Source: Clostridium sp. (GTDB taxonomy: Bacteria; Bacillota; Clostridia; Lachnospirales; Lachnospiraceae). Taken from it: DNA of 64,000 nucleotides. Each line of letters opens with the position of its first letter. Positions within the stretch are counted from its first letter, which is position 1. Under the pieces are notes generated by a model. That model worked only from the letters and a program-made list of their open reading frames with translations, did no database searches and had not been told where the DNA came from. Below, in pieces: positions 1 through 64,000 of the stretch. The position numbers and the translations under genes were made by a program. The DNA is taken from NCBI GenBank assembly GCA_018377235.1, contig JAGZZT010000001.1:192474-256473 (forward strand). The letters are read 5' to 3'.

Positions 1-722
1 ACATTGTGTATGAGGACAAAGACGTCATCTTTATCAATAAACCTGCAGGCATGCTTTCTCAGAAGGCAAAGGACAGTGACGAGTCTCTGGTAGAGTACCT
101 GATTGACTATCTTTTAGACAGCGGGCAGCTTTCTAAGGAAGAGCTGAAAAGCTTCCGTCCTTCTGTCTGCAACCGTCTGGATCGCAACACCAGCGGTCTG
201 GTGGCGGCAGGCAAGAGTCTGCTGGGTCTTCAGGTTCTCTCAAAAGCTATCAAAGAGAGAACCATTGGAAAATATTATCTCTGTATTGTAAGAGGTGTCA
301 TAGACAGTCCCAGACGCATCCAGGGCTGGCTTTTAAAAGACGGGCAGACCAATCAGGTAACCGTGACAAAACAGCCGCAGAAGGGGAGTCTCCCCATTGA
401 GACAGAATACGTTCCCACAGCCTCAAACGGACATTACACTCTTCTGAAGGTTAAGCTGATTACCGGTCGTTCCCATCAGATCAGAGCTCATCTGGCGTCC
501 ATTGGCCACCCCATTATCGGAGATACCAAATATGGAGATCCGAAAGAAAACCTGGCTGCCAGAAAGAAGTACGGCGTTTCCTGCCAGCTGCTTCATGCGG
601 CCTTTCTGGTGCTTCCGGAGGAGCTGCCAGAGGAACTTTGTCATCTGCGCGGCATGGAGCTGTCGGCTCCCCTGCCGAGTGTATTCGCGGCTTTTGCAGA
701 GCAGCTCCAGGGGGAACGGTAG
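1..722 (+). CDS. RluA-family pseudouridine synthase (5'-truncated by window edge)
   Basis: The ORF runs in from the window start. Motifs 'FINKPAGML', 'HRLDRNTSGL' and 'GRSHQIRAHL' are typical of RluA/RsuA-family catalytic domains. Confidence 0.8.
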   Translation, partial: IVYEDKDVIFINKPAGMLSQKAKDSDESLVEYLIDYLLDSGQLSKEELKSFRPSVCNRLDRNTSGLVAAGKSLLGLQVLSKAIKERTIGKYYLCIVRGVIDSPRRIQGWLLKDGQTNQVTVTKQPQKGSLPIETEYVPTASNGHYTLLKVKLITGRSHQIRAHLASIGHPIIGDTKYGDPKENLAARKKYGVSCQLLHAAFLVLPEELPEELCHLRGMELSAPLPSVFAAFAEQLQGER

Positions 723-1259
723 ATGGGAACCTGGAAAACGCGGGGACTGCGCGGCTCTGCGCTGGAGGATTTAATCAACCGTACCAATGACAGTTACCGG
801 GAAAAAGGGCTGGCTTTGATTCAGAAGGTTCCCACTCCCATTACGCCCATTTCCATCGACAAGGAGAGCCGCCACATTACACTGGCCTATTTTGATCAGA
901 AGAGTACTGTTGACTACATAGGCGCGGTGCAGGGAATTCCTGTCTGTTTTGACGCTAAGGAATGTGCGGCGTCTACCTTTCCCCTTCAGAATCTCCACCC
1001 CCACCAGGTAGCCTTTATGAGGGAATTTGAACAGCAGGGAGGAGTTTCCTTTATTCTCGTCTCCTACACAGGCCTGGATGAGATGTATTACATTCCTTTC
1101 CGCCATGTGGAAAAATTCTGGCAGAGAATGGAGGCAGGAGGGCGGAAAAGCTTCACCTACAGTGAGATAGACAAAACCTTCCAGATCAGGGCTTACCGAG
1201 AATTTTTCGTCCACTATTTAGAAGCCATACAAAAAGATCTGGAACTCCGGGAAGATTGA
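723..1259 (+). CDS. recU: Holliday junction resolvase RecU
   Basis: 178 aa. N-terminus 'MGTWKTRGLRGSALEDLINRTNDSYREKGLALIQKVPTPI' is a typical RecU start. The ATG abuts the stop of the upstream ORF. Confidence 0.8.
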   Translation: MGTWKTRGLRGSALEDLINRTNDSYREKGLALIQKVPTPITPISIDKESRHITLAYFDQKSTVDYIGAVQGIPVCFDAKECAASTFPLQNLHPHQVAFMREFEQQGGVSFILVSYTGLDEMYYIPFRHVEKFWQRMEAGGRKSFTYSEIDKTFQIRAYREFFVHYLEAIQKDLELRED

Positions 1260-1337
1260 TATTCTGGAAAATACGTTGAAAACATGATATCATTTATTAT
1301 GAAAGACTTAAATATATAACAGGTACAGGAGGATATT

Positions 1338-2567
1338 ATGAGCAAGGTATTAGAGCGTTTTTTACACTATGTTTCCTTTGACACACAGTCCATGGACGAT
1401 CAGAAAGTGGTTCCCAGTACGGAAAAGCAGCTGGCTTTGGCAAAAGTATTGAAGGAGGAACTGGAAACCATGGGAGCCAGTCAGGTCCGCATGAGCGATC
1501 ACGGCTATGTATATGCCGTGATCCCAGCCACTGCAGAGCATCCAGTTAAATCTTTGGGCTTTGTGGCCCATATGGATACGGCTCCTGCTATGTCCGGCAA
1601 AGATGTAAAACCAAGAATTGTGGAGAGCTATGACGGCAGAGATCTGGTGTTAAATGAAGAAAAACAAATTGTCATGCGGGTGAAGGATTTCCCGGGTATG
1701 CTCGACTGTGTAGGAAAGGATCTCATTGTCACAGACGGAACAACTCTGCTGGGCGCAGATGACAAGGCAGGAGTTGCCGAAATTATGACTATGGCCGAAT
1801 TTTTCCTATCCCATCCGGAGATTCCTCATGGAAAAATCTGCATCGGCTTTACTCCTGACGAGGAAGTGGGAAGAGGCGCTGATTTCTTTGATGTGGAGAA
1901 TTTTGGAGCAGACGTCGCTTACACTGTAGACGGCGGTCCTGTCGGCGAGCTGGAATATGAAAACTTTAACGCTGCTTCCGGAAAGGTAGATATCTGCGGC
2001 AGGGGAGTTCATCCGGGAAGCGCCAAGGGAGCCATGATTAACGCTCTTTTAGTTGGAATGGAATTCCAGTCCATGCTGCCTGCCTTTGAAAATCCCATGT
2101 ACACAGAGGGATACGAGGGCTTTTTCCACTTGGATCAGATGGCCGGAGACGTAGAAAGCGCTCACCTGGAGTATATTATTCGGGATCACGACAGAGAAGC
2201 CTTTGAAAAGAAAAAAGCTCTGTTTGAGGAGGTATCCCGCTATCTGAACGTCAAGTATGGAGAGGGCACTGTTTCTGCTTCAGTGAAGGATTCTTACTAC
2301 AACATGAAGGAGCAGATTGAGCCGGAACACCTGTATCTGATCGACACTGCTGAGAAAGCCATGAAGAGTCTTGATATCGCGCCTTTAGTATCTCCTATCC
2401 GCGGCGGTACAGACGGAGCACGTCTCTCTTACATGGGACTTCCCTGCCCGAATCTCTCTACCGGAGGCTACAACTTCCACGGAAAATATGAGTTTATTCC
2501 TGTTCAGTCCCTGGAGCAGATGGTCGAGGTATTAAAAAACATTGTAACTTTGTTTGAAAAAATGTAA
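1338..2567 (+). CDS. pepT: Peptidase T (tripeptide aminopeptidase, M20 family)
   Basis: 409 aa. '[18 protein letters not shown]...FVAHMDTAP...[12 protein letters not shown]' matches PepT/M20 metal-binding motifs. An RBS 'aggagga' lies upstream. Confidence 0.85.
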
Positions 2568-2582
2568 AAGACTGTGGACTGT

Positions 2583-2624
2583 ATCTCCTGCAGCAGAAAT
2601 TCTGCTGCAGGAGATATTTTTTAC
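2583..2624. terminator. Bidirectional intrinsic terminator between convergent pepT and asnB-like
   Basis: Perfect hairpin 'tatctcctgcagcag-aaattc-tgctgcaggagata' followed by 'tttttta'. On the other strand it is preceded by an A-run. Confidence 0.75.
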
Positions 2625-4462
2625 AGCAGCAGTTCTACCCTGTATTCTCTCATCCAGAAATCTACCTGCAGAAGATACGCCATCAGCTGAGGACCTGCCA
2701 TCAGCTGGCCGTACCAGGGCTTTCCGTAATCGGATGGGGCATTCAGAAATTCTTCTGCCTTTTTCCGGTCAAGAAGGGGCAGAACAGGGGAGGAGGAGTC
2801 ATTTAAAAGCTCTCTCACCTGGCTGGCCAGAAGCATTTCATACTGCCTGTCATAGGTTTTCGGATAAGGGGATTTCTTTCTAAAGAGAACTTCATCCGGC
2901 AGCAGCCCCCGTCCTGTATCCCGAAGGAGTCCCTTAATCACACCATTTCTTGCTTTCATTTCCCAGGGCACATTGTAGAGATACTCTATAATTCTATAAT
3001 CGGCAAAGGGAACCCTGGCTGTCAGATTCCACTCTCCGCTGGTGCGGTTCATTCGATTCAGCAGTGTTTCCATAAACCATTGAAGATTCAGCCAGCTGAT
3101 CTCCCTCCTTCTGGCATCCACTCCAGTTTCCCCTTCCAGCCGGGGCATCTGAGCCAGAGAGGTTTCATATGCGTTCTGCACATAAGTTTCCATGGAAAGC
3201 GCGTCTATAAATTCATCTGAGAGAAACAGCTGTCTCGGAGCCAGGTCGATCGTCCAGGGGAAGGTGTCTGCCTTCATCAGATCCTCCCTGTGAAACCAGG
3301 GATATCCGCCGAAAATTTCGTCAGCGCATTCTCCTGTCAGGGCAGCTTCATAGCTGCTTCCCACCTGGGAGCAGAAATAGAGAAGAGAGGAGTCTACGTC
3401 TGCCATAGCCGGAAGCCCGTGAGCTGTAACAGACGCTTTCAAAAGTTCTGTCTGGAGCTCTGTAGAGCATTCCAGAAAATGATGATCCGTTTCCAGAAAA
3501 GCTGCCATTTTTTCCGCATAGGGACGATCCTGAGAAGGCTGGAATGAATTAGACTGAAAGTTTTTGTCATTATCCCTGAAATCAAAAGAATAAGTAGTAA
3601 GCTGACGATTCTGTTTTTTCAATGTTCTGGCGCAGAGGGCAGATATAAGGGAGGAATCCAGACCGCCTGACAGAAAAGTACAGAAAGCTGTCTCAGGCTT
3701 CATCTGACGGCTTACAGAATCCTCAATCAAAAATTTTGTCTTTTCTACTGTTTCTTCATAGGAGTCTGTATGAGGCTCTGCTTTAAGCTTCCAGTAGGCA
3801 TGCTGCTGGATTCCATCCGGTGAGGCGCAGAGAAAGCAGCCTGGAAGCACCTCTTTTATATTTTTATAGACGCCGCAGCCCGGCGTTCTGGCCGGCCCGA
3901 TGCTGAAAATTTCATTCAGGCTTCTGAGATCTGCCTGAGGCCTGATTCCAGGGCAGGATAAGAGAGCTTTCACTGAGGAAGAAAAGTACAAAAGTCCCTC
4001 TGAACTCACCGTATAAAATAACGGCTGGGTTCCTGCCCGGTCCCGATAGAGCAGCAGCCTGTGCTCCATTGCATCCATTACTGCAGCAGCGAAACAGCCA
4101 TTAACCTTTTTGATAAAATCCGGCCCCCAGGCCAGATAGGCAGTTAAAAGTACGTCTGCTTCATTTTTTGCGGCAGAGTAACCAGAGACAGACAGCTCCT
4201 CTCTAAGCTCTTTATAGTTATAGAGCTCTCCGCTGTATAAAATCCCCATGTCTCCTCTGAGCTGAGACTGGATGAAAAGCCTGTCAGTGCGGATTAGACC
4301 GAACCAACTGTTTACATATTCTTTTTCATCTTTCTGAACTGGCCGGTTCTTCATGCAGGCTGGTTCCTGTGCCTGTTTCATTTTCTTTAAAATGTTCTCA
4401 AAATATTCCTCTTTTTCTGCCAAATTTCCTTCTGTGCTGTAAAAGCCAGCTATTTTATTCAT
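2621..4462 (-). CDS. Asparagine synthetase B-like protein (PP-loop 'SGGLDSS'), lacking the N-terminal Cys nucleophile
   Basis: 613 aa, AsnB-like throughout, with 'SGGLDSS' ATP-pyrophosphatase motif. N-terminus is 'MNKIAGFY' rather than canonical 'MCGIAG'. An in-frame TGA lies 8 codons upstream of the ATG, and a good RBS 'aggagga' sits before this ATG. Confidence 0.75.
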   Translation of the reverse strand: MNKIAGFYSTEGNLAEKEEYFENILKKMKQAQEPACMKNRPVQKDEKEYVNSWFGLIRTDRLFIQSQLRGDMGILYSGELYNYKELREELSVSGYSAAKNEADVLLTAYLAWGPDFIKKVNGCFAAAVMDAMEHRLLLYRDRAGTQPLFYTVSSEGLLYFSSSVKALLSCPGIRPQADLRSLNEIFSIGPARTPGCGVYKNIKEVLPGCFLCASPDGIQQHAYWKLKAEPHTDSYEETVEKTKFLIEDSVSRQMKPETAFCTFLSGGLDSSLISALCARTLKKQNRQLTTYSFDFRDNDKNFQSNSFQPSQDRPYAEKMAAFLETDHHFLECSTELQTELLKASVTAHGLPAMADVDSSLLYFCSQVGSSYEAALTGECADEIFGGYPWFHREDLMKADTFPWTIDLAPRQLFLSDEFIDALSMETYVQNAYETSLAQMPRLEGETGVDARRREISWLNLQWFMETLLNRMNRTSGEWNLTARVPFADYRIIEYLYNVPWEMKARNGVIKGLLRDTGRGLLPDEVLFRKKSPYPKTYDRQYEMLLASQVRELLNDSSSPVLPLLDRKKAEEFLNAPSDYGKPWYGQLMAGPQLMAYLLQVDFWMREYRVELLL

Positions 4463-4504
4463 ATGAAAATTCCTCCTGACACAATATTCATTATTATCAT
4501 CTTC

Positions 4505-5920
4505 CTAGAGCAGAAAACAGGCGGTCAGAAAGGCTGCCAGAAATCCTATGGCTACAGGAAGCAGATTTTTTCTTGCCAAATCTACAGGATTGACCCCACA
4601 GATAGCAGCTACAGGAATAATTCCCCATGGCACAATAGTTCCGCCTCCTACATAGATAGCTGAAATTTGTCCTAAAGCCGCCAAAACGGGGACAGAGGCT
4701 CCTGTGGCCGCTCCAAAAGTCCGGGCCATGGCTCCTGTCAGAGGAAGGCCGGAAAAGCCGGAACCGTCCAGGCCTGTCAGCCCCCCTATCACAATTTGGA
4801 GAAAAGCTGTTATATATGCGTTTAACGGCGCATGGGAAGCCAGCCAGACAGCCCAGTCGTTTAAAATTCCCGTTTGGAAATTTTCACCCAGAATTGATGA
4901 AATCCCGTTTCCTCCCAGAAAAAAGAACGCCCCAATTACAATGACAGGAGCGAAAATCTGTATAGCAAACAGAAACCCGTCCGTCAGGTAAGAAGTGACT
5001 TTTTTCAGGGAATGACGGCCAAAACCCAGTACAGAGCCCAGACACATCAGAGCCACCGCTGTTCCGGAAACAATGCTGGTAGCCTCTCCGCCACTTAAAT
5101 TTCTGGAAATCATAATACATATATCTGTCAAAAAAGCCAGCGGAGTTAAAACAGCCATGATTCTGGCTGATGGTTTCAGAGGCTTTTCATGAACTTCTTT
5201 TTCTGATTCTGCCTCCTGTTTTTTCTGTTTGAAAGCCAAAGTTCTGCCTGCTCCTGCAGCTGCAGAACCCTGCCCGGAAATTTCTCTTTTATTTAAAAGA
5301 AAGGCAGCTGCAGCTGTCGCAATTCCCATAGTTAGAAAAACCGGCCTGGCTTCTCCAAGCAGAAGAGAAGCGGAGATGCCGGCAGCTGATGCAGACACGG
5401 CAGGCGCGCCCTGAATTACCGCATCCCAGCTCAGAGCAAAACCATGGCCAAACAGATTCATGGCCATAGCTGCTAAAAGAGGGGAAAGACCTGTCTTAAA
5501 GGTGAATGGAAGCATGACGGCTCCTATGAGAGCTACTGCCGGAGACGGCCACAAAAACAGAGAGACTAAAAACATGAAAATTCCCAGAGCCCACCAGGCG
5601 GCTGAAGGAGTCTTCACAATTCGCTTTATTGGTTCTGCTAAAAGCCGGTCACTTCCCAGTTCCCCCAGACATTTGGACAGTGCTGTTACTAAAGCTATGG
5701 TCGCGATAATTTCCATAAACTCACGGGCTGCAAAAAGAGCCGCGTTGAATACAGTCTGAATTCCTCCTACTACAGAATGAAGTCCAGCAGATCCTATTAA
5801 AAAAAGGAAAAAAATACATACAAGCGGTGTGTCCAGCCGCATAATCATAACTGCAAGAATAGAAATTACTCCCACTAGATAAAGAATGTGAAGAGGAGTA
5901 ATGGCTGCCGCGTCAGGCAT
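4505..5920 (-). CDS. Polytopic membrane permease of uncertain family (NhaC/GntP/DcuC-like ion-metabolite transporter)
   Basis: 471 aa, about 11-12 hydrophobic segments, Gly/Ala-rich helices. No confident family call from sequence alone. Confidence 0.35.
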   Translation of the reverse strand: MPDAAAITPLHILYLVGVISILAVMIMRLDTPLVCIFFLFLIGSAGLHSVVGGIQTVFNAALFAAREFMEIIATIALVTALSKCLGELGSDRLLAEPIKRIVKTPSAAWWALGIFMFLVSLFLWPSPAVALIGAVMLPFTFKTGLSPLLAAMAMNLFGHGFALSWDAVIQGAPAVSASAAGISASLLLGEARPVFLTMGIATAAAAFLLNKREISGQGSAAAGAGRTLAFKQKKQEAESEKEVHEKPLKPSARIMAVLTPLAFLTDICIMISRNLSGGEATSIVSGTAVALMCLGSVLGFGRHSLKKVTSYLTDGFLFAIQIFAPVIVIGAFFFLGGNGISSILGENFQTGILNDWAVWLASHAPLNAYITAFLQIVIGGLTGLDGSGFSGLPLTGAMARTFGAATGASVPVLAALGQISAIYVGGGTIVPWGIIPVAAICGVNPVDLARKNLLPVAIGFLAAFLTACFLL

Positions 5921-6000
5921 ATATAAGCCTCCTGTCTGTAACGATATATCGTAATGTATGCGTACGGACAGGTTTCCTTGAAAGTTTTTCCACTTTTCAT

Positions 6001-6030
6001 TGCCAATTTTACAGTTTTCGTCTATAATTT
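6001..6030 (+). promoter_or_regulatory. Sigma-A-type promoter upstream of the TPM-like/PspA pair
   Basis: 'ttgcca'-17 nt-'tataat', about 60 nt upstream of the ATG at 6089. Confidence 0.5.
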
Positions 6031-6088
6031 AGACATAGCTTTTATAATATTCTGACTTTAATTTTATCTATATTACGGAGGAAAAAAT

Positions 6089-7243
6089 ATGGGAAGAGGA
6101 GGGGGCCGTTCCGGCGGCGGACATTCAGGAGGACGTTCAGGAGGATTTTCCAGCGGGGGAAGCAGAGGATTTTCCAGCAGACGCTCCTCCAGTAAAGGAA
6201 ACTCCAGAGGCGGAGGGGTTCGTTACTCAGGACACAGTTCAGGAGGAGGGCGCATCGGTGGCTTCTATCCAAACCACAGACGGCCCAGGCCTTCGTCTTC
6301 CCGGCCTCTGTTCGGCGGTATTTTTATTTCTGGCTTTGGAGGGGGCGGAGGATTTTCCAATAAAACTCAGATGCCGCTGTCTTCTCCTGCAGGATCTGCA
6401 GACAATGGTTCCTTCGGCGGCCAGCCCTCCAGTAAGGAATACAGCCAGAACAGCCAGCAGATTTACCAGGAAAATAGCAAAAGAGGCGGAGGGATTCCCG
6501 GCTGGTATATGGTTCTTATGGCTATTATGGTCATTTTCTCCGCTATACTGTTCTGGAATGCAGCGACAGCCAGAGCAGACGCAGCCAGGCAGCCAGTGCG
6601 GGAAAAGCTGCCGGAAAGCGCATGCGTGACTGAGGACCGCTGGATTGACGATTCCATTGACTGGCTGGGAAATGACTCCTCTGTGAGGGATGCCATGAAA
6701 TATTTTCAGGAGAAGACAGGCATTCAGCCCTACCTTCTCATTACAGACAGCCTGGGAGGAAAAGGCGGAGAGATTACAGACGCAGAGGCAGAGGCTTATC
6801 TGGCTGAACTCTACGATTCTCTCTATTCTGATGAGGGCCATATGATCTTTGCCTTTATGGAATACGCGCCGTCTCAGTATATTACTTACCTGTATACCGG
6901 CACAGCAGCTGACAGCGTAATGGACGCTGACGCGAGAAATCTGTTTCTGGACTGTGCGGATCGCTATTACGCTGACAGTTCTCTGTCAGACGCAGAATTC
7001 TTTGAAAAAATTTTTGTAAAGTCTGCAGATTTGATTATGGCTGACACAGCAGGCCATGCAAAAGCGGCGCTTCTCTACGCTGTATGCGGGGCAGCTGCCC
7101 TCATTATCATGGCAGCAGGGCTGATCTGCTTCAAAATACAGGAAAAAAAGGCAGCTGAAGCAAAAACGCTGAAAGAGATTTTAGACACACCTGTCAGCTT
7201 ATCTCCGGAAGAAGAGGAGCTGAAAAACAAATATAAAGAATAA
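6089..7243 (+). CDS. Membrane protein with RGG/SGG-rich disordered N-terminal tail, two TM helices and a TPM-like extracytoplasmic domain (PspA partner)
   Basis: 384 aa. Residues 1-145 are low-complexity G/S/R ('GRGGGRSGGGHSGGRSGGFSSGGSRGFSS...GGGGGFSNK'). TM1 is 'WYMVLMAIMVIFSAILFW'. The central domain ('FQEKTGIQPYLLITDSLGG...GHMIFAFMEYAPSQYITYLYTG...ARNLFLDCADRYY') resembles a TPM (TLP18.3/Psb32/MOLO-1) fold. TM2 is 'ALLYAVCGAAALIIMAAGLICF'. PspA lies immediately downstream. Confidence 0.5.
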   Translation: MGRGGGRSGGGHSGGRSGGFSSGGSRGFSSRRSSSKGNSRGGGVRYSGHSSGGGRIGGFYPNHRRPRPSSSRPLFGGIFISGFGGGGGFSNKTQMPLSSPAGSADNGSFGGQPSSKEYSQNSQQIYQENSKRGGGIPGWYMVLMAIMVIFSAILFWNAATARADAARQPVREKLPESACVTEDRWIDDSIDWLGNDSSVRDAMKYFQEKTGIQPYLLITDSLGGKGGEITDAEAEAYLAELYDSLYSDEGHMIFAFMEYAPSQYITYLYTGTAADSVMDADARNLFLDCADRYYADSSLSDAEFFEKIFVKSADLIMADTAGHAKAALLYAVCGAAALIIMAAGLICFKIQEKKAAEAKTLKEILDTPVSLSPEEEELKNKYKE

Positions 7244-7266
7244 AGCAGTGCAGGAGGAACATACGT

Positions 7267-7947
7267 ATGGCAGGAATTTTCGACAGAATCGGAACTATTG
7301 TAAAGGCAAATATGAATGAATTGATTGACAAATTTGAGGATCCTGAGAAGCTGATTGATCAGACCATTCTGGACGCTGTCCAGGAATATGGAAAGATGAA
7401 GCAGGCTTCCCTGGACGTTCTGGCTAACGAAGCCCTCACAAAAAAACAGTTAGACGAGCTGAAAAAAGAAGCTGAAACATGGCATTCTATTGCAATTAAC
7501 GCTCTGAAGGCCGGAAATGAGGCGGACGCAAAGAAAGCTCTTGAAAAAGAGCAGAGCTATAATCAGAGAGCGGGTTCCCAGGAAGCTGCTTACCTGTCTG
7601 CCAAGCAGGCTGCAGATACAATTCGTGAAAAGCTGCGCCAGATGGAGGATGAAATCAACGATATGAAGCAGAAAGCGGCTCAGATTAAGGCAAAGGCCGT
7701 AACTGCTAAGGTAACAAAAAAAGCCAGCGATCTGTCCTCCAGAGATACAGCTCAAGGCGCTTTTGATGCCTTCGCACGGATGGAGGAAAAGGCAGACCGG
7801 GAACTTGCCAGAGCACAGGCTGAAGAATCTCTTAACAGGAACCACACGGAAGCAGAAGAAGAGGATCTGATGAAAAAATATGCTTCTTCCGAATCTTCTT
7901 CCACTGACCTGGCTCTGGAGAAGCTGAAAGCAGAGCTGGGTCTGTAA
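7267..7947 (+). CDS. pspA: PspA/IM30 family protein (phage-shock protein A / LiaH-like)
   Basis: 226 aa, coiled-coil. 'MAGIFDRIGTIVKANMNELIDKFEDPEKLIDQTILD...' is the canonical PspA/Vipp1 N-terminus. Confidence 0.85.
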   Translation: MAGIFDRIGTIVKANMNELIDKFEDPEKLIDQTILDAVQEYGKMKQASLDVLANEALTKKQLDELKKEAETWHSIAINALKAGNEADAKKALEKEQSYNQRAGSQEAAYLSAKQAADTIREKLRQMEDEINDMKQKAAQIKAKAVTAKVTKKASDLSSRDTAQGAFDAFARMEEKADRELARAQAEESLNRNHTEAEEEDLMKKYASSESSSTDLALEKLKAELGL

Positions 7948-8001
7948 TGCAGCTTTGAAAGAACAACGAAACATCATTCCATTTTCTAAATAAAGGCAAT
8001 G

Positions 8002-8036
8002 AGACCAGTTCAAAAAAGAGCTGGTCTTTTTTATTA
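8002..8036 (+). terminator. Intrinsic terminator after pspA
   Basis: 'agaccag-ttcaaaaaagag-ctggtct' followed by 'tttttatt'. Confidence 0.7.
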
Positions 8037-8221
8037 ATTTTTTTAATTAAATTTCATTAGTTTGACTAATGTTTATTGATTATAAACAAAAAAAATTACA
8101 AAAACTCACAATATTCGACTAACAAAAGGACAACTGTCCTTTTCCTGTTTGTGGTTTCCCTATATAATAAACCTGCAAACAATACATAAATTCCCAATAT
8201 TTCATAAAAAAGAAAAACAGA

Positions 8222-9109
8222 ATGAAAAAAACAAAAATATTAATTGATACAGATTTCGGTGATGACACTGATGATACAGCGGCGTTCCGCCTGGCTCTTA
8301 CCTGCGGCTGTCTGGACATCATGGCAGTTACAACTGTATTTGGAGATACGAAAAAGCGCGCTGAGATGGTATTGGACTTTTTAAGTCTTTACGGGAAAAA
8401 AGATGTCCCTGTAGCGGCCGGGCATGGAAAGGCTCTGATTGAACGAGAGCACAGTGCTGGGGCAGATCCCATCCAGTACCCCATTATGAAAAACAGCCCG
8501 AAGGCTCCGGCTGATATCCTGGCAGAAGATTTAATCCTTCAATATGTCAGAGAAAATCCCGATCTTGTCATTTTGGCAATGGGAGCCATGACAAACATCG
8601 CCATGGCCTTTCTCAGGGAACCCGGGCTGATGCGCCATGTAAAAATCCTCGCCATGGGAGGCGCTTTTTTCGACGCAAAGCCTGAGTGGAACATTGCCTG
8701 CGATCCGGAAGCAGCCAGGCTTGTGATGGAGCAGTCTGAACATCTGATTCTGATGGGACTGGATGTGACAAAATACCTGAAAATAAGTCCGGATATGCTT
8801 GACAGCTGGAGAAGGCGAAAAGATCCGGTTATGAATTACTTTCTGGAGGGAGTTTCCCTGTTCCAGAAGGCTACCGGCTTTCCTGTCACCTTTCACGATG
8901 TGCTTTTAATCGCCTATCTGCTGGATCCGGAGGTAGTTTCCCTGCAGAGAGGCAATTATACGGTTGAGTTAAGCGGTTCCCTGACCCGGGGAACTCTGGT
9001 AAATCTCTCCAATTATTATGAAATTGACGCTCCAGAGGAAGGCCGCCTTTTATTTGCCGGCCATGTGGACACAAAACGATTCTTTCAGATTTTAAAACAG
9101 TATTTTTAA
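8222..9109 (+). CDS. Nucleoside hydrolase (inosine/uridine-preferring family)
   Basis: 295 aa. N-terminal Asp cluster 'ILIDTDFGDDTDD' is the IU-nucleoside hydrolase Ca2+-binding signature. Confidence 0.85.
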   Translation: MKKTKILIDTDFGDDTDDTAAFRLALTCGCLDIMAVTTVFGDTKKRAEMVLDFLSLYGKKDVPVAAGHGKALIEREHSAGADPIQYPIMKNSPKAPADILAEDLILQYVRENPDLVILAMGAMTNIAMAFLREPGLMRHVKILAMGGAFFDAKPEWNIACDPEAARLVMEQSEHLILMGLDVTKYLKISPDMLDSWRRRKDPVMNYFLEGVSLFQKATGFPVTFHDVLLIAYLLDPEVVSLQRGNYTVELSGSLTRGTLVNLSNYYEIDAPEEGRLLFAGHVDTKRFFQILKQYF

Positions 9110-9190
9110 CTTCACTTATTTTATGATTTATTTTAATCAAAAGCCAGAGCGCTTTCGATAGAGAAAACGATTATGAGGAGGACAATCACT

Positions 9191-10330
9191 ATGAAGAAAC
9201 TGACAGCCGCAGCGCTTGCTGTCTGCATGACTGCAAGTCTGGTAACAGGATGTTCCGCGCCGGAACCGGAGGAGACAACCGCTCCGTCCAAGGCAGCTGA
9301 AAGCGGAGCAGAGCAGCAGAAAGACGCAGAGACAGCAAACCCGGAGGACTACAAGGTAGCGCTTATGATTCCTGGAAACCTGGGAGACAAATCATTTTTT
9401 GACGCTTCCTTCCGCGCCATTGAGCCTATCGAGGAGCAGCTTGGCGTAACGGTAGACTATGTGGAGGCTGGACTGGACACATCCAAATATTATCCGGTTC
9501 TCGTGGATATGTGCGAGGCTGATTATGATTTAATTTTAACTATTTCCAGCAACAACGACGATGCCCTGGTTCAGGCAGCAGAGGAGTATCCGGATCAGCT
9601 GTTCATCAATCTGGACGATGAGCTTACAGACCCGCCTGCAAACGTATACATCATGGGAACAAAAAATAATGAGATGAGTTTCCTGGCAGGAGCAGCTGCA
9701 GCTCTCAAGGCAGAAGAACTTGGTGAGGATAAGATCGGCTTCGTAGGCGGTATGGATATTCCTGGAATCAACGAGTTCTTAGTGGGATATATTGAAGGTG
9801 CTCAGGCAGTTAATCCAGACATCAAGGTAGCAGCCTCCTATGTTGGAAGCTTTACTGATACAGCCAAGGGAAAGGAGAATGCCCTTCTTCTCTACAATTC
9901 CGGCCTTTCCGTTATTTTCGCGGCAGCAGGACAGTCCGGCCTGGGTGTGATCGATGCAGCTGTAGCTCAGAACAAATTTGCCATCGGCGTTGACTCCGAC
10001 CAGGCAGAAGCCTTAAAGGATACAAAACCTGAGATGGCAGGCGTGATTATCACTTCCGCTATCAAGAACATTCCTGAGAACGCTGTAAAAGCAGTAGACA
10101 GAGCCATGAAGGGTGAGATTCCATACGGAACAAGAGAGGTATTCGGAATCGCCGAGGGCGCTGTCGGCATTGCTGAGAACGAGTTCTATGAGACTTTACT
10201 GTCAGAGGAAGACAGAGCGAAAATCGAAGAGTTAAAGAACCAGGTAATTGCCGGAGAAATTGAGATGACTCCAACCACCGGTATTACCACAGAGAAGGTA
10301 AATGAAATCCGCGAGGCTGTACGCCCATAG
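9191..10330 (+). CDS. BMP-family ABC transporter substrate-binding lipoprotein (nucleoside-binding, PnrA/Med-like)
   Basis: Lipobox 'LVTGCSA'. BMP-family fold through the body. Start placed at ATG 9191 (MKKLTAAALAV), 11 nt after RBS 'aggagg'. The ORF track's 9173 start is less likely. Confidence 0.8.
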   Translation: MKKLTAAALAVCMTASLVTGCSAPEPEETTAPSKAAESGAEQQKDAETANPEDYKVALMIPGNLGDKSFFDASFRAIEPIEEQLGVTVDYVEAGLDTSKYYPVLVDMCEADYDLILTISSNNDDALVQAAEEYPDQLFINLDDELTDPPANVYIMGTKNNEMSFLAGAAAALKAEELGEDKIGFVGGMDIPGINEFLVGYIEGAQAVNPDIKVAASYVGSFTDTAKGKENALLLYNSGLSVIFAAAGQSGLGVIDAAVAQNKFAIGVDSDQAEALKDTKPEMAGVIITSAIKNIPENAVKAVDRAMKGEIPYGTREVFGIAEGAVGIAENEFYETLLSEEDRAKIEELKNQVIAGEIEMTPTTGITTEKVNEIREAVRP

Positions 10331-10347
10331 TTCACGGAGGTATCCTG

Positions 10348-11898
10348 ATGGAACACTATCTTTTGGAGATGAAAAACATCTCAAAAATTTATGGCAATGG
10401 GATTGCAGCAAACAAAAATGTCAATTTCAATCTGAAAAAGGGAGAGATTCACGCTCTGGTCGGAGAGAATGGAGCGGGAAAATCTACCCTGATGAAAATC
10501 TTATTCGGAATGGAACCGCCGTCATCAGGAGAGATCATATTAAGGGGAGAACCTGTCAGGTTCTCCTCTTCCAAAGATGCGATCGCTCATGGAATCGGAA
10601 TGGTGCATCAGCATTTTATGCTGGTGGAATCCTTTACGGCGGCTCAGAATATTATCCTTGGCATGGAGCCAAAAAAAGGACTTTTTGTCAGTGAGGAGGA
10701 GGCCGTCCGCTTCACAAAAGAAATCAGTAAAAAATATAATCTGGACGTAGACGCAGAAGCTGTTACCCAGACTCTTCCCGTAGGCGTAAAACAGAAAATA
10801 GAAATTTTAAAGGCTCTGGCCAGAGGCGCAGAGATCCTGATTCTGGATGAACCGACCGCTGTGCTGGCTCCTCAGGAGACAGACCAGCTCTTCGACGAAC
10901 TCATTAATCTGAAAAAGCAGGGACACACCATTGTGTTCATTTCCCATAAAATTCCCGAAATCAAACGGATTTCCGACCGCATCACAGTTATGAGAGCCAG
11001 CCAGTTCGTAGGCTGCTGCGAGACAAAGGATGTAACGGAGCAGGAAATTTCAGCCATGATCATGGGCTGTGAGATGGATACCTCCATCCAGAAAACGATC
11101 CCCAAGCCTGGCGACAGAAAAATTCAGGTCAAAAACCTGTCCTACACCGATAAAAATCAGGTCAGGCTGCTGAACAACATTAATTTCAGCGTCCGGGGCG
11201 GTATGATTTTCGGAATTGCCGGTGTCCAGGGAAATGGACAGGTGGAGCTCGTAGAGCTGATGACAAAAAAGAGGATGATAAAAGACGGAGATATTCTTCT
11301 GAACGGGACATCTGTAAAGAACCTGTCCATTGAGCAGATCCGCCGAATGCAGTTCGGTTATGTGCCGGAGGATCGTATGGAGCAGGGTATTGCAGGACAG
11401 GAATCTATTGCAGAAAATATGGTTTCAAACCGGTACAGCAGCAGGGAATTCTGCCGCGGAGGCCTTCTGAATTATAAAAAAATACTGAAATTTGCAGAGG
11501 ATCGCATTAAATCTTACGAGATACGCTGTTCCGGCACTGGGCAGAACGTGGGAATGCTGTCTGGCGGAAATATGCAGAAAGTAGTCGTAGCCAGAGAATG
11601 CAGCCACAGCCCTGAGGTGCTGATTGCAGAACAGCCTACCAGAGGCGTGGACATCGGAGCAGCCCACATTATCCATAAGAAAATGATGGAGCTGAGGGAT
11701 CAGGGCTGCGCTGTGCTTTTAATCTCTGCTGATTTAAGCGAGGCATTAAAGCTCTCGGATGTGATCGCCGTTATGTACGAGGGAGAAATTGTGGCTTATT
11801 TTGACAATACAGAAGGACTGAATGAAGAAAAGCTGGGACTTTACATGCTGGGACTTGAAAGGCACAGCGAAGAACAGATAAGGAGGGCAGAAGGGTGA
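10348..11898 (+). CDS. ABC transporter ATP-binding protein, duplicated ATPase domains (sugar/nucleoside type)
   Basis: 516 aa. Walker A 'GENGAGKST' in the first half. Signature 'LSGGNMQKV' and Walker B in the second half. Typical partner of BMP-family binding proteins. Confidence 0.9.
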   Translation: MEHYLLEMKNISKIYGNGIAANKNVNFNLKKGEIHALVGENGAGKSTLMKILFGMEPPSSGEIILRGEPVRFSSSKDAIAHGIGMVHQHFMLVESFTAAQNIILGMEPKKGLFVSEEEAVRFTKEISKKYNLDVDAEAVTQTLPVGVKQKIEILKALARGAEILILDEPTAVLAPQETDQLFDELINLKKQGHTIVFISHKIPEIKRISDRITVMRASQFVGCCETKDVTEQEISAMIMGCEMDTSIQKTIPKPGDRKIQVKNLSYTDKNQVRLLNNINFSVRGGMIFGIAGVQGNGQVELVELMTKKRMIKDGDILLNGTSVKNLSIEQIRRMQFGYVPEDRMEQGIAGQESIAENMVSNRYSSREFCRGGLLNYKKILKFAEDRIKSYEIRCSGTGQNVGMLSGGNMQKVVVARECSHSPEVLIAEQPTRGVDIGAAHIIHKKMMELRDQGCAVLLISADLSEALKLSDVIAVMYEGEIVAYFDNTEGLNEEKLGLYMLGLERHSEEQIRRAEG

Positions 11899-12938
11899 GC
11901 AGAGAGCGTTCATTTAACATCATAAGAACCGCCGTTTCCATGCTGGTGGCAATCCTGGTGGCTTTTGTCATTATCCTGCTGGTCAGCGATCAGCCAGTGG
12001 AATCCATTAAAACCTTCCTTTTGGCACCGTTTTCTTCCAAACGATACCTGGGAAACATTGTGGAAACAGCAGTTCCCCTTATTTTTTCCGGTCTGGCCAT
12101 GGCGGTTATGTTTAAGGCCAATCTGTTTAACCTGGGCGGAGAGGGTGTATTCTTCATATCTGGAATCGCCGGATCCTTCTTAGCAATCTGGCTGAAAATG
12201 CCTCCTGTTTTATTTCCCATCGCCTGTATCGCTGCGGGAGCTGCAGCCGGTATGATCATTATGCTGGTTCCAGGCGTATTGAAAGCAAAATATGGAGCCA
12301 ATGAGATGGTAACCTCCCTGATGATGAACAATATTCTCCTGGGAGTTGGTCTGTATCTATTAAATAACGTCATGCGCGATCCGAAAGTAGCGTCCCTGGT
12401 ATCTTACAAGTACCGTTCCAACGCTGTTCTTTCTAATATCGTGCCGGGAACCAGAATCCACTCCGGCTTTCTGATTGCCATTTTATGCGCAGTGCTGGTA
12501 TACCTGTTTATGTTCAAGAGCAAATGGGGCTATGAAATCCGCATGACTGGAAATAATGCAAAGTTTGCCAGCTATTCCGGTATTAACGTAACTAAGGTGA
12601 TTATTATCGTCCACCTGGCGGCAGGCGCCATCGCCGGAGCCGGAGGAATCATCGAGTGTATTGGCATGCATAAGCGGTTTGAGTGGACAGCTCTTCCCGG
12701 TTACGGCTTCGATGGCGCCATGATTGCCATGCTGGCTGGAAATAACCCGCTGGGCGTTATTGGGGCAGCTTTTTTTGTCAGCTACCTGCGGATTGGAGCA
12801 GATCTGGTGAATCGTTCCTCTGATATTCCTACAGAGATGATCGCGATTCTTCAGAGTATTATTATCCTGCTTATTTCAGCAGAACGGTTCCTGCACAAAT
12901 ACAAACAAAACTGGATTGAGAAGGAGGTGAAGGGATGA
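11895..12938 (+). CDS. ABC transporter permease (BMP-system, first permease)
   Basis: 347 aa polytopic. GTG start overlaps the upstream stop (GTGA). Confidence 0.8.
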   Translation: MSRERSFNIIRTAVSMLVAILVAFVIILLVSDQPVESIKTFLLAPFSSKRYLGNIVETAVPLIFSGLAMAVMFKANLFNLGGEGVFFISGIAGSFLAIWLKMPPVLFPIACIAAGAAAGMIIMLVPGVLKAKYGANEMVTSLMMNNILLGVGLYLLNNVMRDPKVASLVSYKYRSNAVLSNIVPGTRIHSGFLIAILCAVLVYLFMFKSKWGYEIRMTGNNAKFASYSGINVTKVIIIVHLAAGAIAGAGGIIECIGMHKRFEWTALPGYGFDGAMIAMLAGNNPLGVIGAAFFVSYLRIGADLVNRSSDIPTEMIAILQSIIILLISAERFLHKYKQNWIEKEVKG

Positions 12939-13852
12939 AAGCGCTTGCAGACCTGATTTTTACCAGTGACTTTTTCTACTCAATTTTTCGTGTGGCCACA
13001 CCCCTTCTGTTTGCCTCCATGGGAGCAGTTGTATCTGATGTGGCCGGCGTTCCGAATATTGCCCTGGAGGGCATGATGCTGATTGCCGCCTTTGCGGGAA
13101 TGTATTTCAGCTACCTGTTTGGAAGCGCCTGGGCCGGACTGGCCTTCGCCATCCTCTTCGCCGTGCTGGCTGCGGGAGTACTGGCCTTCTTTACCCTGTA
13201 CTATAAAACTAATATCATTTTAGGCGGCATTGCCATCAACAGCCTGGCCAGCGGAGGAACCATCTTCTTCCTCTATCTGGTAGCCCATGACAAGGGTACC
13301 AGTGTGGCCCTCACCAGCAAGGTGCTGCCAAATATCAATATTCCGATTATCGAGCAGATTCCGATTATCGGACCGGCCATATCCGGCCACAACGTGCTTA
13401 CCTACCTGTCGATTCTGGCAGTGGTATTCACCTACCTGCTCTTGAAGAAGACATCACTTGGATACCACATCCGCGCAGTTGGAGAGAAAAAAGAGGCGGC
13501 GGATTCTGTGGGCATCAGTGTGATGAAGACTCAGGCAGCCGCGCTTTTGATCAGCGGCGTTATGAGTGGTCTCGGCGGAGCTTTCATGTCCATGGGCTAC
13601 GTGTCCTGGTTCTCCAGAGACATGGTCAGCGGCCGTGGATGGATTGCTCTGGCAGCCGAAGCCATGGGGCAGAGAGGGGCAATTGGTACAGCCGCCACTT
13701 CTCTGTTATTTGGTGTGGCAGACGCCCTGTCAAACGCAGTGGCGACCCTGGGATGGCCGTCTGATCTGGTTAAGACCATTCCTTACTGTGCAACCCTCAT
13801 CGGTCTGGCTGTCTTCTCCATTAGAGCCTGCAGAAAAATGAAACGGGCGTAA
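12935..13852 (+). CDS. ABC transporter permease (BMP-system, second permease)
   Basis: 305 aa polytopic. ATGA overlap with the upstream gene. Confidence 0.8.
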   Translation: MKALADLIFTSDFFYSIFRVATPLLFASMGAVVSDVAGVPNIALEGMMLIAAFAGMYFSYLFGSAWAGLAFAILFAVLAAGVLAFFTLYYKTNIILGGIAINSLASGGTIFFLYLVAHDKGTSVALTSKVLPNINIPIIEQIPIIGPAISGHNVLTYLSILAVVFTYLLLKKTSLGYHIRAVGEKKEAADSVGISVMKTQAAALLISGVMSGLGGAFMSMGYVSWFSRDMVSGRGWIALAAEAMGQRGAIGTAATSLLFGVADALSNAVATLGWPSDLVKTIPYCATLIGLAVFSIRACRKMKRA

Positions 13853-13880
13853 CCGCCTAAACAGTAAAAGGAGGACTGAC

Positions 13881-15377
13881 ATGGCATCTTTTGATATGAC
13901 AAACGATATCCTGTACACCATCAAAAATCCTAAGGTTACCTTTAACCAGAGATTAAAGGACATGGCAAAGATTGCAGAAAATTCCATCGAACTGGTAGAG
14001 TATACGGAAAAATCAAAGGAATACTTTGCAAACGGCGCCATGATGGATATGTTTGAGGGAAAAACTCCCTACCGCACGCGCTACTGCGTGCCGGACTACG
14101 AAAAATTTTTAAAGCAGGGAAGTGAATTTCTCATGCTGAAGCCGCCCAAGGATATCTGGGACGCAGTGGGAAATCTTCTCTGCCTGTACCATAACATCCC
14201 GGCAGACGGCGGGCTTCCCGTTTACATTGGAAACCTGGGAACACTTCTGGAGCCGTTTGTAACAGATGAGGCCGAAGCAGAAAAAGCAATCCGCTTCCTG
14301 TTAGTTCATGTGGACCGGACTATCTCCAACGCCTTCTGCCACGCCAATCTGGGACCAGAGGACACAAAGGCCGGACGCATTGTCTTAAAGCTGACAAAGG
14401 AAATGCAGAGACCATGTCCGAATATGACGCTTCTTTACAGAGACGATACTCCTGACAGCTTCATACTGGCAGCTCTGGATACAGCCATGACAGCGGCCAA
14501 GCCAAGCTTTGCCAACGATAAGATCTACCGCAGAGAAATGGGAGACTATGCAGTTGTCAGCTGCTACAATACTCTGCCTATCGGAGGCTGCGGCCTGACG
14601 CTGGTTCGTCTGAACATGAACCGGCTTCCTGAGCTTGCAAAGAGTCCTGAGGATCTGTTAGAACGTGTTATCCCTGACGCAGTGACAGCTGTCTGCGACG
14701 CCATTGACAGCCGCTGCCGCTTTATTGTAGACGAATGCCATTATTATGAAAATAATTTCCTCTACCACGAAGGCCTGATTCACAAAGAGAAAGACTACAT
14801 GGTAGGAATGTTCGGCTTTGTGGGACTGGCAGAGTGCGTAAATAAGGCATTGGGCCTGACTGAGCCGGGCGAGCGCTACGGACATAACGAGAAAGCAGAC
14901 GCCTTTGGAGAGGCAATTATGGATCGCATCCGGGCAGAGATTAACAAGCGGCCAGCGGCCTATGGAAAATACGGCCTTCACGCTCAGGTAGGCGTTATGG
15001 AGGATACAGAATCCACGCCAGGCGGCAGAATTCCAATTGGCGAGGAACCGGAACTTCCCCTTCAGATTCAACATTTCACCCGGATGCACAAGGGCTGCGA
15101 TGCCGGCTGCGGAGAGCTGTTCCCCTTTGACCATACAGTGGAGAACAATCCGCAGTATCTCCTCGACATCCTGAAGGGAGCCTTCTCCACTGGAACCAGA
15201 TACCTCTCCTTCTATTCCGGAGATTCTGATCTGGTGCGCGTCACCGGATACCTGGTAAAGCGCTCTGATATTGAGAAATTCAACCAGGAGCAGATGACCT
15301 TAAACGAGGCCACTGTCAACGGCGCTGTCGTTGATAAAAACCTTCATCTCCTGGACAGAAAGGTGCGTGGAAACTAA
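13881..15377 (+). CDS. yjjI: Short glycyl-radical-enzyme-like protein (YjjI/DUF3029-type), C-terminal glycine-radical motif 'RVTGY'
   Basis: 498 aa. C-terminus 'DSDLVRVTGYLVKRSD' matches the Gly-radical fingerprint of PFL-like enzymes (RVSGY). Size (about 500 aa rather than about 800) and pairing with a dedicated activase fit the YjjI family. RBS 'aggagg' lies upstream. Confidence 0.65.
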   Translation: MASFDMTNDILYTIKNPKVTFNQRLKDMAKIAENSIELVEYTEKSKEYFANGAMMDMFEGKTPYRTRYCVPDYEKFLKQGSEFLMLKPPKDIWDAVGNLLCLYHNIPADGGLPVYIGNLGTLLEPFVTDEAEAEKAIRFLLVHVDRTISNAFCHANLGPEDTKAGRIVLKLTKEMQRPCPNMTLLYRDDTPDSFILAALDTAMTAAKPSFANDKIYRREMGDYAVVSCYNTLPIGGCGLTLVRLNMNRLPELAKSPEDLLERVIPDAVTAVCDAIDSRCRFIVDECHYYENNFLYHEGLIHKEKDYMVGMFGFVGLAECVNKALGLTEPGERYGHNEKADAFGEAIMDRIRAEINKRPAAYGKYGLHAQVGVMEDTESTPGGRIPIGEEPELPLQIQHFTRMHKGCDAGCGELFPFDHTVENNPQYLLDILKGAFSTGTRYLSFYSGDSDLVRVTGYLVKRSDIEKFNQEQMTLNEATVNGAVVDKNLHLLDRKVRGN

Positions 15378-16213
15378 TGGATATCACGGCTCCGGTCAAT
15401 AAAATTATCCCTTTCAGCAGTGTAGACGGATTTGGAAACCGTACTGCAGTCTTTCTTCAGGGCTGTAACCAGAACTGTCTTTACTGCCACAATCCGGAGA
15501 CCATTCATATGTGCAGAAACTGCGGGGCATGTGTAAGCGCATGTCCCGCAGGCGCGCTTACGATGGAAAACGGAATTGTTTCTTATGATTATTCCAAATG
15601 CTGCAGCTGTGACACCTGTCTGAAAACATGTCAGTTTGACTCCTCCCCCAAGATAAGGAATATGACTGCCCTCCAGCTGTATGAAGAAATCCGCAGTTTT
15701 TTTCCTTTTGTAAACGGCATTACAACCTCAGGAGGAGAGTGCAGTCTTTACCTTGACTTTTTAAAAGAATTCTACACGCTGGTCCGCGCAGATGGAAAAA
15801 CCGCTTATATGGACACTAACGGGCAGATTCCTCTGTGGGAGAGAGAGGACGTGCTGGCAGTAACTGATAAAACCATGATCGATCTGAAGGCAGGAAGTGA
15901 GGAAGATCACCTCCGCCTCACCGGAAGAGGTCTGTCTGTTGTCACAGAAAACATCCGTCAAATGGCTGCTATGGATAAGCTTTATGAAATCAGGACGGTT
16001 GTAGTTCCAGAAGTTGTGGATAACCTGAAAACTGTAAAACTTGGAAGCAGCCTGATTGCAAATTATCCCAATGTGCGGTATAAATTAATTAAATTCCGTC
16101 ATTACGGCGTCCGGAAAAATTTTGCATCCACAAGGGAGCCGGATGACGCCTATATGCAGATGCTGCGGGAGGCAGCGTTAAGCGCCGGAGTAAAAGATGT
16201 GCTGGTCGTTTAG
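15377..16213 (+). CDS. yjjW: Glycyl-radical enzyme activase (radical SAM with extra ferredoxin-like Cys clusters; YjjW-type)
   Basis: 278 aa. Radical SAM 'CNQNCLYCHN'. Additional 'CRNCGACVSACPAG' and 'CCSCDTCLKTC' clusters. The start overlaps the upstream stop as 'TAATG' (translational coupling). Confidence 0.75.
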   Translation: MDITAPVNKIIPFSSVDGFGNRTAVFLQGCNQNCLYCHNPETIHMCRNCGACVSACPAGALTMENGIVSYDYSKCCSCDTCLKTCQFDSSPKIRNMTALQLYEEIRSFFPFVNGITTSGGECSLYLDFLKEFYTLVRADGKTAYMDTNGQIPLWEREDVLAVTDKTMIDLKAGSEEDHLRLTGRGLSVVTENIRQMAAMDKLYEIRTVVVPEVVDNLKTVKLGSSLIANYPNVRYKLIKFRHYGVRKNFASTREPDDAYMQMLREAALSAGVKDVLVV

Positions 16214-16241
16214 CTGGATAAACCGTTTTTAGGAGGATACC

Positions 16242-16964
16242 ATGAATTTGAGGGAGCTCTGGAGAAAATACGATTCCTATAATCAATTTAATATTTCTGT
16301 ACTTCCTGAAGAAATCAAGACCCAGGGCGTTCATCTTTCCTACCCAGCCGGATCCGTTATCATAAATCTGGGGGATTTTCCCGATTATGTATATTTTATT
16401 GAATCCGGCGTAGCTCTGGGAACCAGAGAGTACAACGACGGAAATAATTATTTTTATTTCCGGATTACCAGTGAAAACGGCTCTGTCGGCCTGCTGGAGG
16501 TACTGGCCCGCAAGGAACAATGTGTCGCTACTGTGGTTGCAGAGACCGCAGTTACAGCCCTGCGCATCAGCTCTGCTGTTATCTATGAGTATCTGATGAA
16601 GCATGTAGACATGCTGTACCGCTGTACTTACATTGTTGCCAACGACCTCTATCAGCGTTCCGGCAACGACGGAATTCTATATTACCAAAAAGGGATAGAC
16701 AGGGTAAGATACTACCTGGTACAGCATTATCTTCTGCATGCCAAGGCAGAGCAGCCGCTGATGGTGCAGACCGACTATCAGACTATCGCCAGCAATATCG
16801 GCGTCAGCGTCCGGACTGTAGTGAGAAGCGTCAGCCGCTTAAAGGAGCTGGAGGAAGTTTCTGTCTGTAAAAAGAAGATAACGATTTCTCATTGTCAATA
16901 CCAAAAGATGCAGGCAGCCATCCGTCTGCTGATTCCATCTGAAACTTTAGGTATTCCTTTTTAA
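16242..16964 (+). CDS. Crp/Fnr-family transcriptional regulator (cNMP-binding fold + C-terminal HTH; no FNR Cys cluster)
   Basis: 240 aa. N-terminal beta-roll-like region. C-terminal HTH 'IASNIGVSVRTVVRSVSRLKELEEV'. Confidence 0.65.
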   Translation: MNLRELWRKYDSYNQFNISVLPEEIKTQGVHLSYPAGSVIINLGDFPDYVYFIESGVALGTREYNDGNNYFYFRITSENGSVGLLEVLARKEQCVATVVAETAVTALRISSAVIYEYLMKHVDMLYRCTYIVANDLYQRSGNDGILYYQKGIDRVRYYLVQHYLLHAKAEQPLMVQTDYQTIASNIGVSVRTVVRSVSRLKELEEVSVCKKKITISHCQYQKMQAAIRLLIPSETLGIPF

Positions 16965-16993
16965 TAATCTGGCATCATTTTTAGTGAAGGAGC

Positions 16994-18343
16994 ATGATAA
17001 AAATGAATCGGAATAATCATCCATATGAATTAACAGAACGATTTCCATTGATCCGTCCAATGTCTCAGGGAAAAGAAATTTTCTGGAGCAATGACAGGCT
17101 GACAGATGCCTGCTCCGCACTCCAGCAGCTGCCTTTTTCAGCGGCAGATATAGAGAATGCAGAAAAAAGATGGACACGCTTTGCTCCTTTTATAAAAAAG
17201 GCTTTTCCTGAAACCGAAATGACAGATGGAATAATAGAATCTCCTCTCCTTGAAATCAGTTCAATGAAGCATGTTCTGAATGAATCGTTTCATGCAAATC
17301 TGAGGGGACGCCTTCTGCTGAAAATGGACAGCCACCTGGCAGCAGCAGGATCAGTGAAGGCAAGAGGAGGTATCTATGAAATTCTCAAACATTCCGAGGA
17401 TCTGGCTCTGTCCCAGGGTATGATACGTCCAGGTGAAACTTATGACGCCTTTTGCAGCCCGGAATTTCGGAAATTCTTCAGCAGTTATTCAATTCATGCC
17501 GGTTCTACAGGAAATCTGGGACTGTCTATTGGCATAATCAGCGCTGCATTAGGATATAACGTGACCATACATATGTCTATGGACGCTAAGGAATGGAAAA
17601 AGAAGCTGCTCCGTGAAAAAGGAGTCCGTGTGATAGAATATGCTTCCGACTACAGCGAAGCAGTTAAAGCAGGGAGAGCACAGGCAGAACAGGATCCTAT
17701 GAGCTATTTTGTGGATGATGAGAACTCTGCCAATCTGTTCCTGGGCTATTCCACAGCTGCCAGACGTCTGAAGAAACAGCTGGATGATATGGGAATCACA
17801 GTAGACCGATCCCACCCTCTGTTCGTCTATCTCCCCTGCGGCGTAGGAGGGGCTCCTGGAGGCATCACCTTCGGTCTGAAACAGATTTTTGGAGATTCCG
17901 TTCACTGTTTCTTTATAGAGCCTGTCCAGGCCCCCTGCATGGCGTTAGGCGTCATGACTGGTCTTCACGATGAAATCTGTGTTCAGGATATTGGTCTTTC
18001 CGGCCTTACGGAAGCAGATGGCCTGGCGGTAGGACGGCCTTCAAAATTTGTTGGAAAACTTATTTCCCCTCTGCTGGACGGAGAGTTCACTGTCACAGAC
18101 GAACATTTATACCGCTATCTGCGTTCTTTTATGGATGCAGAAGCCATGTTTATTGAACCCAGCTCCTGCGCTGCCTTTCAGGGCCCGGCAGTTATCTGTT
18201 CCAGTCTGGAATGCCATAAATTTTTGCTAAATCATGGGCTGGATCAGAACATGGATCAGGCCGTCCATATTGCGTGGGCAACTGGAGGAAGCCTGGTACC
18301 AGAAGAGATCCGAAAACAATATTATGAAAAAAGCTTAAAATAA
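16994..18343 (+). CDS. dsdA: D-serine ammonia-lyase (D-serine dehydratase)
   Basis: 449 aa, colinear with E. coli DsdA: 'RFAPFIKKAFPET', 'LLLKMDSHL', PLP-lysine motif 'GSVKARGGIYE', 'GSTGNLGLSIGI', 'LFVYLPCGVGGAPGG', 'HCFFIEP'. Confidence 0.9.
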   Translation: MIKMNRNNHPYELTERFPLIRPMSQGKEIFWSNDRLTDACSALQQLPFSAADIENAEKRWTRFAPFIKKAFPETEMTDGIIESPLLEISSMKHVLNESFHANLRGRLLLKMDSHLAAAGSVKARGGIYEILKHSEDLALSQGMIRPGETYDAFCSPEFRKFFSSYSIHAGSTGNLGLSIGIISAALGYNVTIHMSMDAKEWKKKLLREKGVRVIEYASDYSEAVKAGRAQAEQDPMSYFVDDENSANLFLGYSTAARRLKKQLDDMGITVDRSHPLFVYLPCGVGGAPGGITFGLKQIFGDSVHCFFIEPVQAPCMALGVMTGLHDEICVQDIGLSGLTEADGLAVGRPSKFVGKLISPLLDGEFTVTDEHLYRYLRSFMDAEAMFIEPSSCAAFQGPAVICSSLECHKFLLNHGLDQNMDQAVHIAWATGGSLVPEEIRKQYYEKSLK

Positions 18344-18357
18344 ACAGGCGTATCCTC

Positions 18358-18386
18358 TTGACAAACGCAGGTTTGTTTTGTATAGT
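18358..18386 (+). promoter_or_regulatory. Sigma-A-type promoter (ttgaca-17-tatagt) downstream of dsdA, upstream of the pflA leader
   Basis: 'ttgaca aacgcaggtttgttttg tatagt'. Confidence 0.55.
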
Positions 18387-18443
18387 GAAACTATCATATG
18401 ACTGACGGAAGTGGAATAAACCACATGAAGTATGATTTTAAAA

Positions 18444-18490
18444 AGCCGACCGTCTGGGCAGTCTGCCTGGAGGTTTGGCTTTTTTTGTTT
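18444..18490 (+). terminator. Terminator-like hairpin + U7 tract inside the pflA 5' leader (putative attenuator or small RNA 3' end)
   Basis: 'aagccgacc-gtctgggcagtctgcctggag-gtttggctt' followed by 'ttttttt', about 60 nt downstream of the promoter and about 100 nt before the pflA ATG. Confidence 0.4.
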
Positions 18491-18591
18491 TCTTAAAACA
18501 AATCGAATTCGCCAAGGAATCCAGGCGGCCATATTATCTGTTTTGATTCATTCATATTTACTTTATTTCCATTCAGGGAGGACACAATGCC

Positions 18592-19311
18592 ATGACAAAA
18601 GGATACATTCATTCCTGGGAATCTATGGGGCTGGTAGACGGTCCTGGTATCCGCACAGTAATTTTTCTGCAGGGGTGCCGCCTCAGATGCCAGTACTGCC
18701 ATAATCCCGACACCTGGGATATAGACGGCAGGGCAGAGACGAAAACCCCGGAAGAAATCATAGCTGTTCTAAACCGTTTTAAACCCTATTACGGCACAGA
18801 TGGAGGAGTGACCTTCTCCGGAGGAGAACCTCTCCTTCAGAAGGAATTTTTAACCGAAACCCTGGCCCTGTGCAAAAGCCATGGAATTCACACCTGTCTC
18901 GATACGGCGGGAGTAGGAACGGGAAGCTATGAGGAAATTCTGAAACATACGGATCTGGTGCTCTTCGACATGAAGCATTACACCAGGGAAGGTTATTTCA
19001 ACATCACAGGACAGCCCATAGATGAAAGCCTTCGGTTTCTTCACGCTGTGCAGAAGCTTAATATTCCTGTCTGGATTCGGCATGTAGTTGTTCCCGGACT
19101 TACAGACAGCAGAGAGCACCTTCTGGGATTGTTTGAATCAGTCAAAGAGGTTAAAAACGTGAAAAAAGTAGAGCTTCTTCCTTACCATGTACTGGGTGTA
19201 CCGAAATATAAGGCTATGGGAATCCCCTACAGATTGGAACATGTCCCTCCCCAAAATGCTGCGGAATTGGAACAATGGCAGAACATGATGAATGAATATT
19301 TTCAAAAATAA
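18592..19311 (+). CDS. pflA: Pyruvate formate-lyase activating enzyme
   Basis: 239 aa. 'VDGPGIRTVIFLQGCRLRCQYCHNPDTW' is almost identical in pattern to E. coli PflA. 'VELLPYHVLG' is also present. Confidence 0.9.
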   Translation: MTKGYIHSWESMGLVDGPGIRTVIFLQGCRLRCQYCHNPDTWDIDGRAETKTPEEIIAVLNRFKPYYGTDGGVTFSGGEPLLQKEFLTETLALCKSHGIHTCLDTAGVGTGSYEEILKHTDLVLFDMKHYTREGYFNITGQPIDESLRFLHAVQKLNIPVWIRHVVVPGLTDSREHLLGLFESVKEVKNVKKVELLPYHVLGVPKYKAMGIPYRLEHVPPQNAAELEQWQNMMNEYFQK

Positions 19312-19361
19312 ACAGGTAAAAGCACTGGTAAAATGTCTTTAGGCGAAAGGAGATCGAAAAC

Positions 19362-21605
19362 ATGAGTATCGATGTAAACTGTACCGCATGGAAAGGATTT
19401 AAGACAGGAGAGTGGCGTCATGTCGTAAACGTAAGGAATTTTATCCAGAAAAACTATACGCCTTATGCAGGAAATGACGAATTTCTCACCGGAACTACTG
19501 AAAAAACAAAAAAAGTCTGGGAGAAGGCTCATGCCCTGATTTTAGAAGAAGTAAAAAAAGGGATCATTGATGTAGACACTACTGTCGTATCTGGAATTGA
19601 CAACTTCGCTCCCGGTTACATTGATAAAGACAACGAAGTCATTGTAGGACTGCAGACAGATGCCCCTTTAAAGCGGATTGTCAATCCTTTCGGCGGCATG
19701 AGAATGGCTAAAAGCGCATTGGAACAGTATGGCTACAAACTGGATCCAGAGGTGGAAAAACATTTTAATTTATACAGAAAAACCCACAATGACGGCGTAT
19801 TTGACGCTTATCCGGAACGTGTCAGAAAAGCGAGAACTGCCGGCCTTTTAACCGGACTTCCAGATGCTTACGGGCGCGGACGCATTGTAGGAGATTACCG
19901 CCGCGTTCCTCTCTACGGAACTGACTTTTTAATCGAATCCAAAAAAGAAGATTTAAAGCTGCTGGACGGACCTATGACAGATGAAAGAATCCGTCTTCGT
20001 GAAGATGTCAGCGAACAGATCCGCGCTCTTCAGAAAATGGCTGATATGGCTGCGCGGTATGGCTGCGATATTACAAAGCCGGCAGAAAATGCCCATGAAG
20101 CTGTTCAGAACCTTTATATGGCATACCTGGCAGGAATCAAGGAAAACAATGGAGCGGCTACAAGCCTTGGACGTACTGCCACCTTCCTTGATGTCTATAT
20201 TCAGAGAGATCTGGACGCCGGTATTCTGGATGAGGCAGGAGCCCAGGAGCTGATTGATCAGTTTATTATCAAACTTCGTCTTGTGCGCCATCTGCGCACC
20301 CCTGAATACAATGAACTGTTTGGGGGAGATCCTACCTGGGTGACAGAAAGTCTTGGCGGCATGGGAGTCGACGGACGTACTCTCGTTACAAAAAATTCCT
20401 TCCGCTATATCCATACTCTGACCAATCTGGGCACTGCGCCGGAGCCGAACCTGACTGTGCTGTGGAGCCAGAATCTGCCGGAAGCATTTAAAACTTACTG
20501 TTCCCGCATGAGTATTGAGACAGATTCCATTCAGTATGAAAATGACGATCTGATGCGTCCTATGTATGGAGACGACTACTGTATCGCCTGCTGTGTATCG
20601 GCAATGGCGGTTGGAAAGCAGATGCAGTTTTTCGGAGCCAGAGCCAATCTGGCCAAAAGCCTTCTTTACGCCATTAATGGCGGTGTAGACGAGAGGAAGG
20701 CAATCCAGGTTATCCCGGATATTGAAAAAAATACGGATGAAGTTCTGGATTATTCCCATGTTCTGGCTGATTATAAAAAAACTCTGGCCTATGTCGCTGA
20801 ACTCTATGTAGATACTATTAACATTATTCACTTTATGCACGACAAATACGCCTATGAGGCCAGCCAGATGGCGCTTCATGACACCTGGGTAGAAAGGCTC
20901 GCTGCTTTTGGAGTGTCCGGTCTTTCTGTGGCTGTCGATTCCCTGTCAGCCATTAAATTCGCAAAGGTAACGCCTGTGCGCAATGAGGCGGGTATTGCCG
21001 TGGACTTTAAGGTAGAAGGAGACTTCCCCAAATATGGAAATGATGATGATCGGGCAGACGACATTGCCGTAGAACTTGTATCTTTCTTCTCTGCAGAACT
21101 TAAAAAACATGCTCTGTACCGAAATGCTGTCCATACGCTGTCCGCCCTCACCATCACCAGCAATGTTATGTATGGAAAGAAGACAGGAACTACCCCTGAC
21201 GGAAGAAAATCAGGCGAACCTTTTGCCCCTGGAGCCAATCCGATGCATGGACGGGATACTCACGGCGCTCTGGCTTCTCTGAATTCAGTTGCAAAGCTTC
21301 CCTACCGGGCAGTCTGCCAGGACGGCGTTTCCAATACGTTTTCCATCACTCCGTCTGCTCTCGGAAAAACAGAGGACGAGAGAATTAAAAACCTGGTTAT
21401 GATTCTGAACGGATATTTTATTCAGGGCGCCCACCACTTAAATGTAAACGTAATGAACCGTCAGCTCTTAATTGACGCCATGGAGCATCCAGAACAGTAT
21501 CCGACTCTGACTATCCGCGTATCTGGCTATGCGGTCAACTTCAGCCGTCTGAGCCGGGAGCAGCAGCTGGAAGTAATTAAACGTACCTTCCATGAAAGTA
21601 TGTAA
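19362..21605 (+). CDS. pflB: Formate C-acetyltransferase (pyruvate formate-lyase)
   Basis: 747 aa. C-terminal glycyl radical motif '[11 protein letters not shown]'. Active-site 'CCVS' region '[13 protein letters not shown]'. Confidence 0.95.
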
Positions 21606-21694
21606 AACATGAAATTGATTTAGAATGAGAAAATTGTTTAAAAAAGTAGAAAATGAGTTTATTTCTGAAAATTCTTGACAGAATCAGACTCTGG

Positions 21695-22005
21695 TGCTAT
21701 TCTGGAAGTAATTAAATGAATACAAAAGCTATGACGAAGACAGAGTCTGCAATGTGTTTTACAGAGAGTCGGGAAAGCTGGAATCCGATAAACATTAGCT
21801 GATATCTCTCATCACTTCCGAGCTGAATTTCCGAAACGGATAATTGGAGTAAGAATTTTCGTGTTGGCTACGTTAGTGTCTAGGGCTTGCTGGAGCCTAA
21901 AGAGAGGCAGAATTTTTTATTCTGCAATTTGAGTGGTACCGCGGGTATTGATTTAATGATCAGGACTCGTCTCAAGGAAATCTTTGAGACGAGTCTTTAT
22001 TTTTT
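21695..22005 (+). ncRNA. T-box riboswitch leader upstream of brnQ
   Basis: Candidate promoter 'ttgaca-17-tattct' at about 21666-21694. 'AGAGAG' stem-I element, 'AGUA' and 'AGUG' elements. Conserved T-box sequence 'AATTTGAGTGGTACCGCGGG' at about 21925-21945. Terminator 'caggactcgtctcaaggaaatctttgagacgagtc' + 'tttattttttt' ends about 12 nt before the RBS. Confidence 0.75.
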
Positions 22006-22016
22006 TGTAGGAGGAA

Positions 22017-23354
22017 ATGAAAATGAATTTATCACGGAAAAAGATGCTATTGGTAAGCTTCATGCTGTTCTCTCTGTTTTTTGGAGCCGGAAACCTGATT
22101 TTTCCGCCATTTTTAGGGCAGAATGCAGGGGCAGCAGCAGTTCCCGCACTTTTAGGATTTCTGCTGACTGCTGTGGTGCTTCCAGTTCTCGGAGTTATTG
22201 TTGTCGCTCGTTTTAACGGTCTTGACTGTCTGGCAAACCAGGTAGGAAAAAATTTTTCTCTTGTATTCACCGTTTTAATCTATCTTTCTATCGGACCCGG
22301 GCTGGGTATTCCGAGAGCCGCATCTGTGCCATTTGAAATGGCTGTAGCTCCGTACCTTCCGGAAGGGGCAGATATAAAGCTTTTCATGGTTCTGTATTCT
22401 TTTGTATTTTTTGCACTGGCTTTCTGGCTCTGCATGAACCCGGGAAAGCTTGTCAGACGAATTGGAAGCTTTTTAACGCCAAATCTGTTATTGCTTCTCG
22501 GCATACTGTTTTTCAGCTTCCTTTTCAGGGGAAAAGTAGAGGTAGCGGCTCCTCAGGCTGCATATGAAATGCCGTTTTTCAAGGGTTTTTCAGAAGGATA
22601 TCAGACAATGGACACCATCGCAGCCCTTAACTTCGGGCTGGTAATTGCCATTACCCTTGACTCCTTTGGGTTAAAGGAAAAGAAGGATGTTATGAAGCAT
22701 ACGGTATATGCAGGAGTATTGGCCGGTTCTATTCTCGCTCTTGTTTACATCATGTTAGCCTATATGGGAATGTGCAGTTCCGGCGTTTACGCTGTACAGG
22801 AGAATGGAGCATGGACTCTGCGCCATATTGTATCGCAGCTTTTCGGTGAATTCGGAGCGGTTATCCTGGCAGCTATTTTCTCACTGGCCTGCCTGACCAC
22901 CTGTGTCGGACTCATCAACTCCATCTCACAGTTCTTTTCAAAACAGTTCCAGTTCTTTGGATACAGACAGTGGGTAATTACGATTACAGGTTTTTCATTT
23001 TTAGTCTGCAATCTGGGGCTGAACGCTATATTAAGCCTTTCCATCCCGGTACTTGATGCGATTTATCCTGTATCTATCGTGCTGATTCTTCTGGGATTAT
23101 CTCATCGTATATGGACGTCAAACCGGTATGTATACCCTATGGTTGTTGCAGGAGTCAGCTGCGTCAGCGTGATTTATGCGCTTGATAATGCTGGGCTTTC
23201 CCTTGGATTCCTCTCAGATTTATGCCATTCACTGCCTTTATATGATGCTGGTTTCTGCTGGGTAAGCGCCGCGCTTGTCATGCTTGTACTGAGCTGTGCT
23301 GTAAACGCCGCTTTAAACAGCCGCGCAGCCGCATGTCCGGAAAGCCAGAATTAA
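22017..23354 (+). CDS. brnQ: Branched-chain amino acid transport system II carrier (LIVCS family)
   Basis: 445 aa, 12 TM. N-terminus 'LFSLFFGAGNLIFPPFLG' is the BrnQ signature. Confidence 0.85.
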   Translation: MKMNLSRKKMLLVSFMLFSLFFGAGNLIFPPFLGQNAGAAAVPALLGFLLTAVVLPVLGVIVVARFNGLDCLANQVGKNFSLVFTVLIYLSIGPGLGIPRAASVPFEMAVAPYLPEGADIKLFMVLYSFVFFALAFWLCMNPGKLVRRIGSFLTPNLLLLLGILFFSFLFRGKVEVAAPQAAYEMPFFKGFSEGYQTMDTIAALNFGLVIAITLDSFGLKEKKDVMKHTVYAGVLAGSILALVYIMLAYMGMCSSGVYAVQENGAWTLRHIVSQLFGEFGAVILAAIFSLACLTTCVGLINSISQFFSKQFQFFGYRQWVITITGFSFLVCNLGLNAILSLSIPVLDAIYPVSIVLILLGLSHRIWTSNRYVYPMVVAGVSCVSVIYALDNAGLSLGFLSDLCHSLPLYDAGFCWVSAALVMLVLSCAVNAALNSRAAACPESQN

Positions 23355-23502
23355 GTTAAAAGAGTTAAAAGGATTTTTTATCTCATAGTTGCCTAAACCG
23401 GCGATGTGTTGTATAATAATCCGCTGGCGTCAGTGTGTACTGACGCTAAGAAACTTTTAAAATAACAACGATTGCATTTTATCAAATTCAAAAGGAAAAA
23501 CA

Positions 23503-25365
23503 ATGAGAAAATTAGCGTTAAGTGATGAAATACTTCTAAGCGTTCAGCAGCCCGCCCGATACATCGGCGGAGAAGTAAACATGGTGAAAAAGGATCCAGC
23601 AGGAAAAATCCGCTTCGCCATGGCCTTCCCGGACGTTTATGAGCTGGGCATGTCCCACCTGGGAATCCAGATTCTCTATGACATGTTCAATAAACGGGAG
23701 GATGTTTACTGCGAGCGTGTCTACTCTCCATGGATGGATCTGGATCAGATTATGAGGGAAAAACACATCCCTCTTTTCGCTCTGGAATCCCAGGATCCTA
23801 TTAAGAATTTCGATTTTCTGGGCATTACTCTCCAGTACGAAATGTGTTATACCAATGTGCTACAGCTTCTGGATCTGGCTCATATTCCGCTGCATGCCTG
23901 TGACAGAACAGAGGAGGATCCGATTGTCATCGGCGGCGGTCCCTGTACTTACAATCCGGAACCTATCGCTGAATTCTTTGATCTCTTTTACATGGGCGAA
24001 GGAGAGGTTGTTTACTTTGAACTCTTAGATCGCTACAAGGAAAACCAGGCCAAAGGCGGCAGCAGAAGAGAGTTTTTAGAAATGGCGGCAGAAATTCCAG
24101 GTATCTATGTGCCCGCTTTTTATGACATCCTCTACAAAGAGGATGGTACCATTGAACAGATGGTTCCCAATAATCCCCATGCAAAGGAAATTATTTCCAA
24201 GCAGCTGGTAATGGAAATGAACGATACCTATTACCCAGAACAGCCTGTAGTTCCTTTTATCAAGGCTACTCAGGACCGTGTAGTACTGGAAATTATGAGA
24301 GGCTGCATCCGCGGCTGTCGTTTCTGCCAGGCAGGCATGGTTTACCGCCCTGTGAGGGAGAGAAGTCTGGAAACTTTAAAAGATCTGGCTTATAAAATGC
24401 TGAAAAGCACAGGGCACGAGGAGATCTCCTTAAGCTCCCTGAGTTCCAGCGACCACACACAGCTGGAGGGACTGGTCAATTTCCTGATTGACGAGTTTGA
24501 CGGTAAGGGTGTAAATGTCTCCCTGCCTTCCCTGCGTATTGACGCTTTTTCCCTGGACGTTATGAGTAAGGTTCAGGATATCAAGAAGAGCAGTCTGACC
24601 TTCGCGCCTGAGGCTGGTTCCCAGAGGCTGCGAAACGTTATCAATAAAGGACTGACAGAGGAAGATATTCTTCACGGTTCCTCAGAGGCATTCAAAGGCG
24701 GCTGGAATCGCGTTAAGCTCTACTTTATGCTGGGGCTTCCTACCGAGACAGTGGAAGACATGGAGGGAATCGCTCTCTTAGCTGAAAAAGTAGCGGAAGA
24801 GTATTATAAGGTTCCAAAGGAGCAGCGCTTCGGCAAGGTGCAGGTAGTTTCCAGTACCTCCTTCTTCGTTCCGAAGCCATTTACTCCATTCCAGTGGGCG
24901 ACTATGTTCACTAAGGAAGAGTACCTGAAGAAAGCCCATATCGTAAATACAAAAATGAAAGAAATGCTGAACCACAAGAGTCTCCGCTATAACTGGCATG
25001 AGGCTGACGTTACCGTTTTAGAGGGCGTTATGGCCCGCGGCGACAGAAAAGTGGCTACTGTTATTGAAGAGGCCTATAGAAACGGCGCTCTCTACGATTC
25101 CTGGTCAGAGAGCTTTAAAAATGACGTATGGATGAATGCCTTTGAAACCTGCGGCATAGATCCTGATTTCTACACCCTGAGAGAACGGTCTCTGGACGAA
25201 GTTCTCCCGTGGGATTTCATTGATGCCGGCGTTTCCAAGGAATTTTTAAAGAGAGAATGGAACCAGGCTCTCCACGAAACTGTCACGCCAAACTGCAGGC
25301 AGAAATGTTCCGCCTGCGGCGCACTGAAATATAAAGGAGGCGTCTGCTATGAAAATAAGAATTAA
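23503..25365 (+). CDS. B12-binding-domain radical SAM protein (TIGR03960-like, rng-associated)
   Basis: 620 aa. Radical SAM 'CIRGCRFCQAG'. N-terminal B12-binding-like region. Conserved position upstream of the DUF2344 protein and RNase G. Confidence 0.7.
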   Translation: MRKLALSDEILLSVQQPARYIGGEVNMVKKDPAGKIRFAMAFPDVYELGMSHLGIQILYDMFNKREDVYCERVYSPWMDLDQIMREKHIPLFALESQDPIKNFDFLGITLQYEMCYTNVLQLLDLAHIPLHACDRTEEDPIVIGGGPCTYNPEPIAEFFDLFYMGEGEVVYFELLDRYKENQAKGGSRREFLEMAAEIPGIYVPAFYDILYKEDGTIEQMVPNNPHAKEIISKQLVMEMNDTYYPEQPVVPFIKATQDRVVLEIMRGCIRGCRFCQAGMVYRPVRERSLETLKDLAYKMLKSTGHEEISLSSLSSSDHTQLEGLVNFLIDEFDGKGVNVSLPSLRIDAFSLDVMSKVQDIKKSSLTFAPEAGSQRLRNVINKGLTEEDILHGSSEAFKGGWNRVKLYFMLGLPTETVEDMEGIALLAEKVAEEYYKVPKEQRFGKVQVVSSTSFFVPKPFTPFQWATMFTKEEYLKKAHIVNTKMKEMLNHKSLRYNWHEADVTVLEGVMARGDRKVATVIEEAYRNGALYDSWSESFKNDVWMNAFETCGIDPDFYTLRERSLDEVLPWDFIDAGVSKEFLKREWNQALHETVTPNCRQKCSACGALKYKGGVCYENKN

Positions 25366-26122
25366 GTTCCGCAAGCAGGGCGCCGTCAAATTTGTCGGCC
25401 ACCTGGATATTATGAGATATTTCCAGAAAGTCATGCGCCGGGCCGATGTGGATATCCGTTACAGCGAGGGCTTCAGTCCCCACCAGATTATGTCCTTCGC
25501 CGCGCCTTTAGGCGTAGGCCTTACCAGTAACGGCGAATACGTGGACATTGAAGTAAACAGTACGGAAAGCTCTGAGGAGATGGTAAGGAGGATCAACGCA
25601 GTCAATGTGGAGGGAATTTCCGTCACCTCCTACAGAAAACTCCCTGATTCAGCCAAAAACGCCATGTCACTGGTAGCTGCCGCCGACTACACCATGTGGT
25701 TTAAGGACGGCTATGAGCCAGAGGATGAGAACGGATTCTGGACTGGGTTGTCCCGTTTTCTGGAACAGCCCTCCATCCCCATTGTCAAGAAGACGAAAAA
25801 AGGCGTCAAGGAAATGGATTTAAAGCCCTATCTCTACGGGATTTCCATTGAAAGTCCATTGAAAGAAACATCGTGGAAGGAAATGGCTTCCGACAGTCCA
25901 GAACGCCAGGGCGCAGGCAGAATTTTCATGAAGCTCTCTGCCGGAAGCTCTGTCAATATCCGTCCAGAGCAGGTAATCGGCGCCTACTATGAATCCCTGG
26001 GACAGGAATATCCGACCTTTGCTTTCCAGATTCAAAGGGAAGAGGTTTACGGCGATCAGGGCAGCGACAGCTGCCATCGCTTCATACCGTTGGAGGAATA
26101 TGGAGAAGAAATCATTGAATAA
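25349..26122 (+). CDS. Radical-SAM-linked protein (TIGR03936/DUF2344-like)
   Basis: 257 aa. 'MKIRIKFRKQGAVKFVGHLDIMRYFQKVMRRA' is a typical DUF2344 N-terminus. Overlaps the upstream rSAM gene end. Confidence 0.6.
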   Translation: MKIRIKFRKQGAVKFVGHLDIMRYFQKVMRRADVDIRYSEGFSPHQIMSFAAPLGVGLTSNGEYVDIEVNSTESSEEMVRRINAVNVEGISVTSYRKLPDSAKNAMSLVAAADYTMWFKDGYEPEDENGFWTGLSRFLEQPSIPIVKKTKKGVKEMDLKPYLYGISIESPLKETSWKEMASDSPERQGAGRIFMKLSAGSSVNIRPEQVIGAYYESLGQEYPTFAFQIQREEVYGDQGSDSCHRFIPLEEYGEEIIE

Positions 26123-27401
26123 GCTTCTGATTACCAGATGGGGTGACCAGATTCTCACAGTTCTCACAAAAAACGGAACCTGCGTTTCTCTAAATCTGGA
26201 ACCTGCAGAGCAGGCGGGACTTCTGGGCAATATCTATATCGGCAAAGTAAAAAATATTGTAAAAAATATCAACTCTGCCTTTATTGATCTGGGAAATGGA
26301 CAGACCGGCTATTACAGCCTTGCAGATAATAAAACCCACCTGTTTGCAGACATGGCCTGGAAACTGTGTAAGAAAGAAGAATCGTGTGAAAAAACAGATT
26401 TTAACACTGACTCCAGAGCGGAAGACAGGAAACGGACGCTCCGTCAGGGAGATGAAATTCTGGTTCAGGTAGAGAGGGACGCTGTCAAGACGAAAGATCC
26501 CGTCCTTACCTCCAACCTGAATTTTACAGGAAAATATCTCGTCTTAACCCAGGGAAAAAAGCAGATTGGATTTTCTGGAAAAATTCATGATAAAGCCTGG
26601 AAACATCACATACAGGCGCTGCTGGAAAAAGAGACCGATGGTTCCTTCGGGCTGATCGTGAGAACGAATGCAAGGGAAGCGGAGGAGGAAGCCCTTCTGC
26701 AAGAGCTTCACCTGCTTTCCAGGAGACGTCAAAAGCTTCTGGAAGCCGCTTCCCACCGCACCTGCTACAGCCTTCTGGCCTCCTCTGAGCCTTCCTATGT
26801 CAGCAGCATACGCGACGCCTACAGCAATGAGCTGGACGCCGTTGTAACCGATGACAGAGACTGTTATGAGACGCTCAGGCAGTATATGGAGGAAAACCAG
26901 AGCGAAGATCTTCATAAACTATCCTTTTACGAAGATCCGCTGCTTTCACTTTCCAAGCTCTACAGCCTGGAAACTGCTATGGAGCAGGCTCTGGGGAAGC
27001 ATGTATGGCTGAAATCCGGAGGTTATCTGGTGATCGAGCCTACGGAAGCGCTGACTGTCATTGATGTAAACACGGGAAAATATACCGGGAAAAAAACTCA
27101 GGCGGAAACTATCTTTAAAATCAACCGGGAGGCTGCCGCAGAGACTGCCCGGCAGCTGAGGCTCCGCAATCTGTCAGGCATTATTGTAGTAGATTTCATA
27201 GACATGGAAACAGAAGAGCACAGGTCAGAGCTGATGGCCCTGCTGGCGCGGGAACTCTCAAAAGATCCTGTAAAAACTGTGCTGGTGGACATGACACAGC
27301 TGGGACTGGTGGAGATCACCAGGAAAAAGGTGAAACGGCCCCTGGCAGAACAGGTTCATTCAGCCAGATACCCGTCAAAAGAGACCAGAACAAGTTTATA
27401 A
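26100..27401 (+). CDS. rng: Ribonuclease G/E family (Rne/Rng)
   Basis: S1 domain 'YIGKVKNIVKNINSAFIDLGNG'. 'VIDVNTG' catalytic region. Start set at ATG 26100 after RBS 'ggagga'. The ORF-track 25989 start overlaps the previous gene and is unlikely. Confidence 0.8.
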   Translation: MEKKSLNKLLITRWGDQILTVLTKNGTCVSLNLEPAEQAGLLGNIYIGKVKNIVKNINSAFIDLGNGQTGYYSLADNKTHLFADMAWKLCKKEESCEKTDFNTDSRAEDRKRTLRQGDEILVQVERDAVKTKDPVLTSNLNFTGKYLVLTQGKKQIGFSGKIHDKAWKHHIQALLEKETDGSFGLIVRTNAREAEEEALLQELHLLSRRRQKLLEAASHRTCYSLLASSEPSYVSSIRDAYSNELDAVVTDDRDCYETLRQYMEENQSEDLHKLSFYEDPLLSLSKLYSLETAMEQALGKHVWLKSGGYLVIEPTEALTVIDVNTGKYTGKKTQAETIFKINREAAAETARQLRLRNLSGIIVVDFIDMETEEHRSELMALLARELSKDPVKTVLVDMTQLGLVEITRKKVKRPLAEQVHSARYPSKETRTSL

Positions 27402-27428
27402 AAACTTAAAATTTTTCTTTTTAAACCA

Positions 27429-27541
27429 GTTGACAAGTTCAGGCAGAAATGCTATTATACTACAGTATGCCGCACAGTGAGGTTTACAAGTCCGGATTTC
27501 CGGCGCCGAAGCTGGCGAGTAATGATAAGAGGAGGTGCCAT
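27429..27541 (+). promoter_or_regulatory. Consensus sigma-A promoter (ttgaca-17-tattat) plus structured rplU 5' leader (L21-leader-like)
   Basis: 'ttgaca agttcaggcagaaatgc tattat'. The roughly 80-nt leader ends in RBS 'aagaggagg'. Confidence 0.6.
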
Positions 27542-27850
27542 ATGTACGCAATTATTGCAACAGGTGGTAAGCAGTACAAAGTAGCCGAGGGCGATATCAT
27601 TAAAGTTGAGAGACTTGGTGCAGGTGCTGGCGAGACAGTTACCTTTGATCAGGTTCTTGCTGTAAACAACGGCGAGTTAAAGATCGGATGCCCAACCGTT
27701 GACGGTGCAACAGTTTCCGCAACTGTAGTAAAAGAGGGTAAAGGCAAAAAGGTTATCGTTTACAAGTACAAGAGCAAGACTGGCTATCACAAAAAGAACG
27801 GTCACAGACAGCTCTTTACACAGGTTAAGATTGAAAAGATCAACGCTTAA
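27542..27850 (+). CDS. rplU: 50S ribosomal protein L21
   Basis: '[18 protein letters not shown]'. The ORF-track upstream start is rejected because the RBS is positioned for ATG 27542. Confidence 0.95.
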
Positions 27851-27856
27851 TCAGAG

Positions 27857-28186
27857 ATGATAAGAGTAAACGTATTTAAAGATTCTGGTGGTTCCTGCCG
27901 TGGAATTTCATTTCATGGGCATGCAGGATATGACGATTACGGAAAAGATATTATCTGCGCTTCCGTTTCCGCACTGGCGTTAAATATGGCTAATTCTGTT
28001 GAGGCATTTACAGATGATGGTTTTAACGGCAGCATGGATGAAGAGAGCGGCGCATTTGAGTTTTCTTTTACCGGTGAAGTCAGTGCAGAGTCAAAACTCC
28101 TGATGGATTCTCTTATTCTGGGACTTCAGAATATTTCAGAAGCCTATGGAGAACAATATATTAAAATCCGGTTTGAGGAGGTGTAA
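27857..28186 (+). CDS. prp: Ribosomal-processing cysteine protease Prp (YsxB)
   Basis: 109 aa. 'GHAG...ICASVS' Cys/His motifs. Located between rplU and rpmA. Confidence 0.85.
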   Translation: MIRVNVFKDSGGSCRGISFHGHAGYDDYGKDIICASVSALALNMANSVEAFTDDGFNGSMDEESGAFEFSFTGEVSAESKLLMDSLILGLQNISEAYGEQYIKIRFEEV

Positions 28187-28189
28187 GTG

Positions 28190-28480
28190 ATGTTTAAAAT
28201 GAACCTTCAGTTATTCGCTCACAAAAAAGGTGTTGGTTCCACAAAGAACGGCCGTGATTCCGAGTCTAAGAGACTGGGAGCCAAGAGAGCAGACGGACAG
28301 TTTGTATTAGCTGGAAACATTCTTTACAGACAGCGTGGTACAAAGATTCATCCAGGTATCAACGTAGGCCGCGGTGGAGATGATACATTATTCGCTATGG
28401 TTGACGGCGTTGTTAGATTTGAGAGAAAAGGCAGAGACAAGAAGCAGGTTTCTGTTTACCCAAGAGCAATTAACGAATAA
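28190..28480 (+). CDS. rpmA: 50S ribosomal protein L27 (with Prp-cleaved N-terminal extension)
   Basis: '[37 protein letters not shown]'. 'LQLF|AHKKG' is the cleavage context. Confidence 0.95.
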
Positions 28481-28565
28481 TTAAAGCAGCTCCATACCTC
28501 ATCGTATGGGGCTGTTTTTGGTTACAGACAGACGATAGATCACAGAGAAAGGGACAGGTGTTGCT

Positions 28566-29858
28566 ATGTTTGCCGACAGCGCAAAAGTATTTATCAGATC
28601 CGGAAAAGGCGGAGACGGCCATGTCAGCTTCAGGCGGGAACTCTACGTAGCTGCCGGCGGTCCGGACGGCGGAGACGGCGGAAAAGGCGGAGATGTTATC
28701 TTTGAAGTGGAAGATGGACTGAACACTCTGACAGACTTTCGCCATGTCCGCAAATATGCGGCCCAGGACGGCGAATCCGGAGGAAAACGCCGCTGCCATG
28801 GAGCAGACGGAGACGACATTATCATTAAGGTTCCAGAGGGAACCGTTATTAAGGATTTTGAATCTGGAAAGGTCATTGCCGATATGTCTGGTTCTAATCG
28901 CCGTGAGGTGATTTTAAAAGGTGGAAAGGGCGGTCTGGGCAATATGCACTTTGCCACATCCACCATGCAGGTTCCTAAATATGCACAGCCAGGACAGCCG
29001 GCTCAGGAGCTCTGGGTACAGCTGGAATTAAAGGTAATCGCCGATGTCGGCCTGGTAGGTTTCCCAAATGTAGGCAAGTCTACTCTGCTTTCCCGCGTCT
29101 CAAACGCAAGGCCCAAGATCGCCAATTACCATTTCACAACTTTAAATCCTCATCTTGGAGTTGTGGATTTAAGTGAGGGACAGGGCTTTGTTATGGCCGA
29201 TATCCCAGGACTAATCGAGGGAGCTTCCCAGGGCGTAGGCCTTGGCTATGCTTTCTTAAAGCACATTGAGCGGACCAAAGTTCTGGTTCATGTAGTAGAC
29301 GCCGCATCCACAGAAGGACGGGATCCTGTAGCCGATATCAAGGCTATTAACGAGGAGCTGAAGGCTTACAACCCTGAACTGTTAAAACGTCCTCAGGTCA
29401 TCGCGGCCAATAAAACTGACGCGATTTACTTTGATCCGGAAAGCGGAGAGAAAAATCCTGTGGATCGCCTGAAGGCAGAATTTGAGCCGGAAGGAATTCA
29501 GGTATTCGCGATTTCCGCAGTCAGCGGACAGGGTGTAAAGGAGCTCCTTTACCATATCAATGAGCTTCTGAAAACCGTCGATCAGACTCCTGTCATTTTT
29601 GAGAAGGAATTTGAATACCAGTATCAGGGAGAGAATCTTCCGTATACGGTTGAGAAAAACGAAGAGGGAGTCTTTGTGGTTGAGGGACCGAAGATTGAAA
29701 AGATGCTGGGCTATACAAATCTGGATTCTGAGAAGGGCTTCCAGTTCTTCCAGAGATTTTTGAAAGATTCCGGAATTTTAGAGGAACTTGAAAAAGCTGG
29801 AATTGAAGAGGGCGATACGGTCCGTATGTATGGCCTGGAATTTGACTATTACAAATAA
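28566..29858 (+). CDS. obg: GTPase Obg/CgtA
   Basis: 430 aa. Glycine-rich Obg fold 'GGDGGKGG'. G1 motif 'GFPNVGKST'. C-terminal OCT domain. Confidence 0.95.
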   Translation: MFADSAKVFIRSGKGGDGHVSFRRELYVAAGGPDGGDGGKGGDVIFEVEDGLNTLTDFRHVRKYAAQDGESGGKRRCHGADGDDIIIKVPEGTVIKDFESGKVIADMSGSNRREVILKGGKGGLGNMHFATSTMQVPKYAQPGQPAQELWVQLELKVIADVGLVGFPNVGKSTLLSRVSNARPKIANYHFTTLNPHLGVVDLSEGQGFVMADIPGLIEGASQGVGLGYAFLKHIERTKVLVHVVDAASTEGRDPVADIKAINEELKAYNPELLKRPQVIAANKTDAIYFDPESGEKNPVDRLKAEFEPEGIQVFAISAVSGQGVKELLYHINELLKTVDQTPVIFEKEFEYQYQGENLPYTVEKNEEGVFVVEGPKIEKMLGYTNLDSEKGFQFFQRFLKDSGILEELEKAGIEEGDTVRMYGLEFDYYK

Positions 29859-29871
29859 CAGGGGATAAATT

Positions 29872-30165
29872 ATGACAAGTAAACAGAGAGCCTATTTAAA
29901 AGGGCTTGCTATGAAGATAGATCCGATTTTCCAGATTGGAAAATCAAGCGTAACTCCTGAGCTCACTGCAGCAGTAGCAGAGGCTCTGGAAGCGAGAGAG
30001 CTCATTAAGCTGAGCGTTCTGAAAAATTGTCTGGACGATGGAAATTCCATCGCAGCTGTATTAGCTGAGAGAACACATTCTCAGGTAGTTCAGGTAATTG
30101 GAAAGAAAATTGTTCTCTACAAGCCTGCAAAAGATGAAAAGAAAAGAAAGATTGTGCTGCCATAG
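29872..30165 (+). CDS. yhbY: YhbY/CRS1-family RNA-binding protein
   Basis: 97 aa. 'MTSKQRAYLKGLAMKIDPIFQIGKSSVTPEL'. Confidence 0.85.
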   Translation: MTSKQRAYLKGLAMKIDPIFQIGKSSVTPELTAAVAEALEARELIKLSVLKNCLDDGNSIAAVLAERTHSQVVQVIGKKIVLYKPAKDEKKRKIVLP

Positions 30166-30196
30166 GCATCAGAACACCTGAAAGGAGCTGGCAGAA

Positions 30197-30817
30197 GTGA
30201 AAAAAATCGGTATTATGGGAGGAACCTTCGACCCCATCCATTCCGGCCACCTGATGCTGGGCAGACAAGCCTATGAGGAGTATGAGCTGGACTGTGTCTG
30301 GTATATGCCTTCCAGGCAGCCGCCTCATAAAAAGGATCACCTGATTACGTCTCCTGATGAACGTCTAGAAATGGTACGTCTGGCTGTTGAAAGTACGCCT
30401 TTTTTTGCCTGCTCTGACTTCGAGCTTCGCAGAACAGAGGGAAATACCTATACTGCCGATACGCTGCTCTTGTTAAAACAGGCTTATCCTGATACAGAAT
30501 TTTATTTTATTGTGGGAGCCGACTCTATTTTTGATATAGAAAAGTGGTATCATCCTGAAATCGTGATGAAAAATGCTGTACTCCTGGCGGCTGACCGTTC
30601 CTGCGGTCATGATGATGTTCCTTTAAACCGTCAGATTGAGCATCTGACAAAAAAGTACGACGCCAGAATCTGCCGTCTTCACTCTAGGAGAATAGACGTA
30701 TCTTCTCAAATTTTAAGAGAGAAAATACAAAATGGGGAGGGCGTTTCCGACTATATTCCAGATCCTGTCGTGCAGTTTATCAGAGAGCATCAGCTTTACA
30801 GACCCATTACAGACTAA
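30197..30817 (+). CDS. nadD: Nicotinate-nucleotide adenylyltransferase
   Basis: GTG start. 'IGIMGGTFDPIHSGH' nucleotidyltransferase motif. Confidence 0.9.
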   Translation: MKKIGIMGGTFDPIHSGHLMLGRQAYEEYELDCVWYMPSRQPPHKKDHLITSPDERLEMVRLAVESTPFFACSDFELRRTEGNTYTADTLLLLKQAYPDTEFYFIVGADSIFDIEKWYHPEIVMKNAVLLAADRSCGHDDVPLNRQIEHLTKKYDARICRLHSRRIDVSSQILREKIQNGEGVSDYIPDPVVQFIREHQLYRPITD

Positions 30818-30850
30818 TCTATCAAGACAGCATGAATCGAGGCGTGGATT

Positions 30851-31456
30851 ATGAACAGTGAAATTTTTTTAATTCGTGAAAAATTAAAGGAAAGCCTGAA
30901 TCCAGGAAGATATGAACACTCTCTGAGCGTTTCTTTTACCTGTATGGCTTTAGCAATGAAATATGGATATGATTTGGACAAAGCAGAATTGGCCGGTCTC
31001 CTTCATGACTGCGCAAAATGTTATGATAATAAAACTATCATTGAGGTCTGCAGAAATAAAGGCCTGGAATTAACGGAAGGCGAACTTCAGGCTCCATCTA
31101 TTATCCATTCCCGTCTGGGAGCCCAGATGGCGAAAGAGAAATTCGGTATAACTGATCCTGAAATTCTCAGTGCTATTGCCTGCCATACCACTGGAAAGCC
31201 TGATATGAGCCTTCTGGACAAAATTCTCTATATTGCTGATTACATCGAGCCTCGCCGATATAAGGTAAAGGATCTTCCGTCTGTCCGCTGTCTGGCCTTT
31301 GAGGATCTGGATCAGGCTCTGTTTCAAATAATGGAGGGTACTCTCCGTTATCTGAATGAATCCGGAACGTATGCAGATATCATGACTCAGAATGCATATT
31401 ATTATTATAAGAAGCAAATGTGTACACAAAGTGAAGTGCAGAAAGAAGGAGAGTAG
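30851..31456 (+). CDS. yqeK: HD-domain bis(5'-nucleosyl)-tetraphosphatase YqeK
   Basis: 201 aa. 'RYEHSLSV...LLHDCAK' HD motif. Canonical position after nadD. Confidence 0.85.
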   Translation: MNSEIFLIREKLKESLNPGRYEHSLSVSFTCMALAMKYGYDLDKAELAGLLHDCAKCYDNKTIIEVCRNKGLELTEGELQAPSIIHSRLGAQMAKEKFGITDPEILSAIACHTTGKPDMSLLDKILYIADYIEPRRYKVKDLPSVRCLAFEDLDQALFQIMEGTLRYLNESGTYADIMTQNAYYYYKKQMCTQSEVQKEGE

Positions 31457-31464
31457 AAGACCTT

Positions 31465-31818
31465 ATGAACCCATCTAAGGAAATGGTAAAGCTGGCTGTT
31501 AAAGCCCTGGAAGATAAAAAAGGCGAGGATATTAAGATTATTGATATCCAGAATGTCTCTGTTTTAGCCGACTATTTTATTATTGCAGGCGGCGCAAACC
31601 CAAATCAGGTACAGGCCATGGCCGACAATGTGGAGGAAGAGCTTTTTAAGGCTGGCTTTGAAACGCGCCAGGTGGAAGGCTACAACACTGCAAACTGGAT
31701 TCTTATGGATTACAATGATATTATTGTCCATATTTTCTCAAGAGAAGACAGACTGTTCTATGATTTAGAGCGTATCTGGAGAGATGGAAAAGTCATTGAA
31801 AATGTAGAGGAGCTGTAA
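31465..31818 (+). CDS. rsfS: Ribosome silencing factor RsfS
   Basis: 117 aa. 'DYFIIAGGANPNQVQAMADNVEEEL...WILMDYNDIIVHIF'. Confidence 0.9.
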   Translation: MNPSKEMVKLAVKALEDKKGEDIKIIDIQNVSVLADYFIIAGGANPNQVQAMADNVEEELFKAGFETRQVEGYNTANWILMDYNDIIVHIFSREDRLFYDLERIWRDGKVIENVEEL

Positions 31819-31834
31819 CAGCAGCTCCTTTTTT
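31809..31834 (+). terminator. Intrinsic terminator of the obg-rsfS operon
   Basis: 'ggagctg-taaca-cagctcc' followed by 'tttttt'. Confidence 0.8.
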
Positions 31835-31956
31835 AGTTTACGCACCTATGAGCGCGCTCTGACAGACACATAGCTTAAGCTGCGCTGCGCCATTAAGTTT
31901 ACATAATTATTTTATGTTAACTTATCAAGAAACATTATTATCTTAACCTGGAAATA

Positions 31957-32017
31957 GGAGAGGAGCCCGTATCAGTTTACATAATTTTATTATGTAAACT
32001 GATACGGGCTCCTCTCC
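31957..32017. terminator. 61-nt perfect palindrome (about 28-bp stem) immediately downstream of lexA; likely the lexA terminator
   Basis: 'ggagaggagcccgtatcagtttacataa-ttttat-tatgtaaactgatacgggctcctctcc'. On the minus strand it is followed by a U-containing stretch. Confidence 0.55.
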
Positions 32018-32027
32018 AAAATCATGC

Positions 32028-32645
32028 TTACATCTTCATTCTGAACAGCCCAATTACTTTTCCGAGAATCTGAACCTCGTCTGCCAAAATCGGCTCCATA
32101 GAAGAATTCTCTGGCTGAAGACGATAATGCCCATTCTCCTTATAAAAGCGTTTAACAGTAGCTGAATCATCCAGAAGAGCTACTACAATTTCACCATTCT
32201 CAGCCGTCGCGGTTTTCTCCACAAAAATCAGATCTCCATTAAAAATACCGGCCTCTACCATGCTGTCTCCTTTTACCCGAAGCATAAATACTTCTTTATC
32301 CGGAAGCATCTCAGCAGGGATTGGAAAATAATTTTCTATATTTTCCTGGGCCAGAAGAGGCATGCCAGCGGCAACGGTTCCAAGAAGAGGAACATTTACC
32401 ACTTCACGGCGGGCCAAATTAAAGCAGTCATCAATAATCTCTATCGTTCTGGGCTTCGTAGGATCCCGACGGATATATCCGTTTTTCTCCAGCGTCTCCA
32501 AATGGGAGTGGACCGAAGAAGTAGACTTCAAATTTACCGCTTCGCAGATTTCTCTGACAGCCGGCGGATATCCCTTCTTTAATATAGTTTCCTTAATATA
32601 TTCTAATATTTCCTGCTGTTTCGGCGTAATTTTTTCCTGTGACAT
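32028..32645 (-). CDS. lexA: LexA repressor
   Basis: 'MSQEKITPKQQEILEYIKETILKKGYPPAVREICEAVNLKSTSSVHSHLETLEKNGYIRRD' followed by the S24 peptidase domain. Start set at MSQEK. Confidence 0.9.
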   Translation of the reverse strand: MSQEKITPKQQEILEYIKETILKKGYPPAVREICEAVNLKSTSSVHSHLETLEKNGYIRRDPTKPRTIEIIDDCFNLARREVVNVPLLGTVAAGMPLLAQENIENYFPIPAEMLPDKEVFMLRVKGDSMVEAGIFNGDLIFVEKTATAENGEIVVALLDDSATVKRFYKENGHYRLQPENSSMEPILADEVQILGKVIGLFRMKM

Positions 32646-32757
32646 AATCAAACCTCCCATCGGGTAATCTTAAAACAGTATACTGCCCCTGATAATACTA
32701 TATTAACATAGAATTAAAAAAAAGGCAAACTTTTGTTCGGATTTTTTCTAAAATCAA

Positions 32758-32825
32758 TTGACAAACACATGTTCTGGATGTATAATACAATCATTCAAAG
32801 AACATATGTTCCGGAACATAAGTTT
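32758..32825. promoter_or_regulatory. SOS operator/promoter region: three LexA (Cheo-type) boxes plus a consensus promoter for the divergent yneA-like gene
   Basis: Boxes 'AAACACATGTTC' (32763-32774), perfect 'GAACATATGTTC' (32800-32811) and 'GAACATAAGTTT' (32814-32825). Promoter 'ttgaca'(32758)-17-'tataat'(32781) overlaps box 1. Confidence 0.8.
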
Positions 32826-32867
32826 GCTTCGTTTTACTTCAGTTTACCATGCAGGGAGGGTTTTAAT

Positions 32868-33275
32868 ATGAAAGGAAAAAGCAGAAAAAAAGAAAGCCGC
32901 AGGGACAGAAGCATTTCTTTATCTGAAACATTTTGTTCACTCAGTGATTATTTCTTCCGTTCTGACTGCTCTACAGCCAGATTTCTGATCAGTGCTGCGG
33001 CAGCTCTTGCTCTTTGTACTATGTTTACCACAGTAAATCTTTTGAATTCTCAGGCAGAAGAGCAGAAGAGCAGTCCCTACCATAAATATTATACCAGTAT
33101 CCAGATTCAGGACGGTGACAGCCTGTGGAGTATTGCAGAACAATATCGGACTCATTCCGGCAAAAGTGCCGCCGAATATGTCTGCGACTTAAAAGAGATG
33201 AATTCTCTTTCCAGCGACACTATCCATGCCGGGCATTATCTTACTATTTATTATTACGATTCTTCTGTCAAATAA
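32868..33275 (+). CDS. yneA: YneA-like SOS-induced LysM/TM protein (putative cell-division inhibitor)
   Basis: 135 aa from ATG 32868 (RBS 'gcagggaggg'). Single TM 'FLISAAAALALCTMFTTVNLL'. C-terminal LysM 'YTSIQIQDGDSLWSIAEQY...HAGHYLTIYY'. Divergent from lexA with LexA boxes in between. Confidence 0.65.
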   Translation: MKGKSRKKESRRDRSISLSETFCSLSDYFFRSDCSTARFLISAAAALALCTMFTTVNLLNSQAEEQKSSPYHKYYTSIQIQDGDSLWSIAEQYRTHSGKSAAEYVCDLKEMNSLSSDTIHAGHYLTIYYYDSSVK

Positions 33276-33299
33276 TTTATATATGTAAAGATAAAAACT

Positions 33300-34352
33300 T
33301 TAGCTTTCTCGCAGCTTTACTTTATTTCTGGCGCTTCGGCGGCGTTCGTCCTCTAAAGCAGCATAGTGCCTTTTCGTAGTATTTACATCTGCATGGCCTA
33401 GAACATCCGCGACCAGATAAATATCTCCTGTTTCCCGGTAGAGATTCGTTCCATATGTGCTGCGCAGCTTATGAGGGGTGATTTTTTTCAGAGGAGCTAC
33501 TACCTGGGAATACTTTTTTACTAGGTTTTCTACACTCCTCACATTGAGACGTTTTTTCTGCATAGACAGAAACAGCGCATCCTCACTGCCTGAGGCAGGA
33601 GTGAGACGCCGTCGTTCTTCCAGATAGGCTTTCAGCGCTTTTTCCACTTCATCTCCAAAATAAATAATGACCTCTTTTCCTCCTTTTCGATGAATGCGGA
33701 TTCCGTCTACATTAAAATCAACATCGTTTAAATTCAGTCCAACACATTCAGACACACGGATACCAGTACCCAGCAGAAGAGTCATTAAAGCCAAATCCCT
33801 GACCTTTGTCTTTTCATGATAAGCTTTCTGCCTCTCTGTCAGCTGAGCTCCATCCTCCACCAGATCCAAAAGGCGCGCTACCTCATCAATTTCCAAACGG
33901 ATAATTTCTTTTTCATGCAGCTTAGGAAGTTTTACCAGAGCGGCTGGATTTGTCTGAATCCGTTCGTTTCTAAAAAAGTAATTATAAAAGCTTTTAAGTG
34001 AAGACATTTTTCTCGTAAGTCCCCGTTCCGTGTTAATTAAGTCTTCCTTATTTTCTGTAGAATGACATTTGAGAAATTCCAGATATTCCTCCAGATCCAT
34101 CACTCCAATCTGATCCAGGACATCCACCGTAAAATCACGCTTATCCTTATCCTTCCACATTGGATTTGTCTGGATTAAAAAATCAAAAAAAATACTCAGA
34201 TCGTATGCATAAGCGATTCTTGTCCGTGAAGATGTCCGTGGCTCGATCCCGCGAAAGAAATCCGCACAAAATGGAGGGAGTTCCCGAATCAGTTTTCTGA
34301 GTTTTTTCGTATTTTCTATCATTTCCTGTTCGTGGTAGGAGAGTACTGCCAT
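33300..34352 (-). CDS. Tyrosine site-specific recombinase, XerC/XerD family
   Basis: 350 aa. Catalytic region '...HKLRSTYGTNLYRETGDIYLVADVLGHADVNTTKRHY' (R..HxxR..Y). Confidence 0.75.
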   Translation of the reverse strand: MAVLSYHEQEMIENTKKLRKLIRELPPFCADFFRGIEPRTSSRTRIAYAYDLSIFFDFLIQTNPMWKDKDKRDFTVDVLDQIGVMDLEEYLEFLKCHSTENKEDLINTERGLTRKMSSLKSFYNYFFRNERIQTNPAALVKLPKLHEKEIIRLEIDEVARLLDLVEDGAQLTERQKAYHEKTKVRDLALMTLLLGTGIRVSECVGLNLNDVDFNVDGIRIHRKGGKEVIIYFGDEVEKALKAYLEERRRLTPASGSEDALFLSMQKKRLNVRSVENLVKKYSQVVAPLKKITPHKLRSTYGTNLYRETGDIYLVADVLGHADVNTTKRHYAALEDERRRSARNKVKLRES

Positions 34353-34392
34353 ATCAATTCCTCCTTATTTAATCATTTTGAATCAAATTTTT

Positions 34393-35157
34393 TTATCCTT
34401 CCTTTATAGGCCACCCAGGAATGTTTCCAGATGTCACTGCGTGGAAGAACCGTTCCTTTACGCCTGGAGCTTCTGCATTAACTGATTTAATTAAATTTTT
34501 AACAAACTCTCGTTTTGTTTTTCCATCAACCGGGCAGGGATTTTTGCATACTGGAAGCTGATAACGGTTTTTAAAGCCAATAATATCAGCCTCAGCCACG
34601 TATAAAAAAGGGCGTATCACAAATAAATCCATTCTGTCTAAATAAGTCTTTGGAGAAAAGGTATGAAAACGCCCTTCATAAATCAAAGACAGCATCATAG
34701 TATCGATAACATCATCTTTATGATGGGCGTAAGCAATCTTGTTGCAGCCCAAATCTTTTGCAGCCTGATTCAAAGCGCCTTTTCTCATTTTTGCACAGAG
34801 AGCACAGGGATTTGATTCCTGCCGTGATTTAAAAACAATCTGGCTGATTTCCGTAGGAACCACTGTATAAGGAACAGAAAGTTCCTGACAGAAATTTTGA
34901 GCTGCCTGCAGATCAAAATTTCCAAAGCCCAGGTCAACTGTAACAGCACATAAGTCAAAGGATTTGGGATAGAATTTTTGAAGATTTTTCATGGCACACA
35001 GCAATGCCAGACTGTCTTTGCCTCCAGAAAGTCCCACAGCGATTTTATCTCCGGAATCAATCATATCATATGTGTCAAGCGCCTGACGTGTCAGGCTGAG
35101 TAATCTTTGAAGCTTCATCTGTTTTGTGTCTCCTGTAATTTCAGTTATTATTTTCAA
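34393..35157 (-). CDS. PP-loop ATPase, TtcA/tRNA 2-thiocytidine synthase-like
   Basis: 254 aa. 'VGLSGGKDSLALL' PP-loop. CxxC pairs 'CALCAKMRKG' and 'CKNPCPVDG'. Confidence 0.55.
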   Translation of the reverse strand: MKIITEITGDTKQMKLQRLLSLTRQALDTYDMIDSGDKIAVGLSGGKDSLALLCAMKNLQKFYPKSFDLCAVTVDLGFGNFDLQAAQNFCQELSVPYTVVPTEISQIVFKSRQESNPCALCAKMRKGALNQAAKDLGCNKIAYAHHKDDVIDTMMLSLIYEGRFHTFSPKTYLDRMDLFVIRPFLYVAEADIIGFKNRYQLPVCKNPCPVDGKTKREFVKNLIKSVNAEAPGVKERFFHAVTSGNIPGWPIKEG

Positions 35158-35256
35158 TAAGTGATTTTTAGAATCCTGTACCGCCTAAAATTTTAATAGC
35201 TGCACGCAAAAGGGCAGAAGTGCAGGACCCTTGAAAGAGGTTCTATTTACTCATCT

Positions 35257-35294
35257 ATAACTATTCGTGAAAGAATAGTTTATCGAATAGTTAT
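35257..35294. promoter_or_regulatory. Candidate operator: inverted repeat ATAACTATTC-N6-GAATAGTT with an extra direct copy of the right arm
   Basis: 'ataactattc gtgaaa gaatagtt tatc gaatagttat', 60-100 nt upstream of the TtcA-like start. Confidence 0.35.
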
Positions 35295-35340
35295 GGGCGG
35301 ATTGTCCTCTATCCATATATAAAGCCTTCTTTATTATCAT

Positions 35341-37245
35341 TTACTCTAAAATTTTCCTGTAGTGAGTCCAACTTCTGTCAGACAGGCTTACTGTAACATT
35401 ATTTGTTTTTCCAGCGCTCTCATGAATGCAAATCATTTTTCCAGTAGCTGGATCCCAGCCTAAAAACATAACCACATGAGCCTCATCTCCAGGAACTACA
35501 GCAATATCCCCAGGCTTTAATTCCTCCCTGGGTATTTCCACTCCGCTGGCAGCTAAACTGCTGGTTCCTCCGCTGGTAACCGGTGTTCCCAGTGCTGACC
35601 AGTACACCCAGTTAATCCATCCAGAACAGTCCAGACCTTTCAGAGTTCTTCCCATCTGATCTGGTTCTGTAACGCTGAAAAACTGATTTCCTGTATAGCC
35701 CGGCCGTGAAGCCTTTCCTCCAAAATGATATGGAATTTTCCCAACCGAATCCAAGGCACAAGCAATTAATTCTCTTCTTTCCGGCGATATATCTTCTGGA
35801 AGCAGCGCCATATGAGCTTCTAACTCCTGTTTTGTCAGTGTTCTTCCAAAAGACATCTCTTCTGATTTTAAACCATATTTTGCTTCCCAATCCTGAGACG
35901 CAAGCTCCCGGGCAGCCGTCTGAGCCTCTTCTGTCCACCCGCTCCATCCATTATTCGCAGAGACAGCTTTTTCTTCTTCCGTTTCCTGTATCGATGCAGC
36001 TAAAGAAAACAGGTTTTTTTGTTCATTCAGCCCTGTTACAGTGATTGTAACCACCACATCCACATGGCCTGGACAGACAGAAAAATCTGAGGAGCCGCTA
36101 TCTGAACTATTTTCCGGCACTGTTTCTGTCTCTCCCACAGCCTCCGACTCTTCCTTGGAATCAGCTGGTACAGTTTCAGCAGTCTGCATCGTCTGATCCG
36201 AGACTTCTGAAGTTGATACTGATTCTGCGGCAGATGCCGTTTCTTCTTGGGACACAGGCTTAAGGCTTTCAGAAGGCTGTGAAGATGCATCAGGCAAATT
36301 AGAACTGGAACCTGGCCCTGAAGCTTCCAGGGCTGGACTGCTCTCAGCTGTTTGAGTCTGAGACACGTCGGCTGACTCTTCTGTCCGCCCTTGTACCTGT
36401 TTTTCTATGTCTTTTTGCTCCTCTTCAGGCTCTGCAGTTTTCACCTGAGAAGGCACAAATTCAGTCTCATCCTCTTCGTCAGTCTCTTCGCAGCCGTCAC
36501 AGTAATAAACCGATCCAATTGAAATATCATATCGATGGGATGCTTCCCACAGCTTTAACGCATAGGTTTCTGTTGACTGTACATGATCCCACTGGTGAAA
36601 ATAAGAATATACATTTGTAAGCGCCAGTATTTCCTTTGTGTTGCTGTATTCCGCACTTTCTTTCCCATCTCCATTAAGAAAACGAAAGCGGATTCCTGTT
36701 CTATAAGGAAGATGGTTCAATTCCTGATAAATACGATGCATCCAATTCTGTTCTTTTTCATTAAGCTCTTCAAACAGCTCTGCTCCGACCGACTTTTGGT
36801 GAAGCTCTGGCCCTAACCTGCTCAATTTCTGCAAAAATCCCTGAACCAGCAAATCTGCAGCCGAATTCTGGATGTCTCCTTCTATCTCCTTCTCAGCTCT
36901 GCTCATGATGGGAAACAGGTAAGCAAGATTATACTCTGTCAGTGATGGCACATATTCAAAGCTCTGCCAAAATCCATAAATATGACTTCCCACCCTTCTG
37001 ATATGATCCTTCCCTATGGAATATAGAGTTTTCTCTTTTTTTAGCTCTGTCTTAGACTTTTCTCCGGTTCCTGGATCTGCAATGCCTTCCTTCTCTATAT
37101 CCTGTTTAGAGCTTAAAACTGCTGAATATCCTTTTCCTGATGCTCCCATCCACTCTGACAATACTACCGGAGGAACTGACAGTGCCGCCATCGCCAAAGC
37201 TGTAACTATGTATGTTTTAATATCATTTTTCATATGTATCTTCAT
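35341..37245 (-). CDS. Secreted NlpC/P60 (C40) cell-wall hydrolase with acidic Ser/Thr/Glu-rich linker and N-terminal domain of unknown function
   Basis: Signal peptide 'MKNDIKTYIVTALAMAALSVPP'. C-terminal 'DCSGWINWVYW...GDIAVVPGDE..HVVMFLG' C40 Cys/His motifs. About 130-aa E/S/T/Q-rich low-complexity linker. Confidence 0.75.
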   Translation of the reverse strand: MKIHMKNDIKTYIVTALAMAALSVPPVVLSEWMGASGKGYSAVLSSKQDIEKEGIADPGTGEKSKTELKKEKTLYSIGKDHIRRVGSHIYGFWQSFEYVPSLTEYNLAYLFPIMSRAEKEIEGDIQNSAADLLVQGFLQKLSRLGPELHQKSVGAELFEELNEKEQNWMHRIYQELNHLPYRTGIRFRFLNGDGKESAEYSNTKEILALTNVYSYFHQWDHVQSTETYALKLWEASHRYDISIGSVYYCDGCEETDEEDETEFVPSQVKTAEPEEEQKDIEKQVQGRTEESADVSQTQTAESSPALEASGPGSSSNLPDASSQPSESLKPVSQEETASAAESVSTSEVSDQTMQTAETVPADSKEESEAVGETETVPENSSDSGSSDFSVCPGHVDVVVTITVTGLNEQKNLFSLAASIQETEEEKAVSANNGWSGWTEEAQTAARELASQDWEAKYGLKSEEMSFGRTLTKQELEAHMALLPEDISPERRELIACALDSVGKIPYHFGGKASRPGYTGNQFFSVTEPDQMGRTLKGLDCSGWINWVYWSALGTPVTSGGTSSLAASGVEIPREELKPGDIAVVPGDEAHVVMFLGWDPATGKMICIHESAGKTNNVTVSLSDRSWTHYRKILE

Positions 37246-37440
37246 ATCTGCCGCAACAAATCCCGTCTGACAAAAACTCAGCTGAAAACAGCCTGTTCTA
37301 TTACAATAACACTGATCAGCTTTGCATATCAATCAAAAAAGACGAAATTTTTTCTTAATCTTAAAATGAAGACAGCGTCTGCGTACAAAAATAATACGAT
37401 ATGTACGCGACGCTGAACTTTTCTACGATATAAATATAAG

Positions 37441-37470
37441 GCGGTTTCCCAAAAGAAACCGCCCGCCGCC
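37441..37470 (-). terminator. Intrinsic terminator downstream of the cytidylate-kinase-like gene
   Basis: 'ggcggtttc-ccaaaa-gaaaccgcc', followed by a T-rich run on the minus strand. Confidence 0.6.
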
Positions 37471-37539
37471 TGGCGCAGACCAATCCCGGATCCCCTGAAG
37501 CTTCACAAATTATATAATTTCACAAACTATGTAATGCTT

Positions 37540-38193
37540 CTATACCTGAGAATTTTTGCTTTTCAGATACTCCATTTTTGTGTCTGCAAAAGCTTTAATT
37601 ACCTTTACAGCTCCTTCATATCCTACTACGCTGCTGTTAATGCAGATATCATAGCTCTTGCAGTCTCCCCAGCGCTTGCTGGAATAATAATTATAATAGC
37701 TGGCACGGCGTTTATCCGTCTTAATCATGATATCCTTAGCCTTTGTACGATCTACATTATGGCTGTTCATCAGATGGCGGATTTTATCCTCCTCATTTCC
37801 GCAGATAAAAACAGATACCATTCCCGGATACTCTGCCAGCGCATAGTCTGCACACCGGCCTACAATCACGCAGGATTCCTCCTCAGCCAGTTTTTTAATC
37901 GCTTCAAACTGAGCAAGAAAAACTTTCTGATTTAGAGGCATATCCATATACCCCAGTCCGCCTGTGTATCCTACAGAATAGGAATCCATAATAAGTGAAT
38001 AAAGGAAACTGTTTGTAGGTTTCTCATCATGCGTCTTAAACAGCTCCTCACACAAACCGCTCTGCTTTGCAGCCAGAGTAAGCAGTTCCTTATCATAACA
38101 CTTAATTCCCAGCTCACTGGCCAGCATCTGACCAATCTGGCGTCCTGCACTTCCGCTTTCACGTCCTATTGTAATCACGAGATTATGTTTCAT
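37540..38193 (-). CDS. Cytidylate kinase-like family P-loop protein
   Basis: 217 aa. 'MKHNLVITIGRESGSAGRQIGQMLASELGIKCYDKELL' is typical of the cytidylate-kinase-like family (not bona fide Cmk). Confidence 0.65.
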   Translation of the reverse strand: MKHNLVITIGRESGSAGRQIGQMLASELGIKCYDKELLTLAAKQSGLCEELFKTHDEKPTNSFLYSLIMDSYSVGYTGGLGYMDMPLNQKVFLAQFEAIKKLAEEESCVIVGRCADYALAEYPGMVSVFICGNEEDKIRHLMNSHNVDRTKAKDIMIKTDKRRASYYNYYSSKRWGDCKSYDICINSSVVGYEGAVKVIKAFADTKMEYLKSKNSQV

Positions 38194-38296
38194 ATGAACA
38201 CTCCCTTCCGAAATTTCATTACGAAATATGTTTCATATGAGTATTATAGCTCAAAATTTCTGAAAAGTCATCACTTTTTAACAAAAATATCAGCTT

Positions 38297-39235
38297 TTAT
38301 ATTTTTCTCAACTTTTCAAGAAGATTTTCAAAATATTCTGGGAGCGGAGCCGAAAATTCCATGTATTCTCCAGTTCTTGGGTGAATAATTCCGAGAATTC
38401 CCGCATGCAGCGTCTGTCCTTGGAGCTTAAACGGACATTTCGATGGCCCGTACACGCTGTCACCCAAAAGCGGATGGTTCAGACTGGCCATATGCACACG
38501 AATCTGGTGAGTCCGCCCCGTCTCCAGCTGGCACTCCACATAAGTAAACTGTTTAAATCTCTCTAAAACTTTGTAATGGGTTACCGCATGCTTTCCGTTT
38601 TTCTGGTTAATGCTCATCTTTTTTCTATCAACGGGGTGGCGGCCAATCGGCGCGTCCACCGTTCCCTCGTCCTCCCGAATTACTCCATGGACAATCGCAT
38701 AATATTTCCTTGTAATCGAGTGAACTTTCAGCTGCTCTGCAATCGAATTATGAGCAAAATCATTTTTACATACAATCAGAACACCCGTGGTGTCCATATC
38801 GATCCGATGGACAATCCCAGGACGCATCACTCCGTTAATTCCGGAAAGATCCCCGCGGCAGTGATACATCAGACCATTGACCAGTGTCTGGCTGTAGTGT
38901 CCAGCCGCCGGATGCACCACCATCCCTTTGGGCTTATTGATGAGAATAATATCCTTATCTTCATATAAGATATCCAACGGAATCGGCTCTGCCTCAATCT
39001 CCGGCTCCACTGCCTCAGGAACCTCCAATGCCACCGTCTCTCCAGCTGATACGCGGTAACTGCTTTTAACCGTTATTCCATCTACCTCTATCAGCTGAGA
39101 CTTCAGCAATTTCTGCAGATAAGACCGGGTAAGACCACAGCAGGCTTCTGACAGGTATTTGTCAATTCGTTCTCCCTGAAATTCCTCTGGCACAAGATAA
39201 CTCTGTTTCAATCTTTTTCCTCCGTTCTCCTCCAT
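38297..39235 (-). CDS. rluD: 23S rRNA pseudouridine synthase RluD (S4 + RluA catalytic domain)
   Basis: 312 aa. S4 domain near the N-terminus. 'HRIDMDTTGVLIV', 'GRTHQIRVHMA'. Confidence 0.85.
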   Translation of the reverse strand: MEENGGKRLKQSYLVPEEFQGERIDKYLSEACCGLTRSYLQKLLKSQLIEVDGITVKSSYRVSAGETVALEVPEAVEPEIEAEPIPLDILYEDKDIILINKPKGMVVHPAAGHYSQTLVNGLMYHCRGDLSGINGVMRPGIVHRIDMDTTGVLIVCKNDFAHNSIAEQLKVHSITRKYYAIVHGVIREDEGTVDAPIGRHPVDRKKMSINQKNGKHAVTHYKVLERFKQFTYVECQLETGRTHQIRVHMASLNHPLLGDSVYGPSKCPFKLQGQTLHAGILGIIHPRTGEYMEFSAPLPEYFENLLEKLRKI

Positions 39236-39291
39236 CTCTTCTCTGCGGCCCTGCAGATTTCATGCTGACGCAGCCGTCTGTCTGCCGCAAT

Positions 39292-39810
39292 TTATCCTTC
39301 TTTTCTCTGTTTCTGGAACGAAAGGAAGGACAGTTCCTCCTCCGAATAGACAAAAAAGATTAAAACCATCAAAAGGAAGGTAGCTATTACCACATAGCAG
39401 TCGGCCACATTGAAAATAGGGAAATCTATCAGTTTAAAATAGAGGAAATCGACTACATATCCCTGGCTGATTCTGTCAATCATATTTCCAACAGCCCCCG
39501 ATACCAGTAAAAACAGGCACACCGTCAGAGGAAGAAAGCGGCGTTCTGAAGGCATCCGAATCAGTACAAAAACTGCCGCCGCCAACACAAAAGCTGCAAT
39601 AACGAAAAATAAAAGCTGTTTTCCCTGCAGCATTCCAAATGCCGCCCCACGGTTTTCCGAGTAATAAAATTCAAAAATTCCATCTATCAGCACAAACGGC
39701 TGATTTCCTTTCAGCTTCGCAACAGCCAAGGCCTTTGTCCACTGATCAAATCCAATAGACGCAATTAAGCCAGCTGCAAAAAAAAGAAGCTGTCTGACTT
39801 TCTGATTCAT
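39292..39810 (-). CDS. lspA: Lipoprotein signal peptidase II
   Basis: 172 aa, 4 TM. 'NRGAAFG' and 'FNVADCYV' LspA motifs. Confidence 0.85.
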   Translation of the reverse strand: MNQKVRQLLFFAAGLIASIGFDQWTKALAVAKLKGNQPFVLIDGIFEFYYSENRGAAFGMLQGKQLLFFVIAAFVLAAAVFVLIRMPSERRFLPLTVCLFLLVSGAVGNMIDRISQGYVVDFLYFKLIDFPIFNVADCYVVIATFLLMVLIFFVYSEEELSFLSFQKQRKEG

Positions 39811-39841
39811 GTATCCTTGTCTCCTTTAATCAGCTTTACAG

Positions 39842-40930
39842 TTAAGCAAAAATATACTGCAGAGCTTCTTCCATCTCTTTTGTTGTTACTGTACGGTCTA
39901 CAAATGCCTGTCCCACCTCTTTCAGCAGGATAAATCGAATGATACCAGAATCCATTTTTTTATCGTTGGCTGTAGCTGCAATCACTGAAGGAATATCAAG
40001 TCCGCTGACAGAGGTTTTAATTCCAAACCAGGACAACGCGGATATAAAGCGCTCCGTCTCCTCCATAGAAATATATCCTCTCTTTGCAGAAATGTACATG
40101 CCTGCAATAGAACCCAAAGCGACACATTCTCCATGCAACAGTTCAAAATTTTTAAGCTTTTCAATGGCGTGTCCCAGCGTGTGTCCGAAATTTAAGAGCA
40201 TTCGGTCTCCCTTCTCAGATGGATCCCGCTCTACCACTCTCCGCTTAATGTGATTGCTCTCCACTACCAGCTGCTCTAAAGCAGCCATATCCATACTGCG
40301 GATCGCCTCTTTATGCTCCAAAATCCACTCATAATATTCTCTGGACTGGATCAGGCCATGCTTAATTACCTCTCCCATTCCTGCCGAAAACTGCTCCTGT
40401 GGAAGCGTTTTGAGAGCTGCAATATTCTCATAAACCAGCTTAGGCATATGAAAAGCTCCCACCATATTTTTATAGGCATCGAAATCTACCCCTGTCTTTC
40501 CGCCGATACTGCTGTCCACCTGAGACAAAAGAGTCGTGGGAAGCTGGATAAAAGAAATGCCTCTCAGATAAGTCGCGGCGGCAAACCCGCACAGATCTCC
40601 TACCACACCTCCTCCCAATGCTGCCAGCATGTCATTGCGATCAAACTTTGCCAAAATCAAAGTTTCATAAAGTTCTCTGACTGTATCTAAGTTTTTATGT
40701 TCCTCACCAGCTGGAAATATAAAGGAGATCACCTGGCTGCAGCAGGATGCTAAAAGATTTTTTACCTCCTCTAAATACAAAGGAGCTACGTTGGAATCTG
40801 TTACAATACAAATTTTTCTATGTTCCAGATGAAACATTTCCAATTCTTTTGGAAGCGCGGAAAAATCCTGTTCCAGAAGAATATCGTAAACTGGTTTTTC
40901 ATCCACACGAACTGTCATTCTGTTTGGCAT
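39842..40930 (-). CDS. aroB: 3-dehydroquinate synthase
   Basis: 362 aa. 'GGGVVGDLCGFAAATYLRGISFIQLPTTLLSQVDSSIGGKTGV' matches the AroB NAD/metal-binding region. Confidence 0.8.
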   Translation of the reverse strand: MPNRMTVRVDEKPVYDILLEQDFSALPKELEMFHLEHRKICIVTDSNVAPLYLEEVKNLLASCCSQVISFIFPAGEEHKNLDTVRELYETLILAKFDRNDMLAALGGGVVGDLCGFAAATYLRGISFIQLPTTLLSQVDSSIGGKTGVDFDAYKNMVGAFHMPKLVYENIAALKTLPQEQFSAGMGEVIKHGLIQSREYYEWILEHKEAIRSMDMAALEQLVVESNHIKRRVVERDPSEKGDRMLLNFGHTLGHAIEKLKNFELLHGECVALGSIAGMYISAKRGYISMEETERFISALSWFGIKTSVSGLDIPSVIAATANDKKMDSGIIRFILLKEVGQAFVDRTVTTKEMEEALQYIFA

Positions 40931-41039
40931 TTATGTCATCCTTTTACTGCCTTCCAGCTGTCTTCAGCCGGCAAAACAGCCCTTTCTGTCTTTTTTATAT
41001 ACTTCGGATCGTTTGTTCTAGGCCAGAACTTGTCCTTCA

Positions 41040-41795
41040 TCAGCAGTATTTTCTGGCAGATACAAAAATTCTGCCCTTTTTTGTTTCGTTTTCTGTACCT
41101 GTAAACTGGAATTTTCCAATTCCACGAACAGATACAACCTCTCCCCCCTTCAGCTGCAGAGAAGGAGAGGATACAAGACGTCCATCTACGAAAACCTTTT
41201 CCCCCTGAATATATGGAATAATCTTCGTTCTGGAACTGTGATATACCATGGCCAGCACATTATCCAGCCTGGGGGAGGCAACGCTTCCGCGTACCTCCTC
41301 GTATTTCTGCACTGCCTGACAGGACAGGAGCGGAACACATTGGCAGACAACAGCAGTATGTTTCACCTGTCTCAGCTCATTTGAAATGTATTCCTCCATC
41401 CGCTTCAAGCAAAAAATAAAACAGCCGTCCTCATTTATGACAATATCCCCCAGCATACTCCTCTCGATTCCCAGATTCATCAACGCACCCAGATAATCTC
41501 TGTGGGTGAGCGTTTCAGCGAAACGGGTGTTAAGCGGTTTCACTTCCAATATACTGATAGGCGGTTCCATCGTCTCCTCTTCATAGGACGGCAGAAAACA
41601 GACAATCTTACGCTCTGACGGCTCATAGCCGCCTGTCAGCATAAAGCGTACAGGCGGCAGGTTCCGCTCCAGAGAATGAAAAACTGTCTGCTCATTCAGA
41701 TTTAAGAAATCTGTATATGACGGAATATCACGCTGGCAGCAAAGATTCGCCAGATCCAGAATCCGTTTTTTTAATAACTGTTCTTCCCTGTTCAT
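41040..41795 (-). CDS. ylmH: S4-domain RNA-binding protein YlmH
   Basis: 251 aa. Conserved position after sepF. C-terminal S4-like 'RLDNVLAMVYHSSRTKI...VDGRLVSSPSLQLKGGEVVSVRG'. Confidence 0.75.
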   Translation of the reverse strand: MNREEQLLKKRILDLANLCCQRDIPSYTDFLNLNEQTVFHSLERNLPPVRFMLTGGYEPSERKIVCFLPSYEEETMEPPISILEVKPLNTRFAETLTHRDYLGALMNLGIERSMLGDIVINEDGCFIFCLKRMEEYISNELRQVKHTAVVCQCVPLLSCQAVQKYEEVRGSVASPRLDNVLAMVYHSSRTKIIPYIQGEKVFVDGRLVSSPSLQLKGGEVVSVRGIGKFQFTGTENETKKGRIFVSARKYC

Positions 41796-41801
41796 ATTTC
41801 G

Positions 41802-42338
41802 TTATAAATGAAAGCTGAGACCTGAGACGTTCATCCCTGCGCCTGACGGCGTATTGGAAAGAAGTTCGCGAAACTCTCCTGACAGCTCCACTGTAGAAGG
41901 CGTAGCAATAAAAATGCTGCCGGATATTTTCTGAAGATTTCCATCCATGGAATAAGTCGCTCCACATGTAAAATCAATGATTCTCTGAGCAACCTCTAAA
42001 TGAATGCCCTCCAGGTTAAGTACAACAGCTTTTCCTTCTAAAAGTCTCTCGCAGATTTCATGTGAATCTTCCATAGATACAGGCTTAATTAAAGAAACTT
42101 CCATACCTCTTCTCAACGGCACTACTTTATTATTGTTAGAAGCCGGCCTGGACAGGAAGCGCGGTCTCTGCTCCGGCTCCTCGTCATATTCGTAATCATC
42201 ATTATGCTGTTTATTAAATAAACGCCTGCGAGCCGGCCTTTCCTCCTCTTCGTATTCCTCGTCGAAGTATCCGTCATCTTCGTCGTCATCTGCCTCGTTC
42301 AACCGCATCGTGTCCATAATTTTGTTCAGAATGCTCAT
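41802..42338 (-). CDS. sepF: Cell division protein SepF
   Basis: 178 aa. Acidic disordered middle. C-terminal 'AVVLNLEGIHLEVAQRIIDFTCGATYSMDGNLQKISGSIFIATP'. Confidence 0.85.
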   Translation of the reverse strand: MSILNKIMDTMRLNEADDDEDDGYFDEEYEEEERPARRRLFNKQHNDDYEYDEEPEQRPRFLSRPASNNNKVVPLRRGMEVSLIKPVSMEDSHEICERLLEGKAVVLNLEGIHLEVAQRIIDFTCGATYSMDGNLQKISGSIFIATPSTVELSGEFRELLSNTPSGAGMNVSGLSFHL

Positions 42339-43039
42339 ACTCTGCTCTCTCCATTCCTTGTCCTGGCACCGAAAATACCGGTACCCACTCTTATCATGGT
42401 TGCGCCCTCCTCGATAGCAACTTCATAGTCGCCTGTCATTCCCATGGACAGCACACTCATATTAACATTATCAATGTTTTTGCTCCTTATGTCAACATAT
42501 AATTGGTACAATTTTTTAAAAACTTCCCGATTATCTTCCGAATTCGATACAAATGGAGCAATTGTCATAAGTCCTTTAATGTGAACGTGAGGAAGTTCTT
42601 TTATTTTCATCACAGCATCCTCTACTTCCTCTGTCCGGAAGCCGAATTTGCTCTCCTCCTCCGCTACATTTACCTCCAAGAGAATGTCCACCGTAAGATC
42701 CCTTTTCGCTGCATCCTTCTCAATCTGCTCTGCCAGCTCTACTGTGTCTACTGAGTGGATGAGAACTGCTTTGTCGATCACCTGGCGCACCTTATTTTTT
42801 TGAAGATGGCCGATCATATGCCAGCGTACATCCTCCGGCATCTGTTCGTATTTTTCCATAATCTCCTGGACGCGGTTTTCACCAAAATCCCTGGATCCAG
42901 CCTCATATGCCTCCTTAAGCATCTCCACGGGCTTCGTCTTGCTCACAGAAATCAGAGTCACCTCTTCCTCTCTCCGGCCGCTTTTCTGACAGGCCTGGCG
43001 GATTCTTTCATGAACCTCTTCTAAATTCTCTTTTATCAT
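42335..43039 (-). CDS. yggS: YggS/YlmE-family PLP homeostasis protein
   Basis: 234 aa alanine-racemase-fold. 'ISVSKTKP...HMIGHLQKNK'. Confidence 0.85.
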   Translation of the reverse strand: MIKENLEEVHERIRQACQKSGRREEEVTLISVSKTKPVEMLKEAYEAGSRDFGENRVQEIMEKYEQMPEDVRWHMIGHLQKNKVRQVIDKAVLIHSVDTVELAEQIEKDAAKRDLTVDILLEVNVAEEESKFGFRTEEVEDAVMKIKELPHVHIKGLMTIAPFVSNSEDNREVFKKLYQLYVDIRSKNIDNVNMSVLSMGMTGDYEVAIEEGATMIRVGTGIFGARTRNGESRV

Positions 43040-43059
43040 ACCTGCATCTCCTATTACCT

Positions 43060-44463
43060 TTATTCGTAAATAATCATTCCCTCTGTCACCATAGAGGCGT
43101 CCAGAACAATATGATCATACACAGAAAGACCGTAATCAGTTCCCTTGGCAATCGTAAAATATTCTCCATTGCCGGACAGTTTTTCAATCTTTTTAAATAC
43201 TGCATAACCCTTATTGATATTATAAACGCCCTCTAAAGGAGCAGTCGCTCCAATTTGGTAGCGCTCGCTGGAATCCTGTTTTACAATGTAGTCTCCATTT
43301 TTGAAAGCTCCATCCTCAGAAGTTTCCACATAGTAGTATTCATCTGTAGCTCCATATATCTCAGCAGGTGTAAAGACCACCGAGGCCTCTCCGCTCTCTG
43401 AATAAACCTCTTTGTAAAAACCGGTCTCAGCACCGCTTTCATCTCCTCCTGAAGCGGCAAATTCCACTGGAACTGTAAAGAAATCCTTTGTTGTAACGGA
43501 TGTGGCCGGGATCTTAAGTCCCTCTTCTGTTTCTGAAACAACCTCAAATTCAGCAAAGCGATCTGAGATAAACTGCACCATAAACCGGTCAAAATCAAGT
43601 TTTCCGTAAGTTCCTCCATCTGCCCCTGTAATCTGTGAGTATCTTCCTGAAAGAGTCAGATTATCATCTATAAACTTTACTCTCAGTGCGTCCTTATCTG
43701 CATATGCCGCCTTATCTTCCTCTGTTAGAGGAAAGAGAACCGACCAGCTCTCAGAAGTAATCATCTTATAAACCGGCGTTCCAGCCTCGATAAGCTTTCC
43801 AGCCTGTCCCACTGATTTCTTATAGTTTTCCTTTTTAAAGGAATCGGCTGTCACGGCCGATGGCTCCATCCCCTCATAGGAATCAATAGCATAGGATATA
43901 ATTCCAGCCTGATCTGTGTAAATCTGCTGAAAGTGAATTCCCTTTGCCTCAAGTTCTGAATCCAGCTGATCCAAAGCATTAAAATTCACCAGCTCCACAA
44001 CAGATGCATCCAAAGAGTATTTTTCATCATATACGGAAGAAAATTCTGAATCATCATAGGACAGGCACAGAGATGCCAGCTTCTTCTTCAGAAGAGCCAG
44101 ATTTTCATCTGTAAAAGCCTGACCCGCCTCCTGGCTTTCTTCCAGGTAGTGTTCCAGCTCTCCTGTCTCATCCAGTGAATAAATACGGGAACCGGCCGCG
44201 GCCTTCTTTCCCTCCCGCACATAGTAATTCACATATCCTGACTGTTCTGTCTGCTTTACCGTCTCCTCCCGCAGAATCAATCCTGTATATGTTTTATCAT
44301 TGACAATACTTCCTTCAACAACCTCATAAAATTGTATCTTATCCCGCCCAAGGTACTTAAAAACACAAAGAGCCAGATAGAGAAAGATCAGGGTAAATAT
44401 CAAGGTACCTATATTGAAATTCTTTGGTTTTCTATAAGGTACTATCTTTTTAGTCTTGGCCAT
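43060..44463 (-). CDS. Single-pass membrane protein, HlyD-like (periplasmic adaptor-like beta-rich ectodomain)
   Basis: Start at MAKTKKIV (ATG 44463). One N-terminal TM 'IGTLIFTLIFLYLALCVF', then about 440 aa extracytoplasmic. Family call is tentative. Confidence 0.4.
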   Translation of the reverse strand: MAKTKKIVPYRKPKNFNIGTLIFTLIFLYLALCVFKYLGRDKIQFYEVVEGSIVNDKTYTGLILREETVKQTEQSGYVNYYVREGKKAAAGSRIYSLDETGELEHYLEESQEAGQAFTDENLALLKKKLASLCLSYDDSEFSSVYDEKYSLDASVVELVNFNALDQLDSELEAKGIHFQQIYTDQAGIISYAIDSYEGMEPSAVTADSFKKENYKKSVGQAGKLIEAGTPVYKMITSESWSVLFPLTEEDKAAYADKDALRVKFIDDNLTLSGRYSQITGADGGTYGKLDFDRFMVQFISDRFAEFEVVSETEEGLKIPATSVTTKDFFTVPVEFAASGGDESGAETGFYKEVYSESGEASVVFTPAEIYGATDEYYYVETSEDGAFKNGDYIVKQDSSERYQIGATAPLEGVYNINKGYAVFKKIEKLSGNGEYFTIAKGTDYGLSVYDHIVLDASMVTEGMIIYE

Positions 44464-44632
44464 GATGCTAACCGGTCTCCTTTCCCTATGTATTATAAAA
44501 GGAATCGGTGAAAAGTGCAAGACAATTCAGGAAATGACTGGAAAGACGGAGATCGAAAGAGGGAAGACTGCCGTCTGCAGTTCTCCCCTCTTTTGTAATA
44601 TCGTATGTAATTGTTCAAATACAGCCGCTGTC

Positions 44633-45052
44633 TTATAAAGAAACAACTACGCTGGATTTAGCGCACTCTGGGAGATTTGACGCATCCTCAGATACACTGA
44701 GTACAAATGTGAGATGGTATTTTTCGCTGATCTCCTGCAGTGTCTTAAATGTCTCCTCAATGCTCTCTCCCTCTAAGGAAGCCAGCTTTAAGAAGCTGTC
44801 AAAATACATCTGCTCCAAGTCATGATCCTGCGAAATAATACCGCAGATAAAACCGATAAAGCCCTCGCTGGAAGTGATAGGATACTCATTTACATTAATT
44901 AAACGAATCCTGTTATTCAGTTCATACATGTGTTTGGAGCTTTTATCCAGATACACAATCGAACCTGTGGATTCTTTGACGGCTGTATTCGCCATGTCAA
45001 GAAGATATTTAGTTTTTCCTTTTCCCTTGTTTCCCGAAATAATCTGAATCAT
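44633..45052 (-). CDS. Small P-loop-containing hypothetical protein
   Basis: 139 aa. 'IISGNKGKGKTKYLL' Walker-A-like. No recognisable Walker B or second domain. Sits immediately upstream of the HlyD-like gene on the same strand. Confidence 0.3.
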   Translation of the reverse strand: MIQIISGNKGKGKTKYLLDMANTAVKESTGSIVYLDKSSKHMYELNNRIRLINVNEYPITSSEGFIGFICGIISQDHDLEQMYFDSFLKLASLEGESIEETFKTLQEISEKYHLTFVLSVSEDASNLPECAKSSVVVSL

Positions 45053-45144
45053 ATCAAATCTCCTCCTTGGACTTTATTTAAGTTGTATAAAAAATCTTTT
45101 ATTATGCAATTAATTATAGTATAAATGCCCGAAAAAATCAATCA

Positions 45145-46110
45145 CTAATCGACAATTTTAGTAATTATATTGGTCATATTCTTGTAAAGCCCCTGTCGGT
45201 TCTCTGCTTTTAACACCACCGAAATATATTCCTTTCCGTTTTCGTCCTGTTCCGCCATAATCAGGCAGTATCCGGCTGCCTGGGTCGTTCCTGTCTTTCC
45301 GCCCAGAACCGTCAGACCCTCTGGCGTTTCTGTTTCCCCATTCTGATACCAGTTTCCTACCTTCCATGTTTTGGAAACGGCACTTCCCTGCGCATTTGTA
45401 TAGGAAGCAGTGTAGGCATCGGCTCCTATAATCTCCCGAAATTTCGGCTGCTTCATAGCCTCATTAAATATCAGATAAAGATCATAGGCTGTTGTGTAGT
45501 GTTCCGGATCCGACAAACCGCTGGGATTTTTAAAATGAGTCTGTGTCGCTCCCAGCTTTCTGGCTCTCTCGTTCATCTTCTCCGCAAATGCCTCCACGCT
45601 GCCGGACATATGAACGGCAATCGCGTTAGCTGCATCGTTTCCAGACGGAATTAAAAGCCCATACAGCAGCTGCTCCATAGTCAGGGTATCTCCCGGCTTA
45701 ATTCCGCAGAGAGAAGCCCCTGATTCTGTGATCACGGCATCTTCTGTCACCTGTACCGTGTCGGAGAGATTACCCTCCTCAATGGCAATCAGAGCCGTCA
45801 TTACCTTTGTAATGCTGGCTGGATAAAGCTGCTTATAGGCATTCTTACTGTATATTACATTCTTGTCTGTAACGCCGAATACTGCCCCCGCCTCTCCGGT
45901 AAATTCTGTGCTGTCATCGAAAGACTCCCCATCGATCACGCAGAGCTCAGAAGCAAAAAGAGGCGCCAGGGAGGCTGAGCCCTCCGACACCCCAAGATTG
46001 CTTCCCCTATCCGCAAAGGAATACGGCTCTTCCAGCGTTTTTCCACTGCAGCCGACAAGAAGAAGCGCGGCCGCTAATCCAAAAATCTGTTTATGAAATA
46101 AATGCTTCAA
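45145..46110 (-). CDS. D-alanyl-D-alanine carboxypeptidase (S11 family lipoprotein)
   Basis: Lipobox 'LLVGCSG'. 'SITK' (SxxK), 'SGN' and 'KTGTT' PBP motifs. Confidence 0.8.
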   Translation of the reverse strand: MKHLFHKQIFGLAAALLLVGCSGKTLEEPYSFADRGSNLGVSEGSASLAPLFASELCVIDGESFDDSTEFTGEAGAVFGVTDKNVIYSKNAYKQLYPASITKVMTALIAIEEGNLSDTVQVTEDAVITESGASLCGIKPGDTLTMEQLLYGLLIPSGNDAANAIAVHMSGSVEAFAEKMNERARKLGATQTHFKNPSGLSDPEHYTTAYDLYLIFNEAMKQPKFREIIGADAYTASYTNAQGSAVSKTWKVGNWYQNGETETPEGLTVLGGKTGTTQAAGYCLIMAEQDENGKEYISVVLKAENRQGLYKNMTNIITKIVD

Positions 46111-46146
46111 GTCGTTGCTCTCCTGCTTTTTTAAGAAACAGTCTGC

Positions 46147-46542
46147 CTATCTGTACATCTCACGCCATTCCATGTCGCCGCGTTCCAAGGATTTAATCAA
46201 AAGCTCCGCTGTGGCAACATTTGTCGCTATCGGAATATTGTACATATCGCAGATCATCACCACATTGTTGACATTCGGCTCGTGGGATTTAGCTGTGGAC
46301 GGATCTCTGAGGAAAATCACAAGATCCATCTGATCGTGTTCAATCTGTGAACTAAGCTGCTGAGCGCCTCCCAGATGCCCTGGAAGGTACTTATACACAT
46401 TCAGGTTTGTGACCTCCTCTATCAGCCTTCCCGTAGTTCCCGTGGCATAGAGAGAATGTCGGCTTAAAACACCTCTGTAGGCAATGCAGAAATTCTGCAT
46501 CAGCTTTTTTTTGGAATCATGAGCTACCAACCCTATATTCAT
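46147..46542 (-). CDS. mgsA: Methylglyoxal synthase
   Basis: 131 aa. 'NIGLVAHDSKKKLMQNFC...ATGTTG'. Confidence 0.9.
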   Translation of the reverse strand: MNIGLVAHDSKKKLMQNFCIAYRGVLSRHSLYATGTTGRLIEEVTNLNVYKYLPGHLGGAQQLSSQIEHDQMDLVIFLRDPSTAKSHEPNVNNVVMICDMYNIPIATNVATAELLIKSLERGDMEWREMYR

Positions 46543-46556
46543 ACTGAGCTACCTCC

Positions 46557-47681
46557 TTAACTATTGCTGCTTTTTCTCTGAAGTCCAATGTTTAGTACAA
46601 TTCCCATACCGGCATAAATACTCAGAAGTGAGCTGATGCCGGAGCTGATGAAGGGAAGGGGGAGTCCCGTATTCGGGAAAATCCCTGTGGCAACGGCAAT
46701 ATTCGCAAAGCCCTGAAAGCCTATGAGAACTGCCATTCCAATGCAGACAAGGCGTCCGCCTATGTCCTTTGCCCGGCTTGCTGTGAGGAGACACTCAAAC
46801 ACCAGGAGAGCCAGCACGGAAATGATGACCATGCTGCCCACAAAACCCAGTTCTTCACCAATAACGGCAAAGATAAAATCTGTCTGATCCTCCGCCACGA
46901 AGTTTCCGCTTTTTACGGATCCCACACCTGCATTATTCAGCCCTTTTCCCCAAAGCTGTCCCGATCCTATCGCCATAATTGATTTATCCTGCTGGCTGTT
47001 TGCGTCCGCGTACTGGGCGCTGCCGTGGAAAATCTTAGCCAAAATTCTCCGGGCCTGATACTCTCTCAGGAATGGTACTATACCGAACTGAGCCAGATAA
47101 AGGAACAGCCCGCCGGCAGGAATTCCTACCGCCAGTACCCCGCCGATCCATTTATAGCTGAGCCCAGCCGCATAAATAATAACTATAAGCGGTATCGTAA
47201 TGACAATGCTGGTAGACAGGTTTGGCTGAGCCAAAACAAGTCCCACTGGGAGTGCTATCATAAGCGCAATCGTTCCCAGAACTGATACCTTGTTGATCCT
47301 CTCATGATTTTTTGCCAGGTACCAAGAGAGGACTATAATCAATCCTACCTTCAAAAACTCAGACGGCTGAATGGTGAAACCAAAAATTTTCAGCCAGCGC
47401 GTCGCTCCTCCAGAACTGTGTCCAGTGATCAGAACGGCGATCAGGAGGGCAACGCAGCCCACATAAATCAAGGTATTCAGGCGGAAAATCCTGTGATAAT
47501 CAATCATGGAAATCAGAAGACAGCATACAAGAGATACTGCCACCCCCAAAATCTGTTTTCCAACGATCGCCGGCTCTCCGCCACTGGCGCTTTTAAGCAC
47601 CAAAATTCCCGCAACACTTAAAAAAACCATGTAAATTACAATGCGGAAGTTGTAATTTTTTAAGCTGTAGTTGAATATCAT
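46557..47681 (-). CDS. rodA: SEDS-family peptidoglycan glycosyltransferase RodA
   Basis: 374 aa, 10 TM, FtsW/RodA family. Located in the mre/min cluster. Confidence 0.85.
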   Translation of the reverse strand: MIFNYSLKNYNFRIVIYMVFLSVAGILVLKSASGGEPAIVGKQILGVAVSLVCCLLISMIDYHRIFRLNTLIYVGCVALLIAVLITGHSSGGATRWLKIFGFTIQPSEFLKVGLIIVLSWYLAKNHERINKVSVLGTIALMIALPVGLVLAQPNLSTSIVITIPLIVIIYAAGLSYKWIGGVLAVGIPAGGLFLYLAQFGIVPFLREYQARRILAKIFHGSAQYADANSQQDKSIMAIGSGQLWGKGLNNAGVGSVKSGNFVAEDQTDFIFAVIGEELGFVGSMVIISVLALLVFECLLTASRAKDIGGRLVCIGMAVLIGFQGFANIAVATGIFPNTGLPLPFISSGISSLLSIYAGMGIVLNIGLQRKSSNS

Positions 47682-47959
47682 GCTGTAAAAGTTTCCTTGC
47701 TCTGCTTAATATTATGAACCAGTATCGTAGCGCATAGAGCCGGTACTTTTCTGCCGTCCGGCAAGGTTCTTATCATCTGTACGATGACGTCCTCCTCCTT
47801 TACCTCCATGTATCTGGAAACTGCATGGAGCAGGTCTGTGCGTATCATCTCCAGAATATCCGGAGAGCAGCCTGCCCGGTCAGATGCCAGAAGAAGCTTC
47901 AGACGCTTTCTCGCTATTTCACCTGAATTATTTCTGCCAAGCAGTCTGAGGATGCCCAT
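47678..47959 (-). CDS. minE: Cell division topological specificity factor MinE
   Basis: 93 aa. 'GILRLLGRNNSGEIARKRLKLLLASDR'. Confidence 0.85.
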   Translation of the reverse strand: MGILRLLGRNNSGEIARKRLKLLLASDRAGCSPDILEMIRTDLLHAVSRYMEVKEEDVIVQMIRTLPDGRKVPALCATILVHNIKQSKETFTA

Positions 47960-47972
47960 CTTGTCTCCCTCC

Positions 47973-48764
47973 TTATGCCCGCTTTAAAAGGCAGGTGATT
48001 TTTGACCAGAGATTCCGGCTGTTGTCAAAATTCAAAAACGGCACGGACTCTCCCATGATTCTTCTGCAGATGTTCAGATATGCCTGCCCTGCAAAGCCGT
48101 TCATCCCAGCCAGGGGTTCTCCCTGGTTGGTAGAAATCACAATATCTTCATCGTCAGGGATGGTCCCAATCACAGGAACGGACAAGATATCCATTACATC
48201 GTCTACTGACATCATATCTCCCCGTCTCACCATATCCATGCGGATGCGGTTAATAATCAGATCGATATGCTTCATCTCATCTGCCTCCAGCAGCCCGATA
48301 ATGCGGTCTGCATCCCGGATCGCCGATACCTCCGGCGTAGTTACCACGATCGCTCTGTCAGCTCCTGCAACGGCATTTTTAAATCCCTGCTCGATACCAG
48401 CCGGGCAGTCAAGAAGTATGTAGTCAAACTCCTCTCTCAAAGAGGCGACCAGCTTTACCATCTGTCCAGGGTTTACAGACGATTTGTCTCTCGTCTGGGC
48501 AGACGGCAGTAAAAACAGGTTAGGATATCTTTTGTCTCTTATCAGCGCCTGCTTCATCCGACAATTCCCCTCCACCACATCTACCAGATTGTAGACAATG
48601 CGGTTTTCCAGTCCCATTACCACATCCAGGTTTCTGAGGCCGATATCTGTGTCTATCAGAACCACCCTCTTCCCTAATATAGCAAGACCTGTTCCCACAT
48701 TTGCGGAGGTAGTCGTTTTGCCTACGCCGCCTTTTCCGGATGTAATCACAATGACTTCACTCAT
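47973..48764 (-). CDS. minD: Septum site-determining ATPase MinD
   Basis: 'VIVITSGKGGVGKTTTSANVG' deviant Walker A. Full-length MinD. Confidence 0.9.
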   Translation of the reverse strand: MSEVIVITSGKGGVGKTTTSANVGTGLAILGKRVVLIDTDIGLRNLDVVMGLENRIVYNLVDVVEGNCRMKQALIRDKRYPNLFLLPSAQTRDKSSVNPGQMVKLVASLREEFDYILLDCPAGIEQGFKNAVAGADRAIVVTTPEVSAIRDADRIIGLLEADEMKHIDLIINRIRMDMVRRGDMMSVDDVMDILSVPVIGTIPDDEDIVISTNQGEPLAGMNGFAGQAYLNICRRIMGESVPFLNFDNSRNLWSKITCLLKRA

Positions 48765-48894
48765 AGTGCAATATCCTCCTGTATTCAGTTTACATTCTTA
48801 TTTTACTCTAAAATTTCCAAAGTTTCCAGCATTAAATAAAATTTAAGTAATTTAAGAAACTCTTTCTCTCTGCTCTGGCCACAATTCTTCTTTA

Positions 48895-51747
48895 TTATTC
48901 TCCGTTGATAGTCTCTCTGGATGCGTTCAAAGCTCCTGCGCTCATGATTTCTTCCAGGCTCATGTAGCCATAGTAATAGCGATACACTGATTTTGCTGTG
49001 AGGGCTGCGTTAGCTGAATTGTATCCATTAGGAATATTAACTGCCACACTGATTTCAGGATTTTCATATGGCGCAAAGGAAATGAAGAACGCATGGTTTC
49101 CTCTTGTCTTTACCTCCTGGGCCGTACCTGTCTTTCCGGCAATATTGACGGGAAGATCCTGGAATCTGGCGCTTCTTGTCACCACTCCTCTCATACCCTC
49201 AAACACTGCATCCCAGGTAGAGGATGCAATATCCAGCTGCTCATGTACCTTCGGTGCAAACTCCTGCACCAGGTTTCCTCTGGAGTCTGTTTCCTTCAGG
49301 AGTAGGCTCAAATCAAATACCGTCCCCCTGTTGGCAAGAGCTGTGACGTACCTGGCCAGCTGTACATTCGCAAAAGCATGAGTACCCTGGCCAATAGCGG
49401 AACGCTCCGGATCCATATCGCTTATGTGGGGTTCTGACTCAAAAATCTCAATTCCAGATGTCTGATCAAGGCCGAACATGGAAGCGTACTTTTTCAGTGT
49501 CTCCAGTCCTTTATCTGCCTTATAGGTATCTCCCTCCATGGACATTCTGTGAGCCAGTTCTGCAAAATAGACGTTGCAGGAATTTGTGATACCGCCCACT
49601 ACGTTCAGCGGTCCATGGTGTCCCAGACACTTTAAGGGATTGCTTATCTCCTCAAATACTCCCTCACAGACAACCGGCTCCCCCAGACCGATCACGCCCT
49701 CCTCCAGGCCTGCGATAGCTGTAATGGGCTTAAAGGTAGAACCTGGCGCCTTCAGAGTTGTCGTTGCATTATTTCTCAGAGGGCCTGACAAATCGCTGTT
49801 CACCTGGGCAAAATAATCAACATTATTAATCTTGTTGTTATCGTAGCCCGGATAGGTAACAAGAGCCAGAACCTTGCCTGTGTGTACGTCTGTCACCACA
49901 CAGGATGCAGTACATGGATCTAATGCCAGCTGGGCCGGTGTCAGCTCTACATTTCGTATCTTCTGCATCATAAAGGAGTACGTGTAATTTGCATCTCCCT
50001 GTCTCAGAGCAGATACCTGAGCCTCATCATAGGCCAGAACCCCCTGATCATAGAGAGCCAGGCAGAGTTCCTTTCCTGACACAGTATTATTGTAAATCAG
50101 ATACTGATAAATCTTTTTGGAAAACTCATCGTTGTCAGTAAGAATTCCAAAAATATGTTCTACCAGAACCTGATATACATCGTCAGCGCTGGAATATTTA
50201 CTCTCGATTTCCAGCCTGGTGGTGTCAATCCAGTTGTTCGCAATGCCGTAATACAGATATTCCTTCAGACTCAGACTGCCTGCCTTCCAGGCCTCGTACT
50301 CTTCACTCTTTGTGTCAATCTCAGAAGAGAGAATCAGCTTTTCTCCGTCAGAGGCCAGCAGCGTATAAATATACTGCATGTAGGCCTGCATATCCTCTGA
50401 AAGAGCGTTCATCGGAGTAGGCGCGCTGCTGGTCAGCTCATTTTTCAAGTCTGCTTCAATCCTGGCCTTGGCGCTTTCAAATTTGGCGTTGATCTGCCGC
50501 TCTGTATCAGATGCCTCCTCCGATGCAAAATCATGGAAGGACAGGACATTATTGTTAATCAGCTGAAAATAAGCATCTTTAATGGGGAGCTTAATCTCAG
50601 AGGCGTCCACATTCTTGATCTCTTCCGGCTCCTGATTGACAAGAACATTTGTCAAAATACCGGCCAGCTGCTTCTCCAGAATATGGTATATCGCCTTCTG
50701 AAGATCCCGATCCAGAGAGAGCCAGATATCGTTTCCAGCTTCCGGCTCTACTACGTTAGCTGTCTCCAGAATCTTGCCCATATTGTCTACATAGATGGTC
50801 TGAGAACCTTTCTTTCCTTTCAGTTCCAGCTCCATAGAGGACTCGATTCCCGTGCGGCCAGCCACATCGTTCAGTTCATAATCATCGCTTTGTTTTTTCA
50901 GTTCTTCCAGCCCGTCTGTAGTAACTTTTCCTGTATATCCAATGACAGGAGCAAAGTAGATGGCGTCATTGTAAACACGGATAGTGGATTCCTCGATATT
51001 CACTCCCGGAAGATCCGCCGTGTGCTCCAGAATATCCGCCATAGTCTCCTCGCTGATATTCTCAGCCACGGTTGTCGCTTCATACTTTCTAAAACTTGTA
51101 AAGCGCATGGTATACCGGATGTTTACAATCTGGACAGCAATATCCAGAGGAACCTCCACCAGATTTCCATTCTCATCCTTCATCTCGTCCAGCTTGTAGA
51201 CGTGCATCTGTTTTCTCAAAAGCTCCTCCGCTGTCACAGAGGACGGATATTCTCCTTTCGGATCATCCAGCTCGTCCACACTCTTTAAACCGTACAGATC
51301 CCGCAGGAAGCGGAGTCTGGCGCTTTCGGAGGCCGATGTGTAAGATACATTTCCCTCCGCATCTGCAGTAATTTCCAGATCTCCCTTTACCGTTTCCCCG
51401 TGCTCATTCAGTATCTTCACCAGCTCCCAGAGCATATAATTCCAGCCGGTGCTGTTTTCAAAGGCTCCTATGTCCTGTACTGTCACGTTGTAGGCCAGCT
51501 CGTTATAGGCCAGCACATTTCCGTTTCTGTCGTAAATATTACCTCTGGTGCTGGCTGTCTTAATCACCTTTTCAGTCAGCGAAATATATTCATCCTGATA
51601 CTCTTCTCCATGCACAATCTGAAGTGAAAACAGACGTGCTGCCAGAGTTCCGTACATAAGCAGGAACACCAGGGAAATGGCGAAAAGCCGGGAGGTAATG
51701 ACTTTTTTAAAAAACTCCTTTAAATATTCCAGTAAATCCCTAAACAA
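48895..51747 (-). CDS. mrdA: Penicillin-binding protein 2 (elongasome transpeptidase), unusually long (950 aa)
   Basis: N-terminal TM. 'STFKP', 'SCN' and 'KTGTA' motifs in the C-terminal third. About 300 extra residues in the N-terminal/pedestal region relative to typical PBP2. Confidence 0.85.
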   Translation of the reverse strand: MFRDLLEYLKEFFKKVITSRLFAISLVFLLMYGTLAARLFSLQIVHGEEYQDEYISLTEKVIKTASTRGNIYDRNGNVLAYNELAYNVTVQDIGAFENSTGWNYMLWELVKILNEHGETVKGDLEITADAEGNVSYTSASESARLRFLRDLYGLKSVDELDDPKGEYPSSVTAEELLRKQMHVYKLDEMKDENGNLVEVPLDIAVQIVNIRYTMRFTSFRKYEATTVAENISEETMADILEHTADLPGVNIEESTIRVYNDAIYFAPVIGYTGKVTTDGLEELKKQSDDYELNDVAGRTGIESSMELELKGKKGSQTIYVDNMGKILETANVVEPEAGNDIWLSLDRDLQKAIYHILEKQLAGILTNVLVNQEPEEIKNVDASEIKLPIKDAYFQLINNNVLSFHDFASEEASDTERQINAKFESAKARIEADLKNELTSSAPTPMNALSEDMQAYMQYIYTLLASDGEKLILSSEIDTKSEEYEAWKAGSLSLKEYLYYGIANNWIDTTRLEIESKYSSADDVYQVLVEHIFGILTDNDEFSKKIYQYLIYNNTVSGKELCLALYDQGVLAYDEAQVSALRQGDANYTYSFMMQKIRNVELTPAQLALDPCTASCVVTDVHTGKVLALVTYPGYDNNKINNVDYFAQVNSDLSGPLRNNATTTLKAPGSTFKPITAIAGLEEGVIGLGEPVVCEGVFEEISNPLKCLGHHGPLNVVGGITNSCNVYFAELAHRMSMEGDTYKADKGLETLKKYASMFGLDQTSGIEIFESEPHISDMDPERSAIGQGTHAFANVQLARYVTALANRGTVFDLSLLLKETDSRGNLVQEFAPKVHEQLDIASSTWDAVFEGMRGVVTRSARFQDLPVNIAGKTGTAQEVKTRGNHAFFISFAPYENPEISVAVNIPNGYNSANAALTAKSVYRYYYGYMSLEEIMSAGALNASRETINGE

Positions 51748-52273
51748 TGGTAGAATCTCTCCTTTGCATCCGTTCCTCCAGCGTTCTGTTGATAAACAGA
51801 AGGAGGCGGTAGACCAGCAGCGTGGTTACGGTAGTAAAAATAATTTCCGGCACCATAATTTCCTTAAAATAGTAAAGAAAATCCAGTCTGGCCCGTATCA
51901 GGAAACGGAACACATATATATACATGTTATAAGCCAAATCATTGGTAATGCTTAAAATCAGCGGCAGAGTGATGTAATCCTCATAGTAATATTTAGTAAA
52001 AACACCGTTAATATACCCTGCGTTGATAAAAAACAGCGTATAGAATCCAAAAGGGCCACTGTAAAACAGATCCATGAACAGGCCCGCCACGAGTCCATAA
52101 CAGATTCCGGCTGCCCTTCCATCTATAAAGCCATTAATAAACACAAGAATCAGAAGCAGATTCGGCGCCGCTGACAGAAACGCAATCTGCGGAAATACAC
52201 AAATCTGTATCGTAAAAGCCAGAATCAGAAGGATAATGTTGAGAATAATTTTCCTGATGCTGTTCTTAACCAT
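51740..52273 (-). CDS. mreD: Rod shape-determining protein MreD
   Basis: 177 aa polytopic. Follows mreC. Confidence 0.7.
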   Translation of the reverse strand: MVKNSIRKIILNIILLILAFTIQICVFPQIAFLSAAPNLLLILVFINGFIDGRAAGICYGLVAGLFMDLFYSGPFGFYTLFFINAGYINGVFTKYYYEDYITLPLILSITNDLAYNMYIYVFRFLIRARLDFLYYFKEIMVPEIIFTTVTTLLVYRLLLFINRTLEERMQRRDSTIV

Positions 52274-52278
52274 AACCT

Positions 52279-53109
52279 CTACTCCTCACCGCCGTCCTTC
52301 AGCTGGGTAATGACAAGCACTTCCTGGAGATTGTCAAATTCAGCTACCGGAACAATCTGTCCTGATTTCGTCACATTATTGGAATCTGTCGTAAGCTCTG
52401 TAGCGTAGCCGACTAAAATTCCAGGCAGAAACACATCGCTGATGTTAGAGGTGACTATCTTGTCCCCCTCCTGAATATCAGCCTCTTTTTTCACATGATC
52501 CAGCCCCAAAAGTCCCTCCTGAAACAGCGTCAGGTCTCCGCTGACAATACAGTTATCACCGGAACGCATGGACATGCAGCTGACGCGGCTGGAATCGTCG
52601 ATAATCGACCGCACTGTGGCGTAATTAGCGCCCACATCAGTGACAATTCCCACCAGGCCCCCGCCAGCGATAACATTCATGTTTTCTTTAATACCGTCGT
52701 TGGATCCCTTATTGATCCGGAAAATCTGGAACCAGTTTCCAGAGTCCTTGGCAATAACTCTCGCGGCTACCTTCTCATACTGCATGTAGTCCTGATCCAA
52801 GGCATACAATTCTCTCAGACGCTCCAGTTCATACTGTTCAGCCTGAAGGCGGTTATTTTCCTCTGTCAGTTCTGCTACCCGATCCTTCAGCTCCTTATTT
52901 TCCGTCTGAGCCTCCTTCATGGCAGAAAAGTCCCTCATATGGTTGTAGAGACTTGTACCAATCGCATTGACTCCTGACTGAAATGGAATTAAGACGTATC
53001 CCACTCCTGTCCGAAGAGGTGTCAGGATGCTGTTATTAATGGATGTGACGGCAATCAGCACAATACAGAAAAAGGACAGACCCGCCAGAATATATTTACT
53101 GTTTTTCAT
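52279..53109 (-). CDS. mreC: Rod shape-determining protein MreC
   Basis: 276 aa. N-terminal TM, coiled coil, beta-rich C-terminal domain. Confidence 0.85.
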   Translation of the reverse strand: MKNSKYILAGLSFFCIVLIAVTSINNSILTPLRTGVGYVLIPFQSGVNAIGTSLYNHMRDFSAMKEAQTENKELKDRVAELTEENNRLQAEQYELERLRELYALDQDYMQYEKVAARVIAKDSGNWFQIFRINKGSNDGIKENMNVIAGGGLVGIVTDVGANYATVRSIIDDSSRVSCMSMRSGDNCIVSGDLTLFQEGLLGLDHVKKEADIQEGDKIVTSNISDVFLPGILVGYATELTTDSNNVTKSGQIVPVAEFDNLQEVLVITQLKDGGEE

Positions 53110-53112
53110 ATT

Positions 53113-53805
53113 TTATAACATTCCCCGTTCTTTAAAGCTGAAGTAGGAATTGTCTCCTATAATCACATGGTCAAGAAGTGTAAGCCCCAGCAGTTCCCCT
53201 GCTTTTGCCACCTTCTGCGTCAGCCCGATATCCTCCCGGCTGGGAGAGGGATCTCCGCTGGGATGATTATGGACAAGAGCCAGCCGCACGGCATGGTAGC
53301 GCAGGGCTTCAATAAAAATCTCTCTCGAAGAAGCTACAGACGCATTGACCGTTCCGCGAAACAGGCAGGATTCCCGAATCAGCATATTTTTCGTATTAAA
53401 CATCATCAGATGGAGTTCTTCCTGCTCCATATGACGCATATCTTCCATATAAAATGCCGCAATTTCCTCAGGGCTTTCATAATTTTTCGTCTCCTGAACG
53501 GCCAGGGTTTTCCATATCCGCTTCGACAGCTCCCCAATACACAGAAGCTGAAGTCCCTTTACCCGTCCAATCCCCTTTACTGCCATCAGCTCCGGCAGTG
53601 TAAGATGCAGCAGTCCTAAAATCCCCGTCGGTTCATTCAGGCTCAGTATTTTCTGCGCCAGAGCCAGAGAATGTTCTCCTCTGGCTCCAGTGCGTATAAT
53701 AATCGAAAGCAGTTCCGCGTCCGTCAGAGCCTCTGCCCCCAGGCGCTCGCACCGTTCATAGGGCCTGTCCAGCTCCGGTATTTCTTTCATAGTCTGGTAA
53801 TCCAT
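53113..53805 (-). CDS. radC: RadC-family JAB/MPN domain protein
   Basis: 'HNHPSGDPSPSREDI' JAMM motif. HhH N-terminus. Confidence 0.85.
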   Translation of the reverse strand: MDYQTMKEIPELDRPYERCERLGAEALTDAELLSIIIRTGARGEHSLALAQKILSLNEPTGILGLLHLTLPELMAVKGIGRVKGLQLLCIGELSKRIWKTLAVQETKNYESPEEIAAFYMEDMRHMEQEELHLMMFNTKNMLIRESCLFRGTVNASVASSREIFIEALRYHAVRLALVHNHPSGDPSPSREDIGLTQKVAKAGELLGLTLLDHVIIGDNSYFSFKERGML

Positions 53806-53962
53806 ATCGGCCTTCCTTTCTCTATTACCTCTCCAGGTACAATGAAAACGGATGGCTGCTTACTTATTTTATCACAATCATTCCTGTGTGTATATACGAG
53901 AATTTCTATTTTTTTCGAAAGCATTTCTTAAAAAACCTGAAAATTCCCCCGTATTTTTTCGG

Positions 53963-55243
53963 TTAAATTGTCACAATTCCTGCATCCTTCAGTTTCTGCA
54001 AAGACATAAGAATGCCAAGTTTCGCATGATACCAGGTCAATCCTCCCTGGAAAAATACAGAGTACGGCGGCTTAATAGGCCCGTCTGCAGACAGTTCAAT
54101 AGAAGCACCCTGGATAAAAGCTCCTGCTGCCATAATCACCTGGGAATCATATCCCGGCATATCCCATGGCTCCGGTGTCACAAAGCTGTCTACTGGCGCA
54201 GCTGCCTGAATTCCTTCGCAGAATGCAATCACTCCCTCCGGCTTTCCAAAGGTCACTGCCTGGATGATGTCGTGACGCGATTCCGTGCTGTTCGGAACAA
54301 CCAGAAAGCCCAGCTTCTCATAGACAGCGGCCGCAAAAATAGCTCCTTTTAAAGCTCCAGCTGTCACAGTAGGAGCTAAAAACAGTCCCTGAAATAAAGA
54401 CTGATTAACGCCCAGGCTGGCTCCAACCTCTCTTCCAAGTCCAGGAGAGCCCAGACGATAAGCCGCGTTCTCCACACATTTTTTTGTTCCAGCAATATAG
54501 CCTCCGATAGGAGCCAGTCCGCCGCCTGGATTTTTAATCAGAGAGCCTACAACCATATCTGCTCCCACGTCGCTTGGCTCGATGGTTTCCACAAATTCTC
54601 CGTAGCAGTTATCCACCATGCAGATGAGATCTGGCTTAATGCTCTTTACAAAGGAAATCAGCTCTCCGATCCGCTCTACTGAGAGCGTCGGTCTGGTTGC
54701 GTATCCCTTGGAACGCTGGATGGTAACCAGCTTTGTCCTCTCGTTAATAGCTTTTCTGATTCCGTCGAAGTCAAAACTTCCGTCCTCCAGAAGATCCACC
54801 TGGCTGTAGGTAATGCCATACTCTTTCAGGGAACCGTTGGAATTTCTGATTCCGATTACCTCCTCTAAAGTATCATAGGGTTTTCCCACAGGAGAGAGCA
54901 GTTCGTCACCTGGGCGCAGATTTCCAGCCAGAGCTGTGTAGAGAGCATGAGTTCCGCAGGTAATCTGAGGTCTCACCAGAGCGTCCTCTGTGTGGAATAC
55001 GCTGGCGTATACCTGCTCCAGAGTCTCCCTTCCCAGATCATTGTAGCCATAGCCTGTGGTTCCTGAAAAGTGAATATCGCTTAAACGATTCCTCTGCATG
55101 GCTGAAATAACCTTCAGCTGGTTAAATTCCGCCGTCTCATCCACCTTTTTAAAACGCTCTTTTAGCGTCTCCTCAATTTCCAGTCCAAATTTCAGCACCT
55201 CTTCGCTGATGCCAAGCGTTTTGTACATTGATGTTAAATCCAT
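53963..55243 (-). CDS. PLP-dependent YnbB/'aluminium resistance' family protein (Cys/Met-metabolism lyase fold)
   Basis: 426 aa. 'MDLTSMYKTLGISEEVLKFGLEIEE...' is typical of this family, which commonly neighbours miaA. Confidence 0.7.
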   Translation of the reverse strand: MDLTSMYKTLGISEEVLKFGLEIEETLKERFKKVDETAEFNQLKVISAMQRNRLSDIHFSGTTGYGYNDLGRETLEQVYASVFHTEDALVRPQITCGTHALYTALAGNLRPGDELLSPVGKPYDTLEEVIGIRNSNGSLKEYGITYSQVDLLEDGSFDFDGIRKAINERTKLVTIQRSKGYATRPTLSVERIGELISFVKSIKPDLICMVDNCYGEFVETIEPSDVGADMVVGSLIKNPGGGLAPIGGYIAGTKKCVENAAYRLGSPGLGREVGASLGVNQSLFQGLFLAPTVTAGALKGAIFAAAVYEKLGFLVVPNSTESRHDIIQAVTFGKPEGVIAFCEGIQAAAPVDSFVTPEPWDMPGYDSQVIMAAGAFIQGASIELSADGPIKPPYSVFFQGGLTWYHAKLGILMSLQKLKDAGIVTI

Positions 55244-55301
55244 TGGTATCCGCCTTCCTTATTCATTTCTTTCATTAATATATTTCTTTACCGTATTAGT
55301 T

Positions 55302-56318
55302 TCAGTCCCGGTGCGCCTCCTGCCCCTGGAGAAACTTCTCCCCAAAGGCTTTCCGGCAGTCTTCCAGCACAGCGTGAAGCATCTTCTCCCTGCTGCCTTT
55401 GAAAGACTCTGATTCCAGCCACCGTACGTTCCTCTCTCTGCGGAACCAGGTCAGCTGCCGCTTTGCAAAGTGCCTGGTATCACGCTTCAGAATATAAACT
55501 GCCTCGTCCAAAGTCAGCTGCCCGTTTAAATAATCTAATATTTCCTTGTATCCCAGTCCCTGCATGGAAACCATGTCCCTGGTACAGCCCATTGCCTGAA
55601 GGGCTTTCACCTCTTCCACCAGTCCATGTTCCATCATCCGATCCACTCGCTCATCAATCCGGCTGTAGAGAAGCGGCCTCGGCAGATCCAGCACATAATA
55701 GAGAAACTGGTATGGCGAAGTCTTTTCCCGTTCTTTTCTGTTATGTTCAGAGATCTTCATCCCTGTCTGCCTGTAAAATTCAATAGCCCGAATCACTCTT
55801 TTTACGTTGTTTTCATGAATTGCCTCGGCTGATTCCGGATCTATCTCCTCCAGCAGGGCATGGAGAGCAGCAGGGCCATCTGTCCTGGCCTTTTTCTCCA
55901 GTTCCTTTCTGAGTTCACTGTCCTCATCTGTCTCTGTAAAATCAATATCATACAGAAGAGCCTGAATATAAAATCCTGTTCCTCCTGCTATGATGGGAAT
56001 ATTTCCATGACTGTAAATCTCCTCCATCGCCTGTTTCGCCATCTCCTGAAACCGCACCACATTGAACTCCTCCGGCGGATCCAGTACATCGATCAGGTAA
56101 TGGGGAACTCCGTCCATCTCTTCCCTGGTTACCTTGGCTGATCCGATATCCATATGGCGGTACACCTGCATGGAATCAGCGCTGATAATCTCCCCGCCAA
56201 TCCGCTTTGCCAGCTCAATGGAAAGTGCTGTCTTTCCGGAGGCTGTAGGGCCTGTGATAATAATAAGAGGCCGTTTCTGTTCCATCTGGTCTTCTTCCTC
56301 CTTCTCTTCCCTTCTCAT
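55302..56318 (-). CDS. miaA: tRNA dimethylallyltransferase
   Basis: 'LIIITGPTASGKTALSIELAKRIGGEIISADSMQVYRHMDIGSAK'. Confidence 0.9.
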   Translation of the reverse strand: MRREEKEEEDQMEQKRPLIIITGPTASGKTALSIELAKRIGGEIISADSMQVYRHMDIGSAKVTREEMDGVPHYLIDVLDPPEEFNVVRFQEMAKQAMEEIYSHGNIPIIAGGTGFYIQALLYDIDFTETDEDSELRKELEKKARTDGPAALHALLEEIDPESAEAIHENNVKRVIRAIEFYRQTGMKISEHNRKEREKTSPYQFLYYVLDLPRPLLYSRIDERVDRMMEHGLVEEVKALQAMGCTRDMVSMQGLGYKEILDYLNGQLTLDEAVYILKRDTRHFAKRQLTWFRRERNVRWLESESFKGSREKMLHAVLEDCRKAFGEKFLQGQEAHRD

Positions 56319-58319
56319 TTATACAATCCGCTTAAATTTTTTCTCCAGCTCATACCGGCTCATAGAGATAATTGTAGGTCTTCCATGTGGGCAGGCATAA
56401 GGATTTTCCAGCTCCAGAAGCTGGTCAATCAGCGTTTCCGCTTCAGATGCAGACAGATGATGGTTTCCCTTCACAGCTGCCTTGCAGGACAGAGAGGCAA
56501 TTCTGTCATTGATTATGTCTGCTCCGCTTCTCTCCACATCCTCTGACAGATTGTCCAGCATTTCCATTAAAAGTTCCTTCTTGGCAATAGAAAACAGGTT
56601 GGCAGGCACAGCCCTTACTGCATATTCCTTTCCGCCGAAGGGCTCTATCTCAAACCCAATATTGGTAAAGTGATCCATATACCGCTCCAAAAGCAGCTGT
56701 TCGGAATCATTTAATGTCAGAATTACAGGCGGATTTACCAGCTGGGAAGTGTACTCTCTATTCTTTAAGGTAGCCATGGTCTTCTCATAAAGTACCTTTT
56801 CATGAGCTGCGTGCTGATCGATAATATAGAGCTTGTCTCTGTATTCTACCAGCCAGTAGGTGTCAAACAGCTGGCCAATCAGCCTGTGCTCCGCCCTGGC
56901 CGCTCTGGTCAGAAGGCGATCCTCGAAAAGATCCATCTGCCTGGGTTCTTCCGGTTTTTTCTGGATTTTCTGCTCCTGTCTGTCCTCCTGTTCCGCCTGC
57001 TTTAAAACAGAGCCATATTCTGCACCTGTTTCCCGGATCTGTACTTCCGGGCTTGCCAAAGCCTTAACTGCTTTCGGAACTGGCTTAATCGGCTTTTCAA
57101 AAAGCAGCTTTGGATCTTTCAGTTCCGTCTTTGGTTTCTGAGGCTCTGCCTGTTCTGGCTGGATCGCAGAAGCATTCTCTCCTGCCAGCTCCATCTTTTT
57201 CAGCAGAGAATGCGGAGCCTGGAGCGATGCCCGGCGTTTTTCCTCAAAAGGCTCCAGCCTCTGCATCTGAATCGGCTTTAAGGAAGGCTCATTTCTCTGG
57301 CTTTTCCCCAGCTCTACCCCCGGAATCAGCTCCCGCTCTGACAAAGCCATGGAGATCGTGTGGTAAACCATCTTATAGATCATCTCTCTATCCCTGAAGC
57401 GCAGCTCCATCTTAGCTGGATGGACATTAACGTCCAAAAAGGATGGATCGATGGTAAAGTGCAGCATGGTAAAGGGGTATTTGTGCTGCATCATGAACGG
57501 CTTATAGGCGTCCTCAATAGCCTTGTTAATCAAGCTGCTTTTAATATAACGGCCGTTGATAAAGTAATTTTCAAAATTCCTGTTTCCCCTGGCAATCAGA
57601 GGTTTTCCAATAAAGCCCGACAATTTCACCGGTGCTTCCCCCATTTCCACAGGAAGCAGGTTTGCTGCGATTTCCCTGCCGTAAATGGTGTAAATAATAT
57701 CCCTCAGATTGTGATTTCCTGATGTGTGAAGCCGGCTCTGTCCATTCTGGATAAAGCGAATGGATACCTCCGGGTGGGACAGAGAAATTTTCTCTACTAG
57801 ATCGCCGATATGAGCTCCCTCTGTGGCCGGAGACTTCAGAAACTTTCTTCTGGCCGGCGTATTGTAAAACAGATTCCTGACCAGAAAGGTCGTTCCCTCC
57901 GGAGCTCCGATATCCTCCAGACTTTTTTCTTCTCCGCCGTCGATACAGTATCTGGATCCAGACAGGGCGTCTCCTGTCTTTGTAATCAATTCCACCTGGG
58001 CGATAGAGGCAATACTTGAAAGAGCCTCACCACGAAAGCCAAGGGAAGATACGGTAAACAAATCCTCCACTGTCTGAATCTTGCTGGTAGCGTGGCGGAG
58101 AAAAGCGGTGGAGATCTCTTCCTTTGGAATTCCGCAGCCATTATCCGTCACCCGGATCAAGCCGATTCCGCCTTCCTTGATTTCAATAGTGACGGCTGTC
58201 GCCCTGGCATCAATGGCGTTTTCCAAAAGCTCCTTCACCACAGAAGCAGGGCGTTCAATCACTTCACCAGCTGCAATCTGATTAATGGTCATCTGATCAA
58301 GCACCTGAATGTTTGGCAC
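56319..58319 (-). CDS. mutL: DNA mismatch repair protein MutL
   Basis: 666 aa. GHKL ATPase 'AGEVIERPASVVKELLENAIDA'. C-terminal dimerisation domain. Confidence 0.9.
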   Translation of the reverse strand: MPNIQVLDQMTINQIAAGEVIERPASVVKELLENAIDARATAVTIEIKEGGIGLIRVTDNGCGIPKEEISTAFLRHATSKIQTVEDLFTVSSLGFRGEALSSIASIAQVELITKTGDALSGSRYCIDGGEEKSLEDIGAPEGTTFLVRNLFYNTPARRKFLKSPATEGAHIGDLVEKISLSHPEVSIRFIQNGQSRLHTSGNHNLRDIIYTIYGREIAANLLPVEMGEAPVKLSGFIGKPLIARGNRNFENYFINGRYIKSSLINKAIEDAYKPFMMQHKYPFTMLHFTIDPSFLDVNVHPAKMELRFRDREMIYKMVYHTISMALSERELIPGVELGKSQRNEPSLKPIQMQRLEPFEEKRRASLQAPHSLLKKMELAGENASAIQPEQAEPQKPKTELKDPKLLFEKPIKPVPKAVKALASPEVQIRETGAEYGSVLKQAEQEDRQEQKIQKKPEEPRQMDLFEDRLLTRAARAEHRLIGQLFDTYWLVEYRDKLYIIDQHAAHEKVLYEKTMATLKNREYTSQLVNPPVILTLNDSEQLLLERYMDHFTNIGFEIEPFGGKEYAVRAVPANLFSIAKKELLMEMLDNLSEDVERSGADIINDRIASLSCKAAVKGNHHLSASEAETLIDQLLELENPYACPHGRPTIISMSRYELEKKFKRIV

Positions 58320-58330
58320 TGAAATCCCTC

Positions 58331-60994
58331 CTATCTCTCTGCCTCCCAGCGGTTTTTAAGCCTTGATTGGAACTTGTCCAGGGTCACCAGGGCTTCCACA
58401 GGAGACAATCTGCTGATATCCAGTTCCATCAGTTCCTGTATAATGTCCTCCTCACGGACTGTATCAAAAATAGACATCTGGCGCAGATCTACCTCATCCG
58501 GCTGCTCTATGCTGCGCCGCGGCTGGCTATTCCTGCTGCCGGAGGCAATCTCCTTGGCCCGTGCCGTAATGTCTGCGTCTGACAGCTCTTCTACCAGCTC
58601 CTTCGCCCGGCTGATCACAGGTTCAGGCACTCCCGCCAGCTTGGCTACCTGAATTCCATAGCTTTTGTCTGCTCCGCCTTTTACAATCTTTCGCAGAAAT
58701 ACAATGTTATCTCCCTGCTCCTTTACAGCGATACAGTAATTATTCACTCCGCTGACAGCACCCTCCAGCTCCGTCAATTCATGGTAATGAGTGGCGAACA
58801 GTGTTTTCGCACCCAAAGTCTTCGTGCTGCTGATGTATTCTACCACTGCCCAGGCAATGGACAGGCCGTCAAAGGTACTGGTTCCCCTTCCGATTTCATC
58901 GAGAATCAGAAGGCTGTTCCTGGTAGCGTTCCTGAGAATATTAGCTACCTCCGTCATCTCCACCATAAAGGTACTCTGCCCGGAAGCCAAGTCATCGGAC
59001 GCTCCCACTCTTGTAAAAATCCTGTCACACAGGCCGATATTAGCCTCGTCCGCCGGAACAAAGCTGCCTATTTGAGCCATCAGGGTAATCAGAGCCGTCT
59101 GTCTCATGTAAGTGGACTTACCTGCCATATTAGGGCCTGTGATAATGGAGATACGGTTCTTTCCATTGTCCAGGTAAGTATCATTAGCTACGAACAGATC
59201 GTCCCGCATCATCTGCTCCACCACCGGATGGCGGCCGTTCTTAATATGAATCACGCCCTTTTCATTGATTTTCGGCTTCACATAGTTCTGACGGGTTGCT
59301 ACTGCTGAAAAAGATATCAGTACATCTAAAAGAGCAATAGCTTTGGCGGTCTGCTGAATCGTTTCCACTCTCGCCCCAATAGCGTCTCTCACCTGGCAAA
59401 ACAGATCGTACTCCAGAGAAAACAGCTTATCCTCCGCTCCCAGAATTGTCCCCTCCAGCTCTTTTAACCGCTCTGTCGTAAAGCGCTCTGCATTAGTCAG
59501 AGTCTGGCGTCTGATAAAATAGCCGGGAACCTGATCCTTAAAAGAATTGGTCACCTCAAAGTAATAGCCGAACACCTTATTAAACTTTACCTTTAACGTC
59601 TTGATCCCAGTCTTTTCCTTCTCCTCTGCCTCCAAATCCGCCAGCCAGTCTTTTCCCTGAGTTTTGGCATGGCGCAGGCGATCCGCTTCTTCGCTGTACC
59701 CCTCTTTAATCATGCCTCCGTCCCTGACGGAAATCGGAGGCTCTTCCACAATGGCCCGCTCAATTAAATCGGTCAATTCCTCCAGAGTGTCCATCTCCTG
59801 ATCTACCTGCCGCAGAAGAGGACTCTGAAATTCTCCCAGAATCTGCTTGATATGGGGCAGCATAGCCAGGGAACTCTTAAAGGCAATCAAATCTCTGGGA
59901 TTTGCCGTCTTATAGCTGATCCTTCCAATAAGACGTTCCAGATCATAAACGGCATTCAGATATTCCGCCATCTCCTCCCTGGAAATATAGTTCATATTCA
60001 GCTCCTCCACCGCATTCTGGCGCTCCAGGATCCTCTCTCTGGAAATCAGCGGCTGTTCTACAAAGGAACGCAGCATTCTGGCTCCCATGGCTGTCTTTGT
60101 TTTATCAAGAACCCATAGGAGAGTTCCCCTCTTCTGCTTCTCCCTGAGAGTCTCTGTCAGCTCCAGATTTCTCCTGGTGGAGGTATCTAACATCATATAT
60201 TGGCCTGTAGTGTAAGGCGTAATCCCTGTCAGATGATCCAGGGTACTCTTCTGAGTCTCATAAAGATACTGAAGCACCGCTCCGGCTGCAATGGTTCCAG
60301 CCTCATACTGGGAAATTCCAAGACCATCCAGATGGTTCACATGAAAATGTTCCCTCAGAAGCGTGCGGCAGGAATCGTCTGAAAAAAAACGGTTTTCCAG
60401 AGCAGTCACAACCACATGAAGACGGTTTTTTAAATCCTCCAGATCTACCCCTGACATGTAAAAAGCTTCATTACAGATAATTTCAGATGGAGCAAATTTA
60501 TAAATCTCATCCAAAAGCGTCCGCTCTGATTTTACCTCCGTTACCAGGTAATCTCCTGTGCTGATATCTGCGGAAGAAACACCGAACACTCCATCCATAT
60601 AGACGATTCCCATCAGATAGTTATTCTTTGATTCCTCCAAAGCCTGGGAACTCGTGATTGTTCCAGGCGTAACCACACGGATAACCTCCCTTTTCACCAG
60701 GCCCTTGGCTGTCTTCGGATCCTCCATCTGCTCGGCAATCGCAACCTTATAGCCTTTCTGCACCAGCCGGTTCAGATAGTTGTCCACCGCATGGTAGGGA
60801 ACTCCGCACATGGGAGCCCGCTCTTCCAGTCCGCACTCCTTTCCTGTCAGGGTGATTTCCAGCTCCCTGGAAGCCGTCTTCGCATCCTCGAAAAACATCT
60901 CGTAAAAATCGCCTAATCTGTAAAAAAGAATGCAATCCGGGTACTGCTTTTTTGTCTCCAGATAATGAGCCATCATAGGTGATAATTGTGCCAC
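58331..60994 (-). CDS. mutS: DNA mismatch repair protein MutS
   Basis: 887 aa. 'GPNMAGKSTYMRQ' Walker A. 'FATHYHELT'. Confidence 0.95.
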   Translation of the reverse strand: MAQLSPMMAHYLETKKQYPDCILFYRLGDFYEMFFEDAKTASRELEITLTGKECGLEERAPMCGVPYHAVDNYLNRLVQKGYKVAIAEQMEDPKTAKGLVKREVIRVVTPGTITSSQALEESKNNYLMGIVYMDGVFGVSSADISTGDYLVTEVKSERTLLDEIYKFAPSEIICNEAFYMSGVDLEDLKNRLHVVVTALENRFFSDDSCRTLLREHFHVNHLDGLGISQYEAGTIAAGAVLQYLYETQKSTLDHLTGITPYTTGQYMMLDTSTRRNLELTETLREKQKRGTLLWVLDKTKTAMGARMLRSFVEQPLISRERILERQNAVEELNMNYISREEMAEYLNAVYDLERLIGRISYKTANPRDLIAFKSSLAMLPHIKQILGEFQSPLLRQVDQEMDTLEELTDLIERAIVEEPPISVRDGGMIKEGYSEEADRLRHAKTQGKDWLADLEAEEKEKTGIKTLKVKFNKVFGYYFEVTNSFKDQVPGYFIRRQTLTNAERFTTERLKELEGTILGAEDKLFSLEYDLFCQVRDAIGARVETIQQTAKAIALLDVLISFSAVATRQNYVKPKINEKGVIHIKNGRHPVVEQMMRDDLFVANDTYLDNGKNRISIITGPNMAGKSTYMRQTALITLMAQIGSFVPADEANIGLCDRIFTRVGASDDLASGQSTFMVEMTEVANILRNATRNSLLILDEIGRGTSTFDGLSIAWAVVEYISSTKTLGAKTLFATHYHELTELEGAVSGVNNYCIAVKEQGDNIVFLRKIVKGGADKSYGIQVAKLAGVPEPVISRAKELVEELSDADITARAKEIASGSRNSQPRRSIEQPDEVDLRQMSIFDTVREEDIIQELMELDISRLSPVEALVTLDKFQSRLKNRWEAER

Positions 60995-61162
60995 AGTCTG
61001 TCCTCTCTTCTCTCGTTGTATGAGTTTTCCCTTCTCTGCAAAAGAACGACTGCTGCCCGGCCCCCAATCTGGGAAGCCGGGCTGCAGTCTTTTTCTATCG
61101 CAGAGAACTACATGGGAACTCTTCTTTCTTTGTCTCTTTCGTCACAGGAGGCAGACTACTGC

Positions 61163-62506
61163 CTACCTCTGAATCAGCGGATCCGTCGGATCCCAATACT
61201 GGTTATCAGAAACTGGAATTAAATCCGGTTTGTCAAATGGGGAAGCCACATTCGGATCCTCATAAATCACTACGGTTGTTCCGATTGGGCAGTTATCATA
61301 TACCCACTTGGAATTCTCGCAGGTCAGGCGTACACAGCCAAGAGATCTGGAAACCCCAAGGCCATTATATCCTTCTGTATTGAGCTTGTTAATATTTGGT
61401 TCTGAATAGGTAATGGAGTGGAATAAAAAGCCCTGGGTGATTCTGGTAGCCCACTGAGTGTAGGAATCATTCACCATCAGTCTCCATCTGTATTTTTCCG
61501 GAGTTTTGAAGGTTCCGATAGGCGTATCATCTCCAACTGATGTCAGCATGGCCTTTACTGGAATAATATAGCCGTTATCTCCGTCCTTCGCGTAAATTGT
61601 GGAGCAGTTTAAGGTCTTATTTACCTTAATTACATAGCTGCTCTGCTTACCGATAATATTGTCCACATCCTGAACCAGGCGTCCTGACGGCTCAAAATAA
61701 AACTTCATGCCATCAATATAATGCCAGCCAGAGAGGGACTGTCCATCCTTAAAGTAGAATCTTTCATGATCATATGAAGCCCAGCCTGTGTATGGAGTTC
61801 CGTCCCCATTAGTCATAGTGCTTCCCTCTGCTCCAATCCGAATACGGTTTGTCAGTTCGTTGATATAGCGTCCTGCCGCAGAGGATGGCCCTGGCTGTCC
61901 CTTCGGAACGAGAACCACTTCTACGCTTACCAGATGCTCGCCTAAATTAGACGTTCCCGCTACCTCTCCATTCTTTGCCCATCCCATCTTGCCCTGGCCG
62001 CTGGAGGTAACGGAATAATAAACGTCATAATCTCTCTCTGCATCTCCTGTTAAAACAATCTCTATCGCTTCGATATAGGTGGAAGCCTCTGTTCCGCCAG
62101 TAGGCTTTCCATCGTGATTCCACCAGATAAAACCTCCGTTGTTTACAAAGGAGCGGTAGGAAACGCCTCCGATTCCATTATAATTGTTCAGGTTCATAGA
62201 CAGGCTTGTCACCTCAGTTCCCACACCCTGATTGTAGGATACAGACACATTGGGAGCCGTGGAAGCTGTTCCGCTGTCTCCTGTCTGGGTATTTCCCCCT
62301 TCCGGAACCTGAGCGTCCTGCTGGCCTTCTCCGCCTTCTGCCTGGCCCTGATTTTCAGACTGTGTCGGCGGCAGTGTCTGTCCCTGATCAATCTCAAGTC
62401 CTGGACCAGTGGGCGCATCCTCCGCCGCAAATGCAGTGGTTCCTCCTCCCACAGTCATGACTGCTGCCAAAAGAAGCGCCGCTGCCCTTAAATGTTGCTT
62501 TTTCAT
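61163..62506 (-). CDS. Secreted L,D-transpeptidase (YkuD domain) with putative cell-wall-binding repeat
   Basis: Signal peptide 'MKKQHLRAAALLLAAVMTVGGGTTAFA'. C-terminal 'HSITYSE...SLGCVRL' Ldt catalytic motif. 'GWHYIDGMKFYFEPSGRL' resembles a CW_binding_1 repeat. Confidence 0.7.
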   Translation of the reverse strand: MKKQHLRAAALLLAAVMTVGGGTTAFAAEDAPTGPGLEIDQGQTLPPTQSENQGQAEGGEGQQDAQVPEGGNTQTGDSGTASTAPNVSVSYNQGVGTEVTSLSMNLNNYNGIGGVSYRSFVNNGGFIWWNHDGKPTGGTEASTYIEAIEIVLTGDAERDYDVYYSVTSSGQGKMGWAKNGEVAGTSNLGEHLVSVEVVLVPKGQPGPSSAAGRYINELTNRIRIGAEGSTMTNGDGTPYTGWASYDHERFYFKDGQSLSGWHYIDGMKFYFEPSGRLVQDVDNIIGKQSSYVIKVNKTLNCSTIYAKDGDNGYIIPVKAMLTSVGDDTPIGTFKTPEKYRWRLMVNDSYTQWATRITQGFLFHSITYSEPNINKLNTEGYNGLGVSRSLGCVRLTCENSKWVYDNCPIGTTVVIYEDPNVASPFDKPDLIPVSDNQYWDPTDPLIQR

Positions 62507-62518
62507 ATGTATGCCCTC

Positions 62519-63970
62519 CTAATCATTACATAATGTTCCCATATAATAAAATCCTTTTGATTCATCCAGATACACATCCACAATTGTTCCAATCAATTCT
62601 TTTCCGCCCTTGAAGTGAACCGTGATATTATTGGAAAGACGGCCTGTTACCATACCCTCCTCATGGGTGTCCGGCTCCTCCACCAGCACTTTCTGAACTG
62701 TATGGACGTCACGTCCGCTGATTTCCGCGGAAATATCCTGCACCTCTTTTAAGAGCCGATCAAATCGGTTCTTAATCACATCTTCCGGAACCTGGTTCTC
62801 CATCACAGCCGCCGGCGTACCTGTCCGCTTGGAATAGATAAAGGTGAAGGCGCTGTCATAGCGGACCTTTCTCACTACATCCAGAGTTTCCTCAAAGTCT
62901 TCCTCCGTCTCTCCCGGAAATCCCACAATAATATCTGTAGTCAAAGAAATATCAGGGATTTCCCGCTTGATCTTTTCAGCCAGCTCCAGATACTTTTCCT
63001 TAGTATAACGGCGGTTCATCTGCTCTAACATCCTGCTGCTTCCCGACTGCAGAGGCAGGTGGAGATGACGGCAGATCTTTTTGGAATCTCTCATCACTTC
63101 TATCAGCTCGTCTGACAGATCCTTTGGATGGGAGGTCATAAACCGGATACGTTCCAGCCCCTCAATCTTCTCAACTCTTCTTAAAAGCTCTGCAAAAGAA
63201 ACTGGTTCCGGCAGGTTCTTTCCATAAGAGTTTACATTCTGGCCAAGCAGCATGACCTCCACTACACCGTCTGCCACCAGTCCTTCGATCTCTCTTATAA
63301 TGTCCTCCGGCCTTCTGCTTCTCTCTCTGCCACGCACATAGGGTACAATACAGTAACTGCAGAAATTATTACAGCCGAACATGATATTGACACCGGATTT
63401 AAACGGATACTTTCTCTCACTGGGCAAATCCTCAACGATCTGATCTGTGTCCTTCCAGATATCGATCACCATTTTTCCCGTCTCGAATCTGGCATACAGC
63501 AGTTCTGCCAGCTTATAAATATTATGAGTTCCGAAGATCACGTCTACAAAACGGTATGTCTTCTTAATCCTCTCTACCACCTGATCCTCCTGCATCATGC
63601 AGCCGCACAGGCCGATGAGCATTCTGGGATTTTTCTTTTTCAGGCTGTTTAAATAGCCCAGGCGGCCGTATACCCTCTGGTTAGCGTTCTCTCTAACCGT
63701 ACAGGTGTTGTAGAGCACCAGGTCGGCCTCCTCTGTATCCGTATGCTGAAAACCGGCAGCCAACAGAATGCCCTCCAGCTTTTCTGAGTCATGGGCATTC
63801 ATCTGGCATCCGAAAGTCTCAATGTGGAAGGTCACCGCCGTCTTCTGTTCCTGTTCCTTCCAGGCCTCCACTGCCTGGCGGCACAGCTCCATAAAATACT
63901 CCTGTCTTTCCGGCTCAGCAGACGGGGCTTTATTCCAGATTTCTGTATATGTAATATTATTTAAGTCCAT
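62519..63970 (-). CDS. miaB: tRNA-i6A37 methylthiotransferase
   Basis: 483 aa. 'FHIETFGCQMNAHDSEKL' MTTase N-terminal domain. Radical SAM 'CNNFCSYC'. C-terminal TRAM domain. Confidence 0.9.
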   Translation of the reverse strand: MDLNNITYTEIWNKAPSAEPERQEYFMELCRQAVEAWKEQEQKTAVTFHIETFGCQMNAHDSEKLEGILLAAGFQHTDTEEADLVLYNTCTVRENANQRVYGRLGYLNSLKKKNPRMLIGLCGCMMQEDQVVERIKKTYRFVDVIFGTHNIYKLAELLYARFETGKMVIDIWKDTDQIVEDLPSERKYPFKSGVNIMFGCNNFCSYCIVPYVRGRERSRRPEDIIREIEGLVADGVVEVMLLGQNVNSYGKNLPEPVSFAELLRRVEKIEGLERIRFMTSHPKDLSDELIEVMRDSKKICRHLHLPLQSGSSRMLEQMNRRYTKEKYLELAEKIKREIPDISLTTDIIVGFPGETEEDFEETLDVVRKVRYDSAFTFIYSKRTGTPAAVMENQVPEDVIKNRFDRLLKEVQDISAEISGRDVHTVQKVLVEEPDTHEEGMVTGRLSNNITVHFKGGKELIGTIVDVYLDESKGFYYMGTLCND

Positions 63971-64000
63971 TGATCAGGTCCTTTCTTATCCATTAAACTT

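Follow-up and report, generated by a model that had tools for sequence, protein, structure and literature searches.

The window, a 64-kb stretch of Clostridium sp. DNA, encodes a genuine glycyl radical enzyme (GRE) of the YjjI family and its dedicated activase YjjW, and the two genes apparently belong to a single anaerobic nucleoside-utilisation operon. We put the probability of this combined reading at roughly 60%. YjjI/YjjW is an already known orphan family of which the present pair is a further, typical member, and to our knowledge YjjI is the only E. coli enzyme of the GRE class without an assigned reaction. The pair matters because YjjI is repeatedly tied to nucleoside uptake or cleavage through three unrelated gene sets, which narrows the search for its substrate from anything to nucleosides, pentoses, pentose phosphates and nucleobases.

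Identity of YjjI and YjjW and layout of the operon

The larger protein matches TIGR04040 with 578.3 bits (cutoff 498.3; residues 9-496 on profile positions 2-497) and PF11230 with 670 bits, and the smaller one matches TIGR04041 with 341.5 bits (cutoff 250.2). The corresponding E-values, 1e-173 for YjjI and 3.5e-102 for YjjW, lie past the curated cutoffs and exclude chance family matches. An initial annotation, made from the letters alone, had recognized a glycyl-radical fingerprint (LVRVTGY) at the C-terminal end of a protein shorter than PFL-type enzymes. Indeed, the C-terminal part reads ...DLVRVTGYLVK with Gly456, and the protein has 67% of the length of the PflB encoded in the window. Both residues on which GRE identity depends, the radical Gly456 and the loop cysteine Cys228, are present, and R453, G456, Y457, S227, C228 and N230 are invariant among 82 YjjI homologues from at least five phyla. 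Across the family 44 residues are invariant, which marks it as very compact. By the chemistry of the family, a stable glycyl radical is predicted to form on the window protein, indirect support coming from E. coli Gly465, the counterpart of Gly456, which a radical-trapping probe labelled inside living cells in a study of August 2026 that still termed YjjI uncharacterised (bioRxiv 10.64898/2026.08.13.742689).

In YjjW, direct reading places the radical-SAM motif CNQNCLYC at C30-x3-C34-x2-C37. The two additional ferredoxin-like clusters noticed initially are found at C46-x2-C49-x2-C52-x3-C56 and C75-x2-C78-x2-C81-x3-C85 and are matched by Pfam Fer4 dicluster models (Fer4_7, Fer4), while NrdG models give just 35-68 bits against cutoffs of 126-131. 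The overlap of the yjjI stop with the yjjW start was likewise read correctly (TAATG at 15374-15379).

Table 1. Features of the yjjI region and its boundaries (positions in the window)
Feature	Position	Strand	Basis or remark
Intrinsic terminator of upstream PspA-like gene, upstream operon boundary	8001-8028	+	11-bp stem, then T-run
Palindromic operator AAAAGGAC-AACT-GTCCTTTT	8124-8143	.	candidate site for the co-encoded Crp/Fnr-family regulator
Operon promoter -10 box TATAAT	8163-8168	+	conserved in clade-A loci
Divergent IU-type nucleoside N-ribohydrolase	8222-9109	+	family-model and PDB homology
Bmp/PnrA-family substrate-binding protein of ABC importer	9173-10330	+	PF02608, 203 bits
Tandem-domain ABC ATPase	10348-11898	+	PF00005 twice; 17-bp gap after binding-protein gene
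ABC permease 1	11895-12938	+	PF02653; 4-bp overlap with neighbouring genes
ABC permease 2	12935-13852	+	PF02653
YjjI-family glycyl radical enzyme	13881-15377	+	498 aa; catalytic Cys228 codon 14562-14564; radical Gly456 codon 15246-15248
YjjW-family radical-SAM activase, two auxiliary ferredoxin-like clusters	15377-16213	+	278 aa; TIGR04041
Crp/Fnr-family regulator, candidate operon activator	16242-16964	+	PF00027 cNMP-binding domain
D-serine ammonia-lyase DsdA	16994-18343	+	NF002823, 644 bits; 29-bp gap
Near-consensus promoter and ZMP/ZTP riboswitch heading pflA-pflB, downstream boundary	18358-18466	+	promoter and RF01750
PflA	18592-19311		TIGR02493, 306 bits
PflB	19362-21605		747 aa; TIGR01255, 1232 bits

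Coordinates and family matches confirm the gene order given initially, with a nucleoside hydrolase and a BMP-type ABC importer ahead of the pair and a Crp/Fnr regulator behind it (Table 1). Throughout the co-directional block from about 8222 to 18343, genes overlap or are separated by at most 63 bp, and judging from this spacing yjjI and yjjW appear to be co-transcribed with the transporter and hydrolase genes. The dsdA gene is possibly co-transcribed as well; it falls in no recurrent neighbour cluster of related loci and, being unconserved there, was set aside as a clue to YjjI function. The canonical pflA and pflB genes, 2.4-3.1 kb downstream of the pair, are a separate unit, as had been supposed: their promoter matches 11 of 12 consensus positions, and the ZMP/ZTP riboswitch RF01750 ahead of pflA scores 58 bits (gathering score 39). 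An Rfam scan upstream of the nucleoside operon returned no riboswitch or other Rfam element.

The hydrolase is recognised at about 1e-31 by the models for RihA, RihC and UriH but reaches none of the equivalog cutoffs. IUnH and RihA are its best PDB relatives, and its cluster representative matches PF01156 with 190 bits. It belongs to the IU-NH family by clear homology, and nucleoside hydrolysis is its predicted activity. Its N-terminal Asp cluster, DTDFGDDTDD, is one residue shorter than the canonical DxDxxxDD motif form. Because of this variant motif and the sub-cutoff scores, the imported compound may be a non-canonical nucleoside. With a Bmp-family binding protein, an ATPase and two permeases, the importer set is complete. 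The best solved relative of the binding protein is T. pallidum TmpC (2fqw, E 1.7e-35), which we take to be the purine-nucleoside receptor PnrA, and a nucleoside is the predicted ligand.

A candidate for the control of the operon is provided by its palindrome, which is centred at about -41.5 relative to the inferred start of transcription and occurs once in the window. In clade A, the group of Firmicute loci that includes the window, the consensus A(A/G)AGGAC-N4-GTCCTTT(A/T) occupies the same position in all 12 aligned loci, and TATAAT or TATACT follows about 20 bp past the palindrome in every locus. Among 93 loci the palindrome was found exclusively at clade-A promoters, apart from one match in locus L028 that is intragenic and was treated as chance. 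The Crp/Fnr-family regulator gene lies beside yjjIW in 12 clade-A loci, and its cluster representative also carries HTH_Crp_2. FNR-type oxygen sensing was rejected for this regulator since it has no N-terminal Cys cluster. The window and its clade-A relatives thus supply a candidate regulator-operator pair.

Genomic neighbourhoods of yjjI

Approximately 98 YjjI loci were surveyed and 83 of them clustered by their neighbours, linkage being tested by strand and distance statistics within loci. YjjI is common in gut Firmicutes and Enterobacterales, and the sample over-represents relatives of the query. YjjW is adjacent to yjjI in 71/83 loci, and ten clade-B loci genuinely lack it. Next to YjjW in frequency among the neighbours come an ABC ATPase (45 of the 83 loci), permeases (33), Bmp proteins (31) and IU-nucleoside hydrolases (22); adenosine deaminase and ribokinase (7 each) and MtaD/DadD-like deaminase and PNP (6 each) recur as well. 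Independent gene calls and Pfam labels concur and add a nucleoside deoxyribosyltransferase-family gene. Thus, nucleoside genes are strongly enriched beside yjjI in this query-biased sample. Clusters discarded as local synteny noise were M50 peptidase, PilZ, histidine kinase, D-Ala-D-Ala ligase, GH25 lysozyme, acyltransferase, YitT, rubrerythrin, thiolase, VanW, BirA, Asn/Asp-tRNA synthetase, EPSP synthase and patatin/Omp85.

Two Firmicute clades show the link to nucleoside genes almost throughout (16/18 and 15/16 loci), with added deaminases and a ribokinase or phosphorylase; elsewhere the link is sporadic (4/43 loci). Clades A and B are paralogous, with equal gene content (Bmp-ABC and hydrolase) in differing gene orders, and in genomes that hold both, all components are anciently diverged (YjjI 54%, Bmp 35% and hydrolase 24%). 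Enterocloster and Lachnoclostridium are organisms in which yjjI lies inside a nucleoside operon. In contrast, 39 of the 43 loci of the largest clade sampled, including Clostridium, Cetobacterium and Victivallales, have no nucleoside link, nor was one found at the loci of Proteus, Providencia, Vibrio, Aeromonas, Microbulbifer, a Chloroflexota record and Haliovirga. A further set of genes recurs near yjjI in Clostridium-type loci, in too narrow a range of lineages to be read functionally: an HD-domain protein, YfcE phosphodiesterase, Na/Pi cotransporter, HisJ-type phosphatase, QueT and a small kinase-fold protein.

The adjacency of E. coli yjjI-yjjW to deoCABD, put forward conditionally in the initial annotation, is correct: the two units are divergent and 257 bp apart. 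The start of yjjI lies between the DeoR operators O2 and O1, the latter inside yjjI, and CRP ChIP peaks fall in the yjjI/deo region (PMC4287617), so that E. coli yjjI falls within the region controlled by DeoR, CytR and CRP. In Yersinia, yjjI and yjjW are induced anaerobically (PMC3792023). Beside yjjI, Edwardsiella and a related lineage carry deoCABD plus a NupC-type transporter, and Moellerella has NupC-yjjI-yjjW on one strand. These Enterobacterales links (deoCABD and/or a NupC-type transporter) are non-homologous to the Firmicute genes and present in some members alone. Proteus keeps the radA-serB-ytjB-yjjI backbone without deo, indicating that the E. coli yjjI-deo adjacency is specific to one lineage. 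The proposal that the YjjI-nucleoside association is conserved across phyla is supported, with a limit: the association recurs in separate phyla via unrelated genes but is not universal, as many lineages are without it.

The absence of nucleoside neighbours from most lineages beyond clades A and B raises the possibility of genomic hitch-hiking, in which the YjjI substrate would be an unrelated anaerobic metabolite and the nucleoside genes would be incidental in a few lineages. Such a compact family might well have one universal substrate that does not require import. A nitrogen- or nitrate-linked compound would fit a role in nitrogen metabolism proposed in 2011, when E. coli yjjI was found to co-cluster in expression with nar genes and to have an FNR-like motif (PMC3228777). 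The nar co-expression is equally explained by general anaerobic induction, and we did not retain the 2011 role because co-expression and motif bear on induction rather than on the substrate. Against hitch-hiking, three non-homologous nucleoside gene sets (Bmp-ABC with hydrolase, NupC, and deoCABD) are found beside yjjI in different phyla, the linkage has survived rearrangement of gene order in both of two modules that diverged long ago, and the nucleoside genes lie on the strand of yjjI in 69/75 cases, a module gene being its immediate neighbour in 31/37 positive loci. Hitch-hiking is thus unlikely, though it deserves some weight; if the nucleoside link were spurious, the pair would simply be another instance of an orphan family already annotated.

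Fold, active site and proposed reaction

In the predicted structure, for which the alignment of YjjI homologues was built without the E. coli row, the protein forms a ten-stranded alpha/beta barrel with opposed Gly and Cys finger loops. It is modelled as a minimal GRE barrel whose nearest fold is class III ribonucleotide reductase, by a modest structural margin. The structure comparison suggested initially thus gives a confident GRE barrel, one with neither the Cys-Cys pair of PFL nor the Glu of the eliminases nor the zinc ribbon of NrdD. A profile search of PDB sequences gave weak local matches alone, to the PFL Cys-loop region, and no solved close relative. Cys228 aligns with PFL C419, NrdD C384 and the catalytic Cys of YbiW, Ser227 sits opposite PFL Cys418, and R243 opposite PFL R435. 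In the hhalign comparison, DYAVVSCYNTL of YjjI faces DYAAIGCIETA of YbiW, with the invariant Asn230 at the Glu position. With no Cys-Cys pair, the chemistry is not C-C cleavage of the PFL type, and with an invariant Asn in place of the Glu it is not the 1,2-elimination that this Glu assists in known GRE dehydratases and lyases.

None of the steps of standard nucleoside catabolism calls for radical chemistry, and the reaction of YjjI is therefore not obvious; literature searches returned nothing relevant tying a glycyl radical enzyme to nucleoside catabolism. We propose that the Crp/Fnr-family regulator would bind the AGGAC-N4-GTCCT palindrome at about -41.5 and activate transcription, a role consistent with the site and its position. 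The Bmp/PnrA-type ABC system would bring in a nucleoside, which the IU-type N-ribohydrolase would split into base and pentose, as the families of these proteins suggest. According to family chemistry, the radical-SAM [4Fe-4S] cluster of YjjW, fed by the two auxiliary clusters, would cleave SAM and take hydrogen from Gly456. The glycyl radical would then move to Cys228, and the resulting thiyl radical would take hydrogen from a nucleoside-derived substrate, the likeliest target being the ribosyl or pentose moiety, possibly phosphorylated. Thus, YjjI probably performs a radical step on a nucleoside-derived compound, and this compound is probably a pentose. If the ribose moiety is the target, anaerobic nucleoside catabolism would gain a new kind of radical chemistry, with a bearing on gut nucleoside and purine turnover.

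A more specific possibility, which we advance only tentatively, is an undescribed glycyl-radical reaction on a nucleoside sugar or pentose phosphate, for example a 2'-deoxygenation or dehydration that resembles RNR chemistry but is unconnected with deoxynucleotide synthesis and would give deoxyribose-type products for cleavage by an aldolase during anaerobic nucleoside fermentation. YjjI might then represent a minimal lineage between class III RNR and PFL-like enzymes, with Cys69/Cys237 of clade A marking a reductase-like variant. Position 69 is Cys in clade A alone (14/14) and Val or Ile elsewhere, and the second catalytic Cys of NrdD (E. coli Cys175, T4 Cys79) aligns beside it, in a low-confidence part of the alignment.

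That YjjI is itself a minimal RNR-like enzyme, one that strips a ribonucleoside or pentose phosphate of its 2'-hydroxyl, reductively or by dehydration, to feed DeoC-like aldolases, appears doubtful. The predicted fold and a partial Pfam NRDD match (27.2 bits, cutoff 26.2; residues 235-360) point in this direction, but the structural margin is modest, sequence profiles favour YbiW (hhalign probability 81%) over NrdD (31%), and NCBIfam gave no NrdD match. Residues 411-498 of the window protein contain no cysteine and hence no C-terminal Cys4 zinc ribbon, YjjI has no ATP cone, the second Cys is unconserved across the family, and YjjW is of the ferredoxin-insert and not the NrdG type. It is improbable that YjjI targets the released nucleobase, in an anaerobic purine or pyrimidine ring chemistry, rather than the sugar. 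The hydrolase does free the base, and adenosine deaminase and MtaD/DadD-like aminohydrolases co-occur with yjjI, which suggests purine processing. However, ribokinase, PNP, deoCABD and the deoxyribosyltransferase-family gene all relate to the sugar or to the glycosidic bond, neither xanthine dehydrogenase nor ring-opening genes are among the recurrent neighbours of yjjI, and we know of no GRE acting on a heteroaromatic base. We give almost no credence to YjjI as a truncated pyruvate/ketoacid formate-lyase paralogue, which a weak Pfam PFL-like match (residues 166-249) and R243 would favour, given Ser227 in place of PFL Cys418, the lack of a match to the formate C-acetyltransferase model TIGR01255, and the canonical PflA/PflB already present in the window.

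Comparison with known systems

The closest known system is E. coli YjjI/YjjW (TIGR04040/TIGR04041; PF11230, formerly DUF3029), a member of the same family with approximately 36% identity over the full length. Both share the S-C-Y-N Cys loop and the R-V-T-G-Y glycine loop. In both, the activase has two ferredoxin-like clusters, its gene overlaps yjjI with translational coupling, and nucleoside catabolism genes are adjacent. The partners differ, being Bmp-ABC and N-ribohydrolase in the window and deoCABD in Enterobacterales (NupC in relatives), and the window pair is co-directional within its operon, whereas the E. coli pair is divergent from deo. The clade of the window has the extra cysteines C69 and C237, and the window protein also C153 and C319, which are absent in E. 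coli.

We know of no nucleoside scavenging module described so far that includes a GRE. Modules with a PnrA/Bmp importer and an IU-hydrolase resemble the operon in their TmpC-like binding protein, and related loci add a hydrolase, deaminase, ribokinase or PNP; the window differs by its GRE and by a divergent hydrolase with a variant Asp motif.

With PflB/PflA, YjjI/YjjW has in common the GRE barrel, the RVxGY glycine loop and the equivalent of PFL Arg435; it differs in the Ser for Cys418, in length (498 versus 747 aa), in the two extra YjjW clusters that PflA lacks, and in that pfl stands under a ZTP riboswitch. Compared with the GRE 1,2-eliminases (E. coli YbiW and PflD, glycerol/propanediol dehydratases, CutC, HypD and IslA), YjjI is about 300 residues shorter, and the G-C-x-E Cys loop of YbiW is replaced by S-C-Y-N, with Asn230 for the Glu two residues after Cys. 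Class III NrdD shares 13-15% identity with YjjI, which is without its zinc ribbon, ATP cone and specificity site, does not conserve its second catalytic Cys across the family and matches none of its curated models; NrdD is served by the small NrdG without auxiliary clusters, whereas the YjjI activase is of the large ferredoxin-insert type.

The YjjI/YjjW pair and its probable operon

The glycyl radical enzyme (GRE) encoded in the window matches the YjjI family from end to end (TIGR04040, 578 bits, cutoff 498; PF11230, 670 bits), and the adjoining radical-SAM activase matches YjjW (TIGR04041, 341 bits, cutoff 250). The yjjI stop and the yjjW start share a TAATG overlap, and YjjW carries the radical-SAM motif CNQNCLYC as well as two CX2CX2CX3C ferredoxin-like motifs (C46-C56 and C75-C85). 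The two proteins are a bona fide YjjI/YjjW pair, and this YjjI is typical of its family, which is annotated but still an orphan. The initial annotation had described the GRE C-terminus, the TAATG overlap, the activase cysteine motifs and the downstream PflA and PflB correctly in every case.

Nine co-directional genes (8222 to 18343), which overlap or are separated by gaps of at most 63 bp, encode in this order a nucleoside hydrolase, a Bmp binding protein (the PnrA-type component of an ABC importer), an ABC ATPase, two permeases, YjjI, YjjW, a Crp/Fnr-family regulator and DsdA. The arrangement is operon-like and combines YjjI/YjjW with a hydrolase and an importer of nucleoside type. The best solved relative of the Bmp protein is T. 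pallidum TmpC (E = 1.7e-35), the purine-nucleoside receptor PnrA. The hydrolase is a divergent member of the IU type with the Asp cluster DTDFGDDTDD and scores under all equivalog cutoffs. The dsdA gene may be co-transcribed with the operon; no DsdA was found in related YjjI loci.

The leaders of 12 operons of clade A, the YjjI group containing the window protein, were aligned. All 12 contain the palindrome A(A/G)AGGAC-N4-GTCCTTT(A/T), with TATAAT or TATACT about 20 bp downstream. In the 64-kb window it occurs once, and its centre there lies at about -41.5 relative to the inferred transcription start, matching the class II position known for Crp/Fnr-family activators. Among 93 loci it was found only at clade-A promoters, except for one intragenic match that is probably due to chance. 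The palindrome is a promoter element conserved throughout the clade. A Crp/Fnr-family gene adjoins yjjIW in 12 clade-A loci, and the co-encoded regulator, in which no FNR-type Cys cluster was found, is the candidate that probably binds the palindrome.

Features of the window in and around the yjjI operon
Feature	Position	Strand	Remarks
Strong terminator	8001-8028		closes the upstream PspA-like gene
Perfect palindrome AAAAGGAC-AACT-GTCCTTTT	8124-8143		classed as terminator-like by a pattern scan
-10 box of the operon promoter	8163-8168		
YjjI-family GRE	13881-15377	+	498 aa; C-terminus ...DLVRVTGYLVK
YjjW-family activase	15377-16213	+	278 aa
D-serine ammonia-lyase DsdA	16994-18343	+	644 bits; 29-bp gap after the regulator gene
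Near-consensus promoter	18358-18386		directly precedes the riboswitch
ZMP/ZTP riboswitch (pfl motif), upstream of pflA-pflB	18388-18466	+	58 bits; gathering score 39
PflA	18592-19311		TIGR02493, 306 bits
PflB	19362-21605		747 aa; TIGR01255, 1232 bits
T-box leader, upstream of brnQ	21722-21977	+	97 bits; gathering score 93
Branched-chain amino acid carrier gene brnQ	22017-23354		
B12-binding radical SAM protein	23503-25365	+	TIGR03960, 1053 bits

PflA and PflB lie 2.4-3.1 kb downstream of the pair and form a separate unit begun by its own promoter and riboswitch. Since a ZMP/ZTP riboswitch precedes pflA-pflB, formate production in the source organism would be under folate/purine-stress control. 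The TIGR03960 protein is another uncharacterised radical enzyme, encoded a few kilobases downstream of YjjI/YjjW. At about 31.9 kb (region about 31.5-32 kb), the GC skew changes sign sharply and gene orientation turns from the plus to the minus strand, giving convergent arms; such a switch could mark a replication terminus or the boundary of a large inversion.

Nucleoside genes beside yjjI across phyla

A scan of GTDB representative genomes provided the best 80 of about 600 YjjI loci (44-98% identity), a sample biased to relatives of the window YjjI. ORFs were called and clustered by all-against-all BLASTP, and the cluster representatives were annotated. YjjW was the commonest neighbour of yjjI (71 loci). 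Also nearby were ABC ATPases (45), permeases (33), Bmp binding proteins (31), IU-nucleoside hydrolases (22), LacI-family regulators (15), an unknown 195-aa protein (13), Crp/Fnr regulators (12), ribokinase (7; TIGR02152, above cutoff), adenosine deaminase (7; TIGR01430, above cutoff), MtaD/DadD-like aminohydrolases (6) and DeoD-like PNP (6).

Clade-A loci (about 80% identity) read [adenosine deaminase]-hydrolase-Bmp-ATPase-permease-permease-YjjI-YjjW with the Crp gene adjoining, while those of clade B, a second Firmicute group (about 52% identity), read LacI-YjjI-[YjjW]-[aminohydrolase]-[hydrolase]-ATPase-permease-permease-unknown-Bmp, an architecture confirmed by independent gene calls with precomputed Pfam labels. 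These calls yielded an extra locus, in which YjjI-activase-ABC-Bmp is followed by a nucleoside deoxyribosyltransferase-family gene and PNP. Further arrangements were found in Oscillibacter, Dysosmobacter, an Oscillospiraceae MAG, Bacillales MAGs and Leptotrichia (hydrolase-ribokinase-YjjI-YjjW). The unknown clade-B product is a soluble helical protein of about 195 aa with only faint MgsA_C similarity, encoded between the second permease and Bmp (loci L021-L035, L057, L068 and L089-L092; e.g. L057 16706-17293).

Enterocloster aldenensis and E. hominis possess both modules, whose copies share 54% identity in YjjI, 46% in the ATPase, 35-37% in the permeases, 35% in Bmp and 24% in the hydrolase. 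Since all components are deeply diverged, the linkage of yjjI to nucleoside genes is ancient and has outlasted gene rearrangement. No YjjW was detected by tblastn within 10 kb at ten loci (L028, L029, L030, L032, L033, L035, L036, L057, L089 and L090), all belonging to clade B. In E. aldenensis and E. hominis the only YjjW in the examined loci belongs to the clade-A module, so that a single activase may serve both YjjI paralogues.

The strand and distance of nucleoside genes relative to yjjI served as an internal control. The nucleoside genes lie on the yjjI strand in 69 of 75 cases, a module gene is the immediate neighbour of yjjI in 31 of the 37 positive loci, and by ranks 9-12 nucleoside genes make up just 1 in 130. 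When the best 80 loci were dereplicated at 70% YjjI identity, 8 of 19 lineages had at least one nucleoside gene (23 of 57 at 90%). The initial annotation had suggested that the nucleoside context might be conserved across phyla, and this reading is supported: the linkage does recur across phyla, but only in some clades. Since the positive loci concentrate in clades A (16/18) and B (15/16), the association is not universal, and in the largest clade (Clostridium, Cetobacterium, Victivallales and others) 4 of 43 loci were positive. In Clostridium-type loci (L037, L046, L047, L058, L060 and L041-L065), the genes on either side of yjjIW encode a small kinase-fold protein and a HisJ/PHP-type phosphatase, as well as YfcE phosphodiesterase, an HD-domain protein, an Na/Pi cotransporter and QueT; these genes may reflect a phosphate/nucleotide theme or merely local synteny. 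The nucleoside association itself spans at least three phyla, at least seven distinct arrangements and three non-homologous partner gene sets (Bmp-ABC plus hydrolase, NupC, and deoCABD), a recurrence that is hard to explain by inherited synteny.

Proteobacterial loci and the deo control region

As stated in the initial annotation, E. coli yjjI-yjjW adjoins deoCABD, the two units being divergent and 257 bp apart. Two copies of the DeoR operator palindrome (8740-8755 and 9339-9354 of the E. coli locus, L001) bracket the yjjI start codon (8953), with 0.06 matches expected by chance. The first lies 45 bp from deoC and has one mismatch, and the second is a perfect copy within the yjjI coding sequence, 599 bp away, a spacing equal to the deoP1-deoP2 distance. 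Since the perfect copy is located inside yjjI, the 5' end of yjjI and the distal deo promoter region overlap, in antisense orientation. CRP ChIP-seq peaks were reported in the deo-yjjI intergenic region and in yjjI itself (PMC4287617). Together with the DeoR operators, they place the yjjI promoter within the deo control region.

In Edwardsiella and in a lineage whose YjjI shares 79% identity with that of E. coli, yjjIW lies between deoDBAC and a NupC-type (concentrative nucleoside) transporter. A Moellerella genome encodes NupC-(69 bp)-yjjI-yjjW on one strand without a deo operon, and Proteus retains radA-serB-ytjB-yjjI-yjjW but is missing lplA-deo. No nucleoside genes were found within 7-9 kb in Providencia, Vibrio, Aeromonas, Microbulbifer and a lineage with 67% identity, nor within that distance in two records from outside the Proteobacteria, a Chloroflexota bacterium and Haliovirga.

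YjjI family, probable substrate and active site

The closest relatives of the window YjjI (81-98% identity) come from Lachnoclostridium, Enterocloster and other Lachnospiraceae genomes and MAGs; the E. coli protein is about 36% identical. The family is very compact: of 1.84 billion representatives of 50%-identity clusters, only 62 reach E <= 1e-30, and roughly 20-25 of these are full-length. When 82 sequences covering Bacillota, Fusobacteriota, Lentisphaerota/Victivallales, Chloroflexota and Pseudomonadota were aligned, 44 positions proved invariant, including the motifs S227-C228-x-N230 and R453-x-x-G456-Y457 and the polar residues R67, H154, N181, K207, N212, R243, E297, H367, Q369, D375, R383, E389 and R440. 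Gly456 corresponds to E. coli Gly465, which was labelled by a radical-trapping probe in live cells in an August 2026 preprint that still terms YjjI an uncharacterised putative GRE (bioRxiv 10.64898/2026.08.13.742689). Anaerobic induction of yjjI and yjjW was reported in Yersinia intermedia (PMC3792023).

A role of YjjI in nitrogen metabolism was proposed in 2011 from nar-gene co-expression and an FNR-like motif (PMC3228777), and our literature searches for a GRE linked to nucleoside catabolism found no such paper. From the gene neighbourhoods we infer that YjjI acts on a nucleoside-derived compound. Since the ribokinase, PNP, DeoB/DeoC and deoxyribosyltransferase-family partners point to the sugar, a pentose, possibly phosphorylated, is more likely than a base, and an anionic group would fit well with Arg243 and several further invariant arginines. 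The most novel reaction compatible with the data, 2'-deoxygenation or dehydration of a nucleoside or pentose phosphate in the manner of RNR, appears rather unlikely. The substrate question is reduced to a short, testable list, and the candidate regulator-operator pair and the regulatory overlap of E. coli yjjI and deo uncovered here are of further value.

The AlphaFold2 model of YjjI (29-sequence alignment) is confident (pLDDT 92.2, pTM 0.92), and the top 13 Foldseek matches are all class III ribonucleotide reductases (E down to 2.8e-16, TM-score at most 0.76). In hhalign, by contrast, the YjjI profile ranked E. coli YbiW (81% probability) before E. coli NrdD (31%), opposite to the structural order. 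As modelled, YjjI consists of little more than the GRE barrel and, by structure, leans modestly towards NrdD. Since no cysteine occurs beyond residue 410 of the window protein, it lacks the NrdD-type zinc ribbon. Cys69 (14/14) and Cys237 (13/14) are confined to clade A among the 82 aligned YjjI proteins, with Val/Ile and Gly elsewhere, and Cys69 aligns beside the second catalytic Cys of NrdD in a low-confidence stretch.

In all three alignments, Cys228 falls on the catalytic loop cysteine (PFL Cys419, NrdD Cys384 and YbiW "GCIE"), and Arg243 is aligned with PFL Arg435. The position of PFL Cys418 is occupied by Ser227, and that of the catalytic Glu of GRE eliminases by the invariant Asn230. The active site of YjjI matches none of the three types, PFL, Glu-dependent eliminase and canonical NrdD.
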